64,000 nt of DNA, from the sequence record MN871440.1; one strand, 5' to 3'. Under the pieces are notes generated by a model. The model made no database searches. It saw only the letters and a program-made list of their open reading frames with translations, and was not told where the DNA came from. A program made the position numbers and the translations under genes. Within the stretch, counting starts at the first letter, position 1, and the number at the start of each line of letters is the position of its first letter. Positions 1 through 64,000 of the stretch are shown piece by piece.

Positions 1-463
1 GCTCAACCCATGTAACTTCAAACAAGCTGTTATTCAGTGGGAAATAAATCAAGTCACCTTCTTTAGCTCGCTGTCCATCTGTTTGATGCTCAAACAACAT
101 AGGGCTAACTGTAAAGCTAACCTCATCATTTACTTGCATACCAAACTTGGAAAAGAAATCTCGCTGCCCACTATATTCATCGAAACTTTCGAGATACATA
201 GCAACTTTATAAGCTTTCTTAAATTTGGACTGCATATCTTCGCCAAATATTCGATCAAAGTTCACAAATTCACGACGAATATAATAAACCTCAACTCCAT
301 TCATTTGTACCGATTCTGCCACCAACATTTCTTGCAATGATAAAGTCGGACCATATTCATGCTTATTCACATAAGGGTTAAGCACACTGTCTTGATAAGT
401 CTTATTGTACCCAGCTCCCGTTTCGAGCTGGGCGAACATGCTTTTATTTCTAGCGAACATCAT
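1..463 (-). CDS. 14: neck protein gp14, 5' part (runs off the window; not in the ORF track)
   Basis: Manual translation MMFARNKSMFAQLETGAGYNKT...LNPYVN...LVAESVQMNGVEVYYIRREFV...FGED...KFG...EGDLIYFP resembles T4 gp14; ATGA overlap with the upstream endonuclease stop. Confidence 0.9.
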   Translation of the reverse strand, partial: MMFARNKSMFAQLETGAGYNKTYQDSVLNPYVNKHEYGPTLSLQEMLVAESVQMNGVEVYYIRREFVNFDRIFGEDMQSKFKKAYKVAMYLESFDEYSGQRDFFSKFGMQVNDEVSFTVSPMLFEHQTDGQRAKEGDLIYFPLNNSLFEVTWVE

Positions 464-1143
464 AACTCTCCGTTTCGTTTGTGTTTGTTGATATGTTGAG
501 TATATTTTCCTTGACTCTTTATCATTTTTCCACAAACGGGACACTCTAATACTGGCCAATTTGTAGCAATTTCAGATCTCTTTTGTTTATATTCTGGCGT
601 CTGCTTTACTGCCACGACGTTCTCTATCCAACTATCTGGGAATTTTCTGTTCTTCAACCCAGCGTCGTATCTAGCTCTCTTTTCTGGATCGGAAAATTGT
701 AGTTTTGTCATTTTCGATAGATGCGCTCTTTGTTCATCATTTGAAAATCTTCTTTTTGCTCCATCCGATACTTTCTTTCTAAATTCTTCCGAAGTATTAG
801 TCAATATACAAGCCTGTTTATGTTTTTCTCTTATCTTCAAAGAGGTCTGCCCGGACCACATATCACCACCCTTTCCTCCAACGGCGATATTATAAGTATC
901 TTCTCTTAGAACGAACTTCAAGTTAACATATTCTCGTTCTGCACACTCCAGATCATTTCGTGTGTCATATGTCGCAATAACACGCTTCTCAAAGTTTTCT
1001 ATGCCATATTTTGAAATAGCATATTTTATTCTGACACCACTACCCATATACGGGTCATTTTCTATTGGGCACTTGCAAGTGCGAATGCCCACATAGATCA
1101 TGTTGTTTATTACGTTTTTTATTTCATACAAATAATGATTCAT
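460..1143 (-). mobile_element. free-standing Seg-like GIY-YIG homing endonuclease
   Basis: YLYEIKN...IYVG, YMGSG, YNIAVGG motifs; C-terminal CPVC...H...H zinc finger; lies between genes 13 and 14. Confidence 0.85.
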
Positions 1144-1147
1144 TTGA

Positions 1148-2071
1148 TTAACCCATATATACGCCAAGTGGCTCTTCCAAAAGCATAAGCTCCTGTCTCA
1201 ATACTTCTTTTTCTTGTCTTGCTTCTTCGATCAGTCTGGTGCCATCAACAGTAACACCACCCGGCAATTGCATCCCTTGATGTTTAGCTAAGATCTCACC
1301 CCAAATCTCTTTTGTGAGTGTTGTAGAGTAGTCTTTAACCCAGCGCACATTATAGCACCCCTGATCTGGGAACTCGCTCCTAGCCTGCCCTGCGACGTTT
1401 GCCGGCATTCTAGCGTATGGGTTAAGCCATTTGTCTTTATCGTTCGCAGTTGTTGAACCGCCAGCGACGATTCCAGCACCCGCAATACCACGAACAGAAC
1501 GTTCAATCTCGACAAAGTTCTGAACATGAACTTCCATGATGATTAAATCGTTCTCCATGAAATTCTTACCAGTGATCTGAACAATCCCATTAACTGGGTC
1601 TAGCCAATAGTCAGGCAGCGGGTCAAGCTGGTCCATCATCAAGTTTTGATAACTTTGAAACTGTGCAAAGAACCCAATATTACCAAGAGCCCCGAATGGG
1701 CCATGATAACTAATCCCTTGTGGTCCACCGCCTAAGGTAGTTAGAAAGTCGGTGAAAAAGTTCAAAGTTGCGCCACCACCGAGTCCACCCCAAAGCATAG
1801 ACTTTTGACGAATAATCTTGGTAATAGCGAAAATAGGATAAGCAGATACATCAATATATCCAGTTGCTGCTTGTTCTGCTGTTAGTTTAACCGTGATGTA
1901 AGCTTTATTCAAGCCATCATAGTGATATTCTTTATATAGTTCAAGTGCGCGACCGATGCAATCATAAATCTGATCCTCGGTTACTTCAACTTGAATAACA
2001 GGCGCACCAAGACGACGCAGAATAAGATCTTTCAACTCTCTTGGATTTCTAACAAAGTTATTTGACATCAT
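1148..2071 (-). CDS. 13: neck protein gp13
   Basis: NPRELKDLILRRLGAPVIQVEVTEDQIYDCI; WVKDYSTTLTKEIWGEILAKHQGMQLPGGVTVDG. Confidence 0.95.
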   Translation of the reverse strand: MMSNNFVRNPRELKDLILRRLGAPVIQVEVTEDQIYDCIGRALELYKEYHYDGLNKAYITVKLTAEQAATGYIDVSAYPIFAITKIIRQKSMLWGGLGGGATLNFFTDFLTTLGGGPQGISYHGPFGALGNIGFFAQFQSYQNLMMDQLDPLPDYWLDPVNGIVQITGKNFMENDLIIMEVHVQNFVEIERSVRGIAGAGIVAGGSTTANDKDKWLNPYARMPANVAGQARSEFPDQGCYNVRWVKDYSTTLTKEIWGEILAKHQGMQLPGGVTVDGTRLIEEARQEKEVLRQELMLLEEPLGVYMG

Positions 2072-2085
2072 CTTGGTGTCTCTCC

Positions 2086-2283
2086 TTACTCTTTACCGGG
2101 GTGTGAAATTGGTGCAGCAAAAGGATCTTTTGCGACGTCAACACGTTTCTCGATTGCATCAACGTCCTCTGAACCGAAGTTGTTGTCAATACGTTTTTCA
2201 AGAATTTTCACCAACTGTTTCAACATTTGCATCAAAACTTCGGTCCCGATTCTTTTAAGCATGAACAAAATAATTGCTTGCAT
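2086..2283 (-). CDS. small hypothetical protein (65 aa)
   Basis: ORF with AGGA RBS in the late operon. Confidence 0.6.
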   Translation of the reverse strand: MQAIILFMLKRIGTEVLMQMLKQLVKILEKRIDNNFGSEDVDAIEKRVDVAKDPFAAPISHPGKE

Positions 2284-2293
2284 TTTTAAATCC

Positions 2294-2443
2294 TTATGGT
2301 TTGATTTTTATATCCGTGTTAGCGGAGCTAACCGGCTGATACTTCCCATTTATCTTGATATAAGCTATTCCTTGCTTATAAGCCCCATTTACTTTAAGAC
2401 GAACCTCGCAAGGTGTCTGTTTGTTATTTATCTTGATGAACAA
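2294..2443 (-). CDS. 49-aa protein of three (Y/F)IK(I/V)NG-type beta-hairpin repeats (not in the ORF track)
   Basis: TTG start after GGAGG; MFIKINNKQTPCEVRLKVNGAYKQGIAYIKINGKYQPV... Confidence 0.55.
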   Translation of the reverse strand: MFIKINNKQTPCEVRLKVNGAYKQGIAYIKINGKYQPVSSANTDIKIKP

Positions 2444-2482
2444 GTTTGTCGCCCTCCAAATCGGCGGGTTTCCCCGCCGTTA

Positions 2483-3088
2483 TTAATATTTGATGTAAAG
2501 ATGTCCGTCCGGATATCCGTCGTCGTCATTTGGTTCTGTAGTACCTGATGTATAAACAGAATCTATGTGCAACTCGAAATAATCTTTAAAAACACCGGTA
2601 TCAATCAAACGATAGTCTGACCAGTCACCTTTTCCAGGCAGAGATTCACGACGAACACTAATTTCATGATTGGACCCTTGTGTGAATACCAAAGATGATT
2701 TTTCGTCACCAAGCATTACTCTATTATCGCTTCCGATAGAAATTAGTTTCTTTCTTTGTCCCTCAGTTGACATCCCATAATAGCCGGTGTCATTAGGCAC
2801 AGTAATGTTTTTCACTACCATACCAGAAACATCGGCTTGAATAATAGGCATATCAGATTTTGGTCACAAAAAGAATGATTTTCCATCTGGTGCGATCTCA
2901 AGAACGTTATCAAGATGATCGTTATTCTCTGCATGAACAGTATAACCCTTTGGTATGACGAACTTATTATTTGAGTCGGCAAACAACAGCACAGCTTTTC
3001 TATTTTCGCCGTTTTGTATCACTTAGCCGAACTCATTTCCGGTAAATTCGTCTGTCTTCGGCAGATCAGATATTTTTATTGTAGGCAT
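2483..3088 (-). pseudogene. fibre/collar-like gene interrupted by two in-frame stops
   Basis: AGGAGG RBS, then MPTIKISDLP...; TAA at 3025-3023 and TGA at 2866-2864 in one frame that continues into ORF 2483..2851. Confidence 0.7.
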
Positions 3089-3097
3089 ACAGCCTCC

Positions 3098-4702
3098 TTA
3101 GGGGCTTTGAGTTTCGATTAGTTTTTCGTCCTCTGTACCCAACTGATTTCCTTTCTCCGTTTGTAGTAGCTTTTTAGGAGTAGGGAATGCGGAGATTTTT
3201 GTTTTTATTGTACTAACTGAACCAAATCGATTTTTATAAACTGCATTGTATACGAGACTATAATCGTATGTGTCATTGACTGCTACAACGATATTATTCG
3301 TATTCGAGTTCTCGATAGGCCCATATTGAGTTCTCCACTCTATCGCGTCGTAACCACTACCAGCGGATGTTAGTTCAACCTGCATATCGGCACCGCCGGT
3401 ATATTCTTGTGCTGGCTGAGTTGTAATCTTCGGCAATAGCGCGCCGAGCCATTCGTATTTCGTATCGTCAGACCCGAAATCAACCGTCAACGCATCTGGT
3501 GAAGGAGTTTCGCTAGAAATATTTCCAGTCCCTTCCTCGATATTGAAAATGTGATTTCTGTTGTTGACGAACACCCCGAACTGCTCAACAATGACTCCTT
3601 TAACAGGATACTGCTTACTACCGAACACGAAATTAGTAGCAGCAGCAACAGAAGTTGTATCACTTATCTTTGCAATCAATTCTCCGTTTGCATGAAGTCT
3701 GACGTTCTTGATATAAGAACCAGAAACATCATACCAAATACCAGCACCAAAAACTTGATTGATCGGAATTGTTTTTAAAATCGGTGTCTCATGAGTAATG
3801 ACGTTTTCTGCCATCACAAACAGAGTGTTTTTCTTGATGTCAACGCCGATACCAGATGTAGAGATATCATTGTTGTAACCAATAATCATAACTCGATCTG
3901 ATACCGTATCCATTAGCTGAATACTCGATTCGATATGATTTGTACCGGCAATTGGTGGCAAAGTCTTATTCAGTTTCATATAGGAATCTTTCAAGATGAT
4001 CGCGTTATAGTTAGCATCGACCGGAGTTGGCTGATAAGCAAGCATTACACCAGACTTAGTTACCATAGGCTGACTAACTTGAATCTCACCGCTATCATTA
4101 TAATCAACGCCGACACCAATATTAAACTGCACCAAACAATCTTTCAATGCTTTGAATGTGCTCTGTACTCTGGTATTTGCGACCAACTCAGGGACAGTCG
4201 GAAACGCTTTTGTGACTTGAATATAATCCGATTGCTTATTAGAAGGAACATCATCAACGTAAATGTCAAATGACTTTCTACCAACTTGTAGATTAATAGA
4301 ATGAACCCATGCACTTGCGTTGTATGTCTCGCCAGCTTTCAGATAAATTCTGGTTTGAAAGAACATACGACTATTTGAGGCTTTGAATGTATACGCTCTG
4401 CTATATTCATCTTCTCTATTTGAATAATAAGCATAAGCGTTTCCACCAACTTGAGAAGCGTTAGAATAAGCACTCCAACCCGGCGGGGTAAATCCAATGA
4501 CTCTGCCATCGGCGTATGTGAAATAATCGGTTCCGTTCAAGAATCGACTATTGATAAGAAGGTTTTCGTCTTTCGGGTCATATGTTCGACGCCACGCACC
4601 TTGAGAATAAACCCAAGCTATCGCGCTTCTCCAATACCCGTTGTAAAGTTTGGGGGCTGCATAGTGCAGCTCCCCATTTTGATCAGCAACTCTAATTGGC
4701 AT
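3098..4702 (-). CDS. putative neck/whisker-associated fibre with carbohydrate-binding-like and Ig-like domains
   Basis: Directly downstream of wac; beta-rich; NLLINSRF CBM-like start; PKITTQP Ig-like C-terminal domain; LLQTEKG...LGTED tail. Confidence 0.55.
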   Translation of the reverse strand: MPIRVADQNGELHYAAPKLYNGYWRSAIAWVYSQGAWRRTYDPKDENLLINSRFLNGTDYFTYADGRVIGFTPPGWSAYSNASQVGGNAYAYYSNREDEYSRAYTFKASNSRMFFQTRIYLKAGETYNASAWVHSINLQVGRKSFDIYVDDVPSNKQSDYIQVTKAFPTVPELVANTRVQSTFKALKDCLVQFNIGVGVDYNDSGEIQVSQPMVTKSGVMLAYQPTPVDANYNAIILKDSYMKLNKTLPPIAGTNHIESSIQLMDTVSDRVMIIGYNNDISTSGIGVDIKKNTLFVMAENVITHETPILKTIPINQVFGAGIWYDVSGSYIKNVRLHANGELIAKISDTTSVAAATNFVFGSKQYPVKGVIVEQFGVFVNNRNHIFNIEEGTGNISSETPSPDALTVDFGSDDTKYEWLGALLPKITTQPAQEYTGGADMQVELTSAGSGYDAIEWRTQYGPIENSNTNNIVVAVNDTYDYSLVYNAVYKNRFGSVSTIKTKISAFPTPKKLLQTEKGNQLGTEDEKLIETQSP

Positions 4703-4711
4703 GTTTGTTCC

Positions 4712-7700
4712 TTAGTTTACAAACTCAAAGAATACATCACCTTCAATCGGGTTAGCTGGAGCATTAGTAGCAAAGTCACCATAGTAATAACTCTGTACCC
4801 AAGCGCCATTTCTACGTGAGTATCTTGTTCCATTCTCAGGAACATCAAACGCAGAAGTAACAACTTTGTTCCCGTTAACATATGCATCGACGCAGTTAAT
4901 ACGAACTTCGGTTGTTGCATCACCCAAAACAACATGACTGTTACCAGCGACGTTATCTTTGATTGCAATGACGTTTACTTCGGCACCTTTCAACATACCA
5001 GTAATCGCGGTTTGTCCGTTCTGAACTGGTTGTGCCAGTTTAAAATCAAGAACCTTACCTTCAATTTTGGTGTATTGATTTGATTGTCCGACATGAACAA
5101 TATAATCGACGCCTACTAACTCAGCACTACCAACGTTGATGTCATTGGATTTAAATGCCTTTTTAGTATTTACGTCGCTATCTGGGTCCACGCCATTAAA
5201 CACTTTCTGCCAGTTCCCTTGACGTCTTGCGTAATATTCGCCGTCGCTCGGGGCATCAATACCGTCGTGCCATACTCGATAAGACTTCGCGTTGAAACCA
5301 ACGAATGGCTGACGTTCAAAATAAACGGCAGTGTTTTCGTCACCAAGAACAATATCATTTTCGAAGTCAACTTTAACGATTGTTCTAGCTTCGTCCGATG
5401 TGGTCAGACCAACCAACGCTTGCTCGTTTCCGAGTGTCATTGTCTGCAAACGACCTTTAAAGATGATAGGAGATTTGCTGTTGTCGTAACCAATTGCGAT
5501 AGCACCAGTTGACATAGGATTCAATGCATAAACCAGACCGTGATCTGTTGTATTGAACTTGATACCCATGTTTGAACTCATTGCGATATCTTTCGATCCC
5601 AATGCTTCCCAAGTAGCGTTGCCGTTGGTTGATACACGAACATGAGGAAGTCCATTGTTAGGTGCATCATCTGCTAAACCACCACCCGAATCACCGACGT
5701 TGAACGCAGTCCAAACACCATTCTTACGCGCATACATAGCATCGTCTTTTGGTGCATCCAGACCATCGTGCCACACGGTATATAGTGTGTTTGATGTCCC
5801 GCTAACAACTTTAATTGATTTCAGATCATCGCCGTTTGTTCTCAGTGCGGTTCTGGTTTTGGTATCACCAACCTCGACATAATCGTTAGCTGAATAACGA
5901 GTCGCACCGATTTGATTTACGAGAATATTACCGAAAGTATAACCGGTATATTTCGCATCGATAGCAAGACGAATCTTATTAACTTCGCCGTCGATTGATG
6001 TAACCGCGCCGTCTTGTGAGATTCGAACGGTCTTATCAATGAAAGAAGAACCAATGATGTTGATATCACCTACAGCGGTTTCTCCCATGATTTTCTTATC
6101 ACGATTCAATCTGAAACCAACGCGAGGATCGATATCAGAAACGAAATCTTTGATATTCAGAGAGTGAACAACTGTACCAGTTTTTCCGGCGTAATCAACT
6201 GTCAATGATGCGGCATCATCGATAAGGAATTTAACAGGAACACCTTTACCAAATGTATCCTGAGCGTCACCGAACTTAGCTACCGTTTTTGTTCCGTATT
6301 TCAGTCCAGCAACGTCAATTTCATTATTGACTTTGCCGCGAATCTCTACGTCGGTATTTTCTTGACCAAGAACAGTAACTGGCGGTTTATCCAAACGAAG
6401 ACTGAATGAAACTGCGCGTTGACCGTCAAAACTACGAAGTCCTCTGTTTGACCCGATTACCAAGTCATCAGAGAATACGTTTTTCCAGATCCATTTATTA
6501 TCAACATAGCGACGAACGAATGCGGCATCGACGTTTTGATCGTCTGTATCAAGAATAAATCCACTACCGGTTTTAAACGGGATATACATTTCTTCATACA
6601 TCGATTTGTTAGTTGATTTAATGCCAAGTTTTGTAACTGCTGGATCAGCTTCGACGTTTGTTCCATATACATCTGGTTTCAACTTTGCGGCATCTTCTTG
6701 TAAATCTCGAACTGTCGGAGTTGTTTCCAAGTTCAGCGTATCAGTAACAGTTTTAACCAAACCTTCTAGACGAGTTGTGTTGTTTGTCTCACGTAGATCA
6801 AGAGCTTTGATATCACCGCGCATACCGTCAGTCGGTTGAAGTCCAACAATTGTTTCCATGTTATCCAGACGAGAGTCAAGAGTAACACCGTCGTCTTTCA
6901 ATTTCTTGATATCGGCTTTATTTGCTGTTACGTCATTAACAGTTTGATTCAGAATGTTCTGATTGGCACCGACATCACCACGAACAACTTTGGTATATTC
7001 CCAGATGTTATTAACAGTCACTTCGGTACCGCTCTGAGTAACATATTTGATTGGGAAATCAATTTTGCCAGTAGCAATATCCAGATCGCCAAGATGTTTA
7101 TTTGCACCGCCAACATGATCTTCGGCAGTCTTCACTCTTTGATAAATTGTCTTATCGGTTTTTTCTGCGCTTGGACCAATTTCAGCTCGCAGATCTCTTG
7201 TGTTACGAATAAGAATATCTGGAGTATCCCCTTGCCAATATTGCTCAAGACTTGACAAACGATTTTCGTGTTTTACTACGTTTTCCCAGTTGCGCTCAAC
7301 TTGTCCTTTTACACCAAGACCTGGTGCATTTACATCTGGATCTCCGTCTTGATTAAACCCTTTGTAGTTACCAAGCATTTTCTTGATATTAACGATCTGT
7401 GGATCGACAGTTTCAGTAATACGCTTGTTGATTGCTTCGTGACCGGCAACATGAGTAATTTCGTCTTGCTCGATCTTTGTCAATCGATCTTGTTGAGTCT
7501 TATTGATGTTTTCAACGGCGGTAACGCGATCATATAGATTGGTACCATCGCCTTGTGCATTGATAATGCGATCATGAGCTTCAACCAAATCAATGGTTTT
7601 TCCCAGAGAGTCTTTTGATTTATTCAACTCAACGTTAATTTTTTCGACGTTTTTTTGTACCTTAACCGAAGCTCGGTTAAGGGCGCCACCATTGTCGGTG

Positions 7701-7819
7701 GCACTAACAGCACCGTCGGTATATTCACCGTTTTGAATCCAGTCGATTCTTGTTTGTCCAACGGCGGGAACACCGTCAACATACGGTAAAACTGACTGAG
7801 TAGGTTTTTCGATAGCCAT
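4712..7819 (-). CDS. wac: extended fibritin (whisker), 1035 aa
   Basis: N-terminus LPYVDGVPAVGQTRIDWIQNGE matches T4 Wac; heptad coiled coil; several foldon-like DAPxDGxxYxRxxGxW motifs. Confidence 0.9.
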   Translation of the reverse strand: MAIEKPTQSVLPYVDGVPAVGQTRIDWIQNGEYTDGAVSATDNGGALNRASVKVQKNVEKINVELNKSKDSLGKTIDLVEAHDRIINAQGDGTNLYDRVTAVENINKTQQDRLTKIEQDEITHVAGHEAINKRITETVDPQIVNIKKMLGNYKGFNQDGDPDVNAPGLGVKGQVERNWENVVKHENRLSSLEQYWQGDTPDILIRNTRDLRAEIGPSAEKTDKTIYQRVKTAEDHVGGANKHLGDLDIATGKIDFPIKYVTQSGTEVTVNNIWEYTKVVRGDVGANQNILNQTVNDVTANKADIKKLKDDGVTLDSRLDNMETIVGLQPTDGMRGDIKALDLRETNNTTRLEGLVKTVTDTLNLETTPTVRDLQEDAAKLKPDVYGTNVEADPAVTKLGIKSTNKSMYEEMYIPFKTGSGFILDTDDQNVDAAFVRRYVDNKWIWKNVFSDDLVIGSNRGLRSFDGQRAVSFSLRLDKPPVTVLGQENTDVEIRGKVNNEIDVAGLKYGTKTVAKFGDAQDTFGKGVPVKFLIDDAASLTVDYAGKTGTVVHSLNIKDFVSDIDPRVGFRLNRDKKIMGETAVGDINIIGSSFIDKTVRISQDGAVTSIDGEVNKIRLAIDAKYTGYTFGNILVNQIGATRYSANDYVEVGDTKTRTALRTNGDDLKSIKVVSGTSNTLYTVWHDGLDAPKDDAMYARKNGVWTAFNVGDSGGGLADDAPNNGLPHVRVSTNGNATWEALGSKDIAMSSNMGIKFNTTDHGLVYALNPMSTGAIAIGYDNSKSPIIFKGRLQTMTLGNEQALVGLTTSDEARTIVKVDFENDIVLGDENTAVYFERQPFVGFNAKSYRVWHDGIDAPSDGEYYARRQGNWQKVFNGVDPDSDVNTKKAFKSNDINVGSAELVGVDYIVHVGQSNQYTKIEGKVLDFKLAQPVQNGQTAITGMLKGAEVNVIAIKDNVAGNSHVVLGDATTEVRINCVDAYVNGNKVVTSAFDVPENGTRYSRRNGAWVQSYYYGDFATNAPANPIEGDVFFEFVN

Positions 7820-7861
7820 TATTCACCCTTAAAGTTATTTGCTAATACTGTTATTTAGTAA

Positions 7862-9172
7862 TTAGCTGAAATATTTATTCACCCCGAATATGTTCCACAA
7901 ATAGCAGTTTTCTGTTGTTACATAGAAGGTTTTACCATCGCCACCAAACTTACCGTACCAATAATAAGCCTCGTTTGCTACCAAATCCCAGTTTGGATAT
8001 GCGGCTTGCATACGCTCAATTTGATAACGACTGATTTCGCGAGTAAAGAAAACGTGTCCTCCGTCGCGAGAGCCTTCGATAACGAGTGCGTCAAAATTCC
8101 ACCACGGCTGATTGATTGCAAAGTTACCTCTATCGAGTGGCCCTGCCCATAAATGCGTCCAAGTCTCTCTAGGAGTTCCATGTTCGTGCCCATTTGGTGA
8201 TCTTGAGTTGATTAACCCGTCAACATAATCCTTTCTGGTTAGAGAATCACCACGACCATTTTGTCCATTTGCGGTATAGATATTTCTAACAACAAGATCG
8301 CCGGCCATTGTGTCGCCATTTCTGTTAATAAACAGAGTTGCGCCATGTGCGCTCAGTGCTTTATTTGTTACACCCGATTGCGCGTTGTGCAATAGTGCTG
8401 TGATACCATATTGTGTGTCAGAAGCGATTGGGAGCGTCGCTGGCGCAAGAGCTACGTCGGTCGCAGTTCGAGCATTAGATTCAGCTTGTGTTGCCATTCT
8501 AACGGTACCAACGCGATTCTGTGCGGCTCTTGTCTCAATAAATCCTTTTGGAGTAACAGCATACCCATTGTGCAATGCGGCGTTGGTAATAAGAGCCGAC
8601 GAGTTTTTAACTGTTCCGGTAACACTCTCGGTAGCTCCAGAAACGCTAGTTACTGCGAATGTGTCAATTGCTGCTTTGACTTTAGCTGGTGTCATCGCTG
8701 TGGTGTCATCTACGCCTGCTTTGGCAGCGACCAAAGTAGAAAGACTAACAGACCCACGCTTAGACTCAGAGGACGTGGCCTTGTTGCGCACAACGTCCCA
8801 TAGAGTTGTTGTGTTAACAGTGACGTCAACCTTAGCAGCCGCTTCTTCTCGCTCTGCTACGGTATTATATCGAACAAGACCGTATATTGTATCGCTCGCA
8901 TTTGGACGAATCCATTTCTGATTCAAAGCAAATGGAGTAACGATTTTTGTTTTGTCATTTCCCAAAAGAACTTCATCGACGGTAGCCAATTCAGCAATAC
9001 CACTTGCGGTTTCTGTTGCATTTGGCAATGCTTTTGTGGCATGAGCGTCAATCTTTTCTCCGAGTTTTTGCAAATCGGTAATTGTGTTATCGAATGCGGC
9101 AGCTTTAGTGGGGTCGAATACAACCGACCCCGCTTTAGAGCTAATGTGTTGTGTGATATTATTAGTTCTCAC
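7862..9172 (-). CDS. 12: short tail fibre gp12
   Basis: TNNITQHISSKAGSVVFDP; repeated ATE...G/A..AT shaft motifs; position after gene 11. Confidence 0.9.
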   Translation of the reverse strand: MRTNNITQHISSKAGSVVFDPTKAAAFDNTITDLQKLGEKIDAHATKALPNATETASGIAELATVDEVLLGNDKTKIVTPFALNQKWIRPNASDTIYGLVRYNTVAEREEAAAKVDVTVNTTTLWDVVRNKATSSESKRGSVSLSTLVAAKAGVDDTTAMTPAKVKAAIDTFAVTSVSGATESVTGTVKNSSALITNAALHNGYAVTPKGFIETRAAQNRVGTVRMATQAESNARTATDVALAPATLPIASDTQYGITALLHNAQSGVTNKALSAHGATLFINRNGDTMAGDLVVRNIYTANGQNGRGDSLTRKDYVDGLINSRSPNGHEHGTPRETWTHLWAGPLDRGNFAINQPWWNFDALVIEGSRDGGHVFFTREISRYQIERMQAAYPNWDLVANEAYYWYGKFGGDGKTFYVTTENCYLWNIFGVNKYFS

Positions 9173-10143
9173 GAAATTCTCTCCCAGTAATACAGTTTAG
9201 AAACGGCGGCGTCTAAACCAGTGATATTTGTTTCTGCGAACTTCTGCCATTGTCCATATCCCTTTGATGCTGGCGACGCAACAAGACCGGTCATTGTAAT
9301 CCCGCATTGCGTCCACGCAGGAGGAACATGCGACTTGTGATCTCTATGTTCAAATGAAATAGAAGTCGCAGAAGCAGAAATAACGTTCTTAACATATAAA
9401 CCGGCATTCTCATAATCAGCAAGAATAGTCAAAACTCGATCTTTTACTTGAGCAGCAATTGATTTATCAGCGATTTTAATTCTACGACCAAAAGCACTAA
9501 TGATCGCATCTGTTCCACCGACAGGAGAAGCAACGATTCCGTCAAACTGCAATACTGTTTGCTGTGCTTTTCCGCTCGGATCGTTATTCTTTCTTTCGAT
9601 AATAACAGCGCCAATCGGCATAGTCATACCATCAGCAAGATCAACAATCGCAGATTGAACGTTCGGATGCGTAATATTATCTTCGGAGTCTTGCAATGTA
9701 GCAAGACCAATATTATCACTCAAGAAAGTGTTATCGAGTGACGGATGCATTTCAAACTCAGAATGACGACTCAATCTAGAACGAATCAGAACGGCATCAC
9801 TCGTTTTGGTTTTAGCAACATTTGTTCTTCCGTCAAACTTAATACCCTTTGCGATAGCAGAAATCATTTCTGTTTTCTTTGCGCCAAGCGCATTGTATTC
9901 TGTCAAAACACAACGAAAGTCGTTTGTTCCATATACGTTGGCCATAGACGGAATAACAATAACACTCATTAGAGTGGCACTGGGATGCTGAATAGCAGCC
10001 CAGTTTGATGTGCCGGGAGCAGTCCACTCCCAGCGATAAGTAACGTAACCATCATCGATATCTGTGTTTGCACCGATAGAAAATGTAAATCTTGAACCTT
10101 GTGCAAATGTAATCGAAGCGGGTTGTTGATAAATGTTGATCAT
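9169..10143 (-). CDS. 11: baseplate wedge pin gp11 with N-terminal Ig-like extension
   Basis: C-terminal gp11-like block (IRSRLSR..EF, HPNVQSAI, GYGQWQKF, YYWERIS); N-terminal QQPAS...YRWEW...FRCVL. Confidence 0.8.
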   Translation of the reverse strand: MINIYQQPASITFAQGSRFTFSIGANTDIDDGYVTYRWEWTAPGTSNWAAIQHPSATLMSVIVIPSMANVYGTNDFRCVLTEYNALGAKKTEMISAIAKGIKFDGRTNVAKTKTSDAVLIRSRLSRHSEFEMHPSLDNTFLSDNIGLATLQDSEDNITHPNVQSAIVDLADGMTMPIGAVIIERKNNDPSGKAQQTVLQFDGIVASPVGGTDAIISAFGRRIKIADKSIAAQVKDRVLTILADYENAGLYVKNVISASATSISFEHRDHKSHVPPAWTQCGITMTGLVASPASKGYGQWQKFAETNITGLDAAVSKLYYWERIS

Positions 10144-10145
10144 TT

Positions 10146-12299
10146 TTATAGAACCCTTATCCACATATGAACCGTAATAAACGGTTGCAGGTTATTAACT
10201 GGCAACGCGATCTCACTCGGACGCGCTTTAACCAAATCTTCTCTGTAACGCTTAAATCCAGGACCCTCGTCGTCTGGATCAAATTGACATCCACCAACCA
10301 AAACATCACCAGCAGGATCAACAATAAGTGCCTTTTCGCTTGAGCTAATAGGTGGAATATTAGTGATACCGAGTGTGTTTGATGTTGATCCACCAGTATT
10401 ACCGGCAGAATGTCTTGGGTTGCCATTTACGTCTTTATCGTTTACGTTCAAACCGAAGTTGGGGTCGTTAGGATTATCTTCGTTCCAAGAAACTGGAACT
10501 TTACCCTGACCAAAACGTCTCCATTCTCCAAATCCCATATAGCTTCTTGGGTTATTTGGGTTATTTGCATTGATGTAAATTGAGCCTACTGGGTATACAG
10601 ATTCCAGAAGACTATCGACGCTAGTAAATCTAATTGATTCTTCTAATTCCGGATTTGGAACAGCAGTTGATGCACTTGGATCATTTACATCGGTATACAT
10701 GATTTTATTAGAGCGATTGAACTTGTTTTCTGACACAAGATATCTGGCATCTGATTTTTCTTGAATACCGCCGTCTCCATCCCAATCAAGAGTTGTCCCG
10801 ATGTCGTTATTGTACCAACGAATGGTAATAATGTCTTTGTGATTCAAATCTTGGTTAATCACAAATTCACGATATCTATCATTCAGATCGGTAACAGTAG
10901 AGAAGTCACCACCAGACGGCACCCAAGCACCACCTAAAGCGATACAAGAGGTTTCATCGTTAGCACTCGCACCTTCACACACGAAAGCAGGCAAATCGCC
11001 CTCGCCAGCTCTGGTTAGCGCACGACCATTCAAAATGATCTCCATGCTGAATGGATTATAAGTTTCGTTTTCAAGCAAATCAAAGTCGTTCAAACTGAAA
11101 CGAGATTTCTTACTCAAATCACCAACCCAACGCTGACCGGGAACGGTAGTAATATCTTCGGTAGTCATCTTTTCGTCATATACTCTCAGAGTATAACGTT
11201 GATAAGAACTACGATATGACGCAATACCATCCAAGAAAGTAACGATAGTAACGACGTCTCCAGCTTCACAAGGATCATTCAGACGAATAGAATATCCATC
11301 GAGTGTATTAAGCTTGTAGACAGAGACTTTATAAGTTTGACTACCAGTTCCTTTAAGCTTGGTTGTTAGATCGGCAGCAACAACGGTATAAGCGGTGCGA
11401 CTTGAATCATATTGCAAGAACCAAGACCCAGTTCCATTTTCGACGTAAATCACGTTTGCATCCATAGGCTTAACACCACCAGAGAATTGCAACAGCACGG
11501 TATTAGTTGCGATTTCAGCTTTGAAATCAACGATAATAAGACCTTCGACTTTGTTTGATGTTGCGTTAATAGTACCAACAACACCAGTTGAATACCCAGC
11601 AATATTTCCTTTAACACCACCAGTAATAATTACGTTACTAACAGTTGGTGTTTTTGCTGTCATTGAACCATAGTCGGTGTTTTCGTTTATACGATCCCCG
11701 TAATATAGCAAGTTACCGCGACGATATACTTCAACAGCGCCTGGATTATAACTGGTTTCGAAAATGTTCACGAAGTCAGTTTGACCAGCAGTTGCGATAA
11801 TTTCTTTACGAGAAACGGTAGCACCGTTAGCGGTGCTAATTCCGTTCACACGCTTATTATCAGCATATTCCCATTTACCAGGACTGCAATATACCAGCTC
11901 GGCGTCGAGATAGTTTTTCCAAAGCTTATGTTTCTTTGTTGAACCTTTTACAGTATCAGTGCCACCCGGAACAAGACTAACTGGGTTAGTTGCCCACGAA
12001 CCATTGACATCGCGAAGACGAATAACTTTGCCGTAATCAGATGGCTTACCAGCTGGAAGATTTACTGTAATCTGACCGCCAGTTGTATCGATTGTGTATG
12101 CTTTACCAAATACAACTGTGAGTGGTGTTCCTACTGTGGAATAACGTTTCCATGCACCAGCGGCATGAGGCGATGTTCCGTCGCCCAGTTCGTCGTATAA
12201 CTCAGTAAAGTTTCCGTTGATCTTTTGACCACCGCGACGCATATAATCGCCGGTACCATCATCAACAGCATTACCAAGAATAATTAACTGCTTACTCAT
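10146..12299 (-). CDS. 10: baseplate wedge gp10
   Basis: MSKQLIILGNAVDDGTGDYMRRGGQKINGNFTELY; YPVGSIY...NPNNP; NNLQPFITVHMWIRV. Confidence 0.95.
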   Translation of the reverse strand: MSKQLIILGNAVDDGTGDYMRRGGQKINGNFTELYDELGDGTSPHAAGAWKRYSTVGTPLTVVFGKAYTIDTTGGQITVNLPAGKPSDYGKVIRLRDVNGSWATNPVSLVPGGTDTVKGSTKKHKLWKNYLDAELVYCSPGKWEYADNKRVNGISTANGATVSRKEIIATAGQTDFVNIFETSYNPGAVEVYRRGNLLYYGDRINENTDYGSMTAKTPTVSNVIITGGVKGNIAGYSTGVVGTINATSNKVEGLIIVDFKAEIATNTVLLQFSGGVKPMDANVIYVENGTGSWFLQYDSSRTAYTVVAADLTTKLKGTGSQTYKVSVYKLNTLDGYSIRLNDPCEAGDVVTIVTFLDGIASYRSSYQRYTLRVYDEKMTTEDITTVPGQRWVGDLSKKSRFSLNDFDLLENETYNPFSMEIILNGRALTRAGEGDLPAFVCEGASANDETSCIALGGAWVPSGGDFSTVTDLNDRYREFVINQDLNHKDIITIRWYNNDIGTTLDWDGDGGIQEKSDARYLVSENKFNRSNKIMYTDVNDPSASTAVPNPELEESIRFTSVDSLLESVYPVGSIYINANNPNNPRSYMGFGEWRRFGQGKVPVSWNEDNPNDPNFGLNVNDKDVNGNPRHSAGNTGGSTSNTLGITNIPPISSSEKALIVDPAGDVLVGGCQFDPDDEGPGFKRYREDLVKARPSEIALPVNNLQPFITVHMWIRVL

Positions 12300-13225
12300 T
12301 ATTGTCCTCCAATTGATTCAATCGCCTTGACGGTTACGTCAATCGCAGTTGAACCGATGTTTTTAACATACATACGAACCACGCCGCTAACGATTTTGTA
12401 ATCTGCCTCGTATAGCAAATCATCTTTGGAGTTAGCCGTTGATTTTGTTCTAATTCTTGCGTATTCGGTCATATAAACGTTATTGTCGTTTGTGTTGCTG
12501 TTATTTACGAGTACAAGAACTTCACTTGCCTCTTGTTGAATATTGGTACCACGCTCGGTAACAAATACCATGTGCTTAACTGCATTATATTGAAATTTGT
12601 TGAATAACGGGATGTCTTTAGTTACACCAGTACCGATATTCGGGATCGTTGAGTTATATGGCACAGACTCATCACCAAACAAACTCTCAACTTTATAGCT
12701 CCAGTGCGAGCCGGTTGGGTTTGATTTATCAACCCAGAATCGAATCGAGAAATACGATTTCTGAATTTTCATCTGTGTTCCGAGAGTCCCGATACTGTCA
12801 CCAGATCCACTCACACGAATAATAACTTCTTTACCAGTACCAACTCCAACAGAACCGTCGGTATTAATAAAGTGAACATATTCCCCAGCATGAGCATTAC
12901 CAGCTGGCAGAGTTACCACTAGATCGCCAGCACCATCACGAATAACAGACAGATCGTGTAGTGATCCAAATTCAACTGGGTTTCCACTCGGCTGTTCTGC
13001 TCCAGCATAATATGCGCGAGAGTGTTTTTGATAATATCCGCCGGCATGAAGCGTCATTATCTGATTTCCTTGTCCGGCATCAGACTTGAATTGTCTGTAA
13101 TCGCCAAATACGTTATACATACTGTTCAAGTTTCGATTTAGCGAAGTACCACCCTGATATAGAGTGTCGCCAGTACCTTCAACACCTTCTTCGCCGGTAT
13201 CGATCAACAATTTTGTAAGTTGCAT
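12299..13225 (-). CDS. 9: baseplate wedge gp9 (tail fibre connector)
   Basis: LIDTGEEGVEGTGDTLYQGG...N; LHAGGYYQKH. Confidence 0.9.
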   Translation of the reverse strand: MQLTKLLIDTGEEGVEGTGDTLYQGGTSLNRNLNSMYNVFGDYRQFKSDAGQGNQIMTLHAGGYYQKHSRAYYAGAEQPSGNPVEFGSLHDLSVIRDGAGDLVVTLPAGNAHAGEYVHFINTDGSVGVGTGKEVIIRVSGSGDSIGTLGTQMKIQKSYFSIRFWVDKSNPTGSHWSYKVESLFGDESVPYNSTIPNIGTGVTKDIPLFNKFQYNAVKHMVFVTERGTNIQQEASEVLVLVNNSNTNDNNVYMTEYARIRTKSTANSKDDLLYEADYKIVSGVVRMYVKNIGSTAIDVTVKAIESIGGQ

Positions 13226-13297
13226 TATATATTCTCCTGTGTTTCTATACTTTATTTAGTAGATTGCTTACGAAAAAGCCACCCGAAGGTGGCTTGA

Positions 13298-14284
13298 TTA
13301 AAACTCAAACACTAAGTTAAATTCTTCGGTTTGATCTCTCGAACGAATAATAGGCTGTCTATTTTCCATGTAAATCATTTCTCCCGAATGTCTCTCAAGT
13401 TGAGTAGGTAGATAATTAGCTGCCTTTGCTTTAACATCAGCGGTCGCTGGATTATCTTTCAACAAAACTGGGTCCAAAATAACACTCAATTGTCTGAACC
13501 CCTTGTTACCAACCATAGACGCTTCTTTAAAATAGATACTGTCAATGTATGCTCTAAATCGCAAAGTATGACATTTCATTCTAAAAATAACATCGTATTT
13601 GGCAGGGTACCATTTCAATACGTGCTGATATCCCCAGCGAGTTGGATTAGTTACGAGTTCTTGTGGAGTTGGAACAACGATGTGCTCATTCGTACATTCG
13701 TTAATTGCAACATCCGACGGGATCATATAAAGATATTCCCAAATGTAGCCATCTTTCATATCAACGCCATCACTCTTACCGACTGGCAAAAGAGATTCGC
13801 GACTCGGTGTCCAAATACCACCGATTTTCATACATTCTCCCTTCTCAACAATTGTTTTGATACTACATTGTCCGACGTTGGGGACGTCAACGCAACGATA
13901 TACCATCCAACCAGAACCAATCTCAGTTCTGTTATAAGGGGCACTATTGGTTACTACAATATCACCGATGTGATGAATAAACGGGTCTGCGAAACGCTGA
14001 TCACCCCAATCGTCGCGAGGAACGACAGGTCGTAATAGCTCTTGTTGAATTTTAACAGCACCAAGCATTCTTGACCAAACGTCGGCAATACCTTCGATTG
14101 AATCATCTGGATATGGCGGAGCAAACTTAGAATCCGTTTCATTGTCCGCCCATTTATCTGGGCGGCCAAATGTTGCGTAAATCGTATGTTCGTCTGCACC
14201 ATCACCAATCGAGTTGTAAAAGTTCAGAAGGTTTTCGGTTCTGAACTTATTTGTTACTATCGAGCGATAGATAATAGAGGACAC
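13298..14284 (-). CDS. 8: baseplate wedge gp8
   Basis: IYRSIVTNKFRTENLLNFY; GYIWEYLY; SGEMIYMENRQPI. Confidence 0.95.
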   Translation of the reverse strand: MSSIIYRSIVTNKFRTENLLNFYNSIGDGADEHTIYATFGRPDKWADNETDSKFAPPYPDDSIEGIADVWSRMLGAVKIQQELLRPVVPRDDWGDQRFADPFIHHIGDIVVTNSAPYNRTEIGSGWMVYRCVDVPNVGQCSIKTIVEKGECMKIGGIWTPSRESLLPVGKSDGVDMKDGYIWEYLYMIPSDVAINECTNEHIVVPTPQELVTNPTRWGYQHVLKWYPAKYDVIFRMKCHTLRFRAYIDSIYFKEASMVGNKGFRQLSVILDPVLLKDNPATADVKAKAANYLPTQLERHSGEMIYMENRQPIIRSRDQTEEFNLVFEF

Positions 14285-14286
14285 TT

Positions 14287-17200
14287 TTATTCTCCAATTC
14301 TTGTTTGTGACGGTTCTTTCAGTGTTATCAAATGACTAACATCACGCGGATCTTTCATATCATCTTTAAGTCGTTGTTCGACTAATCTACGATAATCACT
14401 AAAACGTGTGCTAAAGTCGCTGAATAACGGGCTCCATTCTAAACGACGTTCTGATGGCTTATAAACTTTGTTGTTCCAAGTCACGTTAGTTTCGTTTGCA
14501 TCATAATTGCGTCCGCCATAAGCAACGCCATTTTCACCTTTGGCGTTTTGCCAAGTTGTGATGTTGAATGCTGTTTGTGGAACAGAGACTTCAATTAATT
14601 CGCCAGTCTTTGCGTCAAACAAAGGATCTGGATCGGTTAATGGAGAATCTGGGTTAACACTCGTTTTCAGTTTCGGAGTAACACTTGGAAGACCGGAATC
14701 CCATCTGTATGTTTTATTTATCTCGATCATTGTTTGCTGTGGAACCATACTAATACCGCCGTTAATGAAAACAGTTAGCATCGCAATTCCGATAAATCCA
14801 AAACCGACTGGGTGAACAAAACGAAGAATATCATCGCGATATCTGGCGGTGTTCAACTCGGAACGAATTTTCATTACATAGTATGAGCGATTGCGGTTGA
14901 TATAGTCGATGTCAGAATAAGCAAGTTCTTTGCCTTTAACGCCACGAACAATTTCACCCTCAAATGCAGTTGATTCGGACTTAATAATCTGACCTTCAAC
15001 ATACTTACCAATCAAGTTATGCAATGTGATTTTCCAGCGAAGCAATCCGTTGTCATAGATACGCTCGATATAAGTCACGTTAGCGCGACCAGTCTTTGTA
15101 TAAATGGTTCTACCGACGAGATCTTGATCGACGTTAGCAGACTTAACCACGATGTCATAATCGATGCCTACCGAGCTTTCAACCTCAATTTCAACATCAG
15201 CATCATACAGCAACTTAAACAAGAATTTATAACTCGCTTCTGTACCCTTTGAGCTATAGAAGTTTGTGGCTTTAGACTCAAAGAATCTAATAACAGCGTC
15301 GCGTTTCTCTTGATCCAGATAGATGTTTCTACGTCTGATTTCCGACCACAAATATTCAAAGTTATCGCTTTCTCTTGGATACTTGTTCTTGATCAGATTG
15401 AGCAATCTATTGTAATAAGTATCAGTACCTTCTGAGATATATTTCAAATAATATTCGCCAAACTTAGTGAAGTTTGATTCATCATCAAAATACGCCTCTG
15501 GACCCATGATGCGAATAAAGTGACTCAGATCGGGGTCAACTAAACCAGTGTCGTCTTCAACGACGGGTGGCAACTCTCTAATTTGATCTTGAAGACTTGC
15601 TTCCATCATAACCAACTCTGGACGCCAGACAATGGCAGCATTATCTCGAACACGATATGGATACTCGTAATAAGCTACGATTTCGCCTCCGGCATTACGT
15701 TCGCGATCAAATCCCTTGTGAATCATGATACCGTTACAGTATTGCGTGAACCCAGCAAATTTCACGTTCTCAAGATAGAACTTAACATTCCCTTTATCCC
15801 AGACTTCTTTGTTTATCTTGAATTCTGGATCAAGTCTATATGTGTGCGACTTTCTCGGGTTAATAACAACAGCTTTATTATCATGTGAGATCCAGCAGCG
15901 TTGACCATGTGTAGCCATCCAGCTAAAGTTCGCTTCGTTGTAATAAGTCTGTGGTCTACGTTCGTATGTCTCTCCATCTTCTGATTTCCACACATAAAAG
16001 TGATGTCTCTTATATGACAGATAAGGATATTCGGAACTATATTTCACGGCAGAACTGACGTCATCTGGATATTTCTGTGGGAGATCTTCATCAATAACAG
16101 TTTCATCAAACTCGTATGCAGCAGAGCTAACAAACACTCTTTCTCCGTCTGTGCTCATGTTACTGAATTTGTGTTCGATACTTTGACGTTCTTTTTCTGT
16201 TTTTCCAAATACTTTAACCCAAGAACCGCCATTTGGGATACCCGGCGCAACAATGACTCCGTTTTCCATAATAAGACTAAACTCGTTGGGGTTAGCAAAT
16301 GCAGCTTTAAATGCATTCACTTTGGATTGAACTAAGTTACCATCAGCATCTTTCAAATCCGCATCAAAAATAAAGGCGTCTTTGTTCTTGCTGCTAATAG
16401 TACGAACTACAGTCATTTGAACACCGTTCTTACCACGAAACACTCTATTTTCCCAAGATGTGTTGACTTTACCAGCATGTGAACCGCCAGCAAAAGTAAC
16501 GATCATTTTATCAAAGTCGATTCCAGTAGTATAACCACCGGTGTTAATATTTCCGAGTTTGAAAACCTCCGGAATATAAACTTCATCAAAGCGATAAATA
16601 CCAGCCTCTGTAGCGGGTAGAACATTATTGGGATTACGACGATCCGTTTCCATTGTCGCAACTTTACCAGTCACAAGCGCATAGCATTTGTCTTTGAATA
16701 CGTCAAGCTTTTTCGTTACACAAAGAGGATTGCCAGTGATATGATAATCAGTTGTGTCCCACATTCTTACGGTGTTACCAGCCCCGTCAGTTCCGATCGG
16801 TGCGTTTTTAACCAGAATGCGTTTGAAATTATCTTCTGCAACTGCATATATCCATTGATTAGACGCTGCCTGAGCCTCTACCTTGCGTCGGATGATGTCT
16901 GGGTATGAGGTGTATCGACCGAACACCAAAGTCTTAAAGGGGATACTGGCATCCACGTCCATACGCACAAACGTGATTTGATCGTCAGACCAATAATGTG
17001 TGTTGCTACTAAAGCGAATTTCATCTGATTGACGACTATAAAAGACATCATCATATCCCAACAAGAAACTACTATTCGAGTTCTGATACATGATTGTTCT
17101 TGCAATAGGATAGCCGATGCGACCAGTCAGAGCTTGATAATACCACCAGTTTTGACCACCATCATTTGATACTTTGGCCATATTCTGATAACGCTCGAAT

Positions 17201-17778
17201 GTATAAAGAACATCATCCTTATATCCCAAGTAAGTGCGATCAACGCTAACACAAACTTTCTCAACTGTGTCCTGAACAAGATGCGATTCTTCATCAGCGG
17301 CGACATAGTTTTCAATGTTTGTGATGTTTGCAATACCCGGGTCATAAACAAAGTTCTCATTCATCAGAGTTGCATAAATCGGGTCCTTGTTGAAATTCAC
17401 ATAAGATTTATTATCAGTCAGTTTGTTTTTAACGAAAACGTTATTCGGAATAAGCTGTGACATTGTGCTGATAGAATAAGCGTTTGTGTCGAATGTCTCA
17501 AGAGATTCAGAATAAACCCAATCTGATGGATCGAATCCTTTAAATGTAGTCGAGATTCTGAAAATGTATTTTGTATTCGGGGCAAGGATTCTATCTTCAA
17601 ACCACTCGGGGTCTGGTGTGACCCCTCGCTGAGTCCATGAATATACGCCATCGTTATTGTCGATAGCGTATTCCACGATATAAAAGAAGTTAGAACCCAC
17701 ATCATCCCATTTTAAGTGCAAGAAGTTTGCACCAAGCTTGAACACTCTCAAGCTGGTAATAGTGGGTGCTTTAATCAT
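14287..17778 (-). CDS. 7: baseplate wedge initiator gp7
   Basis: MIKAPTITSLRVFKLGAN..LKWDDVG.NF; FVHPVGFGFIG. Confidence 0.95.
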   Translation of the reverse strand: MIKAPTITSLRVFKLGANFLHLKWDDVGSNFFYIVEYAIDNNDGVYSWTQRGVTPDPEWFEDRILAPNTKYIFRISTTFKGFDPSDWVYSESLETFDTNAYSISTMSQLIPNNVFVKNKLTDNKSYVNFNKDPIYATLMNENFVYDPGIANITNIENYVAADEESHLVQDTVEKVCVSVDRTYLGYKDDVLYTFERYQNMAKVSNDGGQNWWYYQALTGRIGYPIARTIMYQNSNSSFLLGYDDVFYSRQSDEIRFSSNTHYWSDDQITFVRMDVDASIPFKTLVFGRYTSYPDIIRRKVEAQAASNQWIYAVAEDNFKRILVKNAPIGTDGAGNTVRMWDTTDYHITGNPLCVTKKLDVFKDKCYALVTGKVATMETDRRNPNNVLPATEAGIYRFDEVYIPEVFKLGNINTGGYTTGIDFDKMIVTFAGGSHAGKVNTSWENRVFRGKNGVQMTVVRTISSKNKDAFIFDADLKDADGNLVQSKVNAFKAAFANPNEFSLIMENGVIVAPGIPNGGSWVKVFGKTEKERQSIEHKFSNMSTDGERVFVSSAAYEFDETVIDEDLPQKYPDDVSSAVKYSSEYPYLSYKRHHFYVWKSEDGETYERRPQTYYNEANFSWMATHGQRCWISHDNKAVVINPRKSHTYRLDPEFKINKEVWDKGNVKFYLENVKFAGFTQYCNGIMIHKGFDRERNAGGEIVAYYEYPYRVRDNAAIVWRPELVMMEASLQDQIRELPPVVEDDTGLVDPDLSHFIRIMGPEAYFDDESNFTKFGEYYLKYISEGTDTYYNRLLNLIKNKYPRESDNFEYLWSEIRRRNIYLDQEKRDAVIRFFESKATNFYSSKGTEASYKFLFKLLYDADVEIEVESSVGIDYDIVVKSANVDQDLVGRTIYTKTGRANVTYIERIYDNGLLRWKITLHNLIGKYVEGQIIKSESTAFEGEIVRGVKGKELAYSDIDYINRNRSYYVMKIRSELNTARYRDDILRFVHPVGFGFIGIAMLTVFINGGISMVPQQTMIEINKTYRWDSGLPSVTPKLKTSVNPDSPLTDPDPLFDAKTGELIEVSVPQTAFNITTWQNAKGENGVAYGGRNYDANETNVTWNNKVYKPSERRLEWSPLFSDFSTRFSDYRRLVEQRLKDDMKDPRDVSHLITLKEPSQTRIGE

Positions 17779-19733
17779 TAGCGAACTACCGCCTCCATCT
17801 GGATGTTTGTATATTGTGGTCTGAGGTTATTCTCAAACACAATCATTGTACCGTCGGACGTATAGATATTATCCTCGGTTGGTGTTGCGTGTAATTCGAT
17901 GTAAGCCGCGCTAAACTTGTCGATGTTCTGATTAAGAACGCTCAAGTTAAAACTGATTTCATCTGCTACATAGTCAACTTCTCCAACCACGTAATAAAGA
18001 TTTCTACCGTCAATAATCTTTTTGTCAAAGTCGGTCCCGGCATACGCTGTTAATCCAGTCACATCGCCAGCAGCAAAAGGACCAATCAACATCAAACCGG
18101 CATTCTCATTTACTTTTCCATTAAACACGACCTTGTTCTTCTTTGTGCCGACGTAATGAATAGAATAGCTTGTTCCAACTCTTGGTGTGTATTTAATATC
18201 CGAGCCGTATACAGAACCTTCGTTGATCTTATTCAAGTATTTAATACCAATCATCGGGGCGGAATAGAAGTTCTCAATCTCACGAACAAGTCCAACATTA
18301 GTAGTTGTACCCAAAATAGAAATATCAGAATCATCAATACGACCATTCAATTTGGATGTATAGAAACCCTTGTTGAAAATTTCAACTTCTTCGATGTAAT
18401 AACGATCAATAGCGTCCAACACTTTACCCTGTAACCATTCTTCTGTCTGACTCAAGTTATTCATCGCGTAAGTTACTTTGACGTTTGACTTGACATACAG
18501 GTAATTCGGACTATGAACAACCGGAGTAATAGTAGCGACGTTGTATTCGCGCAAGAAGTTTTGAATATCTTCTTTCTGAACGGTCGTCAGATATAATCCG
18601 TCTCTTGGCTTAATCGCAATGAATGCATACCCTGGCTTTTCTGAGTCTGTATAGCATTGAACAGCTTGCACGATATTACCAAAACGATAGTTCACGAATG
18701 CTTCATAGTCAGAACGAGTAACAGCACGACGCTGAGTTTCACGCATAATTGGACCCAGTTCGCGAAGACGTTCGATGTCTTCTTCTTCACCACCGCCGGC
18801 AGCACCAGTATAATTTGGGTCGTCTTTTCCGAGAGTAGAAGTTGGGTTTTCTTCGATACGCTCAACAACGATATTCTCGATGGTATCAACGTATGCAAAA
18901 TTACGACAACCGTTAGCGGATTTGCCGTCTGTGCTCAAATACTCAAGAACGATTGTGGAACCAACAGATGGTTTCAGCCCGCCAACGAAACTAGACGCAA
19001 GTTGTCCATTTGCTTTAACTGTCTTTTCGCCTTCCCCGAAGAAAATCTCTGTGTATCCGTCGATTGTCTCGCGTTGATAAAATACAGTGCTTGTGCCGCC
19101 AGTATTAACAAGAGGCTTGGTTGTCCAGTCAGTCCAAAGAGCGCCGTCGATATAAACACGAACATAGTTTCGATCAATGCTCTTATCGTTAATCTCAATG
19201 ATGCTATCTTTCTGATAAATCATTTCTTGACGAATGATTCGACCTTGTTTCAGAGCTAAATCGGTAATGTATCTGTTATTGATTCCGCGAATAACTTGAA
19301 CATCGTCCCAAGTAACGTAATCATAGAAATCTACGTTCTCGATGGACCCAGTAAATTTAGTTCCACGTGGAATCGTGATTGAAATAGGACTACTCTTCAT
19401 CGGGCTGTGATAACCAGTAAATCGAACAGTCGTTCCGCTTGCACTGGCAGTTGATGGCAAATAGCCTTGATCTTGAACGTGTTGAACAACAGACGAGCGC
19501 AATTGAGCAAGTCGCAAGAAACTTTCAAAAACAGCAGCATTGCCGAATTGTTGAATATACAGAGTCGCATAAGTCAACAGATCTGTCAATACAGACATTC
19601 TACTACCAGCAAAGTTATAATCTTTAAATTCGTCTTGATTCTGTAGCCACTTAATAAGCTTTGATTTAATTTGCTCAAACGAGGCGCCAGTAAAATCCTT
19701 CGGTAAATCTACCGCATTAATTCTATTAGCCAT
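17778..19733 (-). CDS. 6: baseplate wedge gp6
   Basis: FEQIKSKLIKWLQNQDEFKDYNFAGSRM; ETQRRAVTRSDY. Confidence 0.95.
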   Translation of the reverse strand: MANRINAVDLPKDFTGASFEQIKSKLIKWLQNQDEFKDYNFAGSRMSVLTDLLTYATLYIQQFGNAAVFESFLRLAQLRSSVVQHVQDQGYLPSTASASGTTVRFTGYHSPMKSSPISITIPRGTKFTGSIENVDFYDYVTWDDVQVIRGINNRYITDLALKQGRIIRQEMIYQKDSIIEINDKSIDRNYVRVYIDGALWTDWTTKPLVNTGGTSTVFYQRETIDGYTEIFFGEGEKTVKANGQLASSFVGGLKPSVGSTIVLEYLSTDGKSANGCRNFAYVDTIENIVVERIEENPTSTLGKDDPNYTGAAGGGEEEDIERLRELGPIMRETQRRAVTRSDYEAFVNYRFGNIVQAVQCYTDSEKPGYAFIAIKPRDGLYLTTVQKEDIQNFLREYNVATITPVVHSPNYLYVKSNVKVTYAMNNLSQTEEWLQGKVLDAIDRYYIEEVEIFNKGFYTSKLNGRIDDSDISILGTTTNVGLVREIENFYSAPMIGIKYLNKINEGSVYGSDIKYTPRVGTSYSIHYVGTKKNKVVFNGKVNENAGLMLIGPFAAGDVTGLTAYAGTDFDKKIIDGRNLYYVVGEVDYVADEISFNLSVLNQNIDKFSAAYIELHATPTEDNIYTSDGTMIVFENNLRPQYTNIQMEAVVR

Positions 19734-20155
19734 CAGCCGGTAACTCCCATTTTTAATTCATACAAATAGTTTAAGTCGGTGATCAACCGGTAATAAAGAG
19801 TAACGACATATTCGTTACGATCATAAATTGGAACAACCGATACGTTTTTCATTCTAACTCTCGGCTCATAGTTGCCAATAGCATCATAGATTGAACGCTC
19901 AATCGCGGTTGCTGCCGCTTCGTTCATGTTCTCGAACAGAGAGTTATGAATATCACATCCAAAGTTTGGATCAAATGGACGTTCACCTCGTCTTGTTCCA
20001 ATAATCCCTGCCATTGATTGCTGAACAGCAGAGACGTTTGTAATATTAACGATATCGTTGTCTCGAAAATCTCGACCCATCATAGCGTCGATATCAGAAT
20101 AATATTGTTTCGATTCGACTGCCAACATTCGCAGTCTATTTCCAAATGCACTCAT
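19733..20155 (-). CDS. 25: baseplate wedge gp25
   Basis: YYSDID; IIGTRRGERPFDPNFGCDI; YEPRV. Confidence 0.95.
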   Translation of the reverse strand: MSAFGNRLRMLAVESKQYYSDIDAMMGRDFRDNDIVNITNVSAVQQSMAGIIGTRRGERPFDPNFGCDIHNSLFENMNEAAATAIERSIYDAIGNYEPRVRMKNVSVVPIYDRNEYVVTLYYRLITDLNYLYELKMGVTG

Positions 20156-20165
20156 GATTTCCTCC

Positions 20166-20459
20166 TTATGATGCAAATACGCTACTGGCAGACTTTACCA
20201 ATATTTCACCATCGGTACATATGTCTCCAATTTGTGCTATTGGTTTTCCCTCAATAAAAACTTTGGAAGTTCTTGCAATAACTTTGCCTTGTTTCCAATC
20301 AGGTCCGTCTGGTCTTTCGTGTTTTATTACTTGATCGTCTTGTTTGACTACGATTTGTTGACCCTCTGCGAATACCGTAGAGCTTGTGCCAACAACTTTA
20401 GATGGTTTCCATGGCCCCGGTCCAATTGTAGGGGCCATGTTTAATACTATGCCTGCCAT
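20166..20459 (-). CDS. 5.4: PAAR-like spike tip protein gp5.4
   Basis: GPGPWKP, VFAEG, VFIEGKPIAQIGD...GSASSVFA pattern; position after 5.1. Confidence 0.8.
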   Translation of the reverse strand: MAGIVLNMAPTIGPGPWKPSKVVGTSSTVFAEGQQIVVKQDDQVIKHERPDGPDWKQGKVIARTSKVFIEGKPIAQIGDICTDGEILVKSASSVFAS

Positions 20460-20461
20460 AT

Positions 20462-21013
20462 TTAAATCCTCGGAAATGGTCCACTCTTATTTATGTAATC
20501 AACGAGTTTATTGGCCCACCCCTGATATGTTCCATGGAGCGTTTGAGTGTATTTCGCAGTTACGATATACACGGTTGGAGGTAATGCGGGATTCAGTAAA
20601 TCAATCTTTCTTATTGTTGCTGTTGGTGTGTATACAATTTGAGCAGTCAATTCTCCCGGTGGGTTGAACTCAATAACGTCACACGACGACGCATCAGCCG
20701 GAAGATTATTGAAACCGTTGACAGTCTTTATTTCTAAGGTTTTTCTGTCTCGATATTTAAGTGTCATAACAGCACCATTTCTTTCGAAATAATCAACAAA
20801 CTTAGATACCACTTTCGTTCCGAGGCGAGAGCCTCCATATGTTTCGATTGGGATTGATATTTGAACAGATTTAGACGCTATTGATTCTCCGGGGTCTAAA
20901 CTGACTCCAAATTCAAATTCATGAGAAACGGGCAAAGCGCCCGCTCCTTCATAGAACTCATAGATGTTGGCATATTGATCCCAACCACCAATCGGCGGTG
21001 TTATTGTAGCCAT
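20462..21013 (-). CDS. 5.1: gp5.1-like protein
   Basis: C-terminus YTQTLHGTYQGWANKLVDYI resembles T4 5.1; position after gene 5. Confidence 0.7.
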   Translation of the reverse strand: MATITPPIGGWDQYANIYEFYEGAGALPVSHEFEFGVSLDPGESIASKSVQISIPIETYGGSRLGTKVVSKFVDYFERNGAVMTLKYRDRKTLEIKTVNGFNNLPADASSCDVIEFNPPGELTAQIVYTPTATIRKIDLLNPALPPTVYIVTAKYTQTLHGTYQGWANKLVDYINKSGPFPRI

Positions 21014-21022
21014 TATTTCCTC

Positions 21023-22837
21023 TTAGTTCATGTTAATTGTTGCGCCACTAATTTGAGCGGTGCCTTGTGCTTCCATAGTAGCGTTGGCTCCTTTCATTTT
21101 GGCATTACCAGTTGCAGCGACATCATAGTTTCCCTTAACAGAGAGTTTATAATCGCCATCAACGTTAGCAGTCTGATTCCCTTTGATTCGCTGAGTCACA
21201 TTACCGTCAATAGATTGACCGACGTTCCCTTTGATTAACTGGTTAACGTTTCCATCAATAGATTCATCGACGTTACCATGAACAGTTTGAAACACGTTTC
21301 CGTCAATTGTTTCTGTCACGTTTCCTCTAATCAACTGAGTCATATTCCCATCAACAGTCTGTGTCACATTACCCATGTAATACAGTTCAGCATTACCCTC
21401 GATAACAACTTTCAGATTACCCTTGACATTCACGTTTCTACCGTTCTTGACGATCAAATAATCTTCGCCAACGATCTTGATTAATCTTGAGCCATCTGGT
21501 CGAATTTCTTCAAAAGTCCCAGTTGGGTGTTTTCTGTGATAACGCTCTTTGCCTGGAGTATCGTCAAACTCTTGAATATGTCCACTCTCAGACTCATAAA
21601 CGTGATTGTACGGATATTGAGCACCATAACTCGACTTTGGTTCCTCAAACATAATTCTCGATTTAGCTTCTACTGGCGGGTTTTCTGGATCATCACCAAC
21701 ATCTACAGCTTTAAAGCTCGCGGTTGACCCGCTGGCATCTTCTTTACTTCGCTTTGATAGCTTGGGTGCTGCATCTGGTACCATCACGCCATACGACTCT
21801 AGGTTGCCAGTAAGAATGATCTTTGCGACTCTCGCAGAACGACCGGGTGTTTGTCTAGCCCATAGTGAATCTCGCAATCCAGAATAAGCGGCTGGCCAAT
21901 CTTCTCTTGCCATTGCTGCTAATGTGTTCTTGAACTTAGCAAGACCACCCGCACCCATTTGGAAGCACATGTTCTCAATTGCCATCTGACGAGATCTATT
22001 GGCTTTCATATAGACTTGAGCGATGGAAGTGAATCGCATAATATCAGCTCGAACTTTATTCAAGTCTTGCGCAAATAACTTGCTTATTTCTTCTTTTGTA
22101 ATAGTCCCACCAGTAACAACTCGTCCAAGTTGAGCACTCAGAATAGAGTTGATGGTTACAAGATTGCTTGTATTCTGATGAATAATCAAATGTCCGATAC
22201 CGATAGTTGGGTAGCCTTCTGAGTCAAGATACCATTTATTCCGAACACCTTCATCTTGAACTAACATTTTCTCGATTGTGAAATTGGGATCATCATCAGC
22301 GACATAATCACCAACCGGCGTATCGTCTGGCTTAATCGCGATACCAGCGTTTTCGTTCTGAGTGTATACAGACAGTGGCGTCTCATCCTCACCAACCATG
22401 GCACCACTGCCGGTGCCGCCAGAACCAGCTTGACCACCACCCGCTAGAATATTGACATCGTTGCCAACATATCGAGGGTATTGACCATTCGGGTCGCTGA
22501 ATCCTTTACTAGAATCCGGTTTATTTTTGTAAATCCCAGGCAGAGATCCGATAATAACGCCATCTTGGCAGAACTTATCTCTGAAATATCCGACAACGTG
22601 TGAACCCTCTACTAATCCAGTTGGACTCTGACCAATGCCAGACATCGAAGCAGATGTAATAGGCATCATCGGATGCATCCACAACAGTTCATCAGTTGGA
22701 ATACCATCTACGTCATTTTTTGCTTTTTGATCGCTATGAATTCCCATTACACGAACGCGAACGCGACCGAGATCGAGTGGGTCGAAACGATCTTCGACCA
22801 CACCCTCAAACCATTTATAATTTAATCCGTAAAACAT
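21023..22837 (-). CDS. 5: baseplate hub/tail lysozyme gp5
   Basis: WFEGVVEDRFDPLDLGRVRVR OB-fold; DEGVRNKWYLDSEGYPTIGIGH lysozyme; C-terminal 8-residue beta-helix repeats. Confidence 0.97.
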   Translation of the reverse strand: MFYGLNYKWFEGVVEDRFDPLDLGRVRVRVMGIHSDQKAKNDVDGIPTDELLWMHPMMPITSASMSGIGQSPTGLVEGSHVVGYFRDKFCQDGVIIGSLPGIYKNKPDSSKGFSDPNGQYPRYVGNDVNILAGGGQAGSGGTGSGAMVGEDETPLSVYTQNENAGIAIKPDDTPVGDYVADDDPNFTIEKMLVQDEGVRNKWYLDSEGYPTIGIGHLIIHQNTSNLVTINSILSAQLGRVVTGGTITKEEISKLFAQDLNKVRADIMRFTSIAQVYMKANRSRQMAIENMCFQMGAGGLAKFKNTLAAMAREDWPAAYSGLRDSLWARQTPGRSARVAKIILTGNLESYGVMVPDAAPKLSKRSKEDASGSTASFKAVDVGDDPENPPVEAKSRIMFEEPKSSYGAQYPYNHVYESESGHIQEFDDTPGKERYHRKHPTGTFEEIRPDGSRLIKIVGEDYLIVKNGRNVNVKGNLKVVIEGNAELYYMGNVTQTVDGNMTQLIRGNVTETIDGNVFQTVHGNVDESIDGNVNQLIKGNVGQSIDGNVTQRIKGNQTANVDGDYKLSVKGNYDVAATGNAKMKGANATMEAQGTAQISGATINMN

Positions 22838-24063
22838 TATGTTCTCCTAATGTCAGAATCACTCAATAATTCCAGGTCCATTGTATATCTTTCTCTTGTC
22901 ATGATATGACGAATGGAAAACACCAGCCATTTGCCTGTGTCTCTCATGTTATTATTCCCACCCATACTTGGAACTTTCAAGTCAATGACATTACCACTTG
23001 TGATATCTGTATTTCCGCCAATGCGAGCGAATGCGCGTTTAGCGTTTAAGTTTGCTCTATTTACACGTTGAATACCAAGACTGTTACCATTTGATCCCAT
23101 GTTCAAGAATTGATACATCTGATCTTCACAGCTCATTACTACACAAGCTTTACGATTGTTCCCGATAGTACCACCGTACCATTTGTCGGTGTTGAGAGTT
23201 TTATAAACATCTTTCACACTCTCGACCTCAAGAGGTGTGACTTTATAACTCTTGTCAACAAGACTATTCGAAATAACAGTTAATCCAAATGCACCACTTC
23301 TGGCTTGATCTCTCAAGTTATATCCGCGATCACGAACAAACTTAATGACTTTGCCATTAAAATTTTGATCGCTTGTCATGCTATAAACATAACTCGCAAC
23401 GGGATCGGTATTAACAAGACTTGACCCACTAACAAAGTTAACAGCGTCTCTATTTTCAAAGAAATAGAAATTACTATCGCCTTTACTTGTGGACTCTCCA
23501 GACTGAGAGTTATCAACCAAATGCGAAATCACCTCAACTGGTGTAATATTTGGGATCACGATGTCTTTGTTATAAAGCGTTTGCTCAACCTTGATCTGAT
23601 CTTCTCTATATCCAAGCAATTTCAGCATATCAGCCACGATAATATGAGTACCAACACTTGAATAAGACTTAGACACTCGAACAAAATCATTCTCTACCGA
23701 TCCAGCACTCTCAAAATGAAACTCAATTAACCCACGATTCATCGTGTTTGCATCTGTCAACTCTTTATAAGAGTTAATACGAAACAACTTGGTGAACTTT
23801 TTGCCGGGACTTCCACCCGGATATTTGTGATAAAAACTTAGTTCGATGTATTCATCGCCACGTGGGTTCATTGCACTATCCAAAAAGTCCATATCGTTCT
23901 TGATTGTAAGAACGCCAGTCATGAATCCTTTTGTCATTCCCTCGTTTATTTCCAACGAGTAGAAAGCTTCACTGGCTTCATAGCCAGTGTCGCCTTGCAT
24001 AATAAGAATACGCTCGATTGTGAAGTTCTCTAAGGAACTGGCACTAACTCTTTCAACTGCCAC
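22837..24063 (-). CDS. baseplate hub protein (gp27-like)
   Basis: About 400 aa between 53 and 5; FYFFEN...F.S and G.WLV.SIRH motifs of the gp27/VgrG-N type hub. Confidence 0.7.
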   Translation of the reverse strand: MAVERVSASSLENFTIERILIMQGDTGYEASEAFYSLEINEGMTKGFMTGVLTIKNDMDFLDSAMNPRGDEYIELSFYHKYPGGSPGKKFTKLFRINSYKELTDANTMNRGLIEFHFESAGSVENDFVRVSKSYSSVGTHIIVADMLKLLGYREDQIKVEQTLYNKDIVIPNITPVEVISHLVDNSQSGESTSKGDSNFYFFENRDAVNFVSGSSLVNTDPVASYVYSMTSDQNFNGKVIKFVRDRGYNLRDQARSGAFGLTVISNSLVDKSYKVTPLEVESVKDVYKTLNTDKWYGGTIGNNRKACVVMSCEDQMYQFLNMGSNGNSLGIQRVNRANLNAKRAFARIGGNTDITSGNVIDLKVPSMGGNNNMRDTGKWLVFSIRHIMTRERYTMDLELLSDSDIRRT

Positions 24064-24619
24064 GACGTACTTTCTCCATTCGTCTGGTCAACATATCGAG
24101 AAACGTTTGCAGATCGCTCGGACTCAGAATGAGAATATTACGCTTGTTCTCATTCTCGTTTAGTTCGTGCTCAATAGCACTAACGGGTGCTAATGCTCCA
24201 GTGTGCTGGATAAAGCGATGCGCTGTGTCTCCGATGTCATACCAGTTTTTAGAACCGACTGGGAATTCAGTCAGTCTCCAATAAACCTTACCATTTGCAT
24301 CTACGTGATAAAGAACTGTGTTTTCTTTATCAGGCATGTTTTTATATTTCTGAATAGCAGAGCTGTGTACCTGTTCTTGAGACTTAATCCATCCGTGAAA
24401 TGGGTCATAGATGTTATTAAGCATCAACAAGATCCAATAATAGTTTACGTCGCCATATAGATTATGCGCTAATAGCTCGGGTCTGGGGTCACCAGAAACG
24501 AAATACTTGCGCAACACAAAGCTACCAGCTACTTCGTTAAAATATTTGCCATAGCTCTTGAAAATATTAGCTGTTGGTATACCGTTATATTTGATTGGGT
24601 CAAAAAATTGCATCAACAT
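24053..24619 (-). CDS. 53: baseplate wedge gp53
   Basis: FFDPIKY; RPELLAHNLYGDVNYYWILLMLNNIYDPF; HELNENENKRNI. Confidence 0.95.
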   Translation of the reverse strand: MLMQFFDPIKYNGIPTANIFKSYGKYFNEVAGSFVLRKYFVSGDPRPELLAHNLYGDVNYYWILLMLNNIYDPFHGWIKSQEQVHSSAIQKYKNMPDKENTVLYHVDANGKVYWRLTEFPVGSKNWYDIGDTAHRFIQHTGALAPVSAIEHELNENENKRNILILSPSDLQTFLDMLTRRMEKVRRGS

Positions 24620-25692
24620 TATTTGCTATCCTTACCACTAAATGAACCAAAGAAGAATTGTCCAGAGTCCTGTCCACCCAAGTTGGCAGTCAACGATTCC
24701 CAATATTCTCTGAAAACTGGGCGCAGTTCTGTGAATGTCAGCTCAAGATCAATTGCAATAGGATCACCAGCGGTACCAGCGAACGAGTTGTAAATCTGTT
24801 CTGGCGTGCTTGTGATTCGAATATTCGACAACGCACAGGGCCCCATTGCGAATTTTGGAGTGTATCTGATCTCGGCAACATCAGACTGACTATTAACACG
24901 CTCTTCCAAATACCACAGAGGTGGCACTTTTAGAACTTGAATACTTTCTGTACCGCCTGTATTACCAGCTTCGGTTTTCAGTGATGTAGCAGCACCGCCG
25001 ATTTTATCGAGCATCTGATTGACAGATGTCACTCCAGCATTTGACGGCGAACTATAGATTAAGAACGCACGAATAATTTGTCCAACTTCTTTGAGTTCAG
25101 CAACGTTTTTTGGTCGAAAGTTATACAAGAATGTCTGAGTTCTAAGTGATGTATTTTTATACATATTAGCAGAGCGATTCCCAAGAACTTTGCCGGAGAT
25201 CTGTGAGTTGTATTGTTGTGATGCTTTACCAATATTAACACTGATTTGTTGCATTGCGGTTGTCATGAATGCGTTGCCAAGATCTTTCGCGCCCTCGATA
25301 ACACCGGAGCCCGCGGAGCCCGCATAATTCATTGCCATATCCTGCAAGAAACCGCCGTCATTATCGCTATATTCGTGACTGACGTTTTGGTTTAAGTTCG
25401 GCATATACATTTGAATGACTGCTAATGTCTTTTCGTTGAACTTACCAGTAACGCTGTTCAGACTTCGTTTTTGAATATCAGCGTTTGATAGTCCTTGTCC
25501 CATTGCTTCGACGCAATAGAAACATAGATAGTTTTTGTGTCGCTCTATTTCGCCTTTCATGGCCAATGGATATTGTAGAGCTTGAATGCCAGCATCGCCG
25601 GCGGGTGAACTCAGAAAGTTGCCGATGAATTTACCAGCAGCATCCGAGATCGTCTTCACGCCATTATTGAGCATGGTGATTTTCTGTGCCAT
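24619..25692 (-). CDS. 48: baseplate-tail tube junction gp48
   Basis: LQYP, IQMYMP, RTQTFLYNFRPKNVAE, IDLELTFTEL motifs. Confidence 0.8.
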   Translation of the reverse strand: MAQKITMLNNGVKTISDAAGKFIGNFLSSPAGDAGIQALQYPLAMKGEIERHKNYLCFYCVEAMGQGLSNADIQKRSLNSVTGKFNEKTLAVIQMYMPNLNQNVSHEYSDNDGGFLQDMAMNYAGSAGSGVIEGAKDLGNAFMTTAMQQISVNIGKASQQYNSQISGKVLGNRSANMYKNTSLRTQTFLYNFRPKNVAELKEVGQIIRAFLIYSSPSNAGVTSVNQMLDKIGGAATSLKTEAGNTGGTESIQVLKVPPLWYLEERVNSQSDVAEIRYTPKFAMGPCALSNIRITSTPEQIYNSFAGTAGDPIAIDLELTFTELRPVFREYWESLTANLGGQDSGQFFFGSFSGKDSK

Positions 25693-25714
25693 TATTAACG
25701 ACTCCTTTTATGAT

Positions 25715-25728
25715 TATTTAGCTAAATA
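25715..25728. promoter_or_regulatory. back-to-back late promoters (TATTTAG|CTAAATA palindrome)
   Basis: Perfect 14-bp palindrome between divergent genes 48 and 4. Confidence 0.7.
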
Positions 25729-25746
25729 CATATAAAGAGGTTAATT

Positions 25747-26217
25747 ATGTCACAAGCATACAAGGGTAAATTTGTACCCGAAAATAAAGAAAAATACAGA
25801 GGTGATTACTCCAAAATCACATACAGAAGTAGCTGGGAGCTTTTTATCATGAAAATGCTTGATAGAAACACAGAAGTTAAATGGTGGGGAAGTGAGATCA
25901 CAGTAATACCTTATTTCTCAGAATCAGATGGAAAGAAAAGAAGATATTTTATTGATATGACTATCTGTTGGAAAGACGGTAACATTTCACTCTGGGAAGT
26001 CAAGCCAGCCGCAGAGACTCGTCCGCCTGCTATACCATCACGAAATACAGCAGCAGCAAAGAAACGATTCGCGGATCAAGTTTATACTTGGGGTGTGAAT
26101 ACATCGAAATGGAAAGCGACAATCGATGTGTGTCAGAAAAAAGGTTGGAAATTTAATATCATAACCGAAGATGTTCTAAAGAGAATGGGATTTAAAGGAG
26201 TGAAGGATGATATTTGA
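25747..26217 (+). CDS. 4: head completion nuclease gp4
   Basis: AYKGKFVPENKEKYRGD...YRSSWE; WWGSE; RRYFID; EVKP. Confidence 0.95.
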   Translation: MSQAYKGKFVPENKEKYRGDYSKITYRSSWELFIMKMLDRNTEVKWWGSEITVIPYFSESDGKKRRYFIDMTICWKDGNISLWEVKPAAETRPPAIPSRNTAAAKKRFADQVYTWGVNTSKWKATIDVCQKKGWKFNIITEDVLKRMGFKGVKDDI

Positions 26218-27205
26218 AGAGATTGAAATTCCAGAGACTCCAGCAGAAAAACGAAATCGTTCTTCGTGGGTGGCGATTGGAGTGAAGTTCCTCGATGCTA
26301 AGAAAAAGACACCAAGCTTAACAGTCAAGAAGTTCGCAGACGACAACGGACTGAAATATGAAACGTTTGGTCGCGCTATGCGTCGATATAAAGACGACAT
26401 CAAGGAATATTATAGCGCGATTAACCCGAACAAAAATAAAGCTCAATGGGTAGAGTTGGGAGTTGCTTATCTGAGAGCGAAAGAAAAGGGAATGACTCCT
26501 GCGAAATTCGCAGCAGAAAAGAAACTCAATCAAGAGACAATGAGTAGAGCATTCAGAAAATTCAGGGATGATATTATCATCAAGAAGAATCTGGAAGACT
26601 CGATGAAAAATAAATCCAAGTTGACTGCGAAGCAGAAATATGATTTGTTGAAACAAGATTTCAACGCTCAAGTTAAATCAAGAACTCGGGACTCTGTTCA
26701 GAAGAATGAGAAAAAGTCCTCAGAATGGTTTAGCGACGTTATCAAGAAAAACGTTCGCGGTTTCAAACCGAATAAACCGACTATTGGAAAGCTTTATACT
26801 TACATATATGACGCGAAACATAAAGACACACTTCCATATTGGGACGTATATCCACTAATCGTATATCTTGGCCCAAGTCTGAGATACCCGGGATTGATGA
26901 TGGGTTTGAACTTGCACTATATTCCGCCGAAAGCTCGTAAAGACTTTTTGGAAGAATTGTTGAAATACGCAAGCACAGATCGTATTACCAACAAAACTAC
27001 GTTGAAGATTAACTGGGACAAGGTTAAATCGATGCGTGGTGCAGAGCATATGATCAAGGCATATATTCCTCAGAGAATTAAAGGTGGAATGATTGAGATC
27101 AAACCACAAGACTGGGTAAATGTTATCTACTTACCATCACAAAAATTTGTTTCTGGACCACAGAGCAAATCGTTTGGTGCGCAGAAAGTTTGGAAGGGTT
27201 ATTAA
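26207..27205 (+). CDS. 2: DNA end protector gp2
   Basis: YDAKHKDTLPYWDVYPL; GLNLHYIPP; duplicated N-terminal WVxLG...KFA repeat. Confidence 0.95.
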   Translation: MIFEEIEIPETPAEKRNRSSWVAIGVKFLDAKKKTPSLTVKKFADDNGLKYETFGRAMRRYKDDIKEYYSAINPNKNKAQWVELGVAYLRAKEKGMTPAKFAAEKKLNQETMSRAFRKFRDDIIIKKNLEDSMKNKSKLTAKQKYDLLKQDFNAQVKSRTRDSVQKNEKKSSEWFSDVIKKNVRGFKPNKPTIGKLYTYIYDAKHKDTLPYWDVYPLIVYLGPSLRYPGLMMGLNLHYIPPKARKDFLEELLKYASTDRITNKTTLKINWDKVKSMRGAEHMIKAYIPQRIKGGMIEIKPQDWVNVIYLPSQKFVSGPQSKSFGAQKVWKGY

Positions 27206-27212
27206 TTTACAC

Positions 27213-27237
27213 AAGGGCGGCATATGCCGCCTTTTTA
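27213..27237 (+). terminator. intrinsic terminator
   Basis: GGCGGCA-TA-TGCCGCC followed by a T-run. Confidence 0.7.
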
Positions 27238-27251
27238 TTAGGAGAATCATA

Positions 27252-28241
27252 ATGGGCTTATTAGATACAGCCGCAGGTTATATTAAAGAGATTCCCGGTA
27301 AGATTCCGGGATTAGCGAGTAAAGCGATGTCAGATGGCATTGATTACATTGCTGATAGATTAGCAGACGATCCAAATTCAACGCCGGACTTTGCTCGCTT
27401 CATGAGAGTGATTGAGAATAAAGATCTGGCTCGCGCCAATACGTTTCTGGTGCGCTTTGGTGACTTCCGCAGTGTAGCAGCGTCTGATGGTATTCTAAAT
27501 CATCTTGGACCTCTTGGTGATGCGATTGGTGGCGTCGGTGACGCAATCAACAAGTCAACTGGTGGTTTCTTTGGTGGTACAAGTTTTCAGTGGCATCGAA
27601 TTCAAGATATCGCGATGAATCAAGGGAAGAAACTGCTTAGTCCAAAGATCAAGAATATTATGGGGGCGATTGACCCAACATTAGTTAGAATGATTCCGGG
27701 TGCTGGTGAGTTGTTAGATGGTTTCTTGGGTTCTGATTATGATGTCAACCGAGATTTAGCGTTGATGGTAAAATCAGTCAACTTGCCGGGAACGAATTTC
27801 GATACGCAAGTCAATTATAACGAACGCAAGCCATTTACCGAAGTAAGAAACAGATCAGTCGATAACATCAGAATGACTTTCTATTGTTCGTCCGATTATG
27901 CAGAGCGTATTTGGTTCTTAACTTGGATGAACTCTATTCATAATCCGAAGAACGGGACATTCGGGTTTTATAGCAACTATGCGAGAGATATCGATATTGT
28001 GACATTGAACAGACGAGGTGTAATGACATCGGTTGTTCATAGCGATGGATGTTTCCCAGTTCATGTTGGCGATGTTCAGCTTGATTATGAGAATAATAAT
28101 CAAATCGCTACCTTTGAAGTAGAGTTCACGGTCAGTACCATGACACAAGCAGCACATGCTGGTAAAGATAATCTGGTCAATAGTGTTGAGTCCTTCTATA
28201 ATCGTGCTAAAGGCATGATTCGTGGGATCAAAAACGCATAA
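27252..28241 (+). CDS. 54: baseplate tail tube initiator gp54
   Basis: KDLARANTFLV; MVKSVNLPG; CFPVHVGDVQLDYENNNQIATFEVEF (gp19-like fold). Confidence 0.85.
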   Translation: MGLLDTAAGYIKEIPGKIPGLASKAMSDGIDYIADRLADDPNSTPDFARFMRVIENKDLARANTFLVRFGDFRSVAASDGILNHLGPLGDAIGGVGDAINKSTGGFFGGTSFQWHRIQDIAMNQGKKLLSPKIKNIMGAIDPTLVRMIPGAGELLDGFLGSDYDVNRDLALMVKSVNLPGTNFDTQVNYNERKPFTEVRNRSVDNIRMTFYCSSDYAERIWFLTWMNSIHNPKNGTFGFYSNYARDIDIVTLNRRGVMTSVVHSDGCFPVHVGDVQLDYENNNQIATFEVEFTVSTMTQAAHAGKDNLVNSVESFYNRAKGMIRGIKNA

Positions 28242-28274
28242 TCAGTTGACAACGGTACAAATAGTATACTTCTC

Positions 28275-28348
28275 TAGGAAGTCGCGCCAGCGACTGCGTA
28301 GCTAACCTATTGAAATTAAAGGTGAAGAGAAGATAGATCTTCATTAAA
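28275..28348 (+). repeat. 74-bp intergenic element, copy 1
   Basis: 32-nt and 25-nt blocks, 17 nt apart, identical to 57625-57698. Confidence 0.9.
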
Positions 28349-28422
28349 GGTATATAAGGAACTTTATCTTAAAAAATCGACACGATTTATCTAAATAAGT
28401 TTACAAAACGAAGGAGTTATGA

Positions 28423-29199
28423 ATGGCTAAGTTCACTAAAGATATGCTATTGGAAGCAGTTCAACAATCATCTGTCAAGCTGTCTAATGGTAAAAAAATG
28501 AAAGTACGTGCTTTCTTAATGAAAGAGTACAAAATTATGATGTTGGCTAATGAGAGCGAATCTTCTATGGAAGACGCAATGATGCAGGTATTGAAAAATT
28601 GCATTGTAGATAATGCTGGTATCGACGTAGAGACGTTGCCGATCTTTGACATAGAGACGTTATACTTGACAGTATGGAAGCTGTCTAAGGGCACCTCAGT
28701 GGTTCCTGTGTCGTTTATCTGTCAGAACATGGTTGACGAACTTGACGACGAAGGTAATCCGGTTATGCATGGAGATCACGTTGCGCAACGTCAGTGCTCA
28801 ACGCCGATTAAAGTCAACGCTAACTTGGCTCGCGCTAAGTTGTCAAGAGTTCCAGAGAGCATGATTAAACTGAGTGACAAGATTAATGTCAAGATGCGCT
28901 ATCCAACCGTATATGAATCTGAATTCTTTAACGTAGAAAAAGAGTCAGATCTATTTGATATCACAATGCGCTGTGTCGAAGAAGTTCACATGAACGGCGA
29001 GATTATGAAAGTCGGAGAAGATATTCAGCCGAATGAGTTGATCGAATTGCTGGATTATATTGATGCGAACGGCTATGAAAAAATGGCTAAGTTTGTAAAC
29101 GATATTCCACAGACGACTCTTGATGTTGCTGTTAAATGTCCACACTGCGGTCATTCAGAGGCGTATACATTGCGAGGATTGTCTGATTTTTTCGATTGA
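28423..29199 (+). CDS. 26: baseplate hub assembly protein gp26
   Basis: VRAFLMKEYKIMM; LPIFDIETLY; MRYPT; CPHCGH...LRGLSDFF. Confidence 0.9.
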   Translation: MAKFTKDMLLEAVQQSSVKLSNGKKMKVRAFLMKEYKIMMLANESESSMEDAMMQVLKNCIVDNAGIDVETLPIFDIETLYLTVWKLSKGTSVVPVSFICQNMVDELDDEGNPVMHGDHVAQRQCSTPIKVNANLARAKLSRVPESMIKLSDKINVKMRYPTVYESEFFNVEKESDLFDITMRCVEEVHMNGEIMKVGEDIQPNELIELLDYIDANGYEKMAKFVNDIPQTTLDVAVKCPHCGHSEAYTLRGLSDFFD

Positions 29200-29369
29200 C
29201 CCTCGTTAATGATTCGATTTACGATCTATTCACCGTAAATTTCGAAATGCATAAAGAGGGATGGGCAATTGACGAGTTGGAATTAACAACTCCTTTTGAA
29301 CGTGCCATTTATCGTACTCTATTCGTTAATGACAGAAATAAACGAGCTAAGGAGGCTAGTGAGTCATGA
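29196..29369 (+). CDS. 51: baseplate hub assembly catalyst gp51 (not in the ORF track)
   Basis: TTG start overlapping the gene 26 stop; MTLVNDSIYDLFTVNFEMHKEGWAIDELELTTPFERAIY. Confidence 0.7.
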   Translation: MTLVNDSIYDLFTVNFEMHKEGWAIDELELTTPFERAIYRTLFVNDRNKRAKEASES

Positions 29370-31222
29370 AAGAATCAAATGAAATCTTAGAAGACTCTAG
29401 TTTGAAGCTCGCTGTTCAGCTTGATGATACCAGAAAACAAGCAAGAGACTTAGAAACGGCATTCGATATGACTACCGATTCGAGTCTCGATGTTGCTAAA
29501 GCGGAAGACAAGTTGGTCAAGTCAATTACAGATAAGACCAAAGCAACAGAACGAGCTACCGAGTATATTGATACGGTAGCTTATTCTCAACGCAATAGCG
29601 CGGCAATAGAGGACGATTATCAAAAGGCATTACAGCGTAGAACAGAGTTAGAAAATAAGATCAGTAAACAATCTCCGATTGTTAGATATTCGGAACAAGT
29701 TGCTAGTGGTGAAAGTCAACCGACATCGCCAGATACAGCGCCTGAGCCGTCGCCTGCCAAGCCCGCTGATGATGTTGATGCAGCACTAGCGAAGTATCTC
29801 AAAGAGCGCGGTATGACGTCCAGAAAAGAACGGGACGACAAACGAGTTAGCGACAAGAAAGACAAAGATGCCAAGATGAATTTCATTGTTCGTGAAGTTC
29901 GCGACGCCGGAATCGCTGGAATTCAATATATTGCCAAAGGTGCAATGAGCACAGTTAGCAACGCGATTGGTACAATGGTGTCTGGTGTTGAAAGTGCTGT
30001 GTTCAAAGATATTCCCGGATATGGCATGGCTAAAGGTGCTGTACTCGGTGCCGCTGGCGCGACTGGTAAAATGGTCAAGACTGGTGGAAGTAAGCTTATT
30101 GAGAAATATAAAGAGAGTAGCTTTCAACGAGACAAGCAGAAAGAGATCAGTAAGTTTCACGAAGAACGTGGTACATCTGGTCAAGAACGAACTCAAGATG
30201 AACAAGCTAATACCGAGGCTAAAGAACAGAAACAAGAGAGAAACGAAAACAGACAAGAACGTGGCGAGAACGACAAACGTCATAAATCGTTAATCACTGT
30301 GTTGAAAGATCTTGGTAAAATGATCTTGATCGGTGGTATTATGAAAATGTTCAGCGGTTTGTTGGGTAGTCTTTCTATGTTGGGAACTGGTCTATTCTCT
30401 CGATTTGGATTATTGATTACGACTCTTGGTGGTTTAGCTGCTAAATTTGCTGGTGCGATGAAAACAGCATTGGCTGGTATGTTCGACAAAGTATTCCCAG
30501 ATTTCAAAAAGAAAATGGGAAAAACTCCAGACGTTGATAAGAATGGAAAACCAAAACCGAAACCCGATGTTGATGCCGATGGTAAAACAAAGACTGATGC
30601 AAAAGGGAAACCAAAGCCTAATGTTGAAATTGACGCTGATGGGAAACCGAAGACAGTTGAACCCGGAAAGCCAAATGCACCAGAAATGAAACCGGGTAAA
30701 GCTCTTGGCGAAGCTGCGGAGACTGTAGAAGGTAAAGCTGGGTCAAAAGCCGCTGCCGCTGGAACAAAAGGCGTTATGGAGAGACTCGGCGGGAAAGCTG
30801 CATTAAAAGGAGCTGCTAAAGTTGTCGGTTCTGTCGCTGCTAGATTTATCCCATTCGTTGGTACGGCATTATTGCTTAGTGATCTGTATGACATCGCGGA
30901 TTATGTATCTGGTGGCAAAGTCACCGAAATGGTAGAAGATGCTGGATCGGCTATTAAAGAGAAATTATCTCCGGTTGCTAATATTCAAAGTGGCATGGCA
31001 CCAGAAAGTGCTTCTGTAGAACAGAGTGGCGAAAATCTGAAACGCGCTGAGACTGAAAAGAAAGAGCGCGACCGTCAGAGAGAAGCTGCCGCAACTCAAG
31101 CAAGAATGGCAATGGTCAGTAATGTGAGCAACAATAATACCAGCGTCTATACCAGCGGATTTGGGTTCCAGTCAGATCACCCATATTCCAACTCAACACC
31201 ACATGGAGTACAAAATAGATGA
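29366..31222 (+). CDS. tail length/hub protein (gp29-like tape measure)
   Basis: Long helical, Gly/Ala-rich and low-complexity protein following 26-51. Confidence 0.6.
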   Translation: MKESNEILEDSSLKLAVQLDDTRKQARDLETAFDMTTDSSLDVAKAEDKLVKSITDKTKATERATEYIDTVAYSQRNSAAIEDDYQKALQRRTELENKISKQSPIVRYSEQVASGESQPTSPDTAPEPSPAKPADDVDAALAKYLKERGMTSRKERDDKRVSDKKDKDAKMNFIVREVRDAGIAGIQYIAKGAMSTVSNAIGTMVSGVESAVFKDIPGYGMAKGAVLGAAGATGKMVKTGGSKLIEKYKESSFQRDKQKEISKFHEERGTSGQERTQDEQANTEAKEQKQERNENRQERGENDKRHKSLITVLKDLGKMILIGGIMKMFSGLLGSLSMLGTGLFSRFGLLITTLGGLAAKFAGAMKTALAGMFDKVFPDFKKKMGKTPDVDKNGKPKPKPDVDADGKTKTDAKGKPKPNVEIDADGKPKTVEPGKPNAPEMKPGKALGEAAETVEGKAGSKAAAAGTKGVMERLGGKAALKGAAKVVGSVAARFIPFVGTALLLSDLYDIADYVSGGKVTEMVEDAGSAIKEKLSPVANIQSGMAPESASVEQSGENLKRAETEKKERDRQREAAATQARMAMVSNVSNNNTSVYTSGFGFQSDHPYSNSTPHGVQNR

Positions 31223-31788
31223 TTCACAGTAACCCAGCTCATGTAACGAACTTTAGATTGGATATTCCAGACTCTGGTGGTACCATTGCGTTTGAAATGG
31301 CAGTGCAGGGGGTCGCGATCCCCGGCATTAATATCAACCCAATCGAAATTCCAGTTAACCCAATGACAGTCGGTAAAATACCCGGAACTGCCGTTGACTT
31401 TGAGCCGCTGAATATTAGAGTGCTCATGGACGAGAATCTATCCGCATATGTGGAAGTTTACAAATGGATGCTTTCTGTAGTAGACTATGCAAAGATGAAC
31501 AGCACAGCACAGATTGATGGAACAGTTCCTCGAACTCTGTTGTTGCACGTTTTAGACAACTCAAAGAAAAAGATCGTACTAACGTTCAAGTTTATTGATG
31601 CTTGGCCCTCTAATTTGGGTGAAGTTGAATTTACTTATACGGACGAGAGTAATAGTCCTATTGTGTTGCCTGTAACATTTATGTATAAGTCGTTTGTGAT
31701 TGAGAAAGACGGGATTGAAATTAGACCGTACATCGCTGGCTCAAACGGCAGTGCACCTAAATTACACCCATTTTATTCTCACGCATAA
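31219..31788 (+). CDS. 3: tail completion/sheath stabiliser gp3
   Basis: NFRLDIPD; QGVAIPGI; FEPLNIRVLMDENL..Y.EVYKWM. Confidence 0.9.
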   Translation: MIHSNPAHVTNFRLDIPDSGGTIAFEMAVQGVAIPGININPIEIPVNPMTVGKIPGTAVDFEPLNIRVLMDENLSAYVEVYKWMLSVVDYAKMNSTAQIDGTVPRTLLLHVLDNSKKKIVLTFKFIDAWPSNLGEVEFTYTDESNSPIVLPVTFMYKSFVIEKDGIEIRPYIAGSNGSAPKLHPFYSHA

Positions 31789-31796
31789 GGCTTATA

Positions 31797-32486
31797 ATGC
31801 TTCTTGGAATACACGGTAAGAAACGGAGCGGCAAAGATACTGCCGCTCGTTTTGTTAGAAATTACGAAGTTGATATTGGTGGCAATGCAGAGATTTATTC
31901 TCTGGCGTTTCCTATTAAGCTCGCATTGAATTTTGGCATCGGTAGAACAATCGGTCTTACATTCGATGATTTCGATGGAAAAACTAATGTCAATCGAGAC
32001 ACTGATTTGTTTACTATTGATTTCGGTATGATGCTTGATTGTCTCAGATATTTGCATCTGTCATATAACAGAATGGAAATCGAAGACTGGTATAAAGCTT
32101 GTGAGATCGCGGAGAAACTCGATTATAACGAGCCTTGGACCATTCGTCAGATGATGCAGACTCTAGGCACCGATATCATGGTACAAGTCAAGACTAATTA
32201 CTGGCTTATACCGCTAATGAAAGAGTCACTAAATAAAGATATAATTATTCCTGATGTTCGTCAGACTCATGAAATTGAGTTCATACGCAATAACGGGAGT
32301 ATGATGTTTGTTTATCGCGACACAAAACTGTGTGATAATCACATTACAGAACGGGGATTAGATCCGTTAGAACATGAACCAATCATTCACAATGATGCCG
32401 ATTTGACGTCATTTTGTGAGAAAGTCTTAACTACATATAAGGAATTGAAATGCAAGAACAAGTTCAACAACTGCAAGCACAACTGA
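31797..32486 (+). CDS. 1: deoxynucleoside monophosphate kinase gp1
   Basis: GIHGKKRSGKDT P-loop; RQMMQTLGTD; IIPDVRQTHE. Confidence 0.95.
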   Translation: MLLGIHGKKRSGKDTAARFVRNYEVDIGGNAEIYSLAFPIKLALNFGIGRTIGLTFDDFDGKTNVNRDTDLFTIDFGMMLDCLRYLHLSYNRMEIEDWYKACEIAEKLDYNEPWTIRQMMQTLGTDIMVQVKTNYWLIPLMKESLNKDIIIPDVRQTHEIEFIRNNGSMMFVYRDTKLCDNHITERGLDPLEHEPIIHNDADLTSFCEKVLTTYKELKCKNKFNNCKHN

Positions 32487-32683
32487 ACAGTCTGAAAGTT
32501 CGTCTGTTTGATGCTCAAGAAGCTCGCACTCAAGAATCTGAGTTTTATCAAGGTTTCTTCGCCCAACTGGCTAAAGAGCTGGGACTGGAAGGCGAAGCTG
32601 CAACTCAACCGGAAGCATATCTGGCTAAGATTGCAGAGCTGAAAGCTCCGAAAGCAGTTGAAGGCGAGCTGGTAAGCGAGTAA
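32450..32683 (+). CDS. 57A: tail fibre chaperone gp57A
   Basis: Coiled coil LKVRLFDAQE; position. Confidence 0.85.
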   Translation: MQEQVQQLQAQLNSLKVRLFDAQEARTQESEFYQGFFAQLAKELGLEGEAATQPEAYLAKIAELKAPKAVEGELVSE

Positions 32684-32684
32684 T

Positions 32685-33182
32685 ATGATGCTGTCGTTTT
32701 CAGAATTCACTGAGACGACGGAGCAAAAAGAAACGCGAGGCACTTATGTAGCAGTTCGTTACAAGCCTCGCACTGCTATGGCTATTGTTAGAAGATGTCG
32801 CGAAATGGGTATCCCTAATCTGGTACCCTATGATAAGATGCACACCACGTTGGTTTACTCCAGAAAATACTTGCCTGATTTCAAAGCGTATGGTACTATG
32901 GAAAAAACGTTGCAAGGTGTCATGATTCCTGATATCTTCGAAACACAAAGCGGCAAACGTGCTCTTGTGCTAAAGCTCACAGACCCTTGGTTTGGCGCTA
33001 GACACAAAGAGATCAGAGAGAAACATGGGGCAACTCATGATTATCCTGATTATCATCCACACATTACCGCTAGTTATGATGTTGGCCCTGATTTTGTTTT
33101 GCCAAAGTCGTTTACAATCGATTACAACTTGCGTATACTTGAAGAGTATACAGAAGATTTAAATTTTGACTGGAGTCCTTGA
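32685..33182 (+). CDS. 57B: gp57B (2H phosphoesterase fold)
   Basis: GTYVAVR; HTTLVYS and PHITASY (two HxT motifs). Confidence 0.9.
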   Translation: MMLSFSEFTETTEQKETRGTYVAVRYKPRTAMAIVRRCREMGIPNLVPYDKMHTTLVYSRKYLPDFKAYGTMEKTLQGVMIPDIFETQSGKRALVLKLTDPWFGARHKEIREKHGATHDYPDYHPHITASYDVGPDFVLPKSFTIDYNLRILEEYTEDLNFDWSP

Positions 33183-33197
33183 TTCCAGTCTATTAGA

Positions 33198-33315
33198 ACA
33201 CATTGTCGGGGCGTAGCTCAGACGGATAGAGCAAGTGCCTTCTTATGAACTTTTACGAGAGCACATAAGAAGCACTCGGTCGCTGGTTCGAATCCAGTCG
33301 CCTCGACAATGTGTT
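33198..33315 (+). ncRNA. tRNA-Arg(UCU)-like RNA with a 26-nt anticodon insertion and extended acceptor stem
   Basis: D arm, T arm and acceptor stem intact (33205-33308); AGTGC-CT-TCT-[26 nt]-AA-GCACT; no CCA. Confidence 0.75.
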
Positions 33316-33398
33316 TTACACAACAGAAAAAGTCGCGTCGGAACTGACACTCGTAAAGTCCAATTTTATACAAGAGAGTTCCGGACGCGCATTATTTT

Positions 33399-33480
33399 GG
33401 GAGATTGGTGTAATTGGTAGCCGCAGTGGATTCAAAATCTACCGTCTTCTGACGTACCGGTTCGAGTCCGGTATCTCCCA
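33399..33480 (+). tRNA. tRNA-Leu(CAA)
   Basis: Cloverleaf, GTGGA-TT-CAA-AA-TCTAC, long variable arm; CCA not encoded. Confidence 0.9.
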
Positions 33481-33488
33481 CGAATTTC

Positions 33489-33573
33489 GCGGATATGGCG
33501 TAATCGGTAGCCGCAGGGGATTTAAAATCCCAAGTCTTCGGGCGTGTGGGTTCGAGTCCCACTATCCGCACCA
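33489..33573 (+). tRNA. tRNA-Leu(TAA)
   Basis: Cloverleaf, TT-TAA-AA loop, CCA. Confidence 0.92.
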
Positions 33574-33594
33574 AACAAAAAAGAGATTGACACG

Positions 33595-33831
33595 TTGAAA
33601 TTGATCTGTATACTAGACCAAGATGAAGACGGAACCTTTAGCGGTCGCGTCTACGGTTTAAACGGCATCTGTATCTTTGCAGGTGAACGTCATGAATACC
33701 CGAGTGTTGTCGCGCTAGAAGCTGCGAACGCTCACATCGAAATGTCAAAGGAAATGAATTTTAAAGTTTTCGTTGACGACAACGTTGGAATCATTCAGAA
33801 TGACCAACACGTATTTTCTATAACTGTTTAA
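33595..33831 (+). CDS. hypothetical protein
   Basis: ORF; TTG start inferred. Confidence 0.55.
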   Translation: MKLICILDQDEDGTFSGRVYGLNGICIFAGERHEYPSVVALEAANAHIEMSKEMNFKVFVDDNVGIIQNDQHVFSITV

Positions 33832-33840
33832 GGAATTATA

Positions 33841-34230
33841 ATGTCTCGTTTTATCGTATCTCCGGTTGCTGGTAACATCACTCGTTTCGTAGTCAACTCC
33901 GAAAAAGTAGTTGGTCTGGTTAAAACTCACGGCGGTCAGACTCTAATCACTGTTAAAGTTGAAGGTCAACTGCCGACTGTTTATCAAGTTGCCGAGAAGT
34001 TCGAAGATCTGGCACTCAAGCTGAAAGACTGCTTTATCAAACGAACTGTTGTTACTCCGGTCGAAAGTCGCGGTGTCGCCAAGTTCGTTGTGAATGCCGA
34101 AAAGATCGTCGGTCTGCATGAAAACGTGCAAGGCGAAGTTATGCTGAGTATTCGCGTCGCTGAGTTCGAGCGTCCGACCCGTCTGATGATTGAAGAATCC
34201 ATCGACGCTGTTCTGGAAGCTATTGCTTAA
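33841..34230 (+). CDS. protein with two tandem FlbD/SwrD-like repeats
   Basis: FVVNSEKVVGL... and FVVNAEKIVGL...EESIDAVLEAI; strong RBS; followed by a terminator. Confidence 0.55.
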   Translation: MSRFIVSPVAGNITRFVVNSEKVVGLVKTHGGQTLITVKVEGQLPTVYQVAEKFEDLALKLKDCFIKRTVVTPVESRGVAKFVVNAEKIVGLHENVQGEVMLSIRVAEFERPTRLMIEESIDAVLEAIA

Positions 34231-34238
34231 CAATTTGG

Positions 34239-34262
34239 AAGCCCCTTAACTGGGGCTTTTTT
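34239..34262 (+). terminator. intrinsic terminator
   Basis: AAGCCCC-TTAACT-GGGGCTTTTTT. Confidence 0.8.
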
Positions 34263-34286
34263 GTAACTTATCAAAGGGAAAATATC

Positions 34287-35390
34287 GTGGGTTCTTTCAA
34301 TACTATTTGTGGTGTCAGTCGTCATATCGTGACTTGTGGTGAGCCGGTTGTTTTACTCGCGCTTGTCTGTCACGGCGAAACAATTCCAGCCGCTCCGGGT
34401 TGCTATAACTGGGATCGATACCAGCTTGCCATGCATCTTCCACTGTATGCGACTTATGATGACTATGGCAACTTCGATATCGAAGACAACGACGCATATC
34501 AAGCGTTTCAAGACATGGTAAAGACGCATATCGTTTGTGACGAAGATCGCAAGATCAACATTGATGATCTGTTTGATCCGAACAAGCTGATTTATCAGGA
34601 CTTAATGCACGAGGAACAATTGTTTATTCAACCGGCTTCCTCGTTTATGGGTTCAAAGAAATCGCCAGTCATGTTCATGGTAATCAAGCGCAAAGTCTAT
34701 GATCTGATGGTAGCGGAGTACGACCGCACATTGGAACAATCTTGGAACAAAGATTACGCTATCGAGTCTCACAAAAAGATTCGTGAAGTCTTCGCCAAGC
34801 TTGAAATTCGAGATCCAGATAAAAAACGCTTGACTAAAGAAGAATTACAGTTGAGAATGGAAGAAATCGAGAAAGCGCCTGAAATCATTCGTGCTGAACT
34901 GACAAATGATCTGTGTAATGAATATCTCAGTATGGGTTTCTCTTGGGAATACGATAGTGTTATCAACATTGGAATGGGTCCTTACTCTAAAAACAATTTG
35001 ACAAATCGTGTTATTAAATTCACTGCCGCTAATGCAGAGCTGCATATCGGACTTCGTAAGTTTGTTAGCATGTTGTGTGAACTTAACATCGAGTTTAACC
35101 CGCAGCAATACGGCAGTCAGGACAATGATCATCTTTATCACGCCGATCTGATGACTCGAATCGTGGTAGCTGGTGCTGAGAATGATCAGTCTCGCGAATA
35201 CCCGCTGAAAATTCATCCGAAATTAGTTGTTGACTTGAATGCGGATGCTGTGTCAGAATACGTATCAGCTAATAAGTGGAAAGAAAACCCGGATCTGATT
35301 CATGACGAGAACGGTAATCTTGTTCCGTCAATGAGGAAATACGGTGAGTTCAACGAGATTTCAAATATCGTGGAGTTCAAGGAGGTCTAA
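34287..35390 (+). CDS. hypothetical protein (367 aa)
   Basis: Long ORF, GTG start with RBS. Confidence 0.75.
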   Translation: MGSFNTICGVSRHIVTCGEPVVLLALVCHGETIPAAPGCYNWDRYQLAMHLPLYATYDDYGNFDIEDNDAYQAFQDMVKTHIVCDEDRKINIDDLFDPNKLIYQDLMHEEQLFIQPASSFMGSKKSPVMFMVIKRKVYDLMVAEYDRTLEQSWNKDYAIESHKKIREVFAKLEIRDPDKKRLTKEELQLRMEEIEKAPEIIRAELTNDLCNEYLSMGFSWEYDSVINIGMGPYSKNNLTNRVIKFTAANAELHIGLRKFVSMLCELNIEFNPQQYGSQDNDHLYHADLMTRIVVAGAENDQSREYPLKIHPKLVVDLNADAVSEYVSANKWKENPDLIHDENGNLVPSMRKYGEFNEISNIVEFKEV

Positions 35391-35465
35391 TCGTGAAAGA
35401 CGAATGGCCTGATTTCTAAGAGGTGGCTCGAAAGAGCCGCCATATTAATGCGATAACGTATTACT

Positions 35466-35792
35466 ATGGCTAATGAGGAAATGAAAATGAAAATTGATAA
35501 TCTGTTTGACTTTATGGACGCTTTGCGTAAGCAAGACGCACCGGAAGACTTTATCGACTCCGACGGTATTGATACCGCATTGGAAGAGGTCGTAAATTAT
35601 GAGCTGGGCAAACCAAATCATGGCAGTCGTCACTTCTACGGATACGGATACAAGCTTGACATGAACTGGATCACCGTTTACTATGAACAAGGTTGTTCTT
35701 GCTGCAACGAAAAGGAAGATTATTCAATCCCTTATCAAAAGTTGTGGGATCATCTTGTAAAAACAAATCGAGTTGTGGAGATTGAAGAATGA
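35466..35792 (+). CDS. hypothetical protein
   Basis: ORF. Confidence 0.65.
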   Translation: MANEEMKMKIDNLFDFMDALRKQDAPEDFIDSDGIDTALEEVVNYELGKPNHGSRHFYGYGYKLDMNWITVYYEQGCSCCNEKEDYSIPYQKLWDHLVKTNRVVEIEE

Positions 35793-35938
35793 AAACTGCC
35801 GCGATTCTGCCTAAGTCTGAGGCGATTGTTGATAAAGTGTTGGACTCTGAGTCTCGCTGGTATCAGGGTAGCTCCATTAACGTTACCAAACGTTCTGTAA
35901 CTCGCGCGAAAGAAGTGTATTCCTGCGAAACTCGTTAA
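35789..35938 (+). CDS. hypothetical protein (49 aa)
   Basis: ATGA-coupled ORF. Confidence 0.5.
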   Translation: MKTAAILPKSEAIVDKVLDSESRWYQGSSINVTKRSVTRAKEVYSCETR

Positions 35939-35965
35939 ATGTTTACTACTAAATAAAGGTGTAGT

Positions 35966-36190
35966 ATGATTAAGTTCTTGTTGATTACTTCGTTGTTCGT
36001 TAACTTTGGTACCAATTATGGCTCACATAGTCATGCAATTGAGAAGTTCGACACCGAAGCAGAGTGCAGAGCCGCGCTGAAAGTCGCGGAAGAAAATGCA
36101 CAAGATACATATGGCGAGAATCGCGTTGGATTCTTCGGTGGTCAAACCAAGTTCGAAGGTCAATGCAAGCCATATTATTACGACAAGTAA
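35966..36190 (+). CDS. small exported protein, probably late
   Basis: Hydrophobic N-terminus; CTAAATA at 35949. Confidence 0.6.
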   Translation: MIKFLLITSLFVNFGTNYGSHSHAIEKFDTEAECRAALKVAEENAQDTYGENRVGFFGGQTKFEGQCKPYYYDK

Positions 36191-36348
36191 AGATTTCGAG
36201 ATTCGAGAAACCGTAAGATCTTTCCGAGCATGTATTGGTGGCATCATGCTCGTATGAACGGGACCAGCGCCCACCTAGCTAGTTGACAGTAGACACTAAA
36301 TAACTTAGTGACAGTGGAACCCCTTGCGCTAACACTGTGATGCGGACT

Positions 36349-36456
36349 GTCTTTTTCTCGGTATGCCGTAAACCTAACGTGGAAGTGAACCCTTATTCGG
36401 TCTTCGGACTCAACCGGCAGTAGCATGAAACAATGTGGGGATATCGAGAAAAAGAT
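36349..36456 (+). ncRNA. structured ncRNA, family B copy 1
   Basis: 16-bp terminal stem; motifs shared with 39086-39216. Confidence 0.6.
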
Positions 36457-36526
36457 TGTTTACTCTATTAAAACACTGTGCTATCATTATCACATGCTCT
36501 TAAAGTAGAGCATAAATAAAAGATAG

Positions 36527-36555
36527 TTTACAGCGTTGATAAACCGTGATACAAT
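36527..36555 (+). promoter_or_regulatory. sigma70-like promoter
   Basis: TTTACA-17-TACAAT; predicted start coincides with the RNA at 36563. Confidence 0.75.
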
Positions 36556-36562
36556 CTTTATA

Positions 36563-36616
36563 AGGCTCCGTTCAGCAATCAAAACTTTTCTGCGGATGAA
36601 AAACAAAAGTGAGCCT
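36563..36616 (+). ncRNA. family A (helix + TTCAGCAA) RNA, copy 1
   Basis: AGGCTC-CG-TTCAGCAATC...AAAAGT-GAGCCT. Confidence 0.65.
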
Positions 36617-36644
36617 GTTAGAGTAAAGATTTAAGAAGTCTTTA

Positions 36645-36673
36645 TTTACAATCACTAAATAGTAGTGTATAGT
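36645..36673 (+). promoter_or_regulatory. sigma70-like promoter with an overlapping CTAAATA
   Basis: TTTACA-17-TATAGT. Confidence 0.7.
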
Positions 36674-36685
36674 AAACAAAGATAA

Positions 36686-36748
36686 AGAGTGATTTCAGCA
36701 ACCAACTTAAAAAGCCATTATTTTGAAATAGCCTATAAAGTTCACTCT
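36686..36748 (+). ncRNA. family A RNA, copy 2
   Basis: AGAGTGA-T-TTCAGCAACC...TAAAGT-TCACTCT. Confidence 0.65.
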
Positions 36749-36774
36749 GTTTCTTATTTGCAAGTTGTTATTTG

Positions 36775-36855
36775 GGAGACGTGGCTCAAAGGTTGAGCGA
36801 CGGACTGTTAATCCGTGAGGTTAACTCTATGCTGGTTCGAGTCCAGCCGTCTCCG
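36775..36855 (+). tRNA. tRNA-Asn(GTT) with a long variable arm
   Basis: ACGGA-CT-GTT-AA-TCCGT; 14-nt variable region; ends G-CAA. Confidence 0.88.
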
Positions 36856-36878
36856 CAAATAACAATTTACCGTGCTAC

Positions 36879-36985
36879 GGAAGATTTCAGCAAACCATTC
36901 GAATTTTTCTATTAACAAGAAAACAGTGAGGTTCGATTCCTCAACTCTCTAGCACAAGAGTCCAGGTGGCAGTTAAAAGTCTTCT
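36879..36985 (+). ncRNA. family A RNA, copy 3, with an internal T arm
   Basis: GGAAGA-T-TTCAGCAAACC...TGAGG-TTCGATT-CCTCA...AAAAG-TCTTCT. Confidence 0.7.
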
Positions 36986-36992
36986 AGTTTAT

Positions 36993-37067
36993 AGCCATGT
37001 AGCTCAGTGGTAGAGCACACCCCTGATAAGGGTGGGGTCGGCAGTTCAATCCTGCCCATGGCTACCA
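36993..37067 (+). tRNA. tRNA-Ile(GAT)
   Basis: Cloverleaf with CCA. Confidence 0.95.
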
Positions 37068-37073
37068 GTTTCT

Positions 37074-37150
37074 AGTGACGTAGTTTAGTTGGTTAAAATT
37101 CCGGCCTGTCACGTCGGAGAGCGCGGGTTCGAGCCCCGTCGTCACTGCCA
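37074..37150 (+). tRNA. tRNA-Asp(GTC)
   Basis: Cloverleaf with CCA. Confidence 0.95.
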
Positions 37151-37213
37151 GTTTCTACCTAGTAGGAAAAATGAACTTACCCGACAGTAGTTCAATGTTC
37201 TTTGAAAATGCAT

Positions 37214-37356
37214 GGATTCACTTCTGCAACCAATACAAAACTTCAAATCTACTATTAAAAGATAGCACTCCTTTACTTCGGTAGTTGGATGTGCGGCTGA
37301 GAGGGAACAGCAGGTAAAAGTAACGTGGGTTAGTCACCACTCCCGTATGTGAATCC
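37214..37356 (+). ncRNA. family A RNA, copy 4 (multi-hairpin)
   Basis: GGATTCAC-TTCTGCAACC...GTGAATCC. Confidence 0.55.
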
Positions 37357-37425
37357 GAAGACTTGCGTAGGTACTTGCATAAAGTGCCTATTCTAATGTA
37401 TACTTGCGAGTATCTATTAGAATTT

Positions 37426-37499
37426 GGGGGTTTAGCTCAGTTGGAACGAGCGACTGGTTTGCAACCAGTAGGTCAAGGGTTCGAGCCCCTTAACCTCCA
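37426..37499 (+). tRNA. tRNA-Ala(TGC)
   Basis: Cloverleaf; ends A-CAA. Confidence 0.93.
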
Positions 37500-37568
37500 C
37501 AAATTTTTAGAGTAGCTATCAGCTCACCGTTGAAAGAATACGGATAAGTCGGCTCGACTACTCGAAGT

Positions 37569-37642
37569 GCCTCATTGGTGTAGTGGTCACATACCGTCCT
37601 TCCAAGTCGTAGTGTCGGGTTCGATTCCCGAATGAGGCTCCA
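37569..37642 (+). tRNA. tRNA-Gly(TCC)
   Basis: Cloverleaf with CCA; weak anticodon stem. Confidence 0.85.
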
Positions 37643-37651
37643 ATTTAACAT

Positions 37652-37726
37652 GCGCAGGTAGCCAAGAGGTAAGGCAAGTGATTGCAAATCACTTTATCGT
37701 CTGTTCGATCCAGATCCTGTGCTCCA
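37652..37726 (+). tRNA. tRNA-Cys(GCA)
   Basis: Cloverleaf with U73-CCA. Confidence 0.95.
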
Positions 37727-37742
37727 AATTGAGAAATAAGTT

Positions 37743-38165
37743 ATGAGCGCACCTAGTTGGGCGCTGTTCATGAAGAACGGCGATTGTGTTGGACACTGCT
37801 TTATCAACTGCGGTTGGTTTCAAGATGATGTTCGAACACTGAGGCAGATCATTAGATATACAGAAACGCCTGAATGTCCTATTGACTTTGATAGCGTAAT
37901 CGCGTATGGTGTTGTCTATAGCGATGATTTGGAATTCGAACTTCTGAAAGCAGAAGAGACGGAAATCAAGTCTAAGCAGATTTCGGCGATTAAAAGACAA
38001 CAGTATTGGGATAAAGGAAATCAAGTGATCTTCAATAGACTTTCTGTTAGTCCTAGACTCGCTCCAAAGCTGATTGCTGATGAAATTTGCGGTGTTCAGC
38101 CTATGTCTGAACATACTTCGAAAATCTATACGCTAAGGGTTGACACCGATGTTGTTTCTTGCTAA
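37743..38165 (+). CDS. hypothetical protein
   Basis: ORF between tRNAs. Confidence 0.65.
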   Translation: MSAPSWALFMKNGDCVGHCFINCGWFQDDVRTLRQIIRYTETPECPIDFDSVIAYGVVYSDDLEFELLKAEETEIKSKQISAIKRQQYWDKGNQVIFNRLSVSPRLAPKLIADEICGVQPMSEHTSKIYTLRVDTDVVSC

Positions 38166-38175
38166 GATACGTTAT

Positions 38176-38349
38176 ATGAAAAGCGAATACATGGGATCAT
38201 CTAAGTCATTCGATACCATTAAGTTGGTAGAAGCGGAAGATGTGGATGATGCCGATTGTAAAGTTCGCGCACATTACAACGATAAAAGTTCGGATTACGG
38301 CACGTATTATTCCGTTCTTGATGTCACAATCGAAGCTCCTATTCTGTAG
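38176..38349 (+). CDS. hypothetical protein
   Basis: ORF. Confidence 0.55.
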   Translation: MKSEYMGSSKSFDTIKLVEAEDVDDADCKVRAHYNDKSSDYGTYYSVLDVTIEAPIL

Positions 38350-38356
38350 GTGAAAA

Positions 38357-38536
38357 ATGAATAAAGTAAGGTTTACAAAGCTTGAGGTTCAGCGTATGAT
38401 GGAACTCATGCAGATGCACGAAACGAACTTGATTGATGTTGAATATCAAAGCGGTTCAATCGGTACTGTAGTTAGTGCTAAAGCTGTCAAAGATGGAGCA
38501 AAGAGCGTTCCTATTACGGATTTTGATAGCTGGTAA
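38357..38536 (+). CDS. hypothetical protein (59 aa; not in the ORF track)
   Basis: AGGTG RBS; MNKVRFTKLEVQRMMELMQ... Confidence 0.55.
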   Translation: MNKVRFTKLEVQRMMELMQMHETNLIDVEYQSGSIGTVVSAKAVKDGAKSVPITDFDSW

Positions 38537-38542
38537 GAATAT

Positions 38543-38613
38543 AGGGGCGTAGCAAATCGGTTATGCGGCGGATTCCAAATCCGTTGAGGTGGGTTCGACT
38601 CCTACCGCCCCTG
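38543..38613 (+). tRNA. tRNA-Trp(CCA)
   Basis: GCGGA-TT-CCA-AA-TCCGT; ends G-CAA. Confidence 0.9.
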
Positions 38614-38622
38614 CAAAACAAT

Positions 38623-38698
38623 GCGCTGTTAGCTCAATTGGTAGAGCTGCGGACCTTTAACCGATAGGTTGGTGGATCATACCCACCACGGCGGACCA
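38623..38698 (+). pseudogene. degenerate tRNA-Lys(TTT)
   Basis: Good D arm and CCA, but the anticodon stem is out of register (apparent 1-nt deletion), T loop is ATCATAC and 1:72 is G-G. Confidence 0.7.
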
Positions 38699-38890
38699 AA
38701 TAGTCGAGTCAAGCAATAGGCTATATACTTATTGCGTGGCGATAGGCTATAAAAAGCGGTGATTGTTGTGTGGGGCGAATAACTTAAACGTTACTATTGA
38801 CACCAACGCGCTTCTTATACTGCGGCCTATATAGCGGTAGTATAAGTTAAATCAATATTATTGCCTCGGTATCGACTCTTGATACCGTAT

Positions 38891-38965
38891 AGTGAATTAG
38901 CTCAGTGGTAGAGCAAGTGCTTCATACGCACTGGGTCACTGGTTCGAATCCAGTATTCACTACCA
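38891..38965 (+). tRNA. tRNA-Met(CAT), elongator type
   Basis: Cloverleaf with CCA. Confidence 0.9.
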
Positions 38966-39012
38966 AATTCAATCGCGCTTAAACCTCTGACTCGTTACGT
39001 TTAAGCCTTCTC

Positions 39013-39085
39013 GGGGACGTAGATAACTTCATAATCGCAGGTCACTGGGATCTGAGATACGAGTGGAAATCCCGCCGTCTCCACC
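39013..39085 (+). ncRNA. degenerate tRNA-like RNA with CCA
   Basis: GGGGACG/CGTCTCC-A-CCA acceptor stem; non-canonical D and T arms; 5-nt central loop. Confidence 0.5.
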
Positions 39086-39216
39086 AAATTTAAGTGCATT
39101 GCCCTAACCTAAATGGGACGAGATAAGCCCTCGTATGTAGCTAAGAGCCGCAAGCTTGTGCGAACAAAGGCTAGTAGGTGGGAACCACCTGCGGGGATCG
39201 CGACAGTGCATTTAAA
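39086..39216 (+). ncRNA. structured ncRNA, family B copy 2
   Basis: 16-bp terminal stem AAATTTAAGTGCATTG/CAGTGCATTTAAATTT; internal hairpins. Confidence 0.65.
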
Positions 39217-39257
39217 TTTGGTACTAAATAGACTTGCTATTAAAGGAGTTTATAGAA

Positions 39258-39497
39258 ATGAGCAATGATTTAGACGCTCGCGCCAATCGTGGCTCGGGTA
39301 ATCAGTGTAGTGCAGCATGGTACAATGCCCCTTTGTGGAAGAACGTTGGACCGCTTGCTAGAAAGAAAGCTGCGGAAGCAGCAGAAAAAGAAAAACAAAA
39401 AGATGTTTACTCTACTGCGGAAACATGCGATAATGTCTCTGTTGTCGAAGAAGACTTAAAAGCAAAACAAAGACGATTGTTTAGTTTCGCTTACTGA
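39258..39497 (+). CDS. hypothetical protein, probably late
   Basis: AAGGAG RBS; CTAAATA at 39224. Confidence 0.6.
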   Translation: MSNDLDARANRGSGNQCSAAWYNAPLWKNVGPLARKKAAEAAEKEKQKDVYSTAETCDNVSVVEEDLKAKQRRLFSFAY

Positions 39498-39501
39498 CAG
39501 A

Positions 39502-39577
39502 TCTCCGTTCGTCTAGTGGACTAGGACACTGCCCTTTCACGGCGGTAACATGGATTCGAATTCCATACGGAGAACCA
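39502..39577 (+). tRNA. tRNA-Glu(TTC)
   Basis: Cloverleaf with CCA. Confidence 0.95.
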
Positions 39578-39597
39578 AATTGATTAGTGCGCTAAGA

Positions 39598-39671
39598 TGC
39601 GAGTTGGAGGAGAGGCCGTCCTCGCTGGGCTCATATCCCAGAGATCACCTGTTCGAATCAGGTACTCGCTT
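39598..39671 (+). tRNA. initiator-type tRNA-Met(CAT) without CCA, inside an extended stem
   Basis: 1:72 mismatch and three G-C pairs in the anticodon stem; flanks AGTGCGCTAAGA/TCTTAGCGTACT pair. Confidence 0.75.
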
Positions 39672-39696
39672 CTTAGCGTACTAAATAAAGAATAAT

Positions 39697-39788
39697 GGAT
39701 GTGCTGCAATGACGGTGGTATTGCACCAGACTGTAAATCTGGCCCCACAGGGTAAACGTTGTAGGTTCGAATCCTACCGCATCCACCA
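39697..39788 (+). tRNA. tRNA-Tyr(GTA)
   Basis: Cloverleaf, long variable arm, CCA. Confidence 0.95.
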
Positions 39789-39797
39789 ATTTAAAAC

Positions 39798-39882
39798 GCT
39801 CGGTTGGCAGAGTGGTTGAATGCACTGGTTTTGTAATCCAGACCGAAAGGCATCGCAAGTTCGAATCTTGTGCCGAGCACCA
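39798..39882 (+). tRNA. tRNA-Thr(TGT) on a Ser/Leu-like type II body
   Basis: Loop TT-TGT-AA; long variable arm; G1-C72, C2-G71; CCA. Confidence 0.75.
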
Positions 39883-39963
39883 TAAGAGGGATCCAGATGC
39901 CCCGTTTGTAGCATCTGGTGTGTAACTCGTTACATAAATGCTTTCTTTCGAGTGATCATTTAT

Positions 39964-40039
39964 GTGGCGGTAGTTCAGTTGGTAGAACTCCAGGTTGTGA
40001 TCCTGGTAGTCACGGGTTCGAAGCCCGTCCGTCACCCCA
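39964..40039 (+). tRNA. tRNA-His(GTG)
   Basis: Cloverleaf, C73-CCA; position -1 is T rather than G. Confidence 0.93.
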
Positions 40040-40046
40040 AAATTTT

Positions 40047-40123
40047 GCATCGGTAACTCAGTATGGTAGAGTGGCGGATTGAAAATCCGCTGGTCACTGG
40101 TTCAAGTCCAGTCCGATGCACCA
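40047..40123 (+). tRNA. tRNA-Phe(GAA)
   Basis: Cloverleaf with CCA. Confidence 0.95.
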
Positions 40124-40148
40124 AGTTCAATCGCTTTGAAAGGTGAAA

Positions 40149-40256
40149 TCGCTAATGCTTTTAAGTGCAATGAGATAGCTTCTCGAAAGTCGGGATATAG
40201 ATTGCCCCGTCGGTATTGATTTCATGTGGAGTTCGATTCTCTACCTTAGCGTCCCA
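40149..40256 (+). ncRNA. tRNA-like RNA with an expanded anticodon domain and CCA
   Basis: CGCTAA/TTAGCG acceptor stem; T arm GTGGAG-TTCGATT-CTCTAC; ATGAGAT/ATTTCAT stem enclosing about 40 nt. Confidence 0.65.
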
Positions 40257-40271
40257 TTTTATAAGAATATT

Positions 40272-40345
40272 CCGTCATTAGCGCAGTCCGGTAGCGCATC
40301 TGGTTTGGGATCAGAGGGTCATAGGTTCAAATCCTATATGACGGA
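40272..40345 (+). tRNA. tRNA-Pro(TGG)
   Basis: Cloverleaf; ends A-CAA. Confidence 0.93.
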
Positions 40346-40458
40346 CAAAATTGATTCAGCGTTGCGTTGAATGATGTGGGGTTACACAAAGTAGGATTAA
40401 GTTACCGAAACGATAAGACGATGACCCACGTTAAACGTTCATATTCGTCCCAGTTTAT

Positions 40459-40531
40459 AGGGGTATAGCCAAGTTGGTAAGGCAACGGACTTTGATTCCG
40501 TCATGCACTGGTTCGAGCCCAGTTACCCCCG
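40459..40531 (+). tRNA. tRNA-Gln(TTG)
   Basis: Cloverleaf; CCA not encoded. Confidence 0.9.
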
Positions 40532-40672
40532 CATTTTTAGCTTGCTAAAGGCTAAATGAGCTGCTATGATTCCCGTAGCTCGTTAAATTATCAAACGGGA
40601 AGGTGATGCGCGTGTGTAGCCAGAACGTAATGTTCAAGAGTCATGACGACATAAAGCCGTGTCGAAGAATTT

Positions 40673-40767
40673 GGAAGCGTGGCAGAGTCCGGCTTATTGC
40701 ACCAGTCTTGAAAACTGACGGCGAGGTATCCCCTCGTCCATCCGTTCGAATCGGATCGCTTCCGCCA
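40673..40767 (+). tRNA. tRNA-Ser(TGA)
   Basis: Type II cloverleaf, G73-CCA. Confidence 0.95.
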
Positions 40768-40791
40768 AATCAAACAATAGAGAGTTATATC

Positions 40792-41013
40792 ATGAAAGCA
40801 ACAAAACAAGATCTTGAGCTGGCATCCCGTTTCGCTGATAAAGCTGATTCATACGGTTTCGCTACTACTCAAGGTGATGCTAAGTGTACCAATCAACAGA
40901 TTGAAAAGCTGTTAAAACTTGGACTTATCAAAGTTAGTCGCGGTGTTCATTGCATTGGACAAAAAGACTTTGGCGGTTTTGTTCGAAGAGGAACTCACTA
41001 TTGCAAAGCTTAA
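40792..41013 (+). CDS. hypothetical protein
   Basis: ORF, AGAG RBS. Confidence 0.55.
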   Translation: MKATKQDLELASRFADKADSYGFATTQGDAKCTNQQIEKLLKLGLIKVSRGVHCIGQKDFGGFVRRGTHYCKA

Positions 41014-41123
41014 AACAAGAGATCGAGGAAAACGTAAGAGCCTCGTTCGTGTTATCCGGTCAGCGTGTTACTGATTCTCAATGGGAACAGATTAAACGAG
41101 CTGCTGAATACATCAAAGAACAT

Positions 41124-41211
41124 GGAGAAATGACAGAGAGGCCGAACGTAGCGGATTGCTAATTCGTAGGCCCGCAAGGGTCCGTGGGTTCGAATCCCAC
41201 TTTCTCCTCCA
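41124..41211 (+). tRNA. tRNA-Ser(GCT)
   Basis: Type II cloverleaf with CCA; discriminator is T. Confidence 0.9.
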
Positions 41212-41217
41212 AATAAT

Positions 41218-41302
41218 GCGGATGTGGTGAAATTGGCAGTCACACTAGATTTAGGATCTAGCGCCTCCGGGCATGTCGGTTCGAGTCCGACCATCCGTAC
41301 CA
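41218..41302 (+). tRNA. tRNA-Leu(TAG)
   Basis: Type II cloverleaf with CCA. Confidence 0.95.
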
Positions 41303-41310
41303 GATAAATA

Positions 41311-41334
41311 AAGGGGAGCTTCGGCTCCCTTTTT
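41311..41334 (+). terminator. intrinsic terminator ending the tRNA run
   Basis: GGGGAGC-TTCG-GCTCCC-TTTTT. Confidence 0.85.
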
Positions 41335-41349
41335 CATTAGGAGAATACA

Positions 41350-41742
41350 ATGAGTAGTTCATTTAAAGATTTCAAAGGCGATACGAACTCAAGCGTTGGT
41401 GATCTAATCTGCAAGCTGTTGAAAAGCGTGGCCTACGTTCACCACAATCATCTGGTGACGACCGTCTATAGCAGACATATGGCACTAAACGAATATTACA
41501 CAAGCTTACCTGAGTTGGTAGATGCGTTTGCCGAGGCTTCTATTGCTCGCGGTTATGCTCAGACATTTTCTGTGTCACATGCGGAAGTTGAAGTTGAAAT
41601 GTTGATTGACAATTTCCTGCAAGAGTGTACTATGGTGCATGAGTATCTGGAAACCAAACGTCATTTCGATCTGGTAAATCTGTTGGAAGACATCATGAGT
41701 TTCATGAGTTCTATTCGATACAAACTGAATCTTAAAGGTTGA
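41350..41742 (+). CDS. ferritin/Dps-like four-helix protein (DUF5856-like)
   Basis: HHNHL...YSRHMALNEYY..LPELVDAFAE; YKLNL C-terminus. Confidence 0.6.
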   Translation: MSSSFKDFKGDTNSSVGDLICKLLKSVAYVHHNHLVTTVYSRHMALNEYYTSLPELVDAFAEASIARGYAQTFSVSHAEVEVEMLIDNFLQECTMVHEYLETKRHFDLVNLLEDIMSFMSSIRYKLNLKG

Positions 41743-41767
41743 CAACAAATAGGGACTATGTAATAAT
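41739..41767 (+). promoter_or_regulatory. early promoter for the split tRNA; -10 box flanked by an inverted repeat
   Basis: TTGACA...TAATAAT with ATAGGGAC/GTTCCTAT flanks. Confidence 0.75.
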
Positions 41768-41784
41768 GGTTCCTATAAACAAAC

Positions 41785-42550
41785 GGCCCCGTAGCTAGAG
41801 GGTTCAAGCAGGCGGCTCACATCGTCTCTTAGATGTATAAATAGATTCATAATCTAGGAGACATTAAATGAACTGCGTATATTGCGACAAAACATGTAAG
41901 AACACAAATTCACTGAGACAGCATGAAATCAGGTGCTCGAAAAATCCAAATAAAATACAGTTTCATTGTCCGAGTAGAAAAGGACAGAAAGGCGGAAATA
42001 AGTACACAAAAGCCGCGAAACTTGGATTGGATAAGCCGATTATCTCAGAAGAAACCAGAAAACGATTATCGGAATCCTCTAAGATGCAAAACCAATTTAG
42101 ATGGACACCCGAAGCTAGACAAAAGTTTTCTGATGTTATGAAAGCGGTTGTTAGAAACAATCCGGATTCTTACAGTAAAAATAACGTATCTGGTCGCGTT
42201 AAGATGTATACGTTTGAAGGACAAACTTTCAAAGGAAAGTGGGAATTATTGGTTGCAAAGTGCCTTAGTTCTGTTAAGATTGAATACACAAACGATGTTT
42301 CTCCATTTGAGTATGAGTGGGAAGGAAACAAACACTTATATTTTCCTGACTTTTATCTACCTTCTCTCGATCTTTATATCGAAGTAAAAGGTTACGAGAG
42401 GGAAAGAGACAGATGTAAGTGGAAATCGGTTGACAATCTCGTTGTCCTTAAAAGTTCACATATTAAAGAACTGGAAAGTGGTAAATCCATAATCGAGTTC
42501 TTGTGAAGAATAACCGCTCGTTGTGGGTTCGATTCCCACCGGGGCAACCA
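41785..42550 (+). tRNA. tRNA-Ile2(CAT) split in the anticodon by a 691-bp insertion (exons 41785-41819 and 42511-42550)
   Basis: Joined halves give GGCCCCG...GGCGG-CT-CAT-AA-CCGCT...CGGGGCA-A-CCA, an ileX-like cloverleaf. Confidence 0.85.
41868..42506 (+). mobile_element. putative homing endonuclease, PD-(D/E)xK type, with an N-terminal Zn finger and NUMOD3-like motifs
   Basis: CxxC...H...C; ISEETRKRLS; YFPDFYLP...YIEVKG; lies inside the tRNA gene. Confidence 0.8.
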
Positions 42551-42571
42551 AATTCATTTGAGGAAATAATT

Positions 42572-42778
42572 ATGTTTTATGTTGTAATTCGCTCATTCTT
42601 TGATATAGAATACGGTGGAGAATATAAAGAGTTCTATGCCGTTCGCACCAACAAAAAGATCGCTGAATCTGTTGTTGCTCGCGCTACAGTCGAGTATTCT
42701 GAAAAGGGATACAGCGAAAGCTACCGTTTCTCAATGGAAGAACATACCGAAGAAAGCTTTGGTGATTTGGATGTATAA
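42572..42778 (+). CDS. hypothetical protein
   Basis: GAGG RBS. Confidence 0.6.
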   Translation: MFYVVIRSFFDIEYGGEYKEFYAVRTNKKIAESVVARATVEYSEKGYSESYRFSMEEHTEESFGDLDV

Positions 42779-42780
42779 TT

Positions 42781-43092
42781 ATGCATTATATCGACGTTGA
42801 CAAGGACAAGAAAGTCCGATTATCTCAGTTTCAACGACTCTATCTATCTCGACTATTCCACAACGGAGATCGAGTATGTCGTTATATCAACGAAATGCAT
42901 CAACAAAACAAAGTTGTCTTTGTTGCACAATCTCCGTTTAACGCGGTAGAAGACAAAAAGATGTTGATTGCCTGTGCTAGTGAGTTCGCATTCAATCGAG
43001 AACTGGCTAGACAGAAAGACGATTTCAACTTTAAAATGCACAAGGCTTTGCACAAAGCAAACTGGGAATACGAACATGATTCTGATGATTGA
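42781..43092 (+). CDS. hypothetical protein
   Basis: ORF. Confidence 0.6.
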   Translation: MHYIDVDKDKKVRLSQFQRLYLSRLFHNGDRVCRYINEMHQQNKVVFVAQSPFNAVEDKKMLIACASEFAFNRELARQKDDFNFKMHKALHKANWEYEHDSDD

Positions 43093-43345
43093 AGGCTACA
43101 AAAAGAAAGTTGTTCATCAACGCTGGCAAATCGTGGCATTTCTCGCCAGAAAAGATATCGTGGACGAAGATTATCTGGAAGATTGTGCGGATGAAATTCG
43201 CGACATCATGAAAAGTGGTGCTGAATACTGCTATGGTGATTTGGATCCATATCGCCGTGAGATCAACGAAGCTCGTTGTTTGATTGTTAGTGATAACGAA
43301 GAGAAGTTAGCAGAAATGGTGGCAGACGCTGCCGAAGAGATCTAA
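43085..43345 (+). CDS. hypothetical protein
   Basis: ORF; start uncertain. Confidence 0.55.
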   Translation: MIEGYKKKVVHQRWQIVAFLARKDIVDEDYLEDCADEIRDIMKSGAEYCYGDLDPYRREINEARCLIVSDNEEKLAEMVADAAEEI

Positions 43346-43353
43346 TAAATAAT

Positions 43354-43438
43354 AGGTGTTAGTTGTAAGTCTCAATTGGAAGAGCTACTGGGCAGAAACC
43401 CAGTGGGGTGCGGGTTCGAGTCCCGCCTTCTGACGCCT
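43354..43438 (+). ncRNA. tRNA-like RNA with a 6-nt anticodon loop and no CCA
   Basis: D arm; ACTGGG-CAGAAA-CCCAGT; canonical T arm GCGGG-TTCGAGT-CCCGC; offset 9-bp terminal stem. Confidence 0.65.
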
Positions 43439-43520
43439 CTATAAGGAATATATGATTAGACATAAGTTTTCACACAAGGGACAGTTTTTTCATTGTTTTA
43501 ACTAACAATGGAGATCCAAA

Positions 43521-43901
43521 ATGTCAAGAACTACCCGAGTTAAGAACAAGAATGAAGTCAAGTATCTGATCGGACACAACTTCTGGAAAGCGAACTGTAA
43601 CGCATATTACCGAATTGGTAAGTACGATTTCTGGCGTTATCACATTCAGCAAGAACGTATCAATATGAACGTTTATGAAGAATATGATCGTGAGAAAAAT
43701 CAGATCGTCCGTGGATACGACTGCGAAGTTTGCAAAACCGGCAATTACTCAAACAAGAGCTGCCGAGAGTATGTCAATCTGAGTCGCGCTAAAGTGAGAG
43801 ATCAACTTAAAGCTATCACTTTGGAAAATTCCGATTGTGCTGACATCATTGATGACAGAAAACAAAGAACATGTACCTTCCGCTGGACCGTACAATGGTA
43901 A
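43521..43901 (+). CDS. hypothetical basic protein
   Basis: GGAG RBS; followed by a terminator at 43906-43927. Confidence 0.65.
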   Translation: MSRTTRVKNKNEVKYLIGHNFWKANCNAYYRIGKYDFWRYHIQQERINMNVYEEYDREKNQIVRGYDCEVCKTGNYSNKSCREYVNLSRAKVRDQLKAITLENSDCADIIDDRKQRTCTFRWTVQW

Positions 43902-44007
43902 ACAGAACCCGCTTCGGCGGGTTTTTTATTGGAAAAATTCCTTGCATTGTCCCGCTGTTCTGATAAGATAGCTCTATCGAAACAACGAATCACTTGAGGA
44001 ATACATT

Positions 44008-45452
44008 ATGGCTACAATTCACGATTTTCTGTTTCCGTTTGAACTCAATGAAGGTTACCATGTTGCAATTATTGATGATCTTCGTGATACACTTTTGAAA
44101 TGCACATACAGCCGCAAGATCTCACAGTATATCTTAGATCGTTTCGGCTATAAATCTGGCGTGTATATCAACAAAGGTAAATCTCCAGAACTGTATATCA
44201 TTACCGAACGTGGTTACACTACCGTTGATAAAGCGTCCGATATCGATGTGTTTTTTGATAAAACTTGTGTTGACACACTAGACGATCTTGTGTATGCTGA
44301 AATTGATGATAGCGTTACCGAGATCGAAACGTCCGATTGTGTATACGAGCGCAGTCGTCAACTTGAACAGGAGTGGAAACCAATGTTCGGTGAGTGCATG
44401 ATCTTTGGTTACGAAGATTCAACACTGGTAGTCAAGAAAGACCACTATTTCGTTCTGAATGGTTTCTTTAACGTAGATATCAACAAACGAGGTTAATTAT
44501 GCGCAACATGACGTTTAACTCGGCAAAAGAGTTCTGGGATTTTACTCTTGAGGAACTAGCTCAGTTTGACACAATCACGGTATCATTCGCGAATGAATGT
44601 GAACTGTATAAGCGGGATCGTGGTCTAGAACTTTACTACCACATTCACCGCAAACAAAAAGTGATTGCATTCAGCCACGATTATGGCTATGATAGTATTA
44701 TTCGAACTGAAAACGAGGAATCGAAATGAAAGTCTTTGTAAAGAATATGGAAGAACTGTTGACCATGAATCTGATCGGGATTCGCATCGTTGATTGTCTT
44801 GGTAAGATCTACAATCGCAACGATGATGCCGAACAACTGTTTGAAAACGTCTTTGGCGTTCGTCCATTCGTTTTCGTGAAAGACATGTATCACGACTGTG
44901 GTAGCATCATGTCCGAGTATGGCACAATGTATACAATCGTTGGCCAACGCTTTATCAAGTTCTACGGCGCTGATAATCTGTTTATGGACGTACAGGGCGA
45001 ATGATGAAAAAAGTTCTTGCGTTTGTCGCTCTGATGTTGTTTAATAGCTCTGTGTTCGCATCATATGAAGGTGTTATTACTTGCTGGTTCCAAACCGGTG
45101 TGTATGTGAAAACACCGGATGGCACGTTGATCAACAATCTTCAATCCGATAGTATGGATCGAATTGATATTGGATGAGTATTCAGATACAACAATAAATT
45201 GTATTATGTTACCAACGCTGTGTGTTCTGTAATGAGGAATCAATAATGAAGCATGTAATTTCGCTGTATAAAGAGTATTTCAATACCGAGTCTATGTTCT
45301 ATCGTCTGCCAGCAGTCGATAAAGTCGGTGAAGTTGTAAAAGACATAATTGTGGATGATTTGTCCTTTACGCAAAACTATATCTCATTCAAATACAAAAA
45401 TGAAACCTATCTGGTTTCTGGCTGCAAACTTATTGCTAAGGAAATGAAATGA
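44008..45452 (+). CDS. run of small early hypothetical genes (44008-44496, 44499-44729, 44726-45004, 45001-45177, 45246-45452)
   Basis: Translationally coupled ORFs after the early promoter at 43942-43969. Confidence 0.6.
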
Positions 45453-45874
45453 AAAAGATTATTCAAAACGTGATGTTCGTGTGTGCCATGCTGGCTGTTG
45501 GTGCCGTTAAAGCTGATACTCTGTATGAAGTAGAAACCTCAGGTCTGATCTTCAAAGATACTCTGAGTGTAGAAGTATTCAGCGACCCGGACTATCCGAA
45601 CATTACTTGTTACGTCAACCTGCCGTCTCGCTCTATGAGCATCGAAGACCAGACTGATGTTGACATGCAGTGTGTGACCGCACCGTTCGAATCTGGCGTT
45701 GAACTGACTTCTCGCAAAAACATCTTCTCACAGAAGAAAAGCTGGTTCTTCAAAAACATGGTAATCGACCGTGTTTATGACAAAGAGCATATGAACATGG
45801 TTTACGTAAGTTACACCAAGAAAATGGATGGCGACAACGCTAGTTCCGCTATCACCGTGGTGCCTGTTCTGTAA
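45449..45874 (+). CDS. CreA-family periplasmic protein
   Basis: Signal peptide; VEVFSDPDYPNITCYV; FFKNMVIDRVYD; SAITVVPV. Confidence 0.8.
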   Translation: MKKIIQNVMFVCAMLAVGAVKADTLYEVETSGLIFKDTLSVEVFSDPDYPNITCYVNLPSRSMSIEDQTDVDMQCVTAPFESGVELTSRKNIFSQKKSWFFKNMVIDRVYDKEHMNMVYVSYTKKMDGDNASSAITVVPVL

Positions 45875-45883
45875 GGGAATTCT

Positions 45884-46210
45884 ATGATCCGTGTTCTGTT
45901 TCTTGTGTTCGTCGCGCTGTTATCTGGGTGCGGCGAACCAGAAAAGCCAATCGTGGTTCGAGAAGTGACGGCACAAGCAGCGCGATATAAGCCACAAGAG
46001 TGGAGAGGCAAGTTCTATCAAGAAGCTCGCGTTGAGTTTGATTACAACGGCATTCAAGTGTATACTATAGAAACCGGTAGCTGTACGATTGTGCCTGAGT
46101 TCAAACAAGAAACCGTTGTGTTGCTGAAAGCCGTTTATTCGAATGGAATCAAATACTACATCAAGGACGACAAATACCAAGCTAACTTTTTAGCGAAATA
46201 TTGTTACTGA
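45884..46210 (+). CDS. putative lipoprotein
   Basis: Lipobox LSGC. Confidence 0.65.
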   Translation: MIRVLFLVFVALLSGCGEPEKPIVVREVTAQAARYKPQEWRGKFYQEARVEFDYNGIQVYTIETGSCTIVPEFKQETVVLLKAVYSNGIKYYIKDDKYQANFLAKYCY

Positions 46211-46260
46211 TGTTTACTTGCCACGGAAGGCGAGCTATAGTAACAGAAAACGAGGAACTA

Positions 46261-46839
46261 ATGGCAAAGCTGTTTTTTACACATGCCGCGATGAATGTTG
46301 GTAAGAGTACACAACTGTTACAAGTTGCATACAACTACAACGAGCGCGGTCAAAACGTACTGTTGTTTAAACCTGCTTTTGATACCAGAACTGAGGGAAC
46401 AATCGGTTCTCGAATCGGGATCAATCGCGAATGTCGTTGTGTGCATCACAACGAAAATATGTTTACTTTGATTGAGAAAGAGAGTAAACTACAGAAAATT
46501 GATTGTGTACTTATTGACGAAGCACAGTTTCTAACTGAAACTCAGATCTGGCAACTGTCTGATGTAGTCGATAAGCTCGATGTCCCTGTTATGTGTTACG
46601 GACTAAGAACTGACTTTCTTGGTAATTTGTTTGAGGGTTCAAGAACTCTTTTAGCAATCGCTGATGAAATCAGACAGTTATCCGGGATCTGTGACTGTGG
46701 AAGAAAGTCATGTATGGTAGCTCGCATTGACGACGATGGTCGAGTTATTAAACGTGGTGAACAAATTTGCATTGGGGCTGAACAACGATATATTTCGTTC
46801 TGCCGCAAGTGTTGGAAAGAAAAACTGTCTCACGAATGA
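46261..46839 (+). CDS. tk: thymidine kinase
   Basis: AAMNVGKST; LIDEAQFL; CYGLRTDF; C-terminal Zn-binding Cys pairs. Confidence 0.97.
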   Translation: MAKLFFTHAAMNVGKSTQLLQVAYNYNERGQNVLLFKPAFDTRTEGTIGSRIGINRECRCVHHNENMFTLIEKESKLQKIDCVLIDEAQFLTETQIWQLSDVVDKLDVPVMCYGLRTDFLGNLFEGSRTLLAIADEIRQLSGICDCGRKSCMVARIDDDGRVIKRGEQICIGAEQRYISFCRKCWKEKLSHE

Positions 46840-46874
46840 GACTATTTTAAACAAACCTGAAAGAGGTAATTTCT

Positions 46875-48317
46875 TTGTCTAAGTTTATGAATGCAATGAC
46901 TCAAGCGCAAGCACTGGCACGTACCGCTAACGGTGCAGTTACTAACTATACCACTGGTGATAAGTGTCTGAATCTGTTTTCTCAAATCGGTTCCGCTCGC
47001 GGTAAAGATCTGAGTTCCATGTTTGTGGAAGCTTACACCGAATCTCCGGATTGGGCAGTTCGTATTCTGCAATGGGCTCGCGATATTCGCGGTGGTGCTG
47101 GTGAGCGTGAACAGTTCATTCGTCTGCTGAAACTGCTGGCACATCGTCATCAAGTTGACGCTACCGTCGTTCTGATGAACACACCGGAAATCGGTCGTTA
47201 TAAGGACGTTGTTTCAATGATTGGTACTCCAATCGAAGATGCTGCGGTCGCTATCATGGTGGACGCGATTCTGATCAAACAGAACGGTCTTGCTGCTAAG
47301 TGGGCTCCTCGCAAAGGCAAAGAAGCTGGTATTCTGGCCAAAGCTATGCGTATGACTGCTAAAGAGTATCGTCAGACAATCGTCCGTATGTCGAACACCG
47401 TTGAACAAAAAATGTGTGCTCGTCAGTGGGATGGAATTGATTTCGGTAAACTGCCGTCTGTTGCATCTGCCCGATATCAGAAAGCATTCCTGAAAAATGC
47501 GAATGAGCGTTATGTTGCTTATCTTGAGTCTCTGAAAAAGGGCGAAGCTAAGATCAACGCTGGTGCTGTGTACCCGTATGACATGATCAAATCATTGCGT
47601 ACCGGTTCTTCTGTTGCTGCTGATGCACAATGGAAAGCACAACGCGACTGGATGGCTGGCTCTACTGAAAACGTAATCGCAATGGTTGACGTTTCTGGCT
47701 CTATGAGCACCCCGACTGCCGTCGCTGGTCTGTCTGCTATGGATATCGCGATCTCTTTGGGTCTGTATATCGGTGAACGCTCTGGTGGTGTGTTCAAGAA
47801 CGAAGTGATTACCTTCGATGATAATCCTCAGTTCTACAACATCAAAGCGAAAGGCGATGATCTGCAAAGCATGGTGAATCATCTGGGACGCGCTCCGTGG
47901 GGTGGTTCTACCAACTTCGCTGGTGCATTCAAGATCATTCTTGATCGTGCCGTGAAACATCGAGTTCCGCAGTCTGATATGCCGTCTATGATGGTTGTAT
48001 TGTCTGACATGGAATTCAACGTTGCAGACGGCGGTTATAGCGGATACTATCGTATGCGTGACCGCGAACGTACCAACTTTGAGGTGATTCGTCAGACTTA
48101 CCGCGATGCTGGTTACGAAATGCCGAAACTTGTGTTCTGGAATCTTTGCCCGCGCCCGACTAACAATCCGGTGACCAAAGACGATCAAGGCACTGCGTTG
48201 GTATCTGGTTTTAGTCCTGCAATCATGGAGACAATCCTGAGTGCAAAAGAGTTTAACCCGATGCAAATCATGCTTGACAAGATCATGAGCGACCGATACG
48301 TCGGTATTGATTTCTAA
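46875..48317 (+). CDS. DUF2828-family Ro60/TROVE-like protein with a C-terminal vWA domain
   Basis: RTANGA, WARDIRGGAGERE, LAAKWAPR, KINAGAVYPYD; MIDAS DVSGSM...GSTNF...LSDMEF. Confidence 0.85.
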   Translation: MSKFMNAMTQAQALARTANGAVTNYTTGDKCLNLFSQIGSARGKDLSSMFVEAYTESPDWAVRILQWARDIRGGAGEREQFIRLLKLLAHRHQVDATVVLMNTPEIGRYKDVVSMIGTPIEDAAVAIMVDAILIKQNGLAAKWAPRKGKEAGILAKAMRMTAKEYRQTIVRMSNTVEQKMCARQWDGIDFGKLPSVASARYQKAFLKNANERYVAYLESLKKGEAKINAGAVYPYDMIKSLRTGSSVAADAQWKAQRDWMAGSTENVIAMVDVSGSMSTPTAVAGLSAMDIAISLGLYIGERSGGVFKNEVITFDDNPQFYNIKAKGDDLQSMVNHLGRAPWGGSTNFAGAFKIILDRAVKHRVPQSDMPSMMVVLSDMEFNVADGGYSGYYRMRDRERTNFEVIRQTYRDAGYEMPKLVFWNLCPRPTNNPVTKDDQGTALVSGFSPAIMETILSAKEFNPMQIMLDKIMSDRYVGIDF

Positions 48318-48321
48318 AATT

Positions 48322-48345
48322 AAGCCACCTTCGGGTGGCTTTTTT
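48322..48345 (+). terminator. intrinsic terminator (identical copies at 13273 on the minus strand, 51276 and 61347)
   Basis: AAGCCACCTTCGGGTGGCTTTTTT. Confidence 0.9.
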
Positions 48346-48393
48346 ATTGACATTATTTTCGTGATCTGAGAGAATACATAAAAGGAGAACAAT

Positions 48394-49490
48394 ATGTTCA
48401 TAAACAAAAATGATTGCGAAAAATTAAAACGGTGGGCAGATAGCGCACGATTCAAATGGAATCAAGATATTGCTACCGTTGAAACTTATCTCAAAGTGAG
48501 AACTACCACAATTGATATCCGATTCTCTTATTTGGATGTCCACGTGGCATTTGATCATATGTGGTGGGAAGATGGCGCCGTGTTCTGCGTTGAAACTGAC
48601 ATCGGAACGAAAGACATCGATACCATTATCAACGATCTGAATTCTAAGTTCGGGGATCGATTGAAAGCAAAGCTTGACGAACGCAAGAAAAAGAGCAAGA
48701 TAGACTAAATCAAATTGCTCAAAGAGAGCAACAAGAACGCGAAACCTATCTTAAACTGAAAGAGAAATTCGGAGAATAACATGTTCAAAAGTGAAGATTG
48801 CAAACGTATCGTGACGAAAGTCGAGGAACTGCGGATTGATTGGAACGCAAAAGTTTCTCAGTTCCATGATAAAGATAACATTCGTAAGTTGACAGGCAAA
48901 TATTTGAATGTTAACATGGATCTCGAAGATATGACGATTAGCGTCACGTATGAGACTGGCTGGGACGACGACTTCCACGTTTGTAGCATTGACGTAAATG
49001 TTGATGATCGGGAAATTGATGATGTTCTGGAAGATATCGAATCCGAGATTGCTCGTTCATTCCAGCATATCAAACAACGAGACGAAGAATATCGAGTCAA
49101 GAAAGAAGCGTGGGAAGCTAATCAGAAGCAACAACGCTTAGAACAATACAAGCGACTGCAAGCCGAATTCGGTCAAATTTCAACTCCAATGTAAGGATTA
49201 AAATGCGAAACGTAAACGAGTTGGTCTATAACATCAAGACTTTCAAACAAGCTATTGTCGAACACGCGAATGAAATCAAAGTGAACGGTGATTCCAACTG
49301 GGAATCAAATGATGCTATCATTGATGATGCTGGCAACGTGGAGTTCTGGTTTCACTCGCACAAAGGCGAAGGTGATCACTATCGTACCAGTTTGAATCTG
49401 AAACTGTTTACCGATGATCGTGTTATCGATCATCATTTGGCAAACTGTAAAACAGAGCTGAAAGAGAAAATCGAACATGATGGCGTCTGA
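48394..49490 (+). CDS. tandem, probably paralogous early genes (48394-48708/48779, 48781-49194, 49203-49490)
   Basis: The first two share an MFxxxDC start and a C-terminal (Y)xxL(K/Q)x(K/E)FG; promoter at 48347. Confidence 0.6.
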
Positions 49491-49680
49491 AAATCTGACT
49501 CGAATTCTCAGAACCATTGATTGCATCGGCTATGATGAAGTGAGTACAGATCCACAAGATCGACATGATTTCATTAGTCAGCATGATCATGTTGAGTTGT
49601 TGAAACGTGGATACAATTTCCACATAAGACAGATCAAACAGAACGGTTATCATGTTTTCTTGGTGATGTCAAATGTTTGA
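49477..49680 (+). CDS. hypothetical protein
   Basis: ORF. Confidence 0.55.
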   Translation: MMASENLTRILRTIDCIGYDEVSTDPQDRHDFISQHDHVELLKRGYNFHIRQIKQNGYHVFLVMSNV

Positions 49681-49993
49681 AATGCTCTATCTGCTGATAA
49701 TCGGTCATTTTGTGGCCGATTACGTCTTGCAAACTGATAGCATTGCAAGAGGAAAGAATCCTATCAACTCACCGCTCTATGGAGTGCATTGGCTTTACTG
49801 GCTAACTGCGCATAGTGCTACTCATGCGCTCGTTGTTTACATTGCAACCAAGAGCGTCTGGCTGAGTTTGACAGAGCTTGTAAGTCACTGGATCATCGAT
49901 TATGCTAAGTGTAATGGCAAAATCGGATTACACCAAGATCAGGCGCTACATATTTTTTGTAAAATTTTGATTGCTGCCTGTTTTATCGCTTGA
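49673..49993 (+). CDS. DUF3307-family membrane protein
   Basis: GHFVADYVLQ; AHSATH; HWIIDYAK; DQALH. Confidence 0.8.
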   Translation: MFEMLYLLIIGHFVADYVLQTDSIARGKNPINSPLYGVHWLYWLTAHSATHALVVYIATKSVWLSLTELVSHWIIDYAKCNGKIGLHQDQALHIFCKILIAACFIA

Positions 49994-50044
49994 CAACTAA
50001 ATCGATGTCTCTATAATGGGGACATCAACTAAGAGGAAGTTAAT

Positions 50045-50521
50045 ATGAGTATGAAAGCTTTGGCAAAACTGTTGTTCCCGAATACTTATACCGCAATCGT
50101 AGAAGAAGGCAAGTGGGCTGGGATCGAACAGAAGCGCAAAGAGTACGAAGAACAGAAAGAGAAAGATCGTTTGATCATGCTTTCATACAAACGTCCTCTT
50201 GGTATTCCCATGATCTCGTTTGATGGTTCTGGTAATGTTCGCGTCGTTGTTAACACGGATTACATGTATGACGGTGCCGTGACTAAATGTGTAGATCTGA
50301 TTTCTGGTGAAGAGTTCATTGACTTCACTACTCAGATCCGATACAGTGAGGAATTCGCGGAGCTAGTCGCACGTAATCAGATCGAAGATGTTTACGCTTT
50401 GATTCATCGCGGTAACGCCAAGATCATGAAAATGAATCCGAATCGTGAGCCGTGTGTTCGTTTGAAATTCAAGCTGGCAGTGAAAAATTTCAACGAAAAG
50501 GGTTTACCTTCTAAGAAATAA
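50045..50521 (+). CDS. hypothetical early protein
   Basis: Promoter TTGACA-16-TATAAT at 49990; GAGG RBS. Confidence 0.7.
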   Translation: MSMKALAKLLFPNTYTAIVEEGKWAGIEQKRKEYEEQKEKDRLIMLSYKRPLGIPMISFDGSGNVRVVVNTDYMYDGAVTKCVDLISGEEFIDFTTQIRYSEEFAELVARNQIEDVYALIHRGNAKIMKMNPNREPCVRLKFKLAVKNFNEKGLPSKK

Positions 50522-50531
50522 GTGTTAAGAT
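50503..50531 (+). promoter_or_regulatory. sigma70-like promoter for the tRNA-like RNA triplet
   Basis: TTTACC-17-TAAGAT with an extended TG. Confidence 0.65.
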
Positions 50532-50534
50532 AGT

Positions 50535-50665
50535 TTTGTTGTCGCGATTAGTTCAGTGGGAGAACACCTTTGATCGCAAAGAAGTATCGAGTACGGTTCG
50601 AATCCGTTATAGTGTGGGCACATCGAGAAACGTCGTTGGTTCGAATCCAACATCGCGACAACAAA
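50535..50665 (+). ncRNA. tRNA-like RNA with two T arms
   Basis: 14-bp terminal stem; D arm; GGTTCGAATCC occurs twice. Confidence 0.7.
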
Positions 50666-50666
50666 C

Positions 50667-50799
50667 AACATTATGCTGGCGGTTCGTCTAGTGGTAGGAC
50701 ACTGTAAAATTCATTCTGACAAGAATGTTTTCCGCAATAAATAATCGCCTGTTAAGCCTGTAACGCTCGGTTCGAATCCGGCACCGCCAGCATAGTGTT
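50667..50799 (+). ncRNA. tRNA-like RNA carrying the permuted family A motif
   Basis: 17-bp terminal stem, Glu-like D arm, T arm; insert CATTCT-GACA-AGAATG-TTTTCCGCAA. Confidence 0.7.
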
Positions 50800-50809
50800 G
50801 TGAAAATTT

Positions 50810-50929
50810 GGGGAAGTAGCTCAGTGGTAGAGCAGTAGACGCAAAAAGCGGAATCTGAGAAGATTCTTTACAGCAAGCCAACGCAAATTAAACTATTGGT
50901 CGCGGGTTCGAGTCCCGTCTTCCCCGCCA
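50810..50929 (+). ncRNA. tRNA-like RNA with CCA and a 54-nt anticodon insert carrying the permuted family A motif
   Basis: Canonical acceptor, D and T arms; insert GAATCT-GAGA-AGATTC-TTTACAGCAA. Confidence 0.78.
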
Positions 50930-50979
50930 AAATCTGTCATTCGTGATAGTGTATTAAAAACCACCTGTAGGAAACAAAG

Positions 50980-51258
50980 ATGGAATTTCTGACTGAGAAA
51001 AAACTCCGCAATCTGACCACCGAACGTCTGAATGCACTGCGTAAAACCGTGTTGAAGTCTCGCGCTGCTGCACAATATCATGCAGACAATCAAGACTGTT
51101 CTGATGCGGATATGGAACGCGCTCACAATCTGGCCGAGTATTACGATCTGATCAAGTCTATCATGGACGAACGTGAACACATCGAAAAACCGGTAAAAGA
51201 CAAATCTCGCCCTCGTCGTGATGGACGTAACGTAAAACGTTCTTGGGATAGTGAGTGA
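50980..51258 (+). CDS. hypothetical protein
   Basis: ORF followed by a terminator. Confidence 0.65.
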   Translation: MEFLTEKKLRNLTTERLNALRKTVLKSRAAAQYHADNQDCSDADMERAHNLAEYYDLIKSIMDEREHIEKPVKDKSRPRRDGRNVKRSWDSE

Positions 51259-51375
51259 TCAGTTAAGATAAATTTAAGCCACCTTCGGGTGGCTTTTTTG
51301 TTTTTAGTGCTTGACGTTGATATCGTGATATGAGAATATAGCTACATCGAAACGAAACACTCTGAGGAAAACATC

Positions 51376-51630
51376 ATGACCTATATTCAAGAAGTTATCG
51401 CAACTCGCCCGGCAGACCACGAATTCAAATACATGCTGCTGAGTCGTATGAAATCCGATTGTGAGTTCTTTCTGGGATACGGCAATCGTTCTGAATCTCG
51501 TCTGTGGGCTGGTAGTGTTGATGAACAAATCGAAAGCATGAAAGCACTGTTCGAAAGCTTTGAAACCAAGCCTGAGTGGATCACCATGCAGATGATCGAG
51601 AAATACGAAACTGATATGAAGGCGGAATGA
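51376..51630 (+). CDS. stand-alone LPD11 domain protein
   Basis: FKYMLLSRMKSDCEFFLGYGNR...LWAGSVDEQIESMKAL...KPEWIT. Confidence 0.8.
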   Translation: MTYIQEVIATRPADHEFKYMLLSRMKSDCEFFLGYGNRSESRLWAGSVDEQIESMKALFESFETKPEWITMQMIEKYETDMKAE

Positions 51631-52022
51631 TGAAAAATCAAAAACTCGTTAAACAAATGGATTAAGAGTACAAGAAGGCCGTTGGCCTTCTTCGTGTGAC
51701 TTATTGGTCACAGATCATGAATCGTCGTATGCCCAGAGCATTCGAACTAGACCGACTCATGATGATTCTGAAAGGGTATTATTCGGATTTCTCCGATCAA
51801 GATGAAAGCTTTGTTCCTGTTACTATGATCGAGTTTCTGAAAAACGAAAAACGACCGTTCGGTAGTAAAGCAAAATGGCAGTCAATCGCTTATAATCTCG
51901 GTTGTGATTACGGTCGTTGTCTATGTTTCGATTTACTCGATTTGCCTGATTTTGTTGAACTCGAAGCCAAATCACTATATAATGGACTTATTGAACAATT
52001 GGAGAAACAAAATGAACACTAA
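51627..52022 (+). pseudogene. hypothetical gene with an in-frame TAA at 51663-51665
   Basis: ATGA-coupled start is in frame with ORF 51696..52022. Confidence 0.55.
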
Positions 52023-53530
52023 AGCAACCGATAGCATTGCCGAAATGCTGAAAGAACACGGTGTCACGTTCCGTTATCGTGATATTATCACGGGGTCAGG
52101 CAATCCAAAGAACGTTTACGCGATCTCTCAAGTAGTAGAAGGTCAATCGGTTTACCACGTTTGCTTCTTCGATCTTGATGGTAAGTTTGACGGGCGTTAT
52201 CTGGGTCGAGTACCGTTAGCATTTCTCTCGTCTCTACAAACGGATGATACCGTGCTGATTGACGTTGACGTACCGAACGAAAGTAACTGTGATTGGGTAC
52301 ACATTCGAGTTACTGCTGATTCTCGCGGTACCAGCGCACAAAATAGTCCGGTTCGTATCCCGTCAGAAAACATGAAGAATGTTAACATCGTCAACGGAAT
52401 GGTAACAACTTCCGTTTCTCAAGCGGTGTTGAAATCTGATGTTGAAGAAGCAACGGAGAAATTAGTTGAAATTGCTGCCAACTCGTTCTATACTCGAATG
52501 GTGATTGAGACTCGTCTTGATCGAGAAGAACGACTGAAAACTATCGCCGAAAAGTTAGGAGTAAAATATGTTTCTTAATGAAATGTTACCAGAAAATGCT
52601 CGCAATGGACTTCGGATTCAAGGTAAACCCAAGTCAATGAGCGACAATGATTTTAAAAATGCGCGTCGCGTTATGATGAACATGATTAAACATCATGATA
52701 TCATCATGCGACTGATTGAAGATGCTGCGTTTGAATGCAAAGATGACAACGAACTGACTGCATTATCTCAGATTCATCGAGATCTTACCGTATGATTCTA
52801 TTCGGTTGGATTGTTCTTGTTGTCATTGCTGTTGTTGTATCTTTCGCTACCGCGTTTGGTGCATACGCTCAACTAGCATTGAGCGGCAAGATTGATATCG
52901 GTACTCTTATCCCAGTGGCAGCAAGTGGCGCGCTTTGGTACGCTGTTTGTGTAAACTGTCCATTCATATTAGTAATGAGCTAAGGAAAATAAATGATTGA
53001 CACACGAATGAAAGTAGATGGCAAATGGAATTTCAGCATGGATAACGTTTGGTACGGGATTGTCATGTTGACCTGTTCTTTGTTCATCGCGTTGGAACTG
53101 CTGGCAACGTATCTGGTATTTTCAAATACCGGCGAGTTTAGAATCGGTGGCTTGATGATCGGCGCGATTCTGGTAATCGAACTCGCAAACACTCGTCGTC
53201 TTGCCGATAAACTGGCGGTTCGAGTAAAAGCACTGGAGAGCGGGAAGTAATTCCCGCTTTTTGCTCATGAATCTACTTAACTACTTCAAGCGCAAACCGA
53301 AACTCAAGAAGTACGATGTCACCGTTTGTGTAAAACGTCGCGATTTTATGAGTTGCATTGTTCAAATCGGTGAGATAAAATTCACTATAGATTCCGCAGT
53401 CGAGCCACATGCCGACAAAATGCGAAATCATCAAGACGTTATCGACTGTATTCAAGCGGATTTGAAACGTCGAAACAAAGACTCAGACAACTACTGGTTA
53501 GAAGAATATCACGAGGAAGTAAATGATTAA
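52012..53530 (+). CDS. run of hypothetical genes (52012-52578, 52568-52795, 52792-52983 membrane, 52993-53250 membrane, 53264-53530)
   Basis: Coupled ORFs with RBSs. Confidence 0.6.
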
Positions 53531-54164
53531 AGTAATCAAAGCAAGTGCTAATGGCGGTAAAACTACCAAAGCAATTGAAATCGCAATCGAAGAAGCAAAG
53601 AAAGGACGTCATGTTGTTTTTCTGAACAACGAAGAAACTCAAGAAAGCCTGATTGAGAAAATGGCTGATATCGAAACTGACTTTGGCACTGGCGAGATCG
53701 CTGTTGGTGAGGTTGACGGATCTACTATGACATCTCTACAGGATGCAGTTCACAAAGCTGCGGTAGAGCTTGGCAGTCAGCGTAAAATCGATGTAATGGT
53801 ACTGGACTTCTCCGGTTATGCTGATTTCAATGGCACAGAAGCTCGTTTGGAGCAACTTCGTTCTTATCTGAAACGAATTGAAGTTGTTCACGAAATCGAT
53901 GTTATTTTCACGATTCAAGTAATTCGTAAGACTAAAGGAGTAACTCGTCCGACTGTTACCGAGATCTGGAAAGATCGTGAAGTCAAGTCGAAAGACGGTA
54001 AAACTCCTCCGTGTTTTGATAACATTGATGTAGTTTCAATTGATGTAACTAAGGCGAGTCCGATGTTGCAACATCGAGAAACACAAACCGTTATCTATCA
54101 AGAATTGACTGGTAACTATATCGGCAAGTACGTCGATTTCAAATACTACGGTTTCAAAGCATGA
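53523..54164 (+). CDS. small RecA/DnaB-like P-loop ATPase
   Basis: Walker A ASANGGKT; VVFLNNEE; Walker B VMVLD. Confidence 0.6.
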   Translation: MIKVIKASANGGKTTKAIEIAIEEAKKGRHVVFLNNEETQESLIEKMADIETDFGTGEIAVGEVDGSTMTSLQDAVHKAAVELGSQRKIDVMVLDFSGYADFNGTEARLEQLRSYLKRIEVVHEIDVIFTIQVIRKTKGVTRPTVTEIWKDREVKSKDGKTPPCFDNIDVVSIDVTKASPMLQHRETQTVIYQELTGNYIGKYVDFKYYGFKA

Positions 54165-56646
54165 TTCATAAGCGCCTTGATGATCCAAAAATGAATCTCA
54201 TTAACTATATGTCGAGTGGAATAACAGGCTATACGTTTTTGGGATTCATAGAAATTCAGAAAGACGATTATTGGGGCATGAAAGTTGGCGAACGGACCTT
54301 CGCCGCTTGTCATTTGCTCAACGAACGTTCAAAATGGCCTGTTTCTGAGGAAGAAGAAAAAGAGCAAAAATTCATTGACAGCGGGCACAATACCGTTCTG
54401 TATTTCAAGGGAACCGATAACACCAGTTATCTGAAACGATTCAAATCTAAAGATATGGCAATCAAATGGTTTTATAAAACCAAAGTTTTTATTACCGATA
54501 ACTCCTCTTGCTGGGTGAATAGCTAATGAGAATAGAACGAATTCGAGATCACGACGAATATTGCGACATCGGAGAAGTAACACACGATTATGTGGAAGTA
54601 AGCAAAGAAGAGTTTGACAAACTGCGAGATCAAGCAGAAGATCGCGATGTCACTGGATTGTGTTCTCCTCCGATTGAGTTTCTTTATTCAAAAGAGCTTC
54701 ATTCGGAAGGTTGTGAGATTCTTGGTAAAGCTTACCTCTATGAATCTGAGAAACGTCCGGGGGCGCCAGAAGAAAATCGGTATTTGAAGTTGACAGAAAT
54801 GCCGAAACCATATAAGCTGGTAACACTGATGAAAGATGATTTGACTCTGGAGCAACGTCGAGCTTATCGTGAACGAGTCAAATCTGGTTACTACAAAACA
54901 AAAGGATAAGAAATGTTTTATCGTATTTCGAACATCAAAGACGTTCCTACCGAACTGGTAGAGATCAACAAAATGGAAAAGCCGTACAAAGACGAAACTA
55001 ACGGTATTATGTTTAAACCGTTCGCTCGTTTTGGTATCGGTTCTGGTAGTGATGCTTATTCCACTATCTATCGAACTGTTTCCGAAGACGGTAAAATGGA
55101 AATGCAGTTCCGTTTGTACGGCGCTTATGACGTCGAAGTGATTCGGTTTGATCTTACCAATGGTGTTTACAAAATCAGCCGTCATAACGTCAAATCGCTT
55201 GGGATGAGCCGCAAGCCAAATAGCAGTGGTTTGTTCTGCGTAAAAGACGCATATCGAATTGGTGTTGGTCCGACTCTTGCTATTGGTGATGGAGTTACCA
55301 GTCGAAATGGAAACTGCAAAGTTCTTCTGATCACAGAGGACGCTGTTGTTCTTAGCGATGACAAGAACAAAACCATTCTGATTCGTAAGAACGATCTCGG
55401 CGCATTGGAAGCACACGGTATCGGTTATATCGATGAACTGTTGTAATCACGATTAAGGGCCTTCGGGCCCTTTTTGGAGATAAGATGAAAGCATATGAAA
55501 CGAGACACTACATTGAACACCCAGTATTACATAATCGATTGTTGTATCTGCTTAACGTTCTGAACAACTACTATCCCAAATCCAAAAAGATAGCAGAATC
55601 ACAGGAGTTCGCGAATTTCAAGAGCGACACTTATTGGTTGTTTGACAAGCTTTGTCCAGAGTTGAGCTGTGCCAACAGCGAAGATTTTGTAGAAAGTTTC
55701 AATCGCGAACGTCACGCGAAAGGATATTTTCAGATTTATGTGAGAATAATTCCTAAAGTCGCTTGACATCAAATTCAGTTCTGTTAAGATAGCTACATCG
55801 AAACAAACTGAGGAACAAATCATGATGACTACCGCTGAACTGAAAGCAAAACGCGCCAAACGTGGATTCGCAACCGAGAAAGATGTTTTGATCGAATCTC
55901 ATGCATTCGCACAACGCGCACTGTCACAAGCTGTTATCATGGAACACGCCGAGAACATCGATCTGTTCCGCAGTAAAATCAAAGTTTACGAAACTCGTAT
56001 TAACGAAATCACAATCTAAGGAAATATTATGGCTTATTATCTGAAACACCAAGTAACTCTTCCAAAAGTCGAATACAACTATATCCGACTGATTGATATG
56101 AAACCAGGAGAATCGATTACGATTAAAGATCGCTCTTATGTCCTACTGAACATCGAGCGAACTGGCACCAATGTTGAGCCCGTATATAATCTGGAAGCAA
56201 GTGATGAACGTGTTTCTATGCGTATTGTCAACGGTAACGCTCTGATCACCCGAGTCAACAAAGTTAACTTCGGCATCACCAACGAAAGTATCGAAGTCGG
56301 GAAAATGGGCTGGGTGAAACGTGGTGGATTCTATTCCCACAAAGTAAGAAAAGTAATGAATCCTGGTCTGATTACCGGTCGTGCTATCATCGAAGGTGAT
56401 ATGATCGAACTGCACCGGAATAGCGGTACTCGGATCGAAGTTCTGAAAATGGGCGGTGAGCCTATGATCGACCCGATGACACAAGAATACATCCTGCTGA
56501 AAATTATCAGCAAAGACAACAGCAAAGATCAAGTTGTGTTACACTCTGTCAAATCCGAAATGGATGATTGCAACCTGCAACGTGTTGCTGGTGATGTTGT
56601 CTATGTCAACAACTACATGGAATCAATTATTCCACATCGTCGTTGA
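54161..56646 (+). CDS. run of hypothetical genes (54161-54526, 54526-54909, 54913-55446, 55485-55766, 55822-56019, 56029-56646)
   Basis: ORFs with RBSs; terminator at 55455; promoter at 55763. Confidence 0.6.
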
Positions 56647-56714
56647 TTTACATAGAAAGTTGAAGTACAATCTGTGCCTATCGAGTAAGGCCCTTTTTCA
56701 TTTATGAGGATATC

Positions 56715-57617
56715 ATGATCGACATTATCAAAAACACCACACAAGCTGCAATCATTGGCGATTGCGTAGGCGCATTCAACGAATTCAATTTCGGCACTAA
56801 AGGAAAGAAAAGACTGCGTAACGTAGATCTCGAACTCCTGAAAACAAAACGCGATGTTTTTAACAATCAATACGGTAACTTCACAGACGATACCACTTGT
56901 GCGCTGATCACCATGCGCAACTTCAAATATGGTGAGTTTGATGTTCCAGCTATTAAGCGCGATATGAAGCGTTGGATCGAGCGTGGTGCGTTTTCTTCCA
57001 CTGGCGAGTGCTTTGATGTTGGTACAGGTACTGCCTATGCCATACTCAAGGACCAACCGGTAACAGACCCATCTAAAGGTGCCGGTAACGGCGCGCTCAT
57101 GCGTATGTATCCAGTCGCGATTGCAACTTACGGTAGAAGTCCAGAAGATATCGAGCGAATCGTTAAATACATGACGGAGTTTACCCATCCGGTTCCGTTG
57201 TGTCTGCATTACTCTATGCTATATGTTCGTATCATGCATCGGATATTCGACGGAGTAAACAAAAGGACGCTATCCAAAGAGTTTGGAGCGTATTTCGATG
57301 AAGACTCATGCTTGACTACTGGCTACGTTAAGGACTCGCTCACAATCGCTTGGAGAGTGTTCCTAGAGTTCGAACACAAAGAGTATGGGATTTTTCTCAT
57401 AGCAAACATGGGATTAGATAGCGACACAATCGCAAGTATCTATGGATCAATGATTGGCGCATATACAACTGTCCAGAACAAAAGTCAAGAGTTTACTCCT
57501 TGGCTAGTAGAGAATATCAAACGACAAGATCTAGTTGATAGTATTGTTAAAGAGTTCACTCACCGAGTTGTTTGTACAATGATTGATCATTTACCAAGTT
57601 ATTTGCACAAAAGTTAA
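56715..57617 (+). CDS. ADP-ribosylglycohydrolase (ARH/DraG family)
   Basis: GDCVG, TDDT, FDVG, GNGALMR, DSDT motifs; TTGATT-17-TACAAT at 56643. Confidence 0.92.
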   Translation: MIDIIKNTTQAAIIGDCVGAFNEFNFGTKGKKRLRNVDLELLKTKRDVFNNQYGNFTDDTTCALITMRNFKYGEFDVPAIKRDMKRWIERGAFSSTGECFDVGTGTAYAILKDQPVTDPSKGAGNGALMRMYPVAIATYGRSPEDIERIVKYMTEFTHPVPLCLHYSMLYVRIMHRIFDGVNKRTLSKEFGAYFDEDSCLTTGYVKDSLTIAWRVFLEFEHKEYGIFLIANMGLDSDTIASIYGSMIGAYTTVQNKSQEFTPWLVENIKRQDLVDSIVKEFTHRVVCTMIDHLPSYLHKS

Positions 57618-57624
57618 TCAGTTG

Positions 57625-57698
57625 TAGGAAGTCGCGCCAGCGACTGCGTAGCTAACTCGTTGATATCATTAAAGAAGAGAAGATAGATCTTCATTAAA
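57625..57698 (+). repeat. 74-bp intergenic element, copy 2
   Basis: Same two blocks and 17-nt spacing as 28275-28348; followed by an A12 run. Confidence 0.9.
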
Positions 57699-57781
57699 AA
57701 AAAAAAACTCGTTAGTTTAGCGGCTTACGCCGCAGTGCGAACGCACTAAATATAATAAATCAGTTCATTAAGAGGGACAAA

Positions 57782-60700
57782 ATGTTAACAACTAAACAAT
57801 TATTCGAACGTCAAGAAGAACAAGGTTATGATCGCTTCTTGACTGAAAATACCTTGTATGATAAAGACACTAAATTGGCATTCATCAATGATGAAACTGC
57901 TATCATCAATGCCTTTACATTCAACTTCTTGGGTATTCTCGGGAGCTTTAACGCTGCTCGTCAACTGAACGATCAAACCACTCTGAAATTCATTCAGCGT
58001 TATTTCAAAACCGACGGTCAACTTCGTCTTGGTAATATCGAGGACAAGAACCACAACATTTCGCTGATCATCAAACTGATGAATGACAAGCAAATGTTTA
58101 TCAGTACAGCTAAAGTAAACGAAATGACTCGTTTTCTGGTACTGTGTAAGTCCGGTGTTATTAACACTATCGATGATGATATTGTTCGCGCTTGGGTTGC
58201 TAATATCAAGAATACCGCTTTGTTGAAAGCAGATACAAAACTGCGTGACGTTCTACTGAAATTCAAGAACGGCGCAATCAGTATGATTGATGCTTCTAAA
58301 GAAATGCGTCGTCAACGCACCAAACACGAAGAAATCAGCATGGAATATTGGGACGTTAGCAAGCGTATTCGTTTCAAGAACATGGATACCATGACCACTG
58401 GCACTGCTGCTGGTAACGCTCAGGACGCTGATGCTGCGATTTCTCAAGTTGACACTAGCGTTGATACTGTCGATAGCGTAGAAGATGCCACAGACGCACC
58501 TGAACCGGTTCCCGTTGTTGCGCCTGAACCAGTCAAACCCGCGTATCTGACCTATAATCACGATGCTGGATTTGCTGATGCTGTTATTTCAATCGTAGAA
58601 CAACACATCAATCAGAAAGGTCAAGGTATTTCTGGTATGAATGATTTTGATCCGAATGAATACATCATGGGAGATGACTTTAGCCCAACTGCTTTTGAAT
58701 TTGATCTTGATGATCCCGCACAGAAAGAGATCTATGATCGATATACAACTCAGTTTGCCGAAGTGACAAACAAACTCGCGTCGTACTGCCGTCAGTTTAA
58801 GTTGCATTCGTCTTCAATTGATAATATTCAGTCTGATGTCGGTACCTATCATCTGAACGATGAAACGTTCTTCATTAAGAATCGCGCTGAATTTGAAAAT
58901 CTTTACAAGAAATACGGATTGTATGGCATCGCAGATCCATTTAACGGTACAATCGAAATGTTTACCGTGATCTATGGGATTGCCGGTAGCAAAGTTGATA
59001 ATAAATCTTGGCTGTTTGGCTTTAGTGCTGATGATATTCTTCGTGAACTGTTCAACGACAAACTCGGCAGCAAAGTTGAAGCTCATAGTTATGGCATGAC
59101 ACAAGACATGATTATCACTCTTGCCATTCGTCTTGAGAACGCACCAGATGAACGTAGAATCGCTATCGTTGATCAATTTGCTGTTAGTTTCATCACAGTT
59201 TCAACTGTGCTTATGGGACATCAAGGCACGGACATGAAACAGAACCCACTGTTTGGTTCTGAGTTTGATATTTTCACCAATACCAAGGCACAAGCCACAT
59301 TGGTTAAAGTCTGTAACGAAGAGATTGCCAAGATTTACCCAACAATCCCGGGTCTGCCGACATGGGGCAAGGGTACCGAGCCGACTAACAAGTTCCGCAA
59401 TATGGTTGTTTATCTGACTCGCGATTATATTACTGGTGCTAACTTTGATTTCATTTCCGAATATTGGCTCAAGAAAATGTATCTTGATGATACCGAATTC
59501 GTTTACGAATACAAGATGACCGCAGGCGCAAAACCAAATGAAATGACGCATATTCCATTGCGTTTCATGCCGTCTATTGCAGTTGCTCAATTGGCCAAGG
59601 CAGTTGTTCGTTATACAAAACTGAACAGCGCGAATTATCCGCCGCTTGAGGCGCTGAAACTGTCAATGACTAAGTTCCCAGAAGTGACCAAAGAAATTCA
59701 AGAAATGATTTTGCAGAAGATTGATAATCCTGCCGAAGTGCATTACGCTATGCAACTGATGCCGACCTATCTTGACTCTGCTACAACAGAAACTCAGGTA
59801 GAAGAGCGTGTTAATTTCTTGCTTAATAACATCAAAACAAAAGATGGCGTTAGACGCTTTGTGTCTCGTATTGGTCAATGTGAACCACACGTTCGTGTTC
59901 CGATGTTGCTTGCAGCATATGAGCACTTTGGCGATGACATGGACGCACAGTATGTTGGTGACTTTACATATGACTTCATCAACAAGATTGATTTCGATGA
60001 AAAATCATCAGCTAAGTTTATGGCTCTTGAGGTCGAATTCGGATTTAAGTTCATGAACAAAGAAAATCTGACCGGTATTAGACGTCGTGATGATAAAGCG
60101 AAAGCACAACAAACTCTGGTTGATATCATTTATAATGGTATGAAAGAAGATGAAGCGGTTGCTAACGCATTCTTTGAAGAACTGGAAACTTATTACAAGA
60201 CCAAAGTTCGCAATACTTTGACTGGTGTTAAGTTCATCTATAACCAAGTATCTGGTGGTCCGATCAACATGTTTGATACCCCTGATATGCGTCGCGTTAA
60301 GAAGATGTTCGAGTTTAACGAGATTGACCCAGACGAACTGGTAAAAGCTGCTAAGATTCGCGCTAAGAAAGGCGAAAACTTTAGTGATTATATTCGTCGT
60401 GTTGAATCTGCTGCTGATTCAAGCACAGTTGTTCCGCCTTGTGCTGTTAGCGATGACAATATCAGCGACGAACAGAAATATTTGATTGGTAAGCATCTGG
60501 TTGATACCTACTATGCAGGCAAACACGGTAACACTTACCCATTGATTCACAAGTCTTTCACTGTTAACTTGTCTTATCCAGAATATAACGAGTTCTTGAA
60601 AGCTCAAGAATCTATTGGCAAACTGGAACAAATTGTGCCAGCTTTCCACGGTACTGGTGGTATCGCTGCTAACATGGTTCTTCGCTATGGTTTCAAGATC

Positions 60701-61342
60701 ATCCCGAGTAAGGATAAATCGGTTGTTGGTCGTATGCTTGGCGATGGTCTTTACTTTAGTAACAAAATCGATAAGATTTTGCAATACGTGAGTAACGATG
60801 GTTATGGTCGTCATGCTGGGACTCGTGGTTATGTGTTCGAAATGGAAACCATTCTTGGTGAGCGCAGACAAGATTATCGTTCTGCTGGTTGTCCGAATCC
60901 AACCGATCATCATGCAGTTCGTTCACCAGAATGGGCCGTGTTTGATCCGAAGAAGCAAGTCAAGATCTTGAAATGCTATGAAGTTGAGCTGAACACTTTC
61001 AGCAAATACAAAGAGCATCAAATCAAAATGAAGGGAAGCATGAACGAAAGCAAAACAATGAAGTTCGGTGAAATGCTGACCGAAGCCAAGATGGCCAAGA
61101 CTAGCGATTATGCGATTTATACTTTCTATGACGGTATGATCCCGATGCGCAAGAACGGAATTCTTGAGTATGTTGACCCGAAAGAGTTCGTTCCGGCTAA
61201 CGGCGTAGAACTTGAGTATGGCGAAGACTCATATGTTTCTGTGTATATTCCATCGAAGTCAACAGAATACAATAGATATTCTATGTGTAAGAAACTTAAA
61301 GGAAAAGACTTGGAGAAATTCTTGTCCAGAGCCTGTAAGTAA
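57782..61342 (+). CDS. 1186-aa late protein with a C-terminal PARP-like (H-Y-E) ADP-ribosyltransferase domain
   Basis: FHGTG, GDGLYFS...KILQY, PEWAVFD; CTAAATA at 57746; terminator at 61347. Confidence 0.8.
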   Translation: MLTTKQLFERQEEQGYDRFLTENTLYDKDTKLAFINDETAIINAFTFNFLGILGSFNAARQLNDQTTLKFIQRYFKTDGQLRLGNIEDKNHNISLIIKLMNDKQMFISTAKVNEMTRFLVLCKSGVINTIDDDIVRAWVANIKNTALLKADTKLRDVLLKFKNGAISMIDASKEMRRQRTKHEEISMEYWDVSKRIRFKNMDTMTTGTAAGNAQDADAAISQVDTSVDTVDSVEDATDAPEPVPVVAPEPVKPAYLTYNHDAGFADAVISIVEQHINQKGQGISGMNDFDPNEYIMGDDFSPTAFEFDLDDPAQKEIYDRYTTQFAEVTNKLASYCRQFKLHSSSIDNIQSDVGTYHLNDETFFIKNRAEFENLYKKYGLYGIADPFNGTIEMFTVIYGIAGSKVDNKSWLFGFSADDILRELFNDKLGSKVEAHSYGMTQDMIITLAIRLENAPDERRIAIVDQFAVSFITVSTVLMGHQGTDMKQNPLFGSEFDIFTNTKAQATLVKVCNEEIAKIYPTIPGLPTWGKGTEPTNKFRNMVVYLTRDYITGANFDFISEYWLKKMYLDDTEFVYEYKMTAGAKPNEMTHIPLRFMPSIAVAQLAKAVVRYTKLNSANYPPLEALKLSMTKFPEVTKEIQEMILQKIDNPAEVHYAMQLMPTYLDSATTETQVEERVNFLLNNIKTKDGVRRFVSRIGQCEPHVRVPMLLAAYEHFGDDMDAQYVGDFTYDFINKIDFDEKSSAKFMALEVEFGFKFMNKENLTGIRRRDDKAKAQQTLVDIIYNGMKEDEAVANAFFEELETYYKTKVRNTLTGVKFIYNQVSGGPINMFDTPDMRRVKKMFEFNEIDPDELVKAAKIRAKKGENFSDYIRRVESAADSSTVVPPCAVSDDNISDEQKYLIGKHLVDTYYAGKHGNTYPLIHKSFTVNLSYPEYNEFLKAQESIGKLEQIVPAFHGTGGIAANMVLRYGFKIIPSKDKSVVGRMLGDGLYFSNKIDKILQYVSNDGYGRHAGTRGYVFEMETILGERRQDYRSAGCPNPTDHHAVRSPEWAVFDPKKQVKILKCYEVELNTFSKYKEHQIKMKGSMNESKTMKFGEMLTEAKMAKTSDYAIYTFYDGMIPMRKNGILEYVDPKEFVPANGVELEYGEDSYVSVYIPSKSTEYNRYSMCKKLKGKDLEKFLSRACK

Positions 61343-61451
61343 ACTAAAGCCACCTTCGGGTGGCTTTTTTGTGTAAAAGTCCTTGCGTCGATCTGCCGTT
61401 GTGTTACTATACACACATCGAAACGAAATACACAACTGAGGAAAACATCAT

Positions 61452-61752
61452 GGATATGGCAATTCAAGCACAGTTCGACGCAATCGCAAAGCAGTTCAAT
61501 GTTAATCGTGACGCGCTTGAGCGTATGGCAAATGGTGTTGTGTCTCGTATCAAATACTTCGGTATCGAGAAGTTCAAGAAACTCCCGGAAGCTGAACAGC
61601 GTGTTATTCTGAGTGAAGCTGTTGCTCACTGGTTTCACGCTCAACAAAAGATCACCAACGATTATCTGATGAATCGTAATGGTTGTCGCGAAAAGCTGCA
61701 AAAGCAAGTCTGGAAAGAAATCCAGAAAAATCAGAAAAAAGTTCAAAAATAA
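61452..61752 (+). CDS. hypothetical early protein
   Basis: Promoter 61383-61410 and GAGG RBS. Confidence 0.65.
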
Positions 61753-61823
61753 GTTTGACACGACTAAGAGGCCATGTAATAATGGCCTCATTGAAACGAA
61801 ACAATCACTCTGAGGAAAACATC

Positions 61824-62051
61824 ATGAACAACATCGAAATCAAAGCCTACTTCGCTGTAACTGCTGCTAAGAAAACCAAAGCTCAAGTAGCTCGCGAACT
61901 GAACGTTTCCCCGCGTACCATCGGTCGTTACATCGACAAGACTGTGGAAATGGTTCGCGATCAAGTCGCTGCTAAACTGGAAGCTCAGTTCGCCGGTAAA
62001 GTACAACGTCGCAAAACCTACGTTTACAATAACCCGAAAAAATCAGCGTAA
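61824..62051 (+). CDS. small HTH DNA-binding protein
   Basis: TKAQVARELNVSPRTIGRYI; promoter at 61755. Confidence 0.75.
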   Translation: MNNIEIKAYFAVTAAKKTKAQVARELNVSPRTIGRYIDKTVEMVRDQVAAKLEAQFAGKVQRRKTYVYNNPKKSA

Positions 62052-62061
62052 GGAGAAAATC

Positions 62062-63311
62062 ATGAATCAAGCTCTTGTTGAACAAGTAAAGTCCAAAATC
62101 GATTCTCGTCTGGTAGAATACGTGCGCGTTAAGTCTCGCAAGTCACTCGGCGAAGAGACAATGGAAGTGATCATGGTTGGTGCTAAGATTGGTTGTTCTG
62201 ATCTTGAGTATTTCAACAATCGTTGGGCTCACTTCATGCTTCATGCTGGTGAAACCAAGTTTGAAGCTATCTGTGGTGATTGCAAGTGGAAATCCGGTGT
62301 GAAGTTTCCAGTTCTGCGGAAACAGAAAACCAGAGAACTGGCTTGTGATAAAATTGTTGAGTTCATCAACAAAAACACTCAGGCTTTCATTGACTGCTAC
62401 AAACTGGAGGTATAATTGACGTCGATTGATGTAATCGGTATTGTCGCTGGTGTTATTCTTGCTGTTGTTTCGCTGATGACTATGTTCATTGAGTTCTATA
62501 GCTCTCGGCGAATCAAGAAAAACTGGGATATCATTCAGCACAATTCCAAAAAACAAGGGTATGAACTCAAACAAAAGAATATTCTAACGTTCTATTTTGA
62601 GTCCGAAACTCGAATGAGTCGTGAGCTTTATCCATCGGAAGTGTTTGACTTCTGGGTACAGTGCGCCGACGATCTCGATACTCATACTCTTCCAAAAAAC
62701 GAAACTGGAGAATAAAATGGCTTACGCTGCCGCTATGATGACAACTCTTTTCATTGCTTTTGCTGCCATCGTTTACTTTGTTGCCAGCTATTTCAAAGAA
62801 CGTTCGCAAACTCAGTTCAATATGCGCCGTTCTTGGATTCGCGAACACTGGAACGAGATCTTTGCCGCAATGCAAAGCAAGAGTATCACCGTTCGAATTC
62901 ACGATTCGTATGGTATCCCGAAAATTCCGACCGATACCACTAACGGATATTCTTTTATTAGTGACGCTGGTCAACAAACTCGGGTTCTGTCGATTGACGA
63001 AACCTATAATCTGCTTCGAAAGGCGGAGAATGCCAAAGATCTGAACAAGCTGATCTTTGGCAAGTATCTGTATCGTCAGTTTAATGTCAAGTAAGTATCA
63101 AGACATTAGCGGACCGAATAAAGATATTGTGTTGCGCAATTTCGAGAAAATGTTACAAGGTCAAGATTTCAGTCAGAAATACATCCCTGTATATGCTACT
63201 CTCGAAACAAAAATAATGGAAAAACCACTTGTAACTTCCTCTCCCGTTGTGATAAGATCTAATACATCAAATGACATGAGAGACGACGACAAATGGTGGC
63301 GAAAGGATTAA
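62062..63311 (+). CDS. run of hypothetical genes (62062-62415, 62416-62715, 62717-63094, 63084-63311)
   Basis: Coupled ORFs; two have an N-terminal TM helix. Confidence 0.6.
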
Positions 63312-63429
63312 ATGTAATATGTGATATTGCGTTAGTTCTGAACGTGATAATCTGGGCCATGATCGGGAGTAACGACTTCATGATCATGGTTCTCAAAGCG
63401 ATTTTACCTATACTGAAGTGGCTTGAAAT

Positions 63430-63756
63430 ATGAAAAAATTTGCTGTAATTGCTCTTGCATTTGCTCTAATGGGATGCGATACTGTAACAACTGAGACCAC
63501 GAACGCATATCAAATGCCGGAAGGTCTAACTGGCTGTAAAGTGTTTTATCTACGGTCCAAATCAGATCAAAATCTATATGTGACTCGTTGCCCAGATACA
63601 ACTTCGACTCATTGGTCTGTGAATCATGGCAAATCGACATCACATTATGATTCGACCGCTGATAATTATGATCCGAATGCTGAGACTATGGATCAAGCTA
63701 TCGAGCGACTGAACAAAAACTTGGCTGAACTCTATCAACAAAAGGCGATGCAGTAA
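63430..63756 (+). CDS. putative lipoprotein
   Basis: Lipobox LMGC; MPEGLTGCKVF...LYVTRCP. Confidence 0.7.
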   Translation: MKKFAVIALAFALMGCDTVTTETTNAYQMPEGLTGCKVFYLRSKSDQNLYVTRCPDTTSTHWSVNHGKSTSHYDSTADNYDPNAETMDQAIERLNKNLAELYQQKAMQ

Positions 63757-64000
63757 TGAACGTTATTGAAATTGGTCTGAAAGAAGTTATTATTCTTTTC
63801 GTGTTCCTGCTCGTTTGTCGTCTTGTCTACGTCAAGATCATGAACTATCTGGATCGCGATAAATTCTTGAGCAAGCTGCCGGTTCTGAATAAGAATCTGC
63901 TTCGATATGGGATTCAGATTCAAGAACAAGAGAAGTATTTCGTTTTTCTGGGTTGGAATCGGACTACCGGTCCAATGACGATAAGCCAAGCAAAAATGTT

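What the first reader, a model, noticed from the sequence alone, without database searches (positions are those of the whole stretch)
50810..50929. Otherwise canonical CCA-ended tRNA whose anticodon loop is replaced by a 54-nt domain
The acceptor stem (GGGGAAG/CTTCCCC-G-CCA), D arm, anticodon stem (AGTAG/CTATT) and T arm are normal, but 50839-50892 holds a GAGA-capped hairpin and TTTACAGCAA instead of a 7-nt loop. It could be processed by RNase P and perhaps charged, but cannot decode. Inference: a protein-tethered tRNA mimic or a nuclease decoy.
Basis: partly seen in the sequence, partly recalled or inferred. Interest (0 to 1): 0.72.

Follow-up and report, generated by a model that had tools for sequence, protein, structure and literature searches.

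The report
tRNA-shaped Y-like RNA of a phage
This phage gene folds like a tRNA but carries in its anticodon arm a conserved RNA element that, in many other phages, sits right beside genes for a Ro60-like protein, so it is most likely a non-decoding tRNA mimic that docks that protein: a new, circularly permuted form of the bacterial "Y RNAs".

Summary
Window 50810-50929 (T4-like Aeromonas phage, AsFcp/PX29 group) is a CCA-ended cloverleaf (Rfam tRNA 54.3 bits) with about 54 nt where the anticodon loop should be. It is not a one-off. At least 56 distinct phage tRNA-shaped genes carry the same module: a 5-8 bp helix topped C-U-[GNNA]-A-G, 3-4 nt, then single-stranded ACNGCAA. The helix is 98% paired, with compensatory changes in all 6 pairs. 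The same element, with permuted connectivity (AAG-strand-NN-ACAGCAA...strand-CUG), occurs as stand-alone small RNAs and 5'-UTR hairpins next to DUF2828+vWA genes. Density there is 3.5 units per 10 kb within 1.5 kb on the same strand, against 0.09 on the opposite strand; 50 of 80 loci have one (p about 5e-77). The window's DUF2828 protein (46875-48317, same strand, 2.5 kb upstream) models as a full-length Ro60 fold. A mycobacteriophage RNA beside a "Ro-like" homologue has YrlA topology and aligns to the target only after circular permutation (z = 7.2). The target's residual loop (AAAUUAA, A33) is non-canonical and drifts among orthologues. Best reading: a Y-RNA-like, tRNA-scaffolded partner of a phage Ro60-like protein. 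Binding is inferred, not shown. About half of the wider family keep canonical anticodon hairpins, which remains unexplained. Rfam 15 has no matching family.

The parts
50810..50929 (+). RNA 3 (the finding): tRNA-shaped RNA with encoded CCA and the module in its anticodon arm
   Evidence: Rfam tRNA 54.3 bits; model R1 113.5 bits; orthologues with compensatory changes
50851..50866 (+). Module helix GAAUCU/AGAUUC closed by a GAGA loop (top pairs C-G and U-A, then G.A)
   Evidence: Across the family this helix is 98.2% paired, 6 of 6 pairs show compensatory change, and the top C-G and U-A pairs are near-invariant
50867..50876 (+). UUU spacer plus single-stranded core ACAGCAA (50870-50876); the register AAG-N7-ACAGCAA is shared with stand-alone units
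50839..50850 (+). 5' linker A-CGC-AAAAA-GCG (a weak local hairpin), near-identical to the linker in the mycobacteriophage Wilder RNA
   Evidence: The hairpin itself is not general: 64% paired across the family
50877..50891 (+). 3' linker plus degenerate loop AAAUUAA (50885-50891), with A at position 33
50677..50793 (+). RNA 2: same family (core UCCGCAA at 50731). It keeps a conserved canonical CUGUUAA (Asn-GUU) hairpin whose stem is split by the module
   Evidence: R1 83.8 bits
50538..50668 (+). RNA 1: tRNA-shaped gene with two T-arm-like hairpins, conserved in relatives; it lacks the ACNGCAA module
46875..48317 (+). DUF2828 + DUF7788/vWA protein (480 aa) with a Ro60-like fold; the proposed protein partner
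   Evidence: Pfam and PHROG; AF2 pLDDT 83, and the top 11 Foldseek PDB hits are all Ro60/TROVE, TM about 0.6
49990..50017 (+). Perfect sigma-70 consensus promoter of the unit ORF-RNA1-RNA2-RNA3-ORF
   Evidence: consensus match only
51276..51295 (+). Intrinsic terminator that closes the unit
36500..36760 (+). Non-coding stretch upstream of the main tRNA array with stand-alone units (cores at 36530, 36572, 36695; helix partners ending in CUG)

Best explanation
RNA 3 is a non-decoding, tRNA-scaffolded small RNA of the Y-RNA kind. It is transcribed from the strong promoter at 49990 together with RNA 1 and RNA 2. It is cut out by the host tRNA-end machinery (RNase P at the 5' end; CCA is already encoded) and folds into a tRNA L-shape. 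Its anticodon arm displays a protein-recognition module: a helix ending in C-G, U-A and G.A, a short spacer, and single-stranded ACAGCAA. That module is the cognate element of the phage's Ro60-like DUF2828+vWA protein. By analogy with Ro60 and its RNAs, the helix would sit on the ring's outer surface and the single strand in or near the central cavity. The tRNA body would give nuclease resistance and correct processing, and possibly tether a tRNA-binding host factor. The resulting RNP would act in RNA surveillance, repair or decay during infection, for example by gating the ring or recruiting a host exoribonuclease as Ro60-Y RNA-PNPase complexes do. Shown here: the structure, its conservation and covariation, the family, the genomic association of the element with DUF2828, the Ro60 fold of the protein, and the permuted homology to a YrlA-topology RNA. 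Inferred: processing, binding, and the RNP's function.
For: (1) Canonical tRNA arms plus the module, conserved with compensatory changes in orthologues and across at least 56 family members. (2) The loop is non-canonical and drifts, and no consistent anticodon exists. (3) In 80 DUF2828-seeded IMG/VR loci, structurally defined units occur at 3.47 per 10 kb within 1.5 kb on the gene's strand. The opposite strand has 0.09 and regions farther away have 0.3-0.5; 50 of 80 loci have one; Poisson p 5e-77. (4) 36 of 56 stand-alone units have a perfect 6-bp partner followed by G, against 10.7% at random positions, with partners ending in CUG and rich covariation. This is the same helix as the module with its ends swapped. 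(5) Units lie in hairpin loops directly before the DUF2828 Shine-Dalgarno in several loci, like an autoregulatory operator, and as tandem ncRNAs about 30 nt after its stop codon. (6) Unrelated cultured phages carry the tRNA-embedded form near DUF2828 on the same strand (4_4572, APT65). DUF2828 is the most widely shared neighbour of family members: 10 of 54 loci, always same strand, 0.4-2.5 kb away. (7) The DUF2828 model matches full-length Ro60 structures. (8) The mycobacteriophage Wilder RNA next to a 31%-identical 'Ro-like' gene has a terminal stem, a T arm, a closed acceptor stem-loop and a D arm (YrlA topology). Once circularly permuted it aligns to RNA 3 at 81.5, against 48 in native order and 43.4 +/- 5.3 for shuffles. 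(9) Precedent: YrlA RNAs mimic tRNA, lie within 4 kb of Ro60 on the same strand, and M. smegmatis YrlA is opened by RNase P and receives CCA while staying Ro-bound (PMC4201824). A phage Ro60 binds adjacent Y-like RNAs and host PNPase (PMC12135203).
Against: No binding, expression or processing data exist. In this phage DUF2828 is 2.5 kb away, separated by five ORFs and its own terminator. In nt-1 the gene and the RNAs are about 15 kb apart. Only 2-3 of the 80 DUF2828-seeded loci carry the tRNA-embedded form. DUF2828 genes often sit next to tRNA arrays (35 of 80), so part of the co-location could be indirect. The target's flank-only PWM score against stand-alone units is only in the top 3.5% of window positions. 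About half of the family retain perfect canonical anticodon hairpins, which a pure scaffold model does not need. The known Ro-binding motif of YrlA (GNCGAAN0-1G) is absent.
Confidence: 0.55

Rival explanations
1. Interrupted tRNA gene. The roughly 45-nt module is an intron-like insert that an unknown endonuclease-ligase pathway removes (phage or host; T4-like phages encode RNA ligases and a polynucleotide kinase, from my own knowledge), yielding a decoding tRNA. DUF2828 may or may not take part.
For: In 38 of 75 long tRNA-shaped genes, joining the 1-3 nt after the D arm to the 2-4 nt before the loop restores a stem of at least 4 bp plus U33 and R37, with isotype-consistent features (G37 after NGG). 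The restored anticodons are Asn, Tyr, Asp, His, Glu, Arg, Lys, Val and Ile. RNA 2's CUGUUAA loop is invariant among orthologues. 'Enigmatic introns' have been reported in megaphage tRNAs (10.1101/356790).
Against: For the target itself, removing the module gives AAAUUAA with A33 and an unconserved triplet. No module-less allele exists: 11 of 11 occurrences of one tRNA body carry the module. No group I core or known ribozyme is detected. No splicing endonuclease was found as a consistent neighbour. The same element occurs outside tRNAs, where there is nothing to splice.
Confidence: 0.15
2. The ACNGCAA unit is an RNA-level signal for something other than DUF2828, such as a processing site for a host RNase or the binding site of another phage factor. 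Its proximity to DUF2828 would then reflect a shared location in tRNA or early-gene regions.
For: DUF2828 genes often adjoin tRNA arrays. Units also lie between ordinary tRNAs (Felix-O1-like phage garuso; window 36500-36760 and 37223). A/U-rich single strands flank the module.
Against: Unit density peaks sharply within 1.5 kb of DUF2828 on its strand and falls about tenfold by 1.5-4 kb. Several units overlap the gene's own ribosome-binding region. The association holds in phages of Actinobacteria and Proteobacteria.
Confidence: 0.15
3. Decoy or inhibitor for a host anticodon nuclease. The tRNA body attracts the nuclease while the altered anticodon arm is not productively cleaved, or is cleaved harmlessly.
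For: Restored anticodons in the family are rich in GUN (Asn, Tyr, Asp, His) plus Glu, Lys and Arg, the classes that known anticodon nucleases hit (my own knowledge; counts). Anticodons switch rapidly within one tRNA lineage.
Against: The target has no recognisable anticodon loop to act as bait. This reading does not explain the stand-alone units, the 5'-UTR units or the DUF2828 link. PADLOC has no match for the neighbouring proteins.
Confidence: 0.08
4. A decaying tRNA pseudogene with a chance insertion.
For: The non-canonical loop; GenBank annotations disagree (tRNA-Leu in two pieces, tRNA-Val, or unannotated).
Against: The arms and the module helix are maintained by compensatory substitutions across phages about 85% identical. 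The module is conserved in unrelated phages.
Confidence: 0.02

Closest known systems
YrlA-type bacterial and phage Y RNAs (Chen et al. 2014, PMC4201824)
   Same: A small RNA encoded within 4 kb of a Ro60-type gene on the same strand. It combines a protein-binding module with a tRNA-like domain (T arm, D arm, 7-bp acceptor). M. smegmatis YrlA is even opened by RNase P and given CCA, which produces tRNA-like ends. The Wilder phage RNA with YrlA topology aligns to the target after circular permutation, including the linker ACGCAAAAA(A/G)CGGA(G/A)UC.
   Different: The topology is permuted. Here the RNA's ends are the natural tRNA ends (CCA encoded) and the module helix is closed by a tetraloop. 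In YrlA the ends form the Ro-binding stem and the acceptor is closed by a loop. The conserved element is ACNGCAA plus a C-U/A-G helix top, not GNCGAAN0-1G. The protein is in Pfam DUF2828 rather than TROVE. Rfam 15 gives no Y-RNA-type hit.
Thermus phage phiLo Ro60 with Yrl1/Yrl2 (PMC12135203)
   Same: A phage-encoded Ro60-fold protein with adjacent cognate small RNAs. It is my top structural match (9kop, 9l5y).
   Different: Those RNAs are stem-bulge-stem Y RNAs with a CGAA motif and no tRNA body. Sequence similarity of the proteins is marginal.
Megaphage (Lak) tRNA genes with 'enigmatic introns' (10.1101/356790)
   Same: Over-long phage tRNA genes with conserved inserts and no known splicing mechanism.
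   Different: No shared motif or protein partner was reported there. I did not compare the sequences because they are not held here.
T4 stable RNAs species 1 and 2 (rnaC, rnaD)
   Same: Small stable RNAs of unknown role at the end of a T4-type tRNA cluster. rnaC has a T arm and acceptor. rnaD has a C-U-[GAGUA]-A-G hairpin and a CACAGCAG stretch.
   Different: Not members by model R1: rnaD gets no hit and rnaC scores 21.5 bits. The hairpin-to-core register is absent.
Engineered 'tRNA scaffold' for recombinant RNA (own knowledge: Ponchon and Dardel 2007)
   Same: An RNA of interest is grafted into the anticodon arm of a tRNA, so that the host processes and stabilises it like a tRNA. The target works like this.
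   Different: That is a laboratory design; the target is a natural, conserved gene family.

Membership tests
tRNA (Rfam RF00005), as a decoding tRNA | Cloverleaf with acceptor, D and T arms, scoring above the Rfam gathering threshold | tested here: met
   54.3 bits against a gathering score of 29, full-length match
tRNA (Rfam RF00005), as a decoding tRNA | 7-nt anticodon loop with U33 and purine 37 on a 5-bp stem | tested here: not met
   54 nt between the stem strands. The residual loop AAAUUAA has A33 and a 31-39 A.A mismatch
tRNA (Rfam RF00005), as a decoding tRNA | Anticodon conserved among orthologues | tested here: not met
   AUU, AUC or UUC, with a 7- or 8-nt loop. ARAGORN intron mode gives Cys, SeC, Val, Arg, Pro or Met
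YrlA-type Y RNA | Encoded within 4 kb of a Ro60 orthologue on the same strand | tested here: met
   2.5 kb downstream of the DUF2828 gene on the same strand. The protein has a Ro60 fold but matches Pfam DUF2828, not TROVE
YrlA-type Y RNA | tRNA-like domain with T arm, D arm and acceptor-like stem | tested here: met
YrlA-type Y RNA | 5' and 3' ends pair to form the Ro-binding stem; the acceptor-like stem is closed by a loop | tested here: not met
   The ends are at the acceptor, with CCA. The relationship to a YrlA-topology RNA holds only after circular permutation
YrlA-type Y RNA | GNCGAAN0-1G motif | tested here: not met
   Absent. The nearest sequence is GACGCAA at 50838-50844
YrlA-type Y RNA | Bound by the Ro60 orthologue in vivo | not testable with these tools
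   Needs RIP or EMSA
Intron-containing tRNA (group I, or archaeal bulge-helix-bulge type) | Group I catalytic core or another known ribozyme | tested here: not met
   The insert is about 45-54 nt. The permissive Rfam search finds only tRNA
Intron-containing tRNA (group I, or archaeal bulge-helix-bulge type) | Removing the insert restores a canonical anticodon stem-loop | tested here: not met
   Not for the target. It is met for 38 of 75 long relatives, including RNA 2 with one mismatch
Intron-containing tRNA (group I, or archaeal bulge-helix-bulge type) | Bulge-helix-bulge motif at the splice sites, and a splicing endonuclease in the system | not tested
   No formal BHB scan was run. No endonuclease is a consistent neighbour
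DUF2828-associated ACNGCAA unit (defined here) | Helix whose end reads C-U(-G) and (A-)A-G, G at position -8, a 7-nt register, then single-stranded ACNGCAA | tested here: met
   50851-50876 fits exactly and is picked up by the structural detector
DUF2828-associated ACNGCAA unit (defined here) | Located near a DUF2828 gene on the same strand | tested here: met
   2.5 kb away, which is farther than the typical 1.5 kb or less

The most novel reading that the evidence does not exclude
Many members of this family are genuine decoding tRNAs (Asn, Tyr, Asp, His, Glu, Arg and others) whose anticodon stem is split by a Ro-like-protein binding module. The phage Ro60-like protein would then hold, gate or direct the maturation of these tRNAs, with excision of the module releasing both an active tRNA and a Y-like RNA. 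That would be a protein-guided tRNA splicing or licensing pathway in bacteria and phages, possibly deployed against anticodon-nuclease defences. The target would be a derivative that has lost decoding.
Probability: 0.18. Interest if true: 0.92.

Novelty: new variant of a known kind. Interest (0 to 1): 0.72.

Why it matters
Ro60-Y RNA particles are conserved from bacteria to humans, yet why bacterial Y RNAs mimic tRNA remains an open question. This finding does four things. (i) It ties a very large, uncharacterised phage protein family to the Ro60 fold and to a concrete, testable RNA recognition element. DUF2828+vWA has more than 7,000 clusters and occurs in 694 of about 50,700 phage genomes, including Felix-O1-like, Listeria P100-like, Staphylococcus, Campylobacter and mycobacteriophages. 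(ii) It shows that the combination of a tRNA and a Ro-binding module has been built in two circularly permuted ways, which argues that the tRNA shape itself is what matters. (iii) It reveals dozens of otherwise normal-looking tRNA genes, canonical anticodons included, that carry the module. That makes the link between Ro-type surveillance and tRNA biology directly testable in culturable phages (Aeromonas T4-likes, KVP40/nt-1, Felix O1 relatives). (iv) It explains a set of inconsistently annotated 'tRNA-Leu', 'tRNA-Val', 'tRNA-OTHER' and 'pseudo' genes.

Tried and rejected
(1) Intron reading for the target. A systematic search for a splice that restores a 5-bp stem with U33 and R37 fails for RNA 3 and all its orthologues, although it works for about half of the family.
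(2) Mobile-insertion reading. A search for a module-less allele of one tRNA body found 11 of 11 with the module.
(3) Known RNA families. Rfam at gathering and at permissive thresholds gives only tRNA, or nothing, for the target, the Wilder RNAs and the stand-alone RNAs.
(4) T4 rnaC and rnaD as homologues. They are not members by model R1.
(5) A dedicated processing enzyme. ORF clustering around members yields DUF2828 first. It also yields an RNase H-like PF04308 protein (8 loci), HNH and GIY-YIG homing endonucleases, and an AAA ATPase adjacent to the RNA in 4_4572 and APT65. None is universal, and PF04308 is absent from the window.
(6) The small 5' hairpin CGC-AAAAA-GCG as a family feature. 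It is only 64% paired.
(7) A flank-only PWM from stand-alone units as a homology test for the target alone. It is weak, top 3.5% of window positions, although the 63 embedded modules as a group sit near the 99th percentile.
(8) Plain ACAGCAA counts in the window are not enriched: 15 against 10.7 expected. Only the structural definition is informative.
(9) NCBIfam and PADLOC have no model for the protein.
(10) Sequence search of PDB gives only marginal TROVE hits; the fold search was needed.
I re-ran it without them.

Full report
WHAT IS THERE. The window is a T4-like Aeromonas phage, 100% identical to AsFcp_4 and AsFcp_1 and 99% to PX29. Positions 50810-50929 form a cloverleaf with a 7-bp acceptor stem, G73, an encoded CCA, and normal D and T arms. 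A 4-bp anticodon stem (5 bp in relatives) encloses 54 nt. Rfam's tRNA model matches end to end at 54.3 bits, while default ARAGORN misses the gene. Public annotations disagree: PX29 calls it a two-piece tRNA-Leu, Aeh1 a 122-nt tRNA-Val(CAC), and other records leave it unannotated. The gene is the third of three odd tRNA-shaped genes (about 50538-50668, 50677-50793, 50810-50929). All three lie in one predicted unit: a perfect sigma-70 promoter at 49990, a 158-aa ORF, the three RNAs, a 92-aa ORF, and a terminator at 51276.

IT DOES NOT LOOK LIKE A DECODING tRNA. The last 7 nt before the 3' strand of the anticodon stem read AAAUUAA, with A at position 33. Close orthologues have AAAUCAA, or the 8-nt AAAAUCAA and AAAUUCAA. 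Meanwhile the arms are preserved by compensatory changes, for example T stem GCGGG/CCCGU to GUGGG/CCCAC. ARAGORN's intron mode assigns Cys, SeC, Val, Arg, Pro or Met to different orthologues. A systematic search for any excision that restores a canonical stem-loop fails for this clade.

IT BELONGS TO A LARGE FAMILY. Unrelated phages match across the insert itself: Lahexavirus 4_4572, Aquaneticvirus APT65, a 735-kb uncultured phage, and KVP40-like Vibrio phages. A narrow DNA pattern finds 63 IMG/VR stretches. Covariance model R1 separates members (60-113 bits) from ordinary tRNAs (60 bits or less) and gives 56 distinct long members. The shared module is an A-rich linker, a 5-8 bp helix topped C-U-[GNNA]-A-G, 3-4 nt, ACNGCAA, and a variable linker. 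The helix is 98.2% paired, with compensatory changes in all six pairs, against 38-49% paired in the slid controls. Its top C-G and U-A pairs are nearly invariant. In 38 of 75 long genes the module splits the 5' strand of an otherwise perfect anticodon stem. Those genes are followed by a canonical loop (Asn, Tyr, Asp, His, Glu, Arg and others; RNA 2 of the window is Asn-GUU). One tRNA body always carries the module (11 of 11) while its anticodon varies between GUC, GUU, UCU and GCC. So the module is an integral, inherited feature, not a sporadic insertion.

THE PROTEIN. The gene at 46875-48317, on the same strand and 2.5 kb upstream, encodes DUF2828 plus a vWA domain. An AlphaFold model (pLDDT 83) matches Ro60/TROVE structures over its full length. 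The top 11 PDB hits are all Ro60 or TROVE proteins, with E 2e-8 to 2e-6 and TM about 0.6. Homologues are abundant: more than 7,000 clusters and 694 phage genomes. They typically head tRNA arrays, as in Felix-O1-like phages. In mycobacteriophages they are annotated 'Ro-like'.

THE LINK. DUF2828 is the most widely shared neighbour of family members: 10 of 54 loci, always on the same strand, 0.4-2.5 kb away. The decisive clue came from mycobacteriophage Wilder, where three ACAGCAA-bearing RNAs follow the Ro-like gene. In 80 DUF2828-seeded IMG/VR loci, ACAGCAA is enriched on the gene's strand within 1.5 kb on either side. The contexts are uniform: AAG, a helix strand, 2-4 nt, ACAGCAA, then a partner strand ending in CUG. 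Of 56 units, 36 have a perfect 6-bp partner followed by G, against 10.7% at random positions, and covariation is extensive. With a structural definition, density is 3.47 per 10 kb near the gene on its strand, 0.09 on the opposite strand, and 0.3-0.5 farther away. Fifty of 80 loci have a unit, and p is about 5e-77. Units appear in three settings. Some sit in hairpin loops just before the DUF2828 ribosome-binding site. Some are tandem small RNAs about 30 nt after its stop codon, with a covarying GGUUCC/GGAACC stem. Others lie between tRNAs. The tRNA-embedded module is the same helix and tail: the C-U-G and A-A-G termini that lie open in stand-alone units are joined by two extra loop nucleotides, and the AAG-N7-ACAGCAA register is the same. 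Rfam 15 has no family for any of these. The window also holds stand-alone units at 36500-36760, just upstream of its main tRNA array.

RELATION TO Y RNAs. Wilder's middle RNA folds with a terminal stem, a T arm, a closed 7-bp acceptor stem-loop and a D arm, which is the YrlA topology. Opening its acceptor loop and joining its ends gives a sequence that aligns to the target at 81.5. Native order gives 48.0 and shuffles give 43.4 +/- 5.3, so z = 7.2. The order of parts is the same, and the linker ACGCAAAAA(A/G)CGGA(G/A)UC is nearly identical. Chen et al. showed that YrlA RNAs lie within 4 kb of Ro60 on the same strand and mimic tRNA. They also showed that M. smegmatis YrlA is cleaved by RNase P in its acceptor-like stem and receives CCA while remaining Ro-bound. 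The target encodes that end state directly. A phage Ro60 has been shown to bind adjacent Y-like RNAs and host PNPase.

MECHANISM, AND WHAT IS INFERRED. I propose that RNA 3 is processed like a tRNA and serves as a stable scaffold that presents the module to the Ro60-like protein. The resulting RNP would then act in RNA surveillance, repair or decay during infection. The anatomy, family, covariation, association, fold and permuted homology are shown here. Processing, binding and function are inferred. There are real weaknesses. The distance to DUF2828 is large here, and about 15 kb in nt-1. The embedded form is rare among DUF2828 loci. DUF2828 has a general habit of sitting by tRNA arrays. Many members keep canonical anticodons, which keeps an excision or licensing model alive for the wider family.

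VERDICT. This is a new variant of a known kind (Ro60-Y RNA): a new protein branch, a new RNA recognition element, and a permuted, tRNA-native topology.

Noticed in passing
window 50538-50668 (+): RNA 1: a tRNA-shaped gene with a 7-10 bp acceptor, a D arm, a short CUUUG-AUCG-CAAAG hairpin and two T-arm-like hairpins (ACGGUUCGAAUCCGU and GUUGGUUCGAAUCCAAC). It is conserved in Aeh1, Ah1, phiWae14 and PX29 ('tRNA-OTHER', 'tRNA-Ala'). It has no ACNGCAA core, and its function is unknown.
   Followed up: partly
window 50677-50793 (+): RNA 2: a family member with core UCCGCAA and an invariant CUGUUAA (Asn-GUU) hairpin split by the module. The phage also has a separate tRNA-Asn(GUU) at 36775-36856, so RNA 2 is redundant for decoding.
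   Followed up: partly
window 33207-33306 (+): A 100-nt tRNA-shaped gene (Rfam 52 bits) whose anticodon stem is extended by about 9 extra base pairs and capped by a loop of about 15 nt. It has no ACNGCAA module, so it is a different kind of over-long tRNA.
   Followed up: no
window 36440-36775 and about 37205-37360 (+): Non-coding stretches in and before the main tRNA array with stand-alone units: cores at 36530 (ACAGCGU), 36572 and 36695 (UCAGCAA), and 37223 (UCUGCAA, with a distant partner GAAUCCg, which is weaker).
   Followed up: partly
window 36775-36856 (+): tRNA-Asn(GUU) of 82 nt with an unusually long (about 14-nt) variable region for this isotype.
   Followed up: no
L008 5011-5134, L135 3447-3571, L095/L114/L134, L002/L004 RNA 3 orthologues: Several family members have 8-nt loops in the anticodon position (for example AUUCAUAA, AUUUCCAA, AUCGAAAA). 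Others have A34 anticodons with otherwise canonical loops (AUU in L130 and APT65; AGG with G37 in 4_4572 and nt-1).
   Followed up: no
L006 5193-6404, L007 3870-5081; L006 9042-9932, L158 2128-3087: A 403-aa AAA-type ATPase lies immediately downstream of the embedded-module RNA in two unrelated Aeromonas phages. A band-7/SPFH protein gene accompanies DUF2828 in 4_4572 and in mycobacteriophage Wilder.
   Followed up: partly
L100 6374-6943 and 7 other loci: An RNase H-like protein (Pfam PF04308) recurs within about 1-1.6 kb of family members in 8 loci, sometimes together with DUF2828. It is absent from the window.
   Followed up: partly
L152 (T4) 3054-3172 (-): T4 rnaD (species 2 RNA, 119 nt) contains a UUCC-CUGAGUAA-GGAA hairpin with the same C-U-G...A-A-G top, and a CACAGCAG stretch farther downstream, but not in the family register. 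Whether it is a distant relative is unresolved.
   Followed up: partly
window 46840-46875 (+): The DUF2828 leader reads ...CCUGAAAGAGG... before a TTG start. This resembles the CUG-AAAGGA junction that follows 5'-UTR units in other phages, but no ACNGCAA loop is present here because the tk gene ends at 46839.
   Followed up: no
window 38623-38695 (+): A weak tRNA hit (31.4 bits, just above the gathering score) that ARAGORN does not call.
   Followed up: no

Follow-up and report, generated by a model that had tools for sequence, protein, structure and literature searches.

The locus described here raises the question of why a T4-like phage carries an eraser of ADP-ribosylation directly upstream of a candidate writer, and whether the two proteins act on the same marks. 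The window analysed is a stretch of 64,000 nucleotides from record MN871440.1 and belongs to Aeromonas phage AsFcp_1 (T4-like, Straboviridae); the whole AsFcp_1 genome was assembled from the MN871440 pieces. The first-pass annotation had placed an ADP-ribosylglycohydrolase (ARH) immediately before a late PARP-like gene, and proposed either a reversible switch or an eraser protecting the phage from its own or host ADP-ribosyltransferases (ARTs). The adjacency was borne out: both genes are real and lie on the + strand, at 56715-57617 and 57782-61342. It is not new, as the pair was reported as ORF131c/ORF132c of phage Aeh1 (Nolan et al. 2006, PMC1524935), and Iyer et al. 2022 (PMC9503650) noted the same pair computationally and read it as toxin-antitoxin. 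Neither study described the late promoter, how widely the writer family occurs without an ARH, the allele swap, or the domain architecture.

The upstream gene encodes an ADP-ribosylglycohydrolase of the ARH/DraG superfamily, 300 aa long and predicted to be active. In a profile search it matched PF03747 with 116.8 bits (cut-off 26.2, E=2e-33), a match that the genome search recovered too, and it matched phrog_6572 with E=7.5e-114. Its PDB matches were Lmo0067, Tri1, and DraG. Aligned with solved ARHs, it keeps E23, T57-D58-D59, T157-H158, and D235-S-D237-T238; these are the motifs (N-terminal Glu, T-D-D, T-H, and D-x-D-T) by which we scored the binuclear-metal ligands and catalytic residues. 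The proposed family assignment thus stands. The best NCBIfam matches were Tri1 (NF041672, 73.5 bits; cut-off 490) and DraG (TIGR02662, 63.4 bits; cut-off 337); both scores fall far under the equivalog cut-offs, and the specificity of the ARH is therefore not readable from these matches. The N-terminal extension of Tri1 is absent from the ARH, since the alignment to NF041672 starts by pairing residue 47 with profile position 104. The substrate of Tri1/DraG-type ARHs is Arg-ADP-ribose, but the usual target sites of PARP-type enzymes are acidic residues or Ser; the chemistry of the pair may therefore mismatch. Neither a Macro nor a NADAR protein was found in the AsFcp_1 genome, where the ARH is the sole recognised eraser.

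The downstream gene, here called the writer, encodes a protein of 1186 aa (all coordinates on the + strand). It starts with a conserved helical domain (aa 1-203, 57782-58390; pLDDT above 90) that has no similarity to Pfam families, to the ESM Atlas (searched with aa 1-205), or to Alt. Within it, a variable leader is followed by the motif L-x-E-N-(S/T)-L-Y, near-invariant at aa 20-26 with E22 and N23 invariant; some relatives begin only 2-4 residues before this motif. A disordered, acidic linker rich in Pro, Ala, and Asp (aa 204-250, 58391-58531; pLDDT below 50, net charge -10) leads to an ARM/HEAT-like alpha-solenoid, all-helical in the model (aa 251-880, 58532-60421), whose matches to AP2, importins, and Pumilio (VIA Z 7-10) are generic repeat folds. 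The C-terminal part comprises the PARP-fold domain, a predicted mono- or poly-ADP-ribosyltransferase (aa 885-1085, 60434-61036), and a small conserved beta domain (aa 1107-1186, 61100-61339; pLDDT about 90), in which F1115, G1118, P1121, and G1150 are nearly invariant.

The PARP-like identity is supported by fold, by catalytic triad, and by the relatives. The AF2 model matched tankyrase-2 (Z 15.2, rmsd 3.4, 171 aligned), PARP10 (Z 14.9), and PARP1 (Z 14.5) in VIA, where the best 17 rows for the ART domain were all PARP domains; Foldseek matched the domain to PARP1 with E=1.6e-6. The triad H956, Y991, and E1050 (H-Y-E) is invariant in 73 sequences. The writer's own score against PF00644 (PARP) is under the curated cut-off (20.1 vs 26.7 bits); all 38 relatives sampled match this family at E<=0.01 (best 6e-10). 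A sequence search of the writer against the PDB gave no match, and the profile search gave weak matches to PARP1. A further profile match, to the helical PDB chain PP507, was low-complexity and taken as spurious. PF03496 (Alt/R-S-E) was not matched, and hhalign detected no similarity to the phage's own Alt (probability 0.1). The writer resembles eukaryotic PARPs (PARP1/2, tankyrases, PARP10) in fold and triad; however, identity is 13-18%, and it has no WGR domain, which is present in two of its relatives.

Transcription signals assign the two genes to different classes. A late promoter box, CTAAATA, is located at 57746-57752 (+ strand), 29 nt before the writer's ATG; it is of the gp55 type and equals the Aeh1-type late consensus (PMC1524935). 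Of its 12 copies in the window, eight precede a start codon by 11-33 nt, including those of wac, gp9-like, gp48-like, and gp4. The writer's box is invariant in five lineages (PX29, Aeh1, phiAS5, Ahp1_CNU-2021, and L087), and in L087, where only 12 nt separate the genes, it falls within the 3' end of the ARH. Such boxes precede 27-31 of 46 full-length writer relatives, whereas 9-14% of the genes next to them have one (p about 1e-15); the relatives carrying them are nonetheless located in replication modules. Judged from sequence, the late class claimed for the writer is well supported. The family of ~1,200-aa PARP-fold proteins is widespread, with single late genes in many environmental T4-like phages.

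The spacer between the genes (57618-57781, + strand) is predicted to fold into four stem-loops (e.g., 57630-57645) with a minimum free energy of -46.3 kcal/mol, a value reached by none of 200 shuffles (z=-3.5), and contains blocks conserved across four phages. No U-tract follows any of the four stem-loops; because no terminator stands between the ARH and the writer, early read-through from one into the other is possible. The writer gene ends in a strong bidirectional intrinsic terminator (61346-61367, + strand; 9-bp stem and T-run), which also favours the late class. Just past it, at 61368-61449, lies an early-type promoter/start region resembling the Aeh1 Pe consensus (...ACACATCGAAAC), and Aeh1 has the same layout (terminator 86253-86268, then Pe:86260).

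For the ARH, a sigma70-like promoter had been named at 56643-56671. The site is present on the + strand (TTGATT-17-TACAAT), but it is weak, with 9/12 matches, and a promoter scan found 31 sites as good where 31.5 were expected. It also falls well short of the genuine early promoters of the clade (GTTGACA-N17-TAtaAT). PX29 and Aeh1 share its hexamers, and the phiAS5 equivalent reads TTGACA-16-TAAACT; a counterpart is missing from the published list of Aeh1 early promoters (Nolan et al.). Between this site and the ARH start codon, downstream of the preceding ORF, we found a degenerate terminator hairpin with a U-run (56676-56700, + strand). A terminator hairpin stands at this position in the relatives as well: its energy is -4.6 kcal/mol in AsFcp_1, -8.4 in PX29, and -16.1 in phiAS5, and the Aeh1 equivalent is a TransTerm terminator at 90990-91010. 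The best early candidate is TTGACA-16-TAAGAT with an extended TG at 55763-55790 (+ strand, 10/12 matches), which corresponds to Pe:91935 of the published Aeh1 list. More likely, the ARH is part of an early unit that this candidate drives. Different promoter types are thus retained as an early-type unit for the ARH and a late box for the writer, with the ARH probably not driven by the site first named; the initial observation as a whole is partly confirmed, and its interpretation partly supported.

The pair is limited to one clade of Aeromonas phages, which share synteny across the neighbourhood as a whole, and is retained down to 42% ARH identity. About 45 other full-length relatives occur without any ARH; none is present within 10 kb in 60 of the 63 IMG/VR loci with writer relatives, and none was found in the whole genomes of Aeromonas phage Ahp1_CNU-2021 and Stenotrophomonas phage Marzo. 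Since most writers lack an ARH, the eraser is not required by the writer; conversely, the ARH is found in many phages without a writer. Comparative support for coupling is thin, given the single syntenic clade, the many writers without ARH, and the independent exchange of ARH alleles described next.

Sliding identity revealed a recombination patch at 56000-57650 that contains the ARH allele: positions 56400 to 57600 are about 98-100% Ah1-like, and the flanks are about 100% PX29-like. This mosaic recurs in the independent metagenome contig L075, and contigs from wastewater runs have loose ends at 57625 and 57698 (junction polymorphism). Between phages with about 100% identical flanks, ARH alleles are 32% apart. 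By these comparisons, recombination has exchanged the AsFcp_1 ARH allele independently of the writer. Writers only 45% identical to one another are found with one and the same ARH allele, which fits catalysis, not specific binding.

AsFcp_1 also encodes an Alt homologue (Alt-type, Arg-specific class), 84 kb from the ARH and with a late promoter. A related phrog_6572 ARH divergently adjoins alt in LPCS28, L086, L089, and L090 (an enterobacterial T4-like phage and metagenome contigs). On this comparative evidence, ARH-ART adjacency arose twice, with two phage ART classes, PARP-like and Alt. The neighbours of the ARH in the jumbo phages Serratia BF and Erwinia Hallingskeid include no recognisable ART.

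A timed write/erase reading of the pair is plausible, and we give a probability of roughly 40% to the whole account, in which a late, probably packaged PARP-fold writer is combined with an early ARH that strips phage-made marks. The writer would be a late-transcribed ADP-ribosyltransferase of the H-Y-E type, produced alongside virion proteins, and would probably enter the next host inside the particle. The ARH would be a metal-dependent ADP-ribosylhydrolase expressed from the early sigma70 unit and working by catalysis, without binding its neighbour. It may remove marks that the phage itself writes through late or packaged transferases, namely the PARP-like protein or the Alt homologue or the two together. 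In favour of this account count the second association of a phrog_6572 ARH with a late, packaged-type ART (alt) and the position of the ARH as sole recognised eraser in the genome. The outcome would be a shorter life of the marks after injection, or protection of the producing cell late in infection. Gene identities, catalytic residues, late promoter, early-unit context, and allele independence are directly supported; virion packaging, the targets, and the marks removed by the ARH we infer.

T4 Alt is a head-packaged, injected ADP-ribosyltransferase. Like Alt, the writer is a large predicted ART encoded by a T4-like phage among non-structural genes, with a late promoter and a terminator of its own; by this analogy it would be expected to act as the next infection begins. 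The two differ in that Alt is an Arg-specific R-S-E enzyme (PF03496), whereas the writer has the H-Y-E PARP fold, is nearly twice as large, has an unrelated N-terminal domain plus the alpha-solenoid, is only presumed to be packaged, and coexists with a true Alt homologue in AsFcp_1. The writer's leader is unlike the Alt/scaffold leader (MSIKDxLLSEA), which counts against the account above. A comparison with the T4 CTS, based on a review statement and the IPIII leader, provides a lead only. Our literature search returned no virion proteomics or transcript data for any member of the writer family. It is unlikely that the ~1,200-aa PARP-fold late-gene family forms a second, Alt-independent class of virion-delivered ARTs whose marks, in Aeromonas phages, are erased on schedule by an early ARH, as a viral write-then-erase timer. 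That the eraser acts more broadly, on marks from any ARTs of the phage or the host, is no less likely than a dedicated PARP-like/ARH switch, because its nearest families, Tri1 and DraG, are Arg-specific hydrolases, the phage has an Alt-type, Arg-specific ART, and a related ARH adjoins alt in enterobacterial T4-like phages.

Somewhat unlikely, in our estimate, is that the ARH serves in counter-defence or clean-up against host ARTs, for example defence ARTs, and adjoins the writer only through a shared variable accessory region near NAD+ salvage genes. NAMPT and NMNAT genes are indeed found near the locus, ARH and writer each occur without the other, and the swapping of alleles with 32% divergence is a signature of an arms race. 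There is also the precedent of AdfN, an orphan eraser acting against DarT1 (PMC11825919). However, the twofold origin of ARH-ART adjacency and the retention of the pair down to 42% ARH identity argue against this explanation. AdfN (T4 gp30.3) resembles the ARH as an early phage eraser of ADP-ribose whose gene, in T4-like genomes, lies close to that of a packaged ART; it differs in its NADAR fold and in its substrate, the DNA adducts of a host toxin.

We consider it improbable that the true partner of the ARH is the distant Alt-type transferase, with the PARP-like protein acting independently and leaving marks that the ARH does not remove. The best family matches, Tri1 and DraG, both of them Arg-ADP-ribose hydrolases, the Alt homologue with its late promoter, and the ARH genes beside alt in other phages favour this partnership; however, the equivalog scores are low, the ARH of Aeromonas phages remains next to the PARP-like gene and not alt, and Ahp1_CNU-2021 lacks an ARH although it encodes both Alt and the PARP-like protein.

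The pair has also been read as a toxin-antitoxin or immunity system that serves superinfection exclusion or abortive infection, with the ART as toxin and the ARH as antitoxin (Iyer et al. 2022). This published reading (PMC9503650) has the analogy with DraT/DraG and Tre1/Tri1 and the 12-nt gap of L087 in its favour, but is very improbable. The features of a co-transcribed operon with obligatory co-occurrence are missing, as the promoter classes are separate (the late box being kept even within the ARH 3' end), 60/63 loci lack ARH, and ARH-less whole genomes exist. Alleles also exchange freely, the Tri1 extension is missing, the phages carrying the pair are strictly lytic and T4-like, and a multidomain writer of 1186 aa is unlike TA toxins. 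The present evidence argues against the classical toxin-antitoxin reading. As in DraT/DraG and Tre1/Tri1, an ART gene has as its neighbour a hydrolase of the ARH superfamily whose metal-binding and catalytic motifs are intact; however, the writer is from another ART clade, the ARH has no N-terminal occluding extension, the AsFcp_1 genes have different temporal promoters, and pairing is not obligatory.

To our knowledge, the T4 R-S-E enzymes Alt, ModA, and ModB are the only phage ARTs studied experimentally, and we know of no phage PARP-type transferase or phage ARH that has been characterised. The gene pair is accessible in the cultivable phages PX29, Aeh1, and phiAS5, with Ahp1_CNU-2021 (no ARH) and AsFcp_1 (swapped ARH allele) as natural controls. 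If the writer is injected, it would represent a new class of effector, one frequent among environmental T4-like phages. Should the ARH prove to reverse marks made by the phage, this would be the first case of a virus undoing its own ADP-ribosylation in a programmed way.

The phage AsFcp_1 (MN871440) is a 221-kb T4-like member of the Straboviridae, Angelvirus group. Between 56000 and 62000 the window (record coordinates in MN871440 are window coordinates plus 124000) is 100% identical to AsFcp_1 and 92-95% identical to PX29, AsFcp_2, and AsFcp_4. The first-pass annotation had described an ADP-ribosylglycohydrolase (ARH, the eraser; P0001, 56715-57617, +) adjacent to a late PARP-like protein (the writer; P0002, 57782-61342, +), with different promoter types for the two genes.

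The assignment of P0002 (1186 aa) as PARP-like was borne out. Its own match to the Pfam PARP model was sub-threshold only; PF00644 was matched by 38 of 38 sampled relatives, and H956, Y991, and E1050 are invariant among 73 aligned sequences. An AF2 model built on this alignment (mean pLDDT 79) comprises five parts: a conserved helical N-domain (aa 20-200), an acidic, disordered linker (aa 204-250), an alpha-solenoid (aa 250-880), the ADP-ribosyltransferase (ART) domain (aa 885-1085), and a small beta domain (aa 1107-1186). The modeled ART domain has a PARP fold, matching tankyrase-2 (Z 15.2, rmsd 3.4 Å, 171 residues), PARP10 (Z 14.9), and PARP1 (Z 14.5); its top 17 structural matches were PARP domains throughout, and Foldseek was concordant. 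A word search returned more than 150 relatives of 1,100-1,400 aa. Two metagenome relatives (P0066 and P0112) contain a WGR domain (PF05406) besides the PARP domain, a combination likewise found in eukaryotic PARP1-3. Ralstonia phage RSP15 (L006 1-6200) encodes two giant ART-bearing proteins in tandem: ORF128 (about 1047 aa) matches PF03496, and ORF127 (1373 aa) has a PARP-like domain at its end.

P0001 (300 aa) matched ADP_ribosyl_GH above the cut-off (E=2e-33) as well as phrog_6572, and it retains the defining residues of active ARHs (E23, T57-D58-D59, T157-H158, and D235-x-D237-T238), in agreement with its earlier description as an ARH/DraG-family hydrolase. The best matches among curated families, Tri1 (73.5 bits, cut-off 490) and DraG (63.4 bits, cut-off 337), fall far under the cut-offs; P0001 is therefore a member of the ARH superfamily and neither equivalog. 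Tri1 has an N-terminal extension, whereas P0001 does not.

The motif CTAAATA is the late consensus derived for Aeh1 by Nolan et al. 2006 (PMC1524935). Twelve copies occur in the window, eight of them correctly oriented and 11-33 nt 5' of a start codon; the genes behind window copies with an assigned function encode fibritin, a gp9-like connector, a gp48-like tube cap, the gp4 head-completion protein, and a baseplate hub. Across the whole genome there are 34 copies, and 25 of them stand ahead of an ORF; the portal, scaffold, major capsid, and vertex protein genes are in this group, as is the gene for Alt, an R-S-E-type ART. An opposite-strand pair lies back to back at 25715-25728 and serves gp48-like (24619-25692, -) and gp4-like (25747-26217, +), two divergently oriented late genes. 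Copies at 36296, 36655, and 39681 (+) are without a downstream ORF start and may be late promoters for RNAs.

For P0002, this late box is located at 57746-57752 (+), 29 nt 5' of the start, and is invariant in PX29, Aeh1, and phiAS5 despite the diverged spacer around it. In Ahp1_CNU-2021, which has no ARH, the writer's late box overlaps the stop codon of the upstream gene; in L087, a metagenome contig, only 12 nt separate ARH from the writer, and the box is found within the 3' end of ARH at a distance of 27 nt from the writer's ATG. A late box ([TAC]TAAATA, mostly ATAAATA) was found for 27-31 of 46 non-redundant, full-length IMG/VR relatives, versus 9-14% of other genes at the same loci (p about 1e-15). 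The IMG/VR relatives are located inside replication modules (gp32, gp59, RNase H, RegA, gp44/62, gp43, UvsW, gp46/47). The P0002 gene is ended by a strong terminator (61346-61367), after which an early-type promoter region follows. With its own late box, the closing terminator, and the early-type promoter beyond, P0002 thus reads as a monocistronic late island, with early units on both sides. The equivalent site is absent from the published Aeh1 late-promoter list (PMC1524935). The box, its invariance, and its enrichment among relatives argue for the proposed late timing, and from these sequence data we put the probability that P0002 belongs to the late class at about 0.85.

The early promoter proposed for ARH fared less well. 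The sigma70-like sequence at 56643-56671 (+; TTGATT-17-TACAAT) exists, and its hexamers are positionally conserved, with TTGACA as the phiAS5 equivalent; however, it is weak, scoring 9/12 in a scan in which sites of that score occurred at chance frequency (31 observed versus 31.5 expected). Genuine early promoters of the clade read GTTGACA-N17-TAtaAT, then ACATCGAAAC, plus an A-tract or extended TG. The Aeh1 early-promoter list (PMC1524935) has no entry orthologous to this site, the nearest being Pe:91935, which corresponds to window 55763-55790. In Aeh1, PX29, and phiAS5 the -10 element of the site is separated from the ARH ATG by a terminator hairpin; in AsFcp_1 this hairpin is decayed (-4.6 kcal/mol). 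In our reading, ARH would belong to an early unit whose transcription comes chiefly from read-through starting at 55763-55790, with the weak local site perhaps contributing. The claim of different promoter types, and of an adjacent writer and eraser, holds for a late box on one gene and an early-type unit on the other, but not for the specific sigma70-like promoter.

The ARH-writer spacer contains four stem-loops (z=-3.5) and no U-tract, and early read-through may cross it into P0002. In an alignment with PX29, Aeh1, and phiAS5, the blocks GCTAACTC(G/A)TTGAT and ATAGAT..TCATTAAAG in 57650-57700 are invariant. AsFcp_1 has a 12-A run in place of 21 extra bases of PX29; the indel at 57698 is polymorphic in wastewater contigs.

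The gene pair is kept in Aeromonas Straboviridae (PX29, Aeh1, Ah1, phiAS5, phiWae14, and L087), with identities as low as 42% for ARH and 45% for the writer. The entire neighborhood is syntenic in this clade, so conservation of the pair there represents one evolutionary event. Conservation of the pair did not extend outside the clade: an ARH profile run over 63 IMG/VR loci with 10-kb flanks matched in three Aeromonas loci only, and a Pfam search of the whole genomes of Ahp1_CNU-2021 and Stenotrophomonas phage Marzo, both with a full-length writer, returned zero ARH. Many phages have ARH homologues without the writer. NAD+ salvage genes (NAMPT, NMNAT/Nudix) lie 3-5 kb 3' of the PARP-like gene in Aeromonas and Stenotrophomonas phages (PX29, L001 16599-17999; phiAS5, L003 14816-16226; Marzo, L005 11963-13624; also locus L019); NAMPT is present in 5 of 52 loci. 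A search of the AsFcp_1 genome found no Macro or NADAR genes.

The AsFcp_1 ARH shares 99.3% identity with its Ah1 counterpart and only 68% with the PX29 one, whereas the writer is 99.5-100% identical to those of PX29 and AsFcp_2 and only 45% to that of Ah1. A sliding comparison delimited a recombination patch at about 56000-57650 (98-100% Ah1-like from 56400) set in a backbone that matches PX29 at about 100% identity; the right junction of the patch is directly past the ARH stop codon. In wastewater contigs the divergence points are exactly 57625 and 57698. The GenBank record carries an UNVERIFIED_ORG flag and is without annotation; the mosaic nevertheless recurs in L075, a metagenome contig assembled independently (ARH 100%, writer 99.5% identical). 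With the swapped allele beside different writers, a single ARH allele thus serves writers sharing 45% identity.

The adjacency itself was already known: Nolan et al. 2006 (PMC1524935) listed Aeh1ORF131c (PARP domain) and ORF132c (ARH), and Iyer et al. 2022 (PMC9503650) reported the pair and took it as a toxin-antitoxin system, with the ART as toxin and ARH as antitoxin. This explanation fits poorly: the promoter classes of the two genes are separate, pairing is not obligatory, the ARH allele is swapped, and the phages are lytic. The shared allele argues against antitoxin-style specific binding and would fit a role that is enzymatic only, or an unrelated one.

A second, independent association involves Alt. 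In Cronobacter phage LPCS28 and contigs L086, L089, and L090, an ARH (31-33% identity to P0001; for LPCS28, E=1.4e-105 against phrog_6572) divergently adjoins an Alt-like R-S-E transferase, the pair being placed between the ligase and Dda genes. In the two spacers read, those of LPCS28 and L086, the alt late box (TATAAATA or CTAAATA) is inside the 42-nt spacer. AsFcp_1 has its own R-S-E Alt homologue outside the window (653 aa; record 95420-97381, L071:45420-47381, -; phrog_802, E=1.5e-123), with a CTAAATA box 25 nt upstream. The protein begins with the 11 residues MSIKDMLLSEA, almost the same as the start of the gp22-like scaffold protein, MSIKDQLLSEA; the resemblance suggests a common capsid-targeting or cleavage leader. 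We give packaging of the PARP-like writer in the virion an even chance.

ARH adjoins a PARP-like ART in Aeromonas phages and Alt elsewhere; therefore, in both clades, T4-like ARHs tend to adjoin late, packaged-type ARTs. A literature search found no experimental studies of a phage PARP-type ART or phage ARH. New compared with published work are conservation of the late promoter, the family-wide pattern of a late gene in a replication module, the writer's domain architecture, the ARH recombination patch, and the parallel pairing of Alt with ARH. The reversible write/erase interpretation is plausible, though supported only in part; that ARH acts on the marks of the writer itself we regard as possible but doubtful. 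The gene arrangements favor a link of ARH to the phage's own transferases, be they of the PARP-like or the Alt clade.

Follow-up and report, generated by a model that had tools for sequence, protein, structure and literature searches.

T4 Alt is a packaged, gp21-processed ADP-ribosyltransferase (ART) of the R-S-E clade. Head-packaged ARTs are known from T4 Alt and have been inferred for MuF fusions, all of them belonging to ART clades other than the PARP-type, H-Y-E one. DraT and Tre1, which are encoded beside the hydrolases DraG and Tri1, are R-S-E enzymes. Phage ARTs are often packaged in the head (PMC9503650), and ORF131c of phage Aeh1 (NP_944019) has been listed as PARP-like with an H-Y-E triad in three publications (PMC1266365, 2005; PMC1524935, 2006; PMC4245714, 2014). 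These publications give the domain match only, with no late promoter, cleavage motifs, packaging hypothesis or experiments for ORF131c; Perina et al. supposed an acquisition from the host. Our literature search found neither biochemical data for any member of the family nor a virion proteome of any phage that carries it.

The DNA analysed here (the window; 64,000 nt) comes from Aeromonas phage AsFcp_2/PX29 (Straboviridae) and contains an intact CDS on the + strand (57782..61342; 1,186 codons plus stop, no internal stops) for a protein of 1186 aa and 135.3 kDa, the orthologue of PX29 gp130. An initial annotation made from the sequence had called this single ORF, and every motif that it quoted is present in the protein (FHGTG, aa 955-959; GDGLYFS, 987-993; KILQY, 998-1002; PEWAVFD, 1049-1055; FLTE|N, 19-23; MLTE|A, 1098-1102). 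The protein is matched over its full length by phrog_18612, a PHROG with no assigned function, and is 44-45% identical over its full length to its orthologue Aeh1 ORF131c, which has the same architecture, the same upstream ADP-ribosylglycohydrolase (ARH) gene and the same CTAAATA element. Clustering at 50% identity divides the family into 369 groups, nearly all with proteins 1000-1500 aa long, and the phages that carry it are T4-like wherever the gene context is readable. We read the protein, at about even confidence for the packaged-effector interpretation as a whole, as a modular late effector consisting of a propeptide, an α domain, a linker, a solenoid, a PARP-clade ART, a second linker and a β domain.

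The C-terminal ART domain (aa ~905-1085; 60494..61036, + strand; located by AF2, Foldseek, profile search and Pfam) is, by its predicted structure, a true PARP-clade fold. The AF2 model of the domain has a pLDDT of 90, and the Foldseek comparison suggested in the initial annotation yields 141 matches at E≤1e-3, with nothing but PARP1/2/3 among the first 50 (E 2e-8, probability 1.0, TM (target) ~0.5); identity to the PARP structures is 14-19%. A family profile run against PDB sequences finds no chains other than those of PARP1/2/3 and tankyrase (best E 6.8e-7) and aligns the His motif and both Tyr motifs with chicken PARP1 (1a26). Pfam PF00644 matches the single 1186-aa sequence with E 4.9e-4 and 20.1 bits, below its gathering score of 26.7; ten relatives of the protein have a precomputed PF00644 match. 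The catalytic residues H956 (60647-60649), Y991 (60752-60754) and E1050 (60929-60931), together with the second tyrosine listed with them, Y1002 (60785-60787; all + strand), are invariant in 17 relatives and again in 69 relatives, which share 26-86% identity and in which the glycines of the NAD+ site are likewise invariant. The catalytic domains of PARP1, PARP2 and PARP3 (PF00644) are thus the best structural and profile matches; they share with the phage domain the His-Gly, Gly-x-Tyr-Phe, second Tyr and Glu motifs, a likeness that reaches into the strand preceding the His motif. In contrast to PARP1/2/3, the phage protein has no helical regulatory domain and no WGR, zinc-finger or BRCT domain. 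The annotation of a PARP-like H-Y-E domain, as distinct from an Alt-like one, is therefore borne out by the Foldseek and profile searches and by the invariant H/Y/Y/E; judged by its residues, the domain appears catalytically intact and is probably an active enzyme.

The protein begins with a putative propeptide (aa 1-22; 57782..57847, + strand; defined by conservation and AF2), which ends in L20-T21-E22 before N23 and is modeled as a low-confidence helix (pLDDT 57-62), with the pLDDT directly after it at 86-98. That value holds for a compact all-α N-terminal domain (aa 23-200; 57848..58381, + strand), which 127 of the 139 full-length representatives of the family possess; tblastn with this domain returns matches solely to family members. 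It is followed by a disordered acidic, Pro-rich linker (aa 205-242; 58394..58507, + strand; pLDDT <50) that varies in length and sequence among aligned relatives, and by a poorly conserved, all-α, solenoid-like middle region (aa 250-860; 58529..60361, + strand), for which AF2 gives helices only, with a pLDDT of 50-93. Against the PDB, the N-terminal model recovers only generic HEAT/ARM matches (TM <0.32), and against BFVD only family members. Outside the ART domain there is no Pfam, PHROG or NCBIfam domain match, and Pfam, PHROG, NCBIfam and structure searches find no known head-targeting, MuF or portal domain in the N-terminal region; the "uncharacterised" N-terminal part, first put at about 900 aa, is confirmed as ~860 aa with no known relative in sequence and structure searches. 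The large α-solenoid body would suit a head protein with a structural or scaffolding role, in which the PARP-like domain has lost its enzymatic activity. We regard this explanation as very improbable, because H, Y, Y, E and the NAD+-site glycines are invariant at such low identities and because no sequence or structure search recovers a likeness to a coat protein.

A gp55-type late-promoter core, CTAAATA, lies at 57746..57752 (+ strand), 36 nt before the ATG, with a Shine-Dalgarno-like AAGAGGGA downstream of it (57770-57777, + strand). Both are situated in a 164-nt spacer (57618..57781, + strand) that also holds three small hairpins (57630-57645, 57720-57733 and 57734-57747) and an A12 run (57696-57707); its RNA fold has an energy of -46.3 kcal/mol (z -2.9). 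The hairpins and promoter are kept in phiAS5 and Aeh1, where CTAAATA also stands upstream of the orthologues, while the flanks diverge. CTAAATA occurs 12 times in the window; six copies sit 25-39 nt before a start codon, and five of these precede canonical late genes (4, 48, 26, 9 and wac). The copy at 57746 is the sole one in the last 24 kb. In PX29 the core is found 25-76 nt before genes 15, 19, 20, 22, 23 and 24 and ~30 nt before the phage's own alt orthologue, so that it precedes at least 11 canonical late genes as well as alt. CTAAATA is also the published late consensus of Aeh1 (PMC1524935). The late-promoter call of the initial annotation thus agrees with both the distribution of the core and the published consensus, and the motif suggests that the CDS is expressed late. 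Nolan et al. list no late promoter before the Aeh1 orthologue and state that novel ORFs appear early; in the window phage the gene is surrounded by small ORFs of the early type and shares the early strand with them, away from the head genes. Four nucleotides past the stop codon is an intrinsic terminator (61346..61373, + strand) with a 9-bp GC-rich stem, a 4-nt loop and a T-run, the hairpin itself spanning 61346-61367. No canonical terminator was found between the upstream ARH gene and the CTAAATA promoter, so read-through from upstream is possible; the proposal that the gene is a separate unit is borne out in part, by its own promoter and terminator. A promoter scan found no σ70-like site on the + strand of the spacer.

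Nine [LI]-x-E motifs are present in the 1186-aa protein, and only two, ending at E22 and E1101, are conserved in the family. At the first, 54 relatives have L/I/V at position 20 (54), a variable position 21, E22 (53) and N23 (50); at the second, 69 relatives have L/I/M/V at position 1099 (67), a variable position 1100 and E1101 (64). More widely, an [LIVM]-x-E motif falls within the first 40 residues of 125 of the 127 relatives that have the N-domain. The E1101 motif sits in the one stretch of the C-terminal model where the pLDDT drops below 50. The two sites singled out in the initial annotation as resembling gp21 protease sites are therefore the sole family-conserved pair of the nine, with a free middle residue and, for the second, a position in a predicted disordered linker; their conservation could nevertheless be structural and unrelated to cleavage. 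A prohead protease gene of the S77 type is present, as PX29 gp21 matches Peptidase_S77 (E 6e-72), and orthologues of T4 substrates carry [LI]-x-E on the N-terminal side (gp23 at 66-68 and 72-74; gp24 at 6-8). An internal positive control comes from the Alt orthologue that the phage itself encodes (phrog_802, E 1.5e-123): it has L-S-E at aa 8-10 and an upstream CTAAATA, and so bears the same promoter and the same type of motif as the PARP-like protein.

In the way it may work, the protein thus resembles T4 Alt: both are large late proteins that carry the ART at the C terminus and an L-x-E at the N terminus, in a phage with an S77 prohead protease. It differs from Alt in having H-Y-E residues, nearly twice the length and a further conserved motif on the C-terminal side of the catalytic domain; it supplements Alt and does not replace it. 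We rejected homology with Alt (R-S-E ART, phrog_802): the protein has no PHROG or Pfam Alt match, and BLASTP against the Alt-like protein of Ralstonia phage RSP15 is not significant, which leaves an analogue at most. The earlier proposal of an Alt analogue accordingly keeps its late promoter, L-x-E motifs, S77 protease and PARP clade, and lacks sequence homology. A comparison can also be made with the polyvalent or MuF-fused head effectors of Iyer et al., which are likewise large multidomain myovirus proteins with a C-terminal ART effector, and in some lineages the family gene is near portal and capsid genes. Membership of that group was rejected as well, since the Pfam, PHROG, NCBIfam and structure searches detect no MuF, portal or other recognised head domain; the protein also differs in having a single effector domain.

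Gene neighborhoods in other lineages bear on whether the protein is packaged. In RSP15, the family member ORF127 adjoins the Alt-like ORF128 (Pfam ADPrib_exo_Tox, phrog_802), and the two have their N-terminal 200 aa in common (66% identical, beginning with L-N-E); the same module starts a Kuttervirus protein whose C terminus matches an "internal head protein" PHROG. In several uncultured T4-like phages the family gene lies within a co-oriented sheath-portal-protease-capsid late cluster: after gp23 (L014), upstream of portal-protease-scaffold-capsid (L062), between sheath and tail tube (L043) and, much as in these three, in a head/tail late cluster (L034 and L065). Together these signs suggest, without proving, that the protein is packaged in the capsid and reaches the host in the manner of T4 Alt. 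Alternatively, it could be a cytoplasmic enzyme that is not packaged and acts late in the infection that produced it, ADP-ribosylating components of the host or the phage; this might serve to shut down an abortive-infection response or to tag nucleic acid or phage proteins, and the L-x-E motifs would be structural. The CTAAATA promoter and the intact catalytic residues would fit such an enzyme, and NAD+ salvage genes (NAMPT, NMNAT-like), which recur near the family gene in PX29, Aeh1, Ahp1, Moby and the P0010 and P0012 contigs, would sustain NAD+ consumption during infection. It leaves unexplained the N-terminal module that RSP15 ORF127 has in common with an Alt-like protein, the insertion amid sheath, tube and portal genes and the Glu motif with a free middle residue in a disordered linker, and we consider it unlikely.

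Directly upstream of the spacer is the ARH gene (56715..57617, + strand), which encodes a 300-aa DraG/Tri1-like protein (PF03747, E 2e-33; phrog_6572, E 7.5e-114) for which the closest matches among solved or curated proteins are bacterial ARH, Tri1 and DraG. The gene is annotated in PX29, phiAS5 and Aeh1. The promoter scan found no CTAAATA before it; a weak σ70-like site lies at 56643-56671. Iyer et al. (2022) read the ART-ARH genes of "certain Aeromonas phages", probably the same gene pair, as a toxin-antitoxin system (PMC9503650), that is, a regulatory pair acting in the infected cell, for instance to exclude superinfecting phages, with no packaging. In this reading the ART would modify a macromolecule and the hydrolase would undo the modification. 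The two genes are neighbors on the same strand in the window, PX29, phiAS5, Aeh1 and Ah1, and this pairing is kept though the ART proteins are only 45% identical; moreover, the closest relatives of the ARH are DraG and Tri1, the latter an immunity protein of an ART toxin. However, ARH is found within 10 kb of the family gene at only 4 of 53 IMG/VR loci, and no ARH is found to adjoin the family gene in Ahp1, Moby, pf16, RSP15 or the P0010/12/16/17 contigs (both from tblastn of limited sensitivity, covering the loci only), so that we rejected a pairing kept wherever the family occurs. The two genes are also separated by 164 nt with a late promoter that the ARH gene does not have; ARH proteins of this type are linked with R-S-E transferases that act on arginine and not with H-Y-E enzymes; neither the ART nor the ARH protein has a significant PADLOC defence-system match; and the toxin-antitoxin reading gives no role to the ~900 extra residues or to the two conserved L-x-E motifs. 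We consider this reading unlikely. The likeness to DraT/DraG and Tre1/Tri1 consists of an ART gene beside a DraG/Tri1-like hydrolase gene; the phage ART differs in being H-Y-E, in a pairing confined to one phage lineage and in the two promoter types.

The reading that we favor, held with roughly equal belief and doubt, is of a late, packaged, gp21-type-processed and ejected PARP-clade effector. The gene would be transcribed from its gp55-type late promoter along with the head genes, and the N-terminal part would bring the protein into the prohead, where the gp21-type (S77) protease may trim it after E22 and possibly after E1101. Leaving the head together with the DNA, it would enter the next cell and, as soon as infection begins, carry out NAD+-dependent ADP-ribosylation of a host macromolecule (protein, DNA and RNA are candidate targets), alongside the separate Alt-like enzyme that the phage also encodes. 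Only in the Aeromonas phages could the DraG/Tri1-like glycohydrolase, the product of the neighboring early-type gene, then limit or reverse the ADP-ribosylation, either resetting the mark or shielding the producing cell late in infection. A PARP-type domain occurs here in a large, widespread and uncharacterised family together with several independent sequence-based signs of late expression, processing and head association. If the favored reading is correct, T4-like phages send two ART effectors with different chemistries into the cell as infection begins, PARP-type chemistry has a bacterial setting, and the toxin-antitoxin interpretation published for the ART-ARH pair of Aeromonas phages needs revising.

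The remaining part of the protein consists of a flexible linker (aa 1089-1106; 61046..61099, + strand; pLDDT <50), which contains L1099-T1100-E1101 (61076-61084), and a small β-rich C-terminal domain (aa 1107-1186; 61100..61339, + strand; six strands and a helix, pLDDT 91-97). A more specific version of the packaged-effector reading, which we hold to be decidedly improbable, is that the β domain silences the transferase in the producing cell, as in a zymogen, and that a cut in the linker arms the enzyme only in the head; marks would be written after ejection, possibly as chains or on nucleic acid as PARP1-3 can, and erased later by the early glycohydrolase of the Aeromonas phages. This would represent zymogen-type control of a virion-delivered effector combined with the use of PARP chemistry in a bacterial cell. 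Counted from A1102, the C-terminal β domain is ~9.8 kDa, and its residues F1115, P1121 and G1150 are nearly invariant among relatives.

The open reading frame at 57782-61342 on the plus strand is intact, with 1186 codons and its sole stop at the end, and all six peptide motifs quoted in the initial annotation are present in the encoded protein, each where it had been placed. A Shine-Dalgarno-like AAGAGGGA (57770-57777) precedes the gene, and the terminator described for it is a 9-bp hairpin followed by a T-run (61346-61373). Nucleotide searches show that the 3561-nt gene is 100% identical in AsFcp_2 and AsFcp_1, 99.8% identical in PX29 (Straboviridae, Angelvirus; host A. salmonicida), and 75% identical in phiAS5 and phiWae14; in PX29 it corresponds to gp130, annotated "hypothetical protein". 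The window opens with genes 14/13 and baseplate genes on the minus strand, continues with genes 4, 2, 54, 26, 3, 1, and 57B and then 22 tRNAs, and ends in a long plus-strand array of small early-type ORFs. PX29 has a Seg-like endonuclease annotated between genes 13 and 14, and, according to the same annotation, an intein/GIY-YIG homing endonuclease splits its terminase large-subunit gene (L010:2185-5174, outside the window).

A likeness of the Aeh1 orthologue (ORF131c) to PARP was reported in 2005, 2006, and 2014 (PMC1266365, PMC1524935, PMC4245714), and the PART family counts among the ADP-ribosyltransferases (ARTs) described as common in phages (PMC9503650). With the single sequence, Pfam PARP (PF00644) scored 20.1 bits (E 4.9e-4), short of the gathering score of 26.7, and a plain sequence search of the PDB returned no match; PARP was reached only via profiles and structure. 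The AlphaFold2 model of residues 861 through 1186 has a mean pLDDT of 90. Searched against the PDB with Foldseek, as the initial annotation had proposed, it returned only the catalytic domains of PARP1, PARP2, and PARP3 among its top 50 matches (E about 2e-8, probability 1.0, TM by target about 0.5); the suggested likeness to DarT or Tpt1 was dropped, neither being among these 50. A profile of the core domain retrieved only PARP1/2/3 and tankyrases from the PDB sequences (best E 6.8e-7), with the His-Gly, Gly-x-Tyr-Phe, and second-Tyr motifs in register with the PARP chains, and H956, Y991, Y1002, and E1050 show no variation across alignments of 17 and 69 relatives. The protein almost certainly has a PARP-clade fold; all catalytic residues of a PARP-clade ART are in place, and we expect it to be catalytically competent with fair confidence. 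The profile likeness reaches upstream to the segment holding H915-G916. This invariant His-Gly (amino acids 913 through 917; 60518-60532) lies upstream of the canonical triad, and its region lines up with the first-strand region of the PARP1 ART domain in the profile alignment. At family level the signal is far stronger than with the single sequence: an exhaustive HMMER scan with residues 861 through 1186 gave 369 clusters (50% identity) at E<=1e-3 and 189 at E<=1e-30, nearly all of 1000 to 1500 residues with the PARP-like domain at the C terminus.

The N-terminal 860 residues, which had been described as uncharacterized, are predicted to be all-alpha, and they still match nothing specific. 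Pfam, PHROGs, and NCBIfam gave no match; Foldseek of the model against the PDB found generic HEAT/ARM solenoids only (TM below 0.32), and the BFVD search found, besides members of the family (relatives of this protein), nothing but nonsignificant tape-measure and "internal virion protein" matches. A coat-protein likeness remarked upon in 2005 was not reproduced by any of these searches. Sought on other effectors by tblastn against phages, the N-terminal domain was found in family members only, and a protein search restricted to this region brought up close relatives alone, which says little either way. Among 139 full-length representatives, 127 carry this type of N-terminal domain, 2 the type seen in Ralstonia phage RSP15, and 10 something else.

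The CTAAATA motif noted upstream of the gene was confirmed at 57746-57752. Exactly this heptamer was derived as the Aeh1 late consensus by Nolan et al., whose list of 15 Aeh1 late promoters has none ahead of ORF131c (PMC1524935). TATAAATA occurs once in the window. CTAAATA itself is not enriched in number (12 copies versus 9 +/- 3 expected), and every copy lies on the locally transcribed strand; the signal is one of position and strand, not of number. Six copies stand 25 to 39 nt ahead of a start codon (genes 4, 48, 26, 9, wac, and the ART gene), and in the PX29 head cluster the motif is found 25 to 76 nt ahead of genes 15, 19, 20, 22, 23, and 24. It is kept ahead of the phiAS5 and Aeh1 orthologues, while the rest of the spacer has diverged. 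The final 24 kb of the window contain no copy other than that at 57746, so that the gene resembles an island with a late promoter within an early region. No sigma-70-like site was found in plus-strand orientation within the spacer, and late expression of the gene is likely. As no canonical terminator was found after the upstream gene, read-through from it is possible. Some T4 late genes are known for sequestration of the ribosome-binding site in read-through transcripts; here only a weak, unconvincing 6-bp long-range helix was found, and the idea was set aside.

The spacer (57618-57781) folds better than its shuffles (z -2.9) and contains three small hairpins, conserved in Aeh1, the last of which extends into the opening bases of the late promoter; an A12 run (57696-57707) is replaced in phiAS5 and Aeh1 by a different segment of ~25 nt. 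Elsewhere in the window, two abutting CTAAATA copies on opposite strands form a palindrome (25715-25728) in the short gap between the divergent genes 48 and 4, a back-to-back late promoter pair. Within the tRNA cluster (33399-50616), copies at 36296, 36655, and 39681 lie just ahead of tRNA blocks, one of them 10 nt ahead of tRNA-Tyr (39697), an arrangement suggesting that part of the cluster is transcribed late.

In T4 head maturation the gp21 protease recognizes an aliphatic residue, a free position, and Glu. The protein has nine [LI]-x-E motifs, of which two are conserved across the family, and these are the two candidate sites that the initial annotation had likened to gp21 sites. At the first (L20-T21-E22, before N23), position 20 is L/I/V in 54 of 54 relatives, position 21 is variable, and E22 and N23 are kept in 53 and 50; at the second (L1099-T1100-E1101, before A1102), position 1099 is L/I/M/V in 67 of 69 relatives, position 1100 is variable, and E1101 is kept in 64. 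In the predicted structure, residues 1 through 22 form a low-confidence helix ahead of a very confident domain, and the second motif lies within residues 1089 through 1106, the one stretch where the C-terminal model drops below a pLDDT of 50; as modeled, both settings would fit cleavage. A gp21 orthologue (Peptidase_S77, E 6e-72) is present in PX29, and in orthologues of T4 substrates an [LI]-x-E is similarly placed near the N terminus. Cuts at both sites would give a computed 122.8-kDa body (residues 23 through 1101) and a 9.8-kDa C-terminal piece; we put such double cleavage forward tentatively, at somewhat less than an even prospect.

CTAAATA lies about 30 nt ahead of the ATG of the phage's Alt orthologue (653 amino acids; phrog_802, E 1.5e-123), whose residues 8 through 10 are L-S-E. 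T4 Alt is packaged and processed; in this genome its counterpart therefore bears both signals as well. In RSP15, the family member ORF127 adjoins ORF128 (1047 amino acids), which has an Alt-like R-S-E domain (Pfam ADPrib_exo_Tox; phrog_802). The two share an N-terminal 200 residues, 66% identical and starting with L-N-E; thus one N-terminal module carries either ART clade. The RSP15-type module also heads a 755-residue Kuttervirus protein whose C terminus matches a PHROG named "internal head protein", and across the Alt-like R-S-E, PARP-like, and Kuttervirus proteins it gives the impression of an exchangeable delivery module. The respective loci are L006:534-7855 (RSP15) and L007:4887-7154 (Salmonella phage maane).

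Uncultured T4-like phages have the family gene within a co-oriented late cluster: after gp23 (L014), upstream of portal-protease-scaffold-capsid with two small ORFs between (L062), between sheath and tail tube (L043), and in similar contexts in L034 and L065. The literature yielded no virion proteome or transcriptome of carriers (pf16, Stenotrophomonas, Aeromonas, and other carrier phages). Newly described here are the late promoter, both conserved motifs of protease type and where they sit in the predicted structure, the N-terminal module held in common with an Alt-like protein, and the gene's position in head clusters; jointly, these make it plausible that the family is a PARP-clade analogue of Alt. 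That the protein is packaged and delivered is a prediction we hold to be evenly balanced.

Directly upstream lies an ADP-ribosylglycohydrolase (ARH) gene (56715-57617; PF03747, E 2e-33), and such an ART and ARH have been read as a toxin-antitoxin pair (Iyer et al.). The pairing is present in PX29, phiAS5, Aeh1, and Ah1, but of 53 IMG/VR loci only 4 have an ARH beside the family gene, and none adjoins it in Ahp1, Moby, pf16, RSP15, or four metagenomic contigs. Because the ART gene has a late promoter whereas the ARH gene has none, we rank this explanation below that of a packaged effector. The ARH likely has a lineage-specific role in resetting or containing ADP-ribosylation. A PADLOC defense-system search gave no match for the ART and a nonsignificant one for the ARH (E 1e-3). 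The ARH resembles bacterial ARH, Tri1, and DraG most closely, more so than ARH3. Arginine-ADP-ribose hydrolases of the DraG/Tri1 type usually partner R-S-E transferases, not PARP-clade enzymes; the R-S-E enzyme in the same phage is the Alt orthologue, the usual type of partner.

In several lineages, genes for NAD+ salvage (NAMPT, NMNAT-like, NAD synthase) are found repeatedly a few kb or less from the family gene, as would suit an enzyme that consumes NAD+, and this favors none of the models over another. In Aeromonas and Stenotrophomonas phages, NMNAT-like and NAMPT genes lie 3 to 8 kb downstream of the PARP-like gene (L001:15319-19264, in PX29 and just past the end of the window; L005:11136-13709; L009:10379 onward), and metagenomic contigs have NMNAT-like or NAD synthase genes near it.
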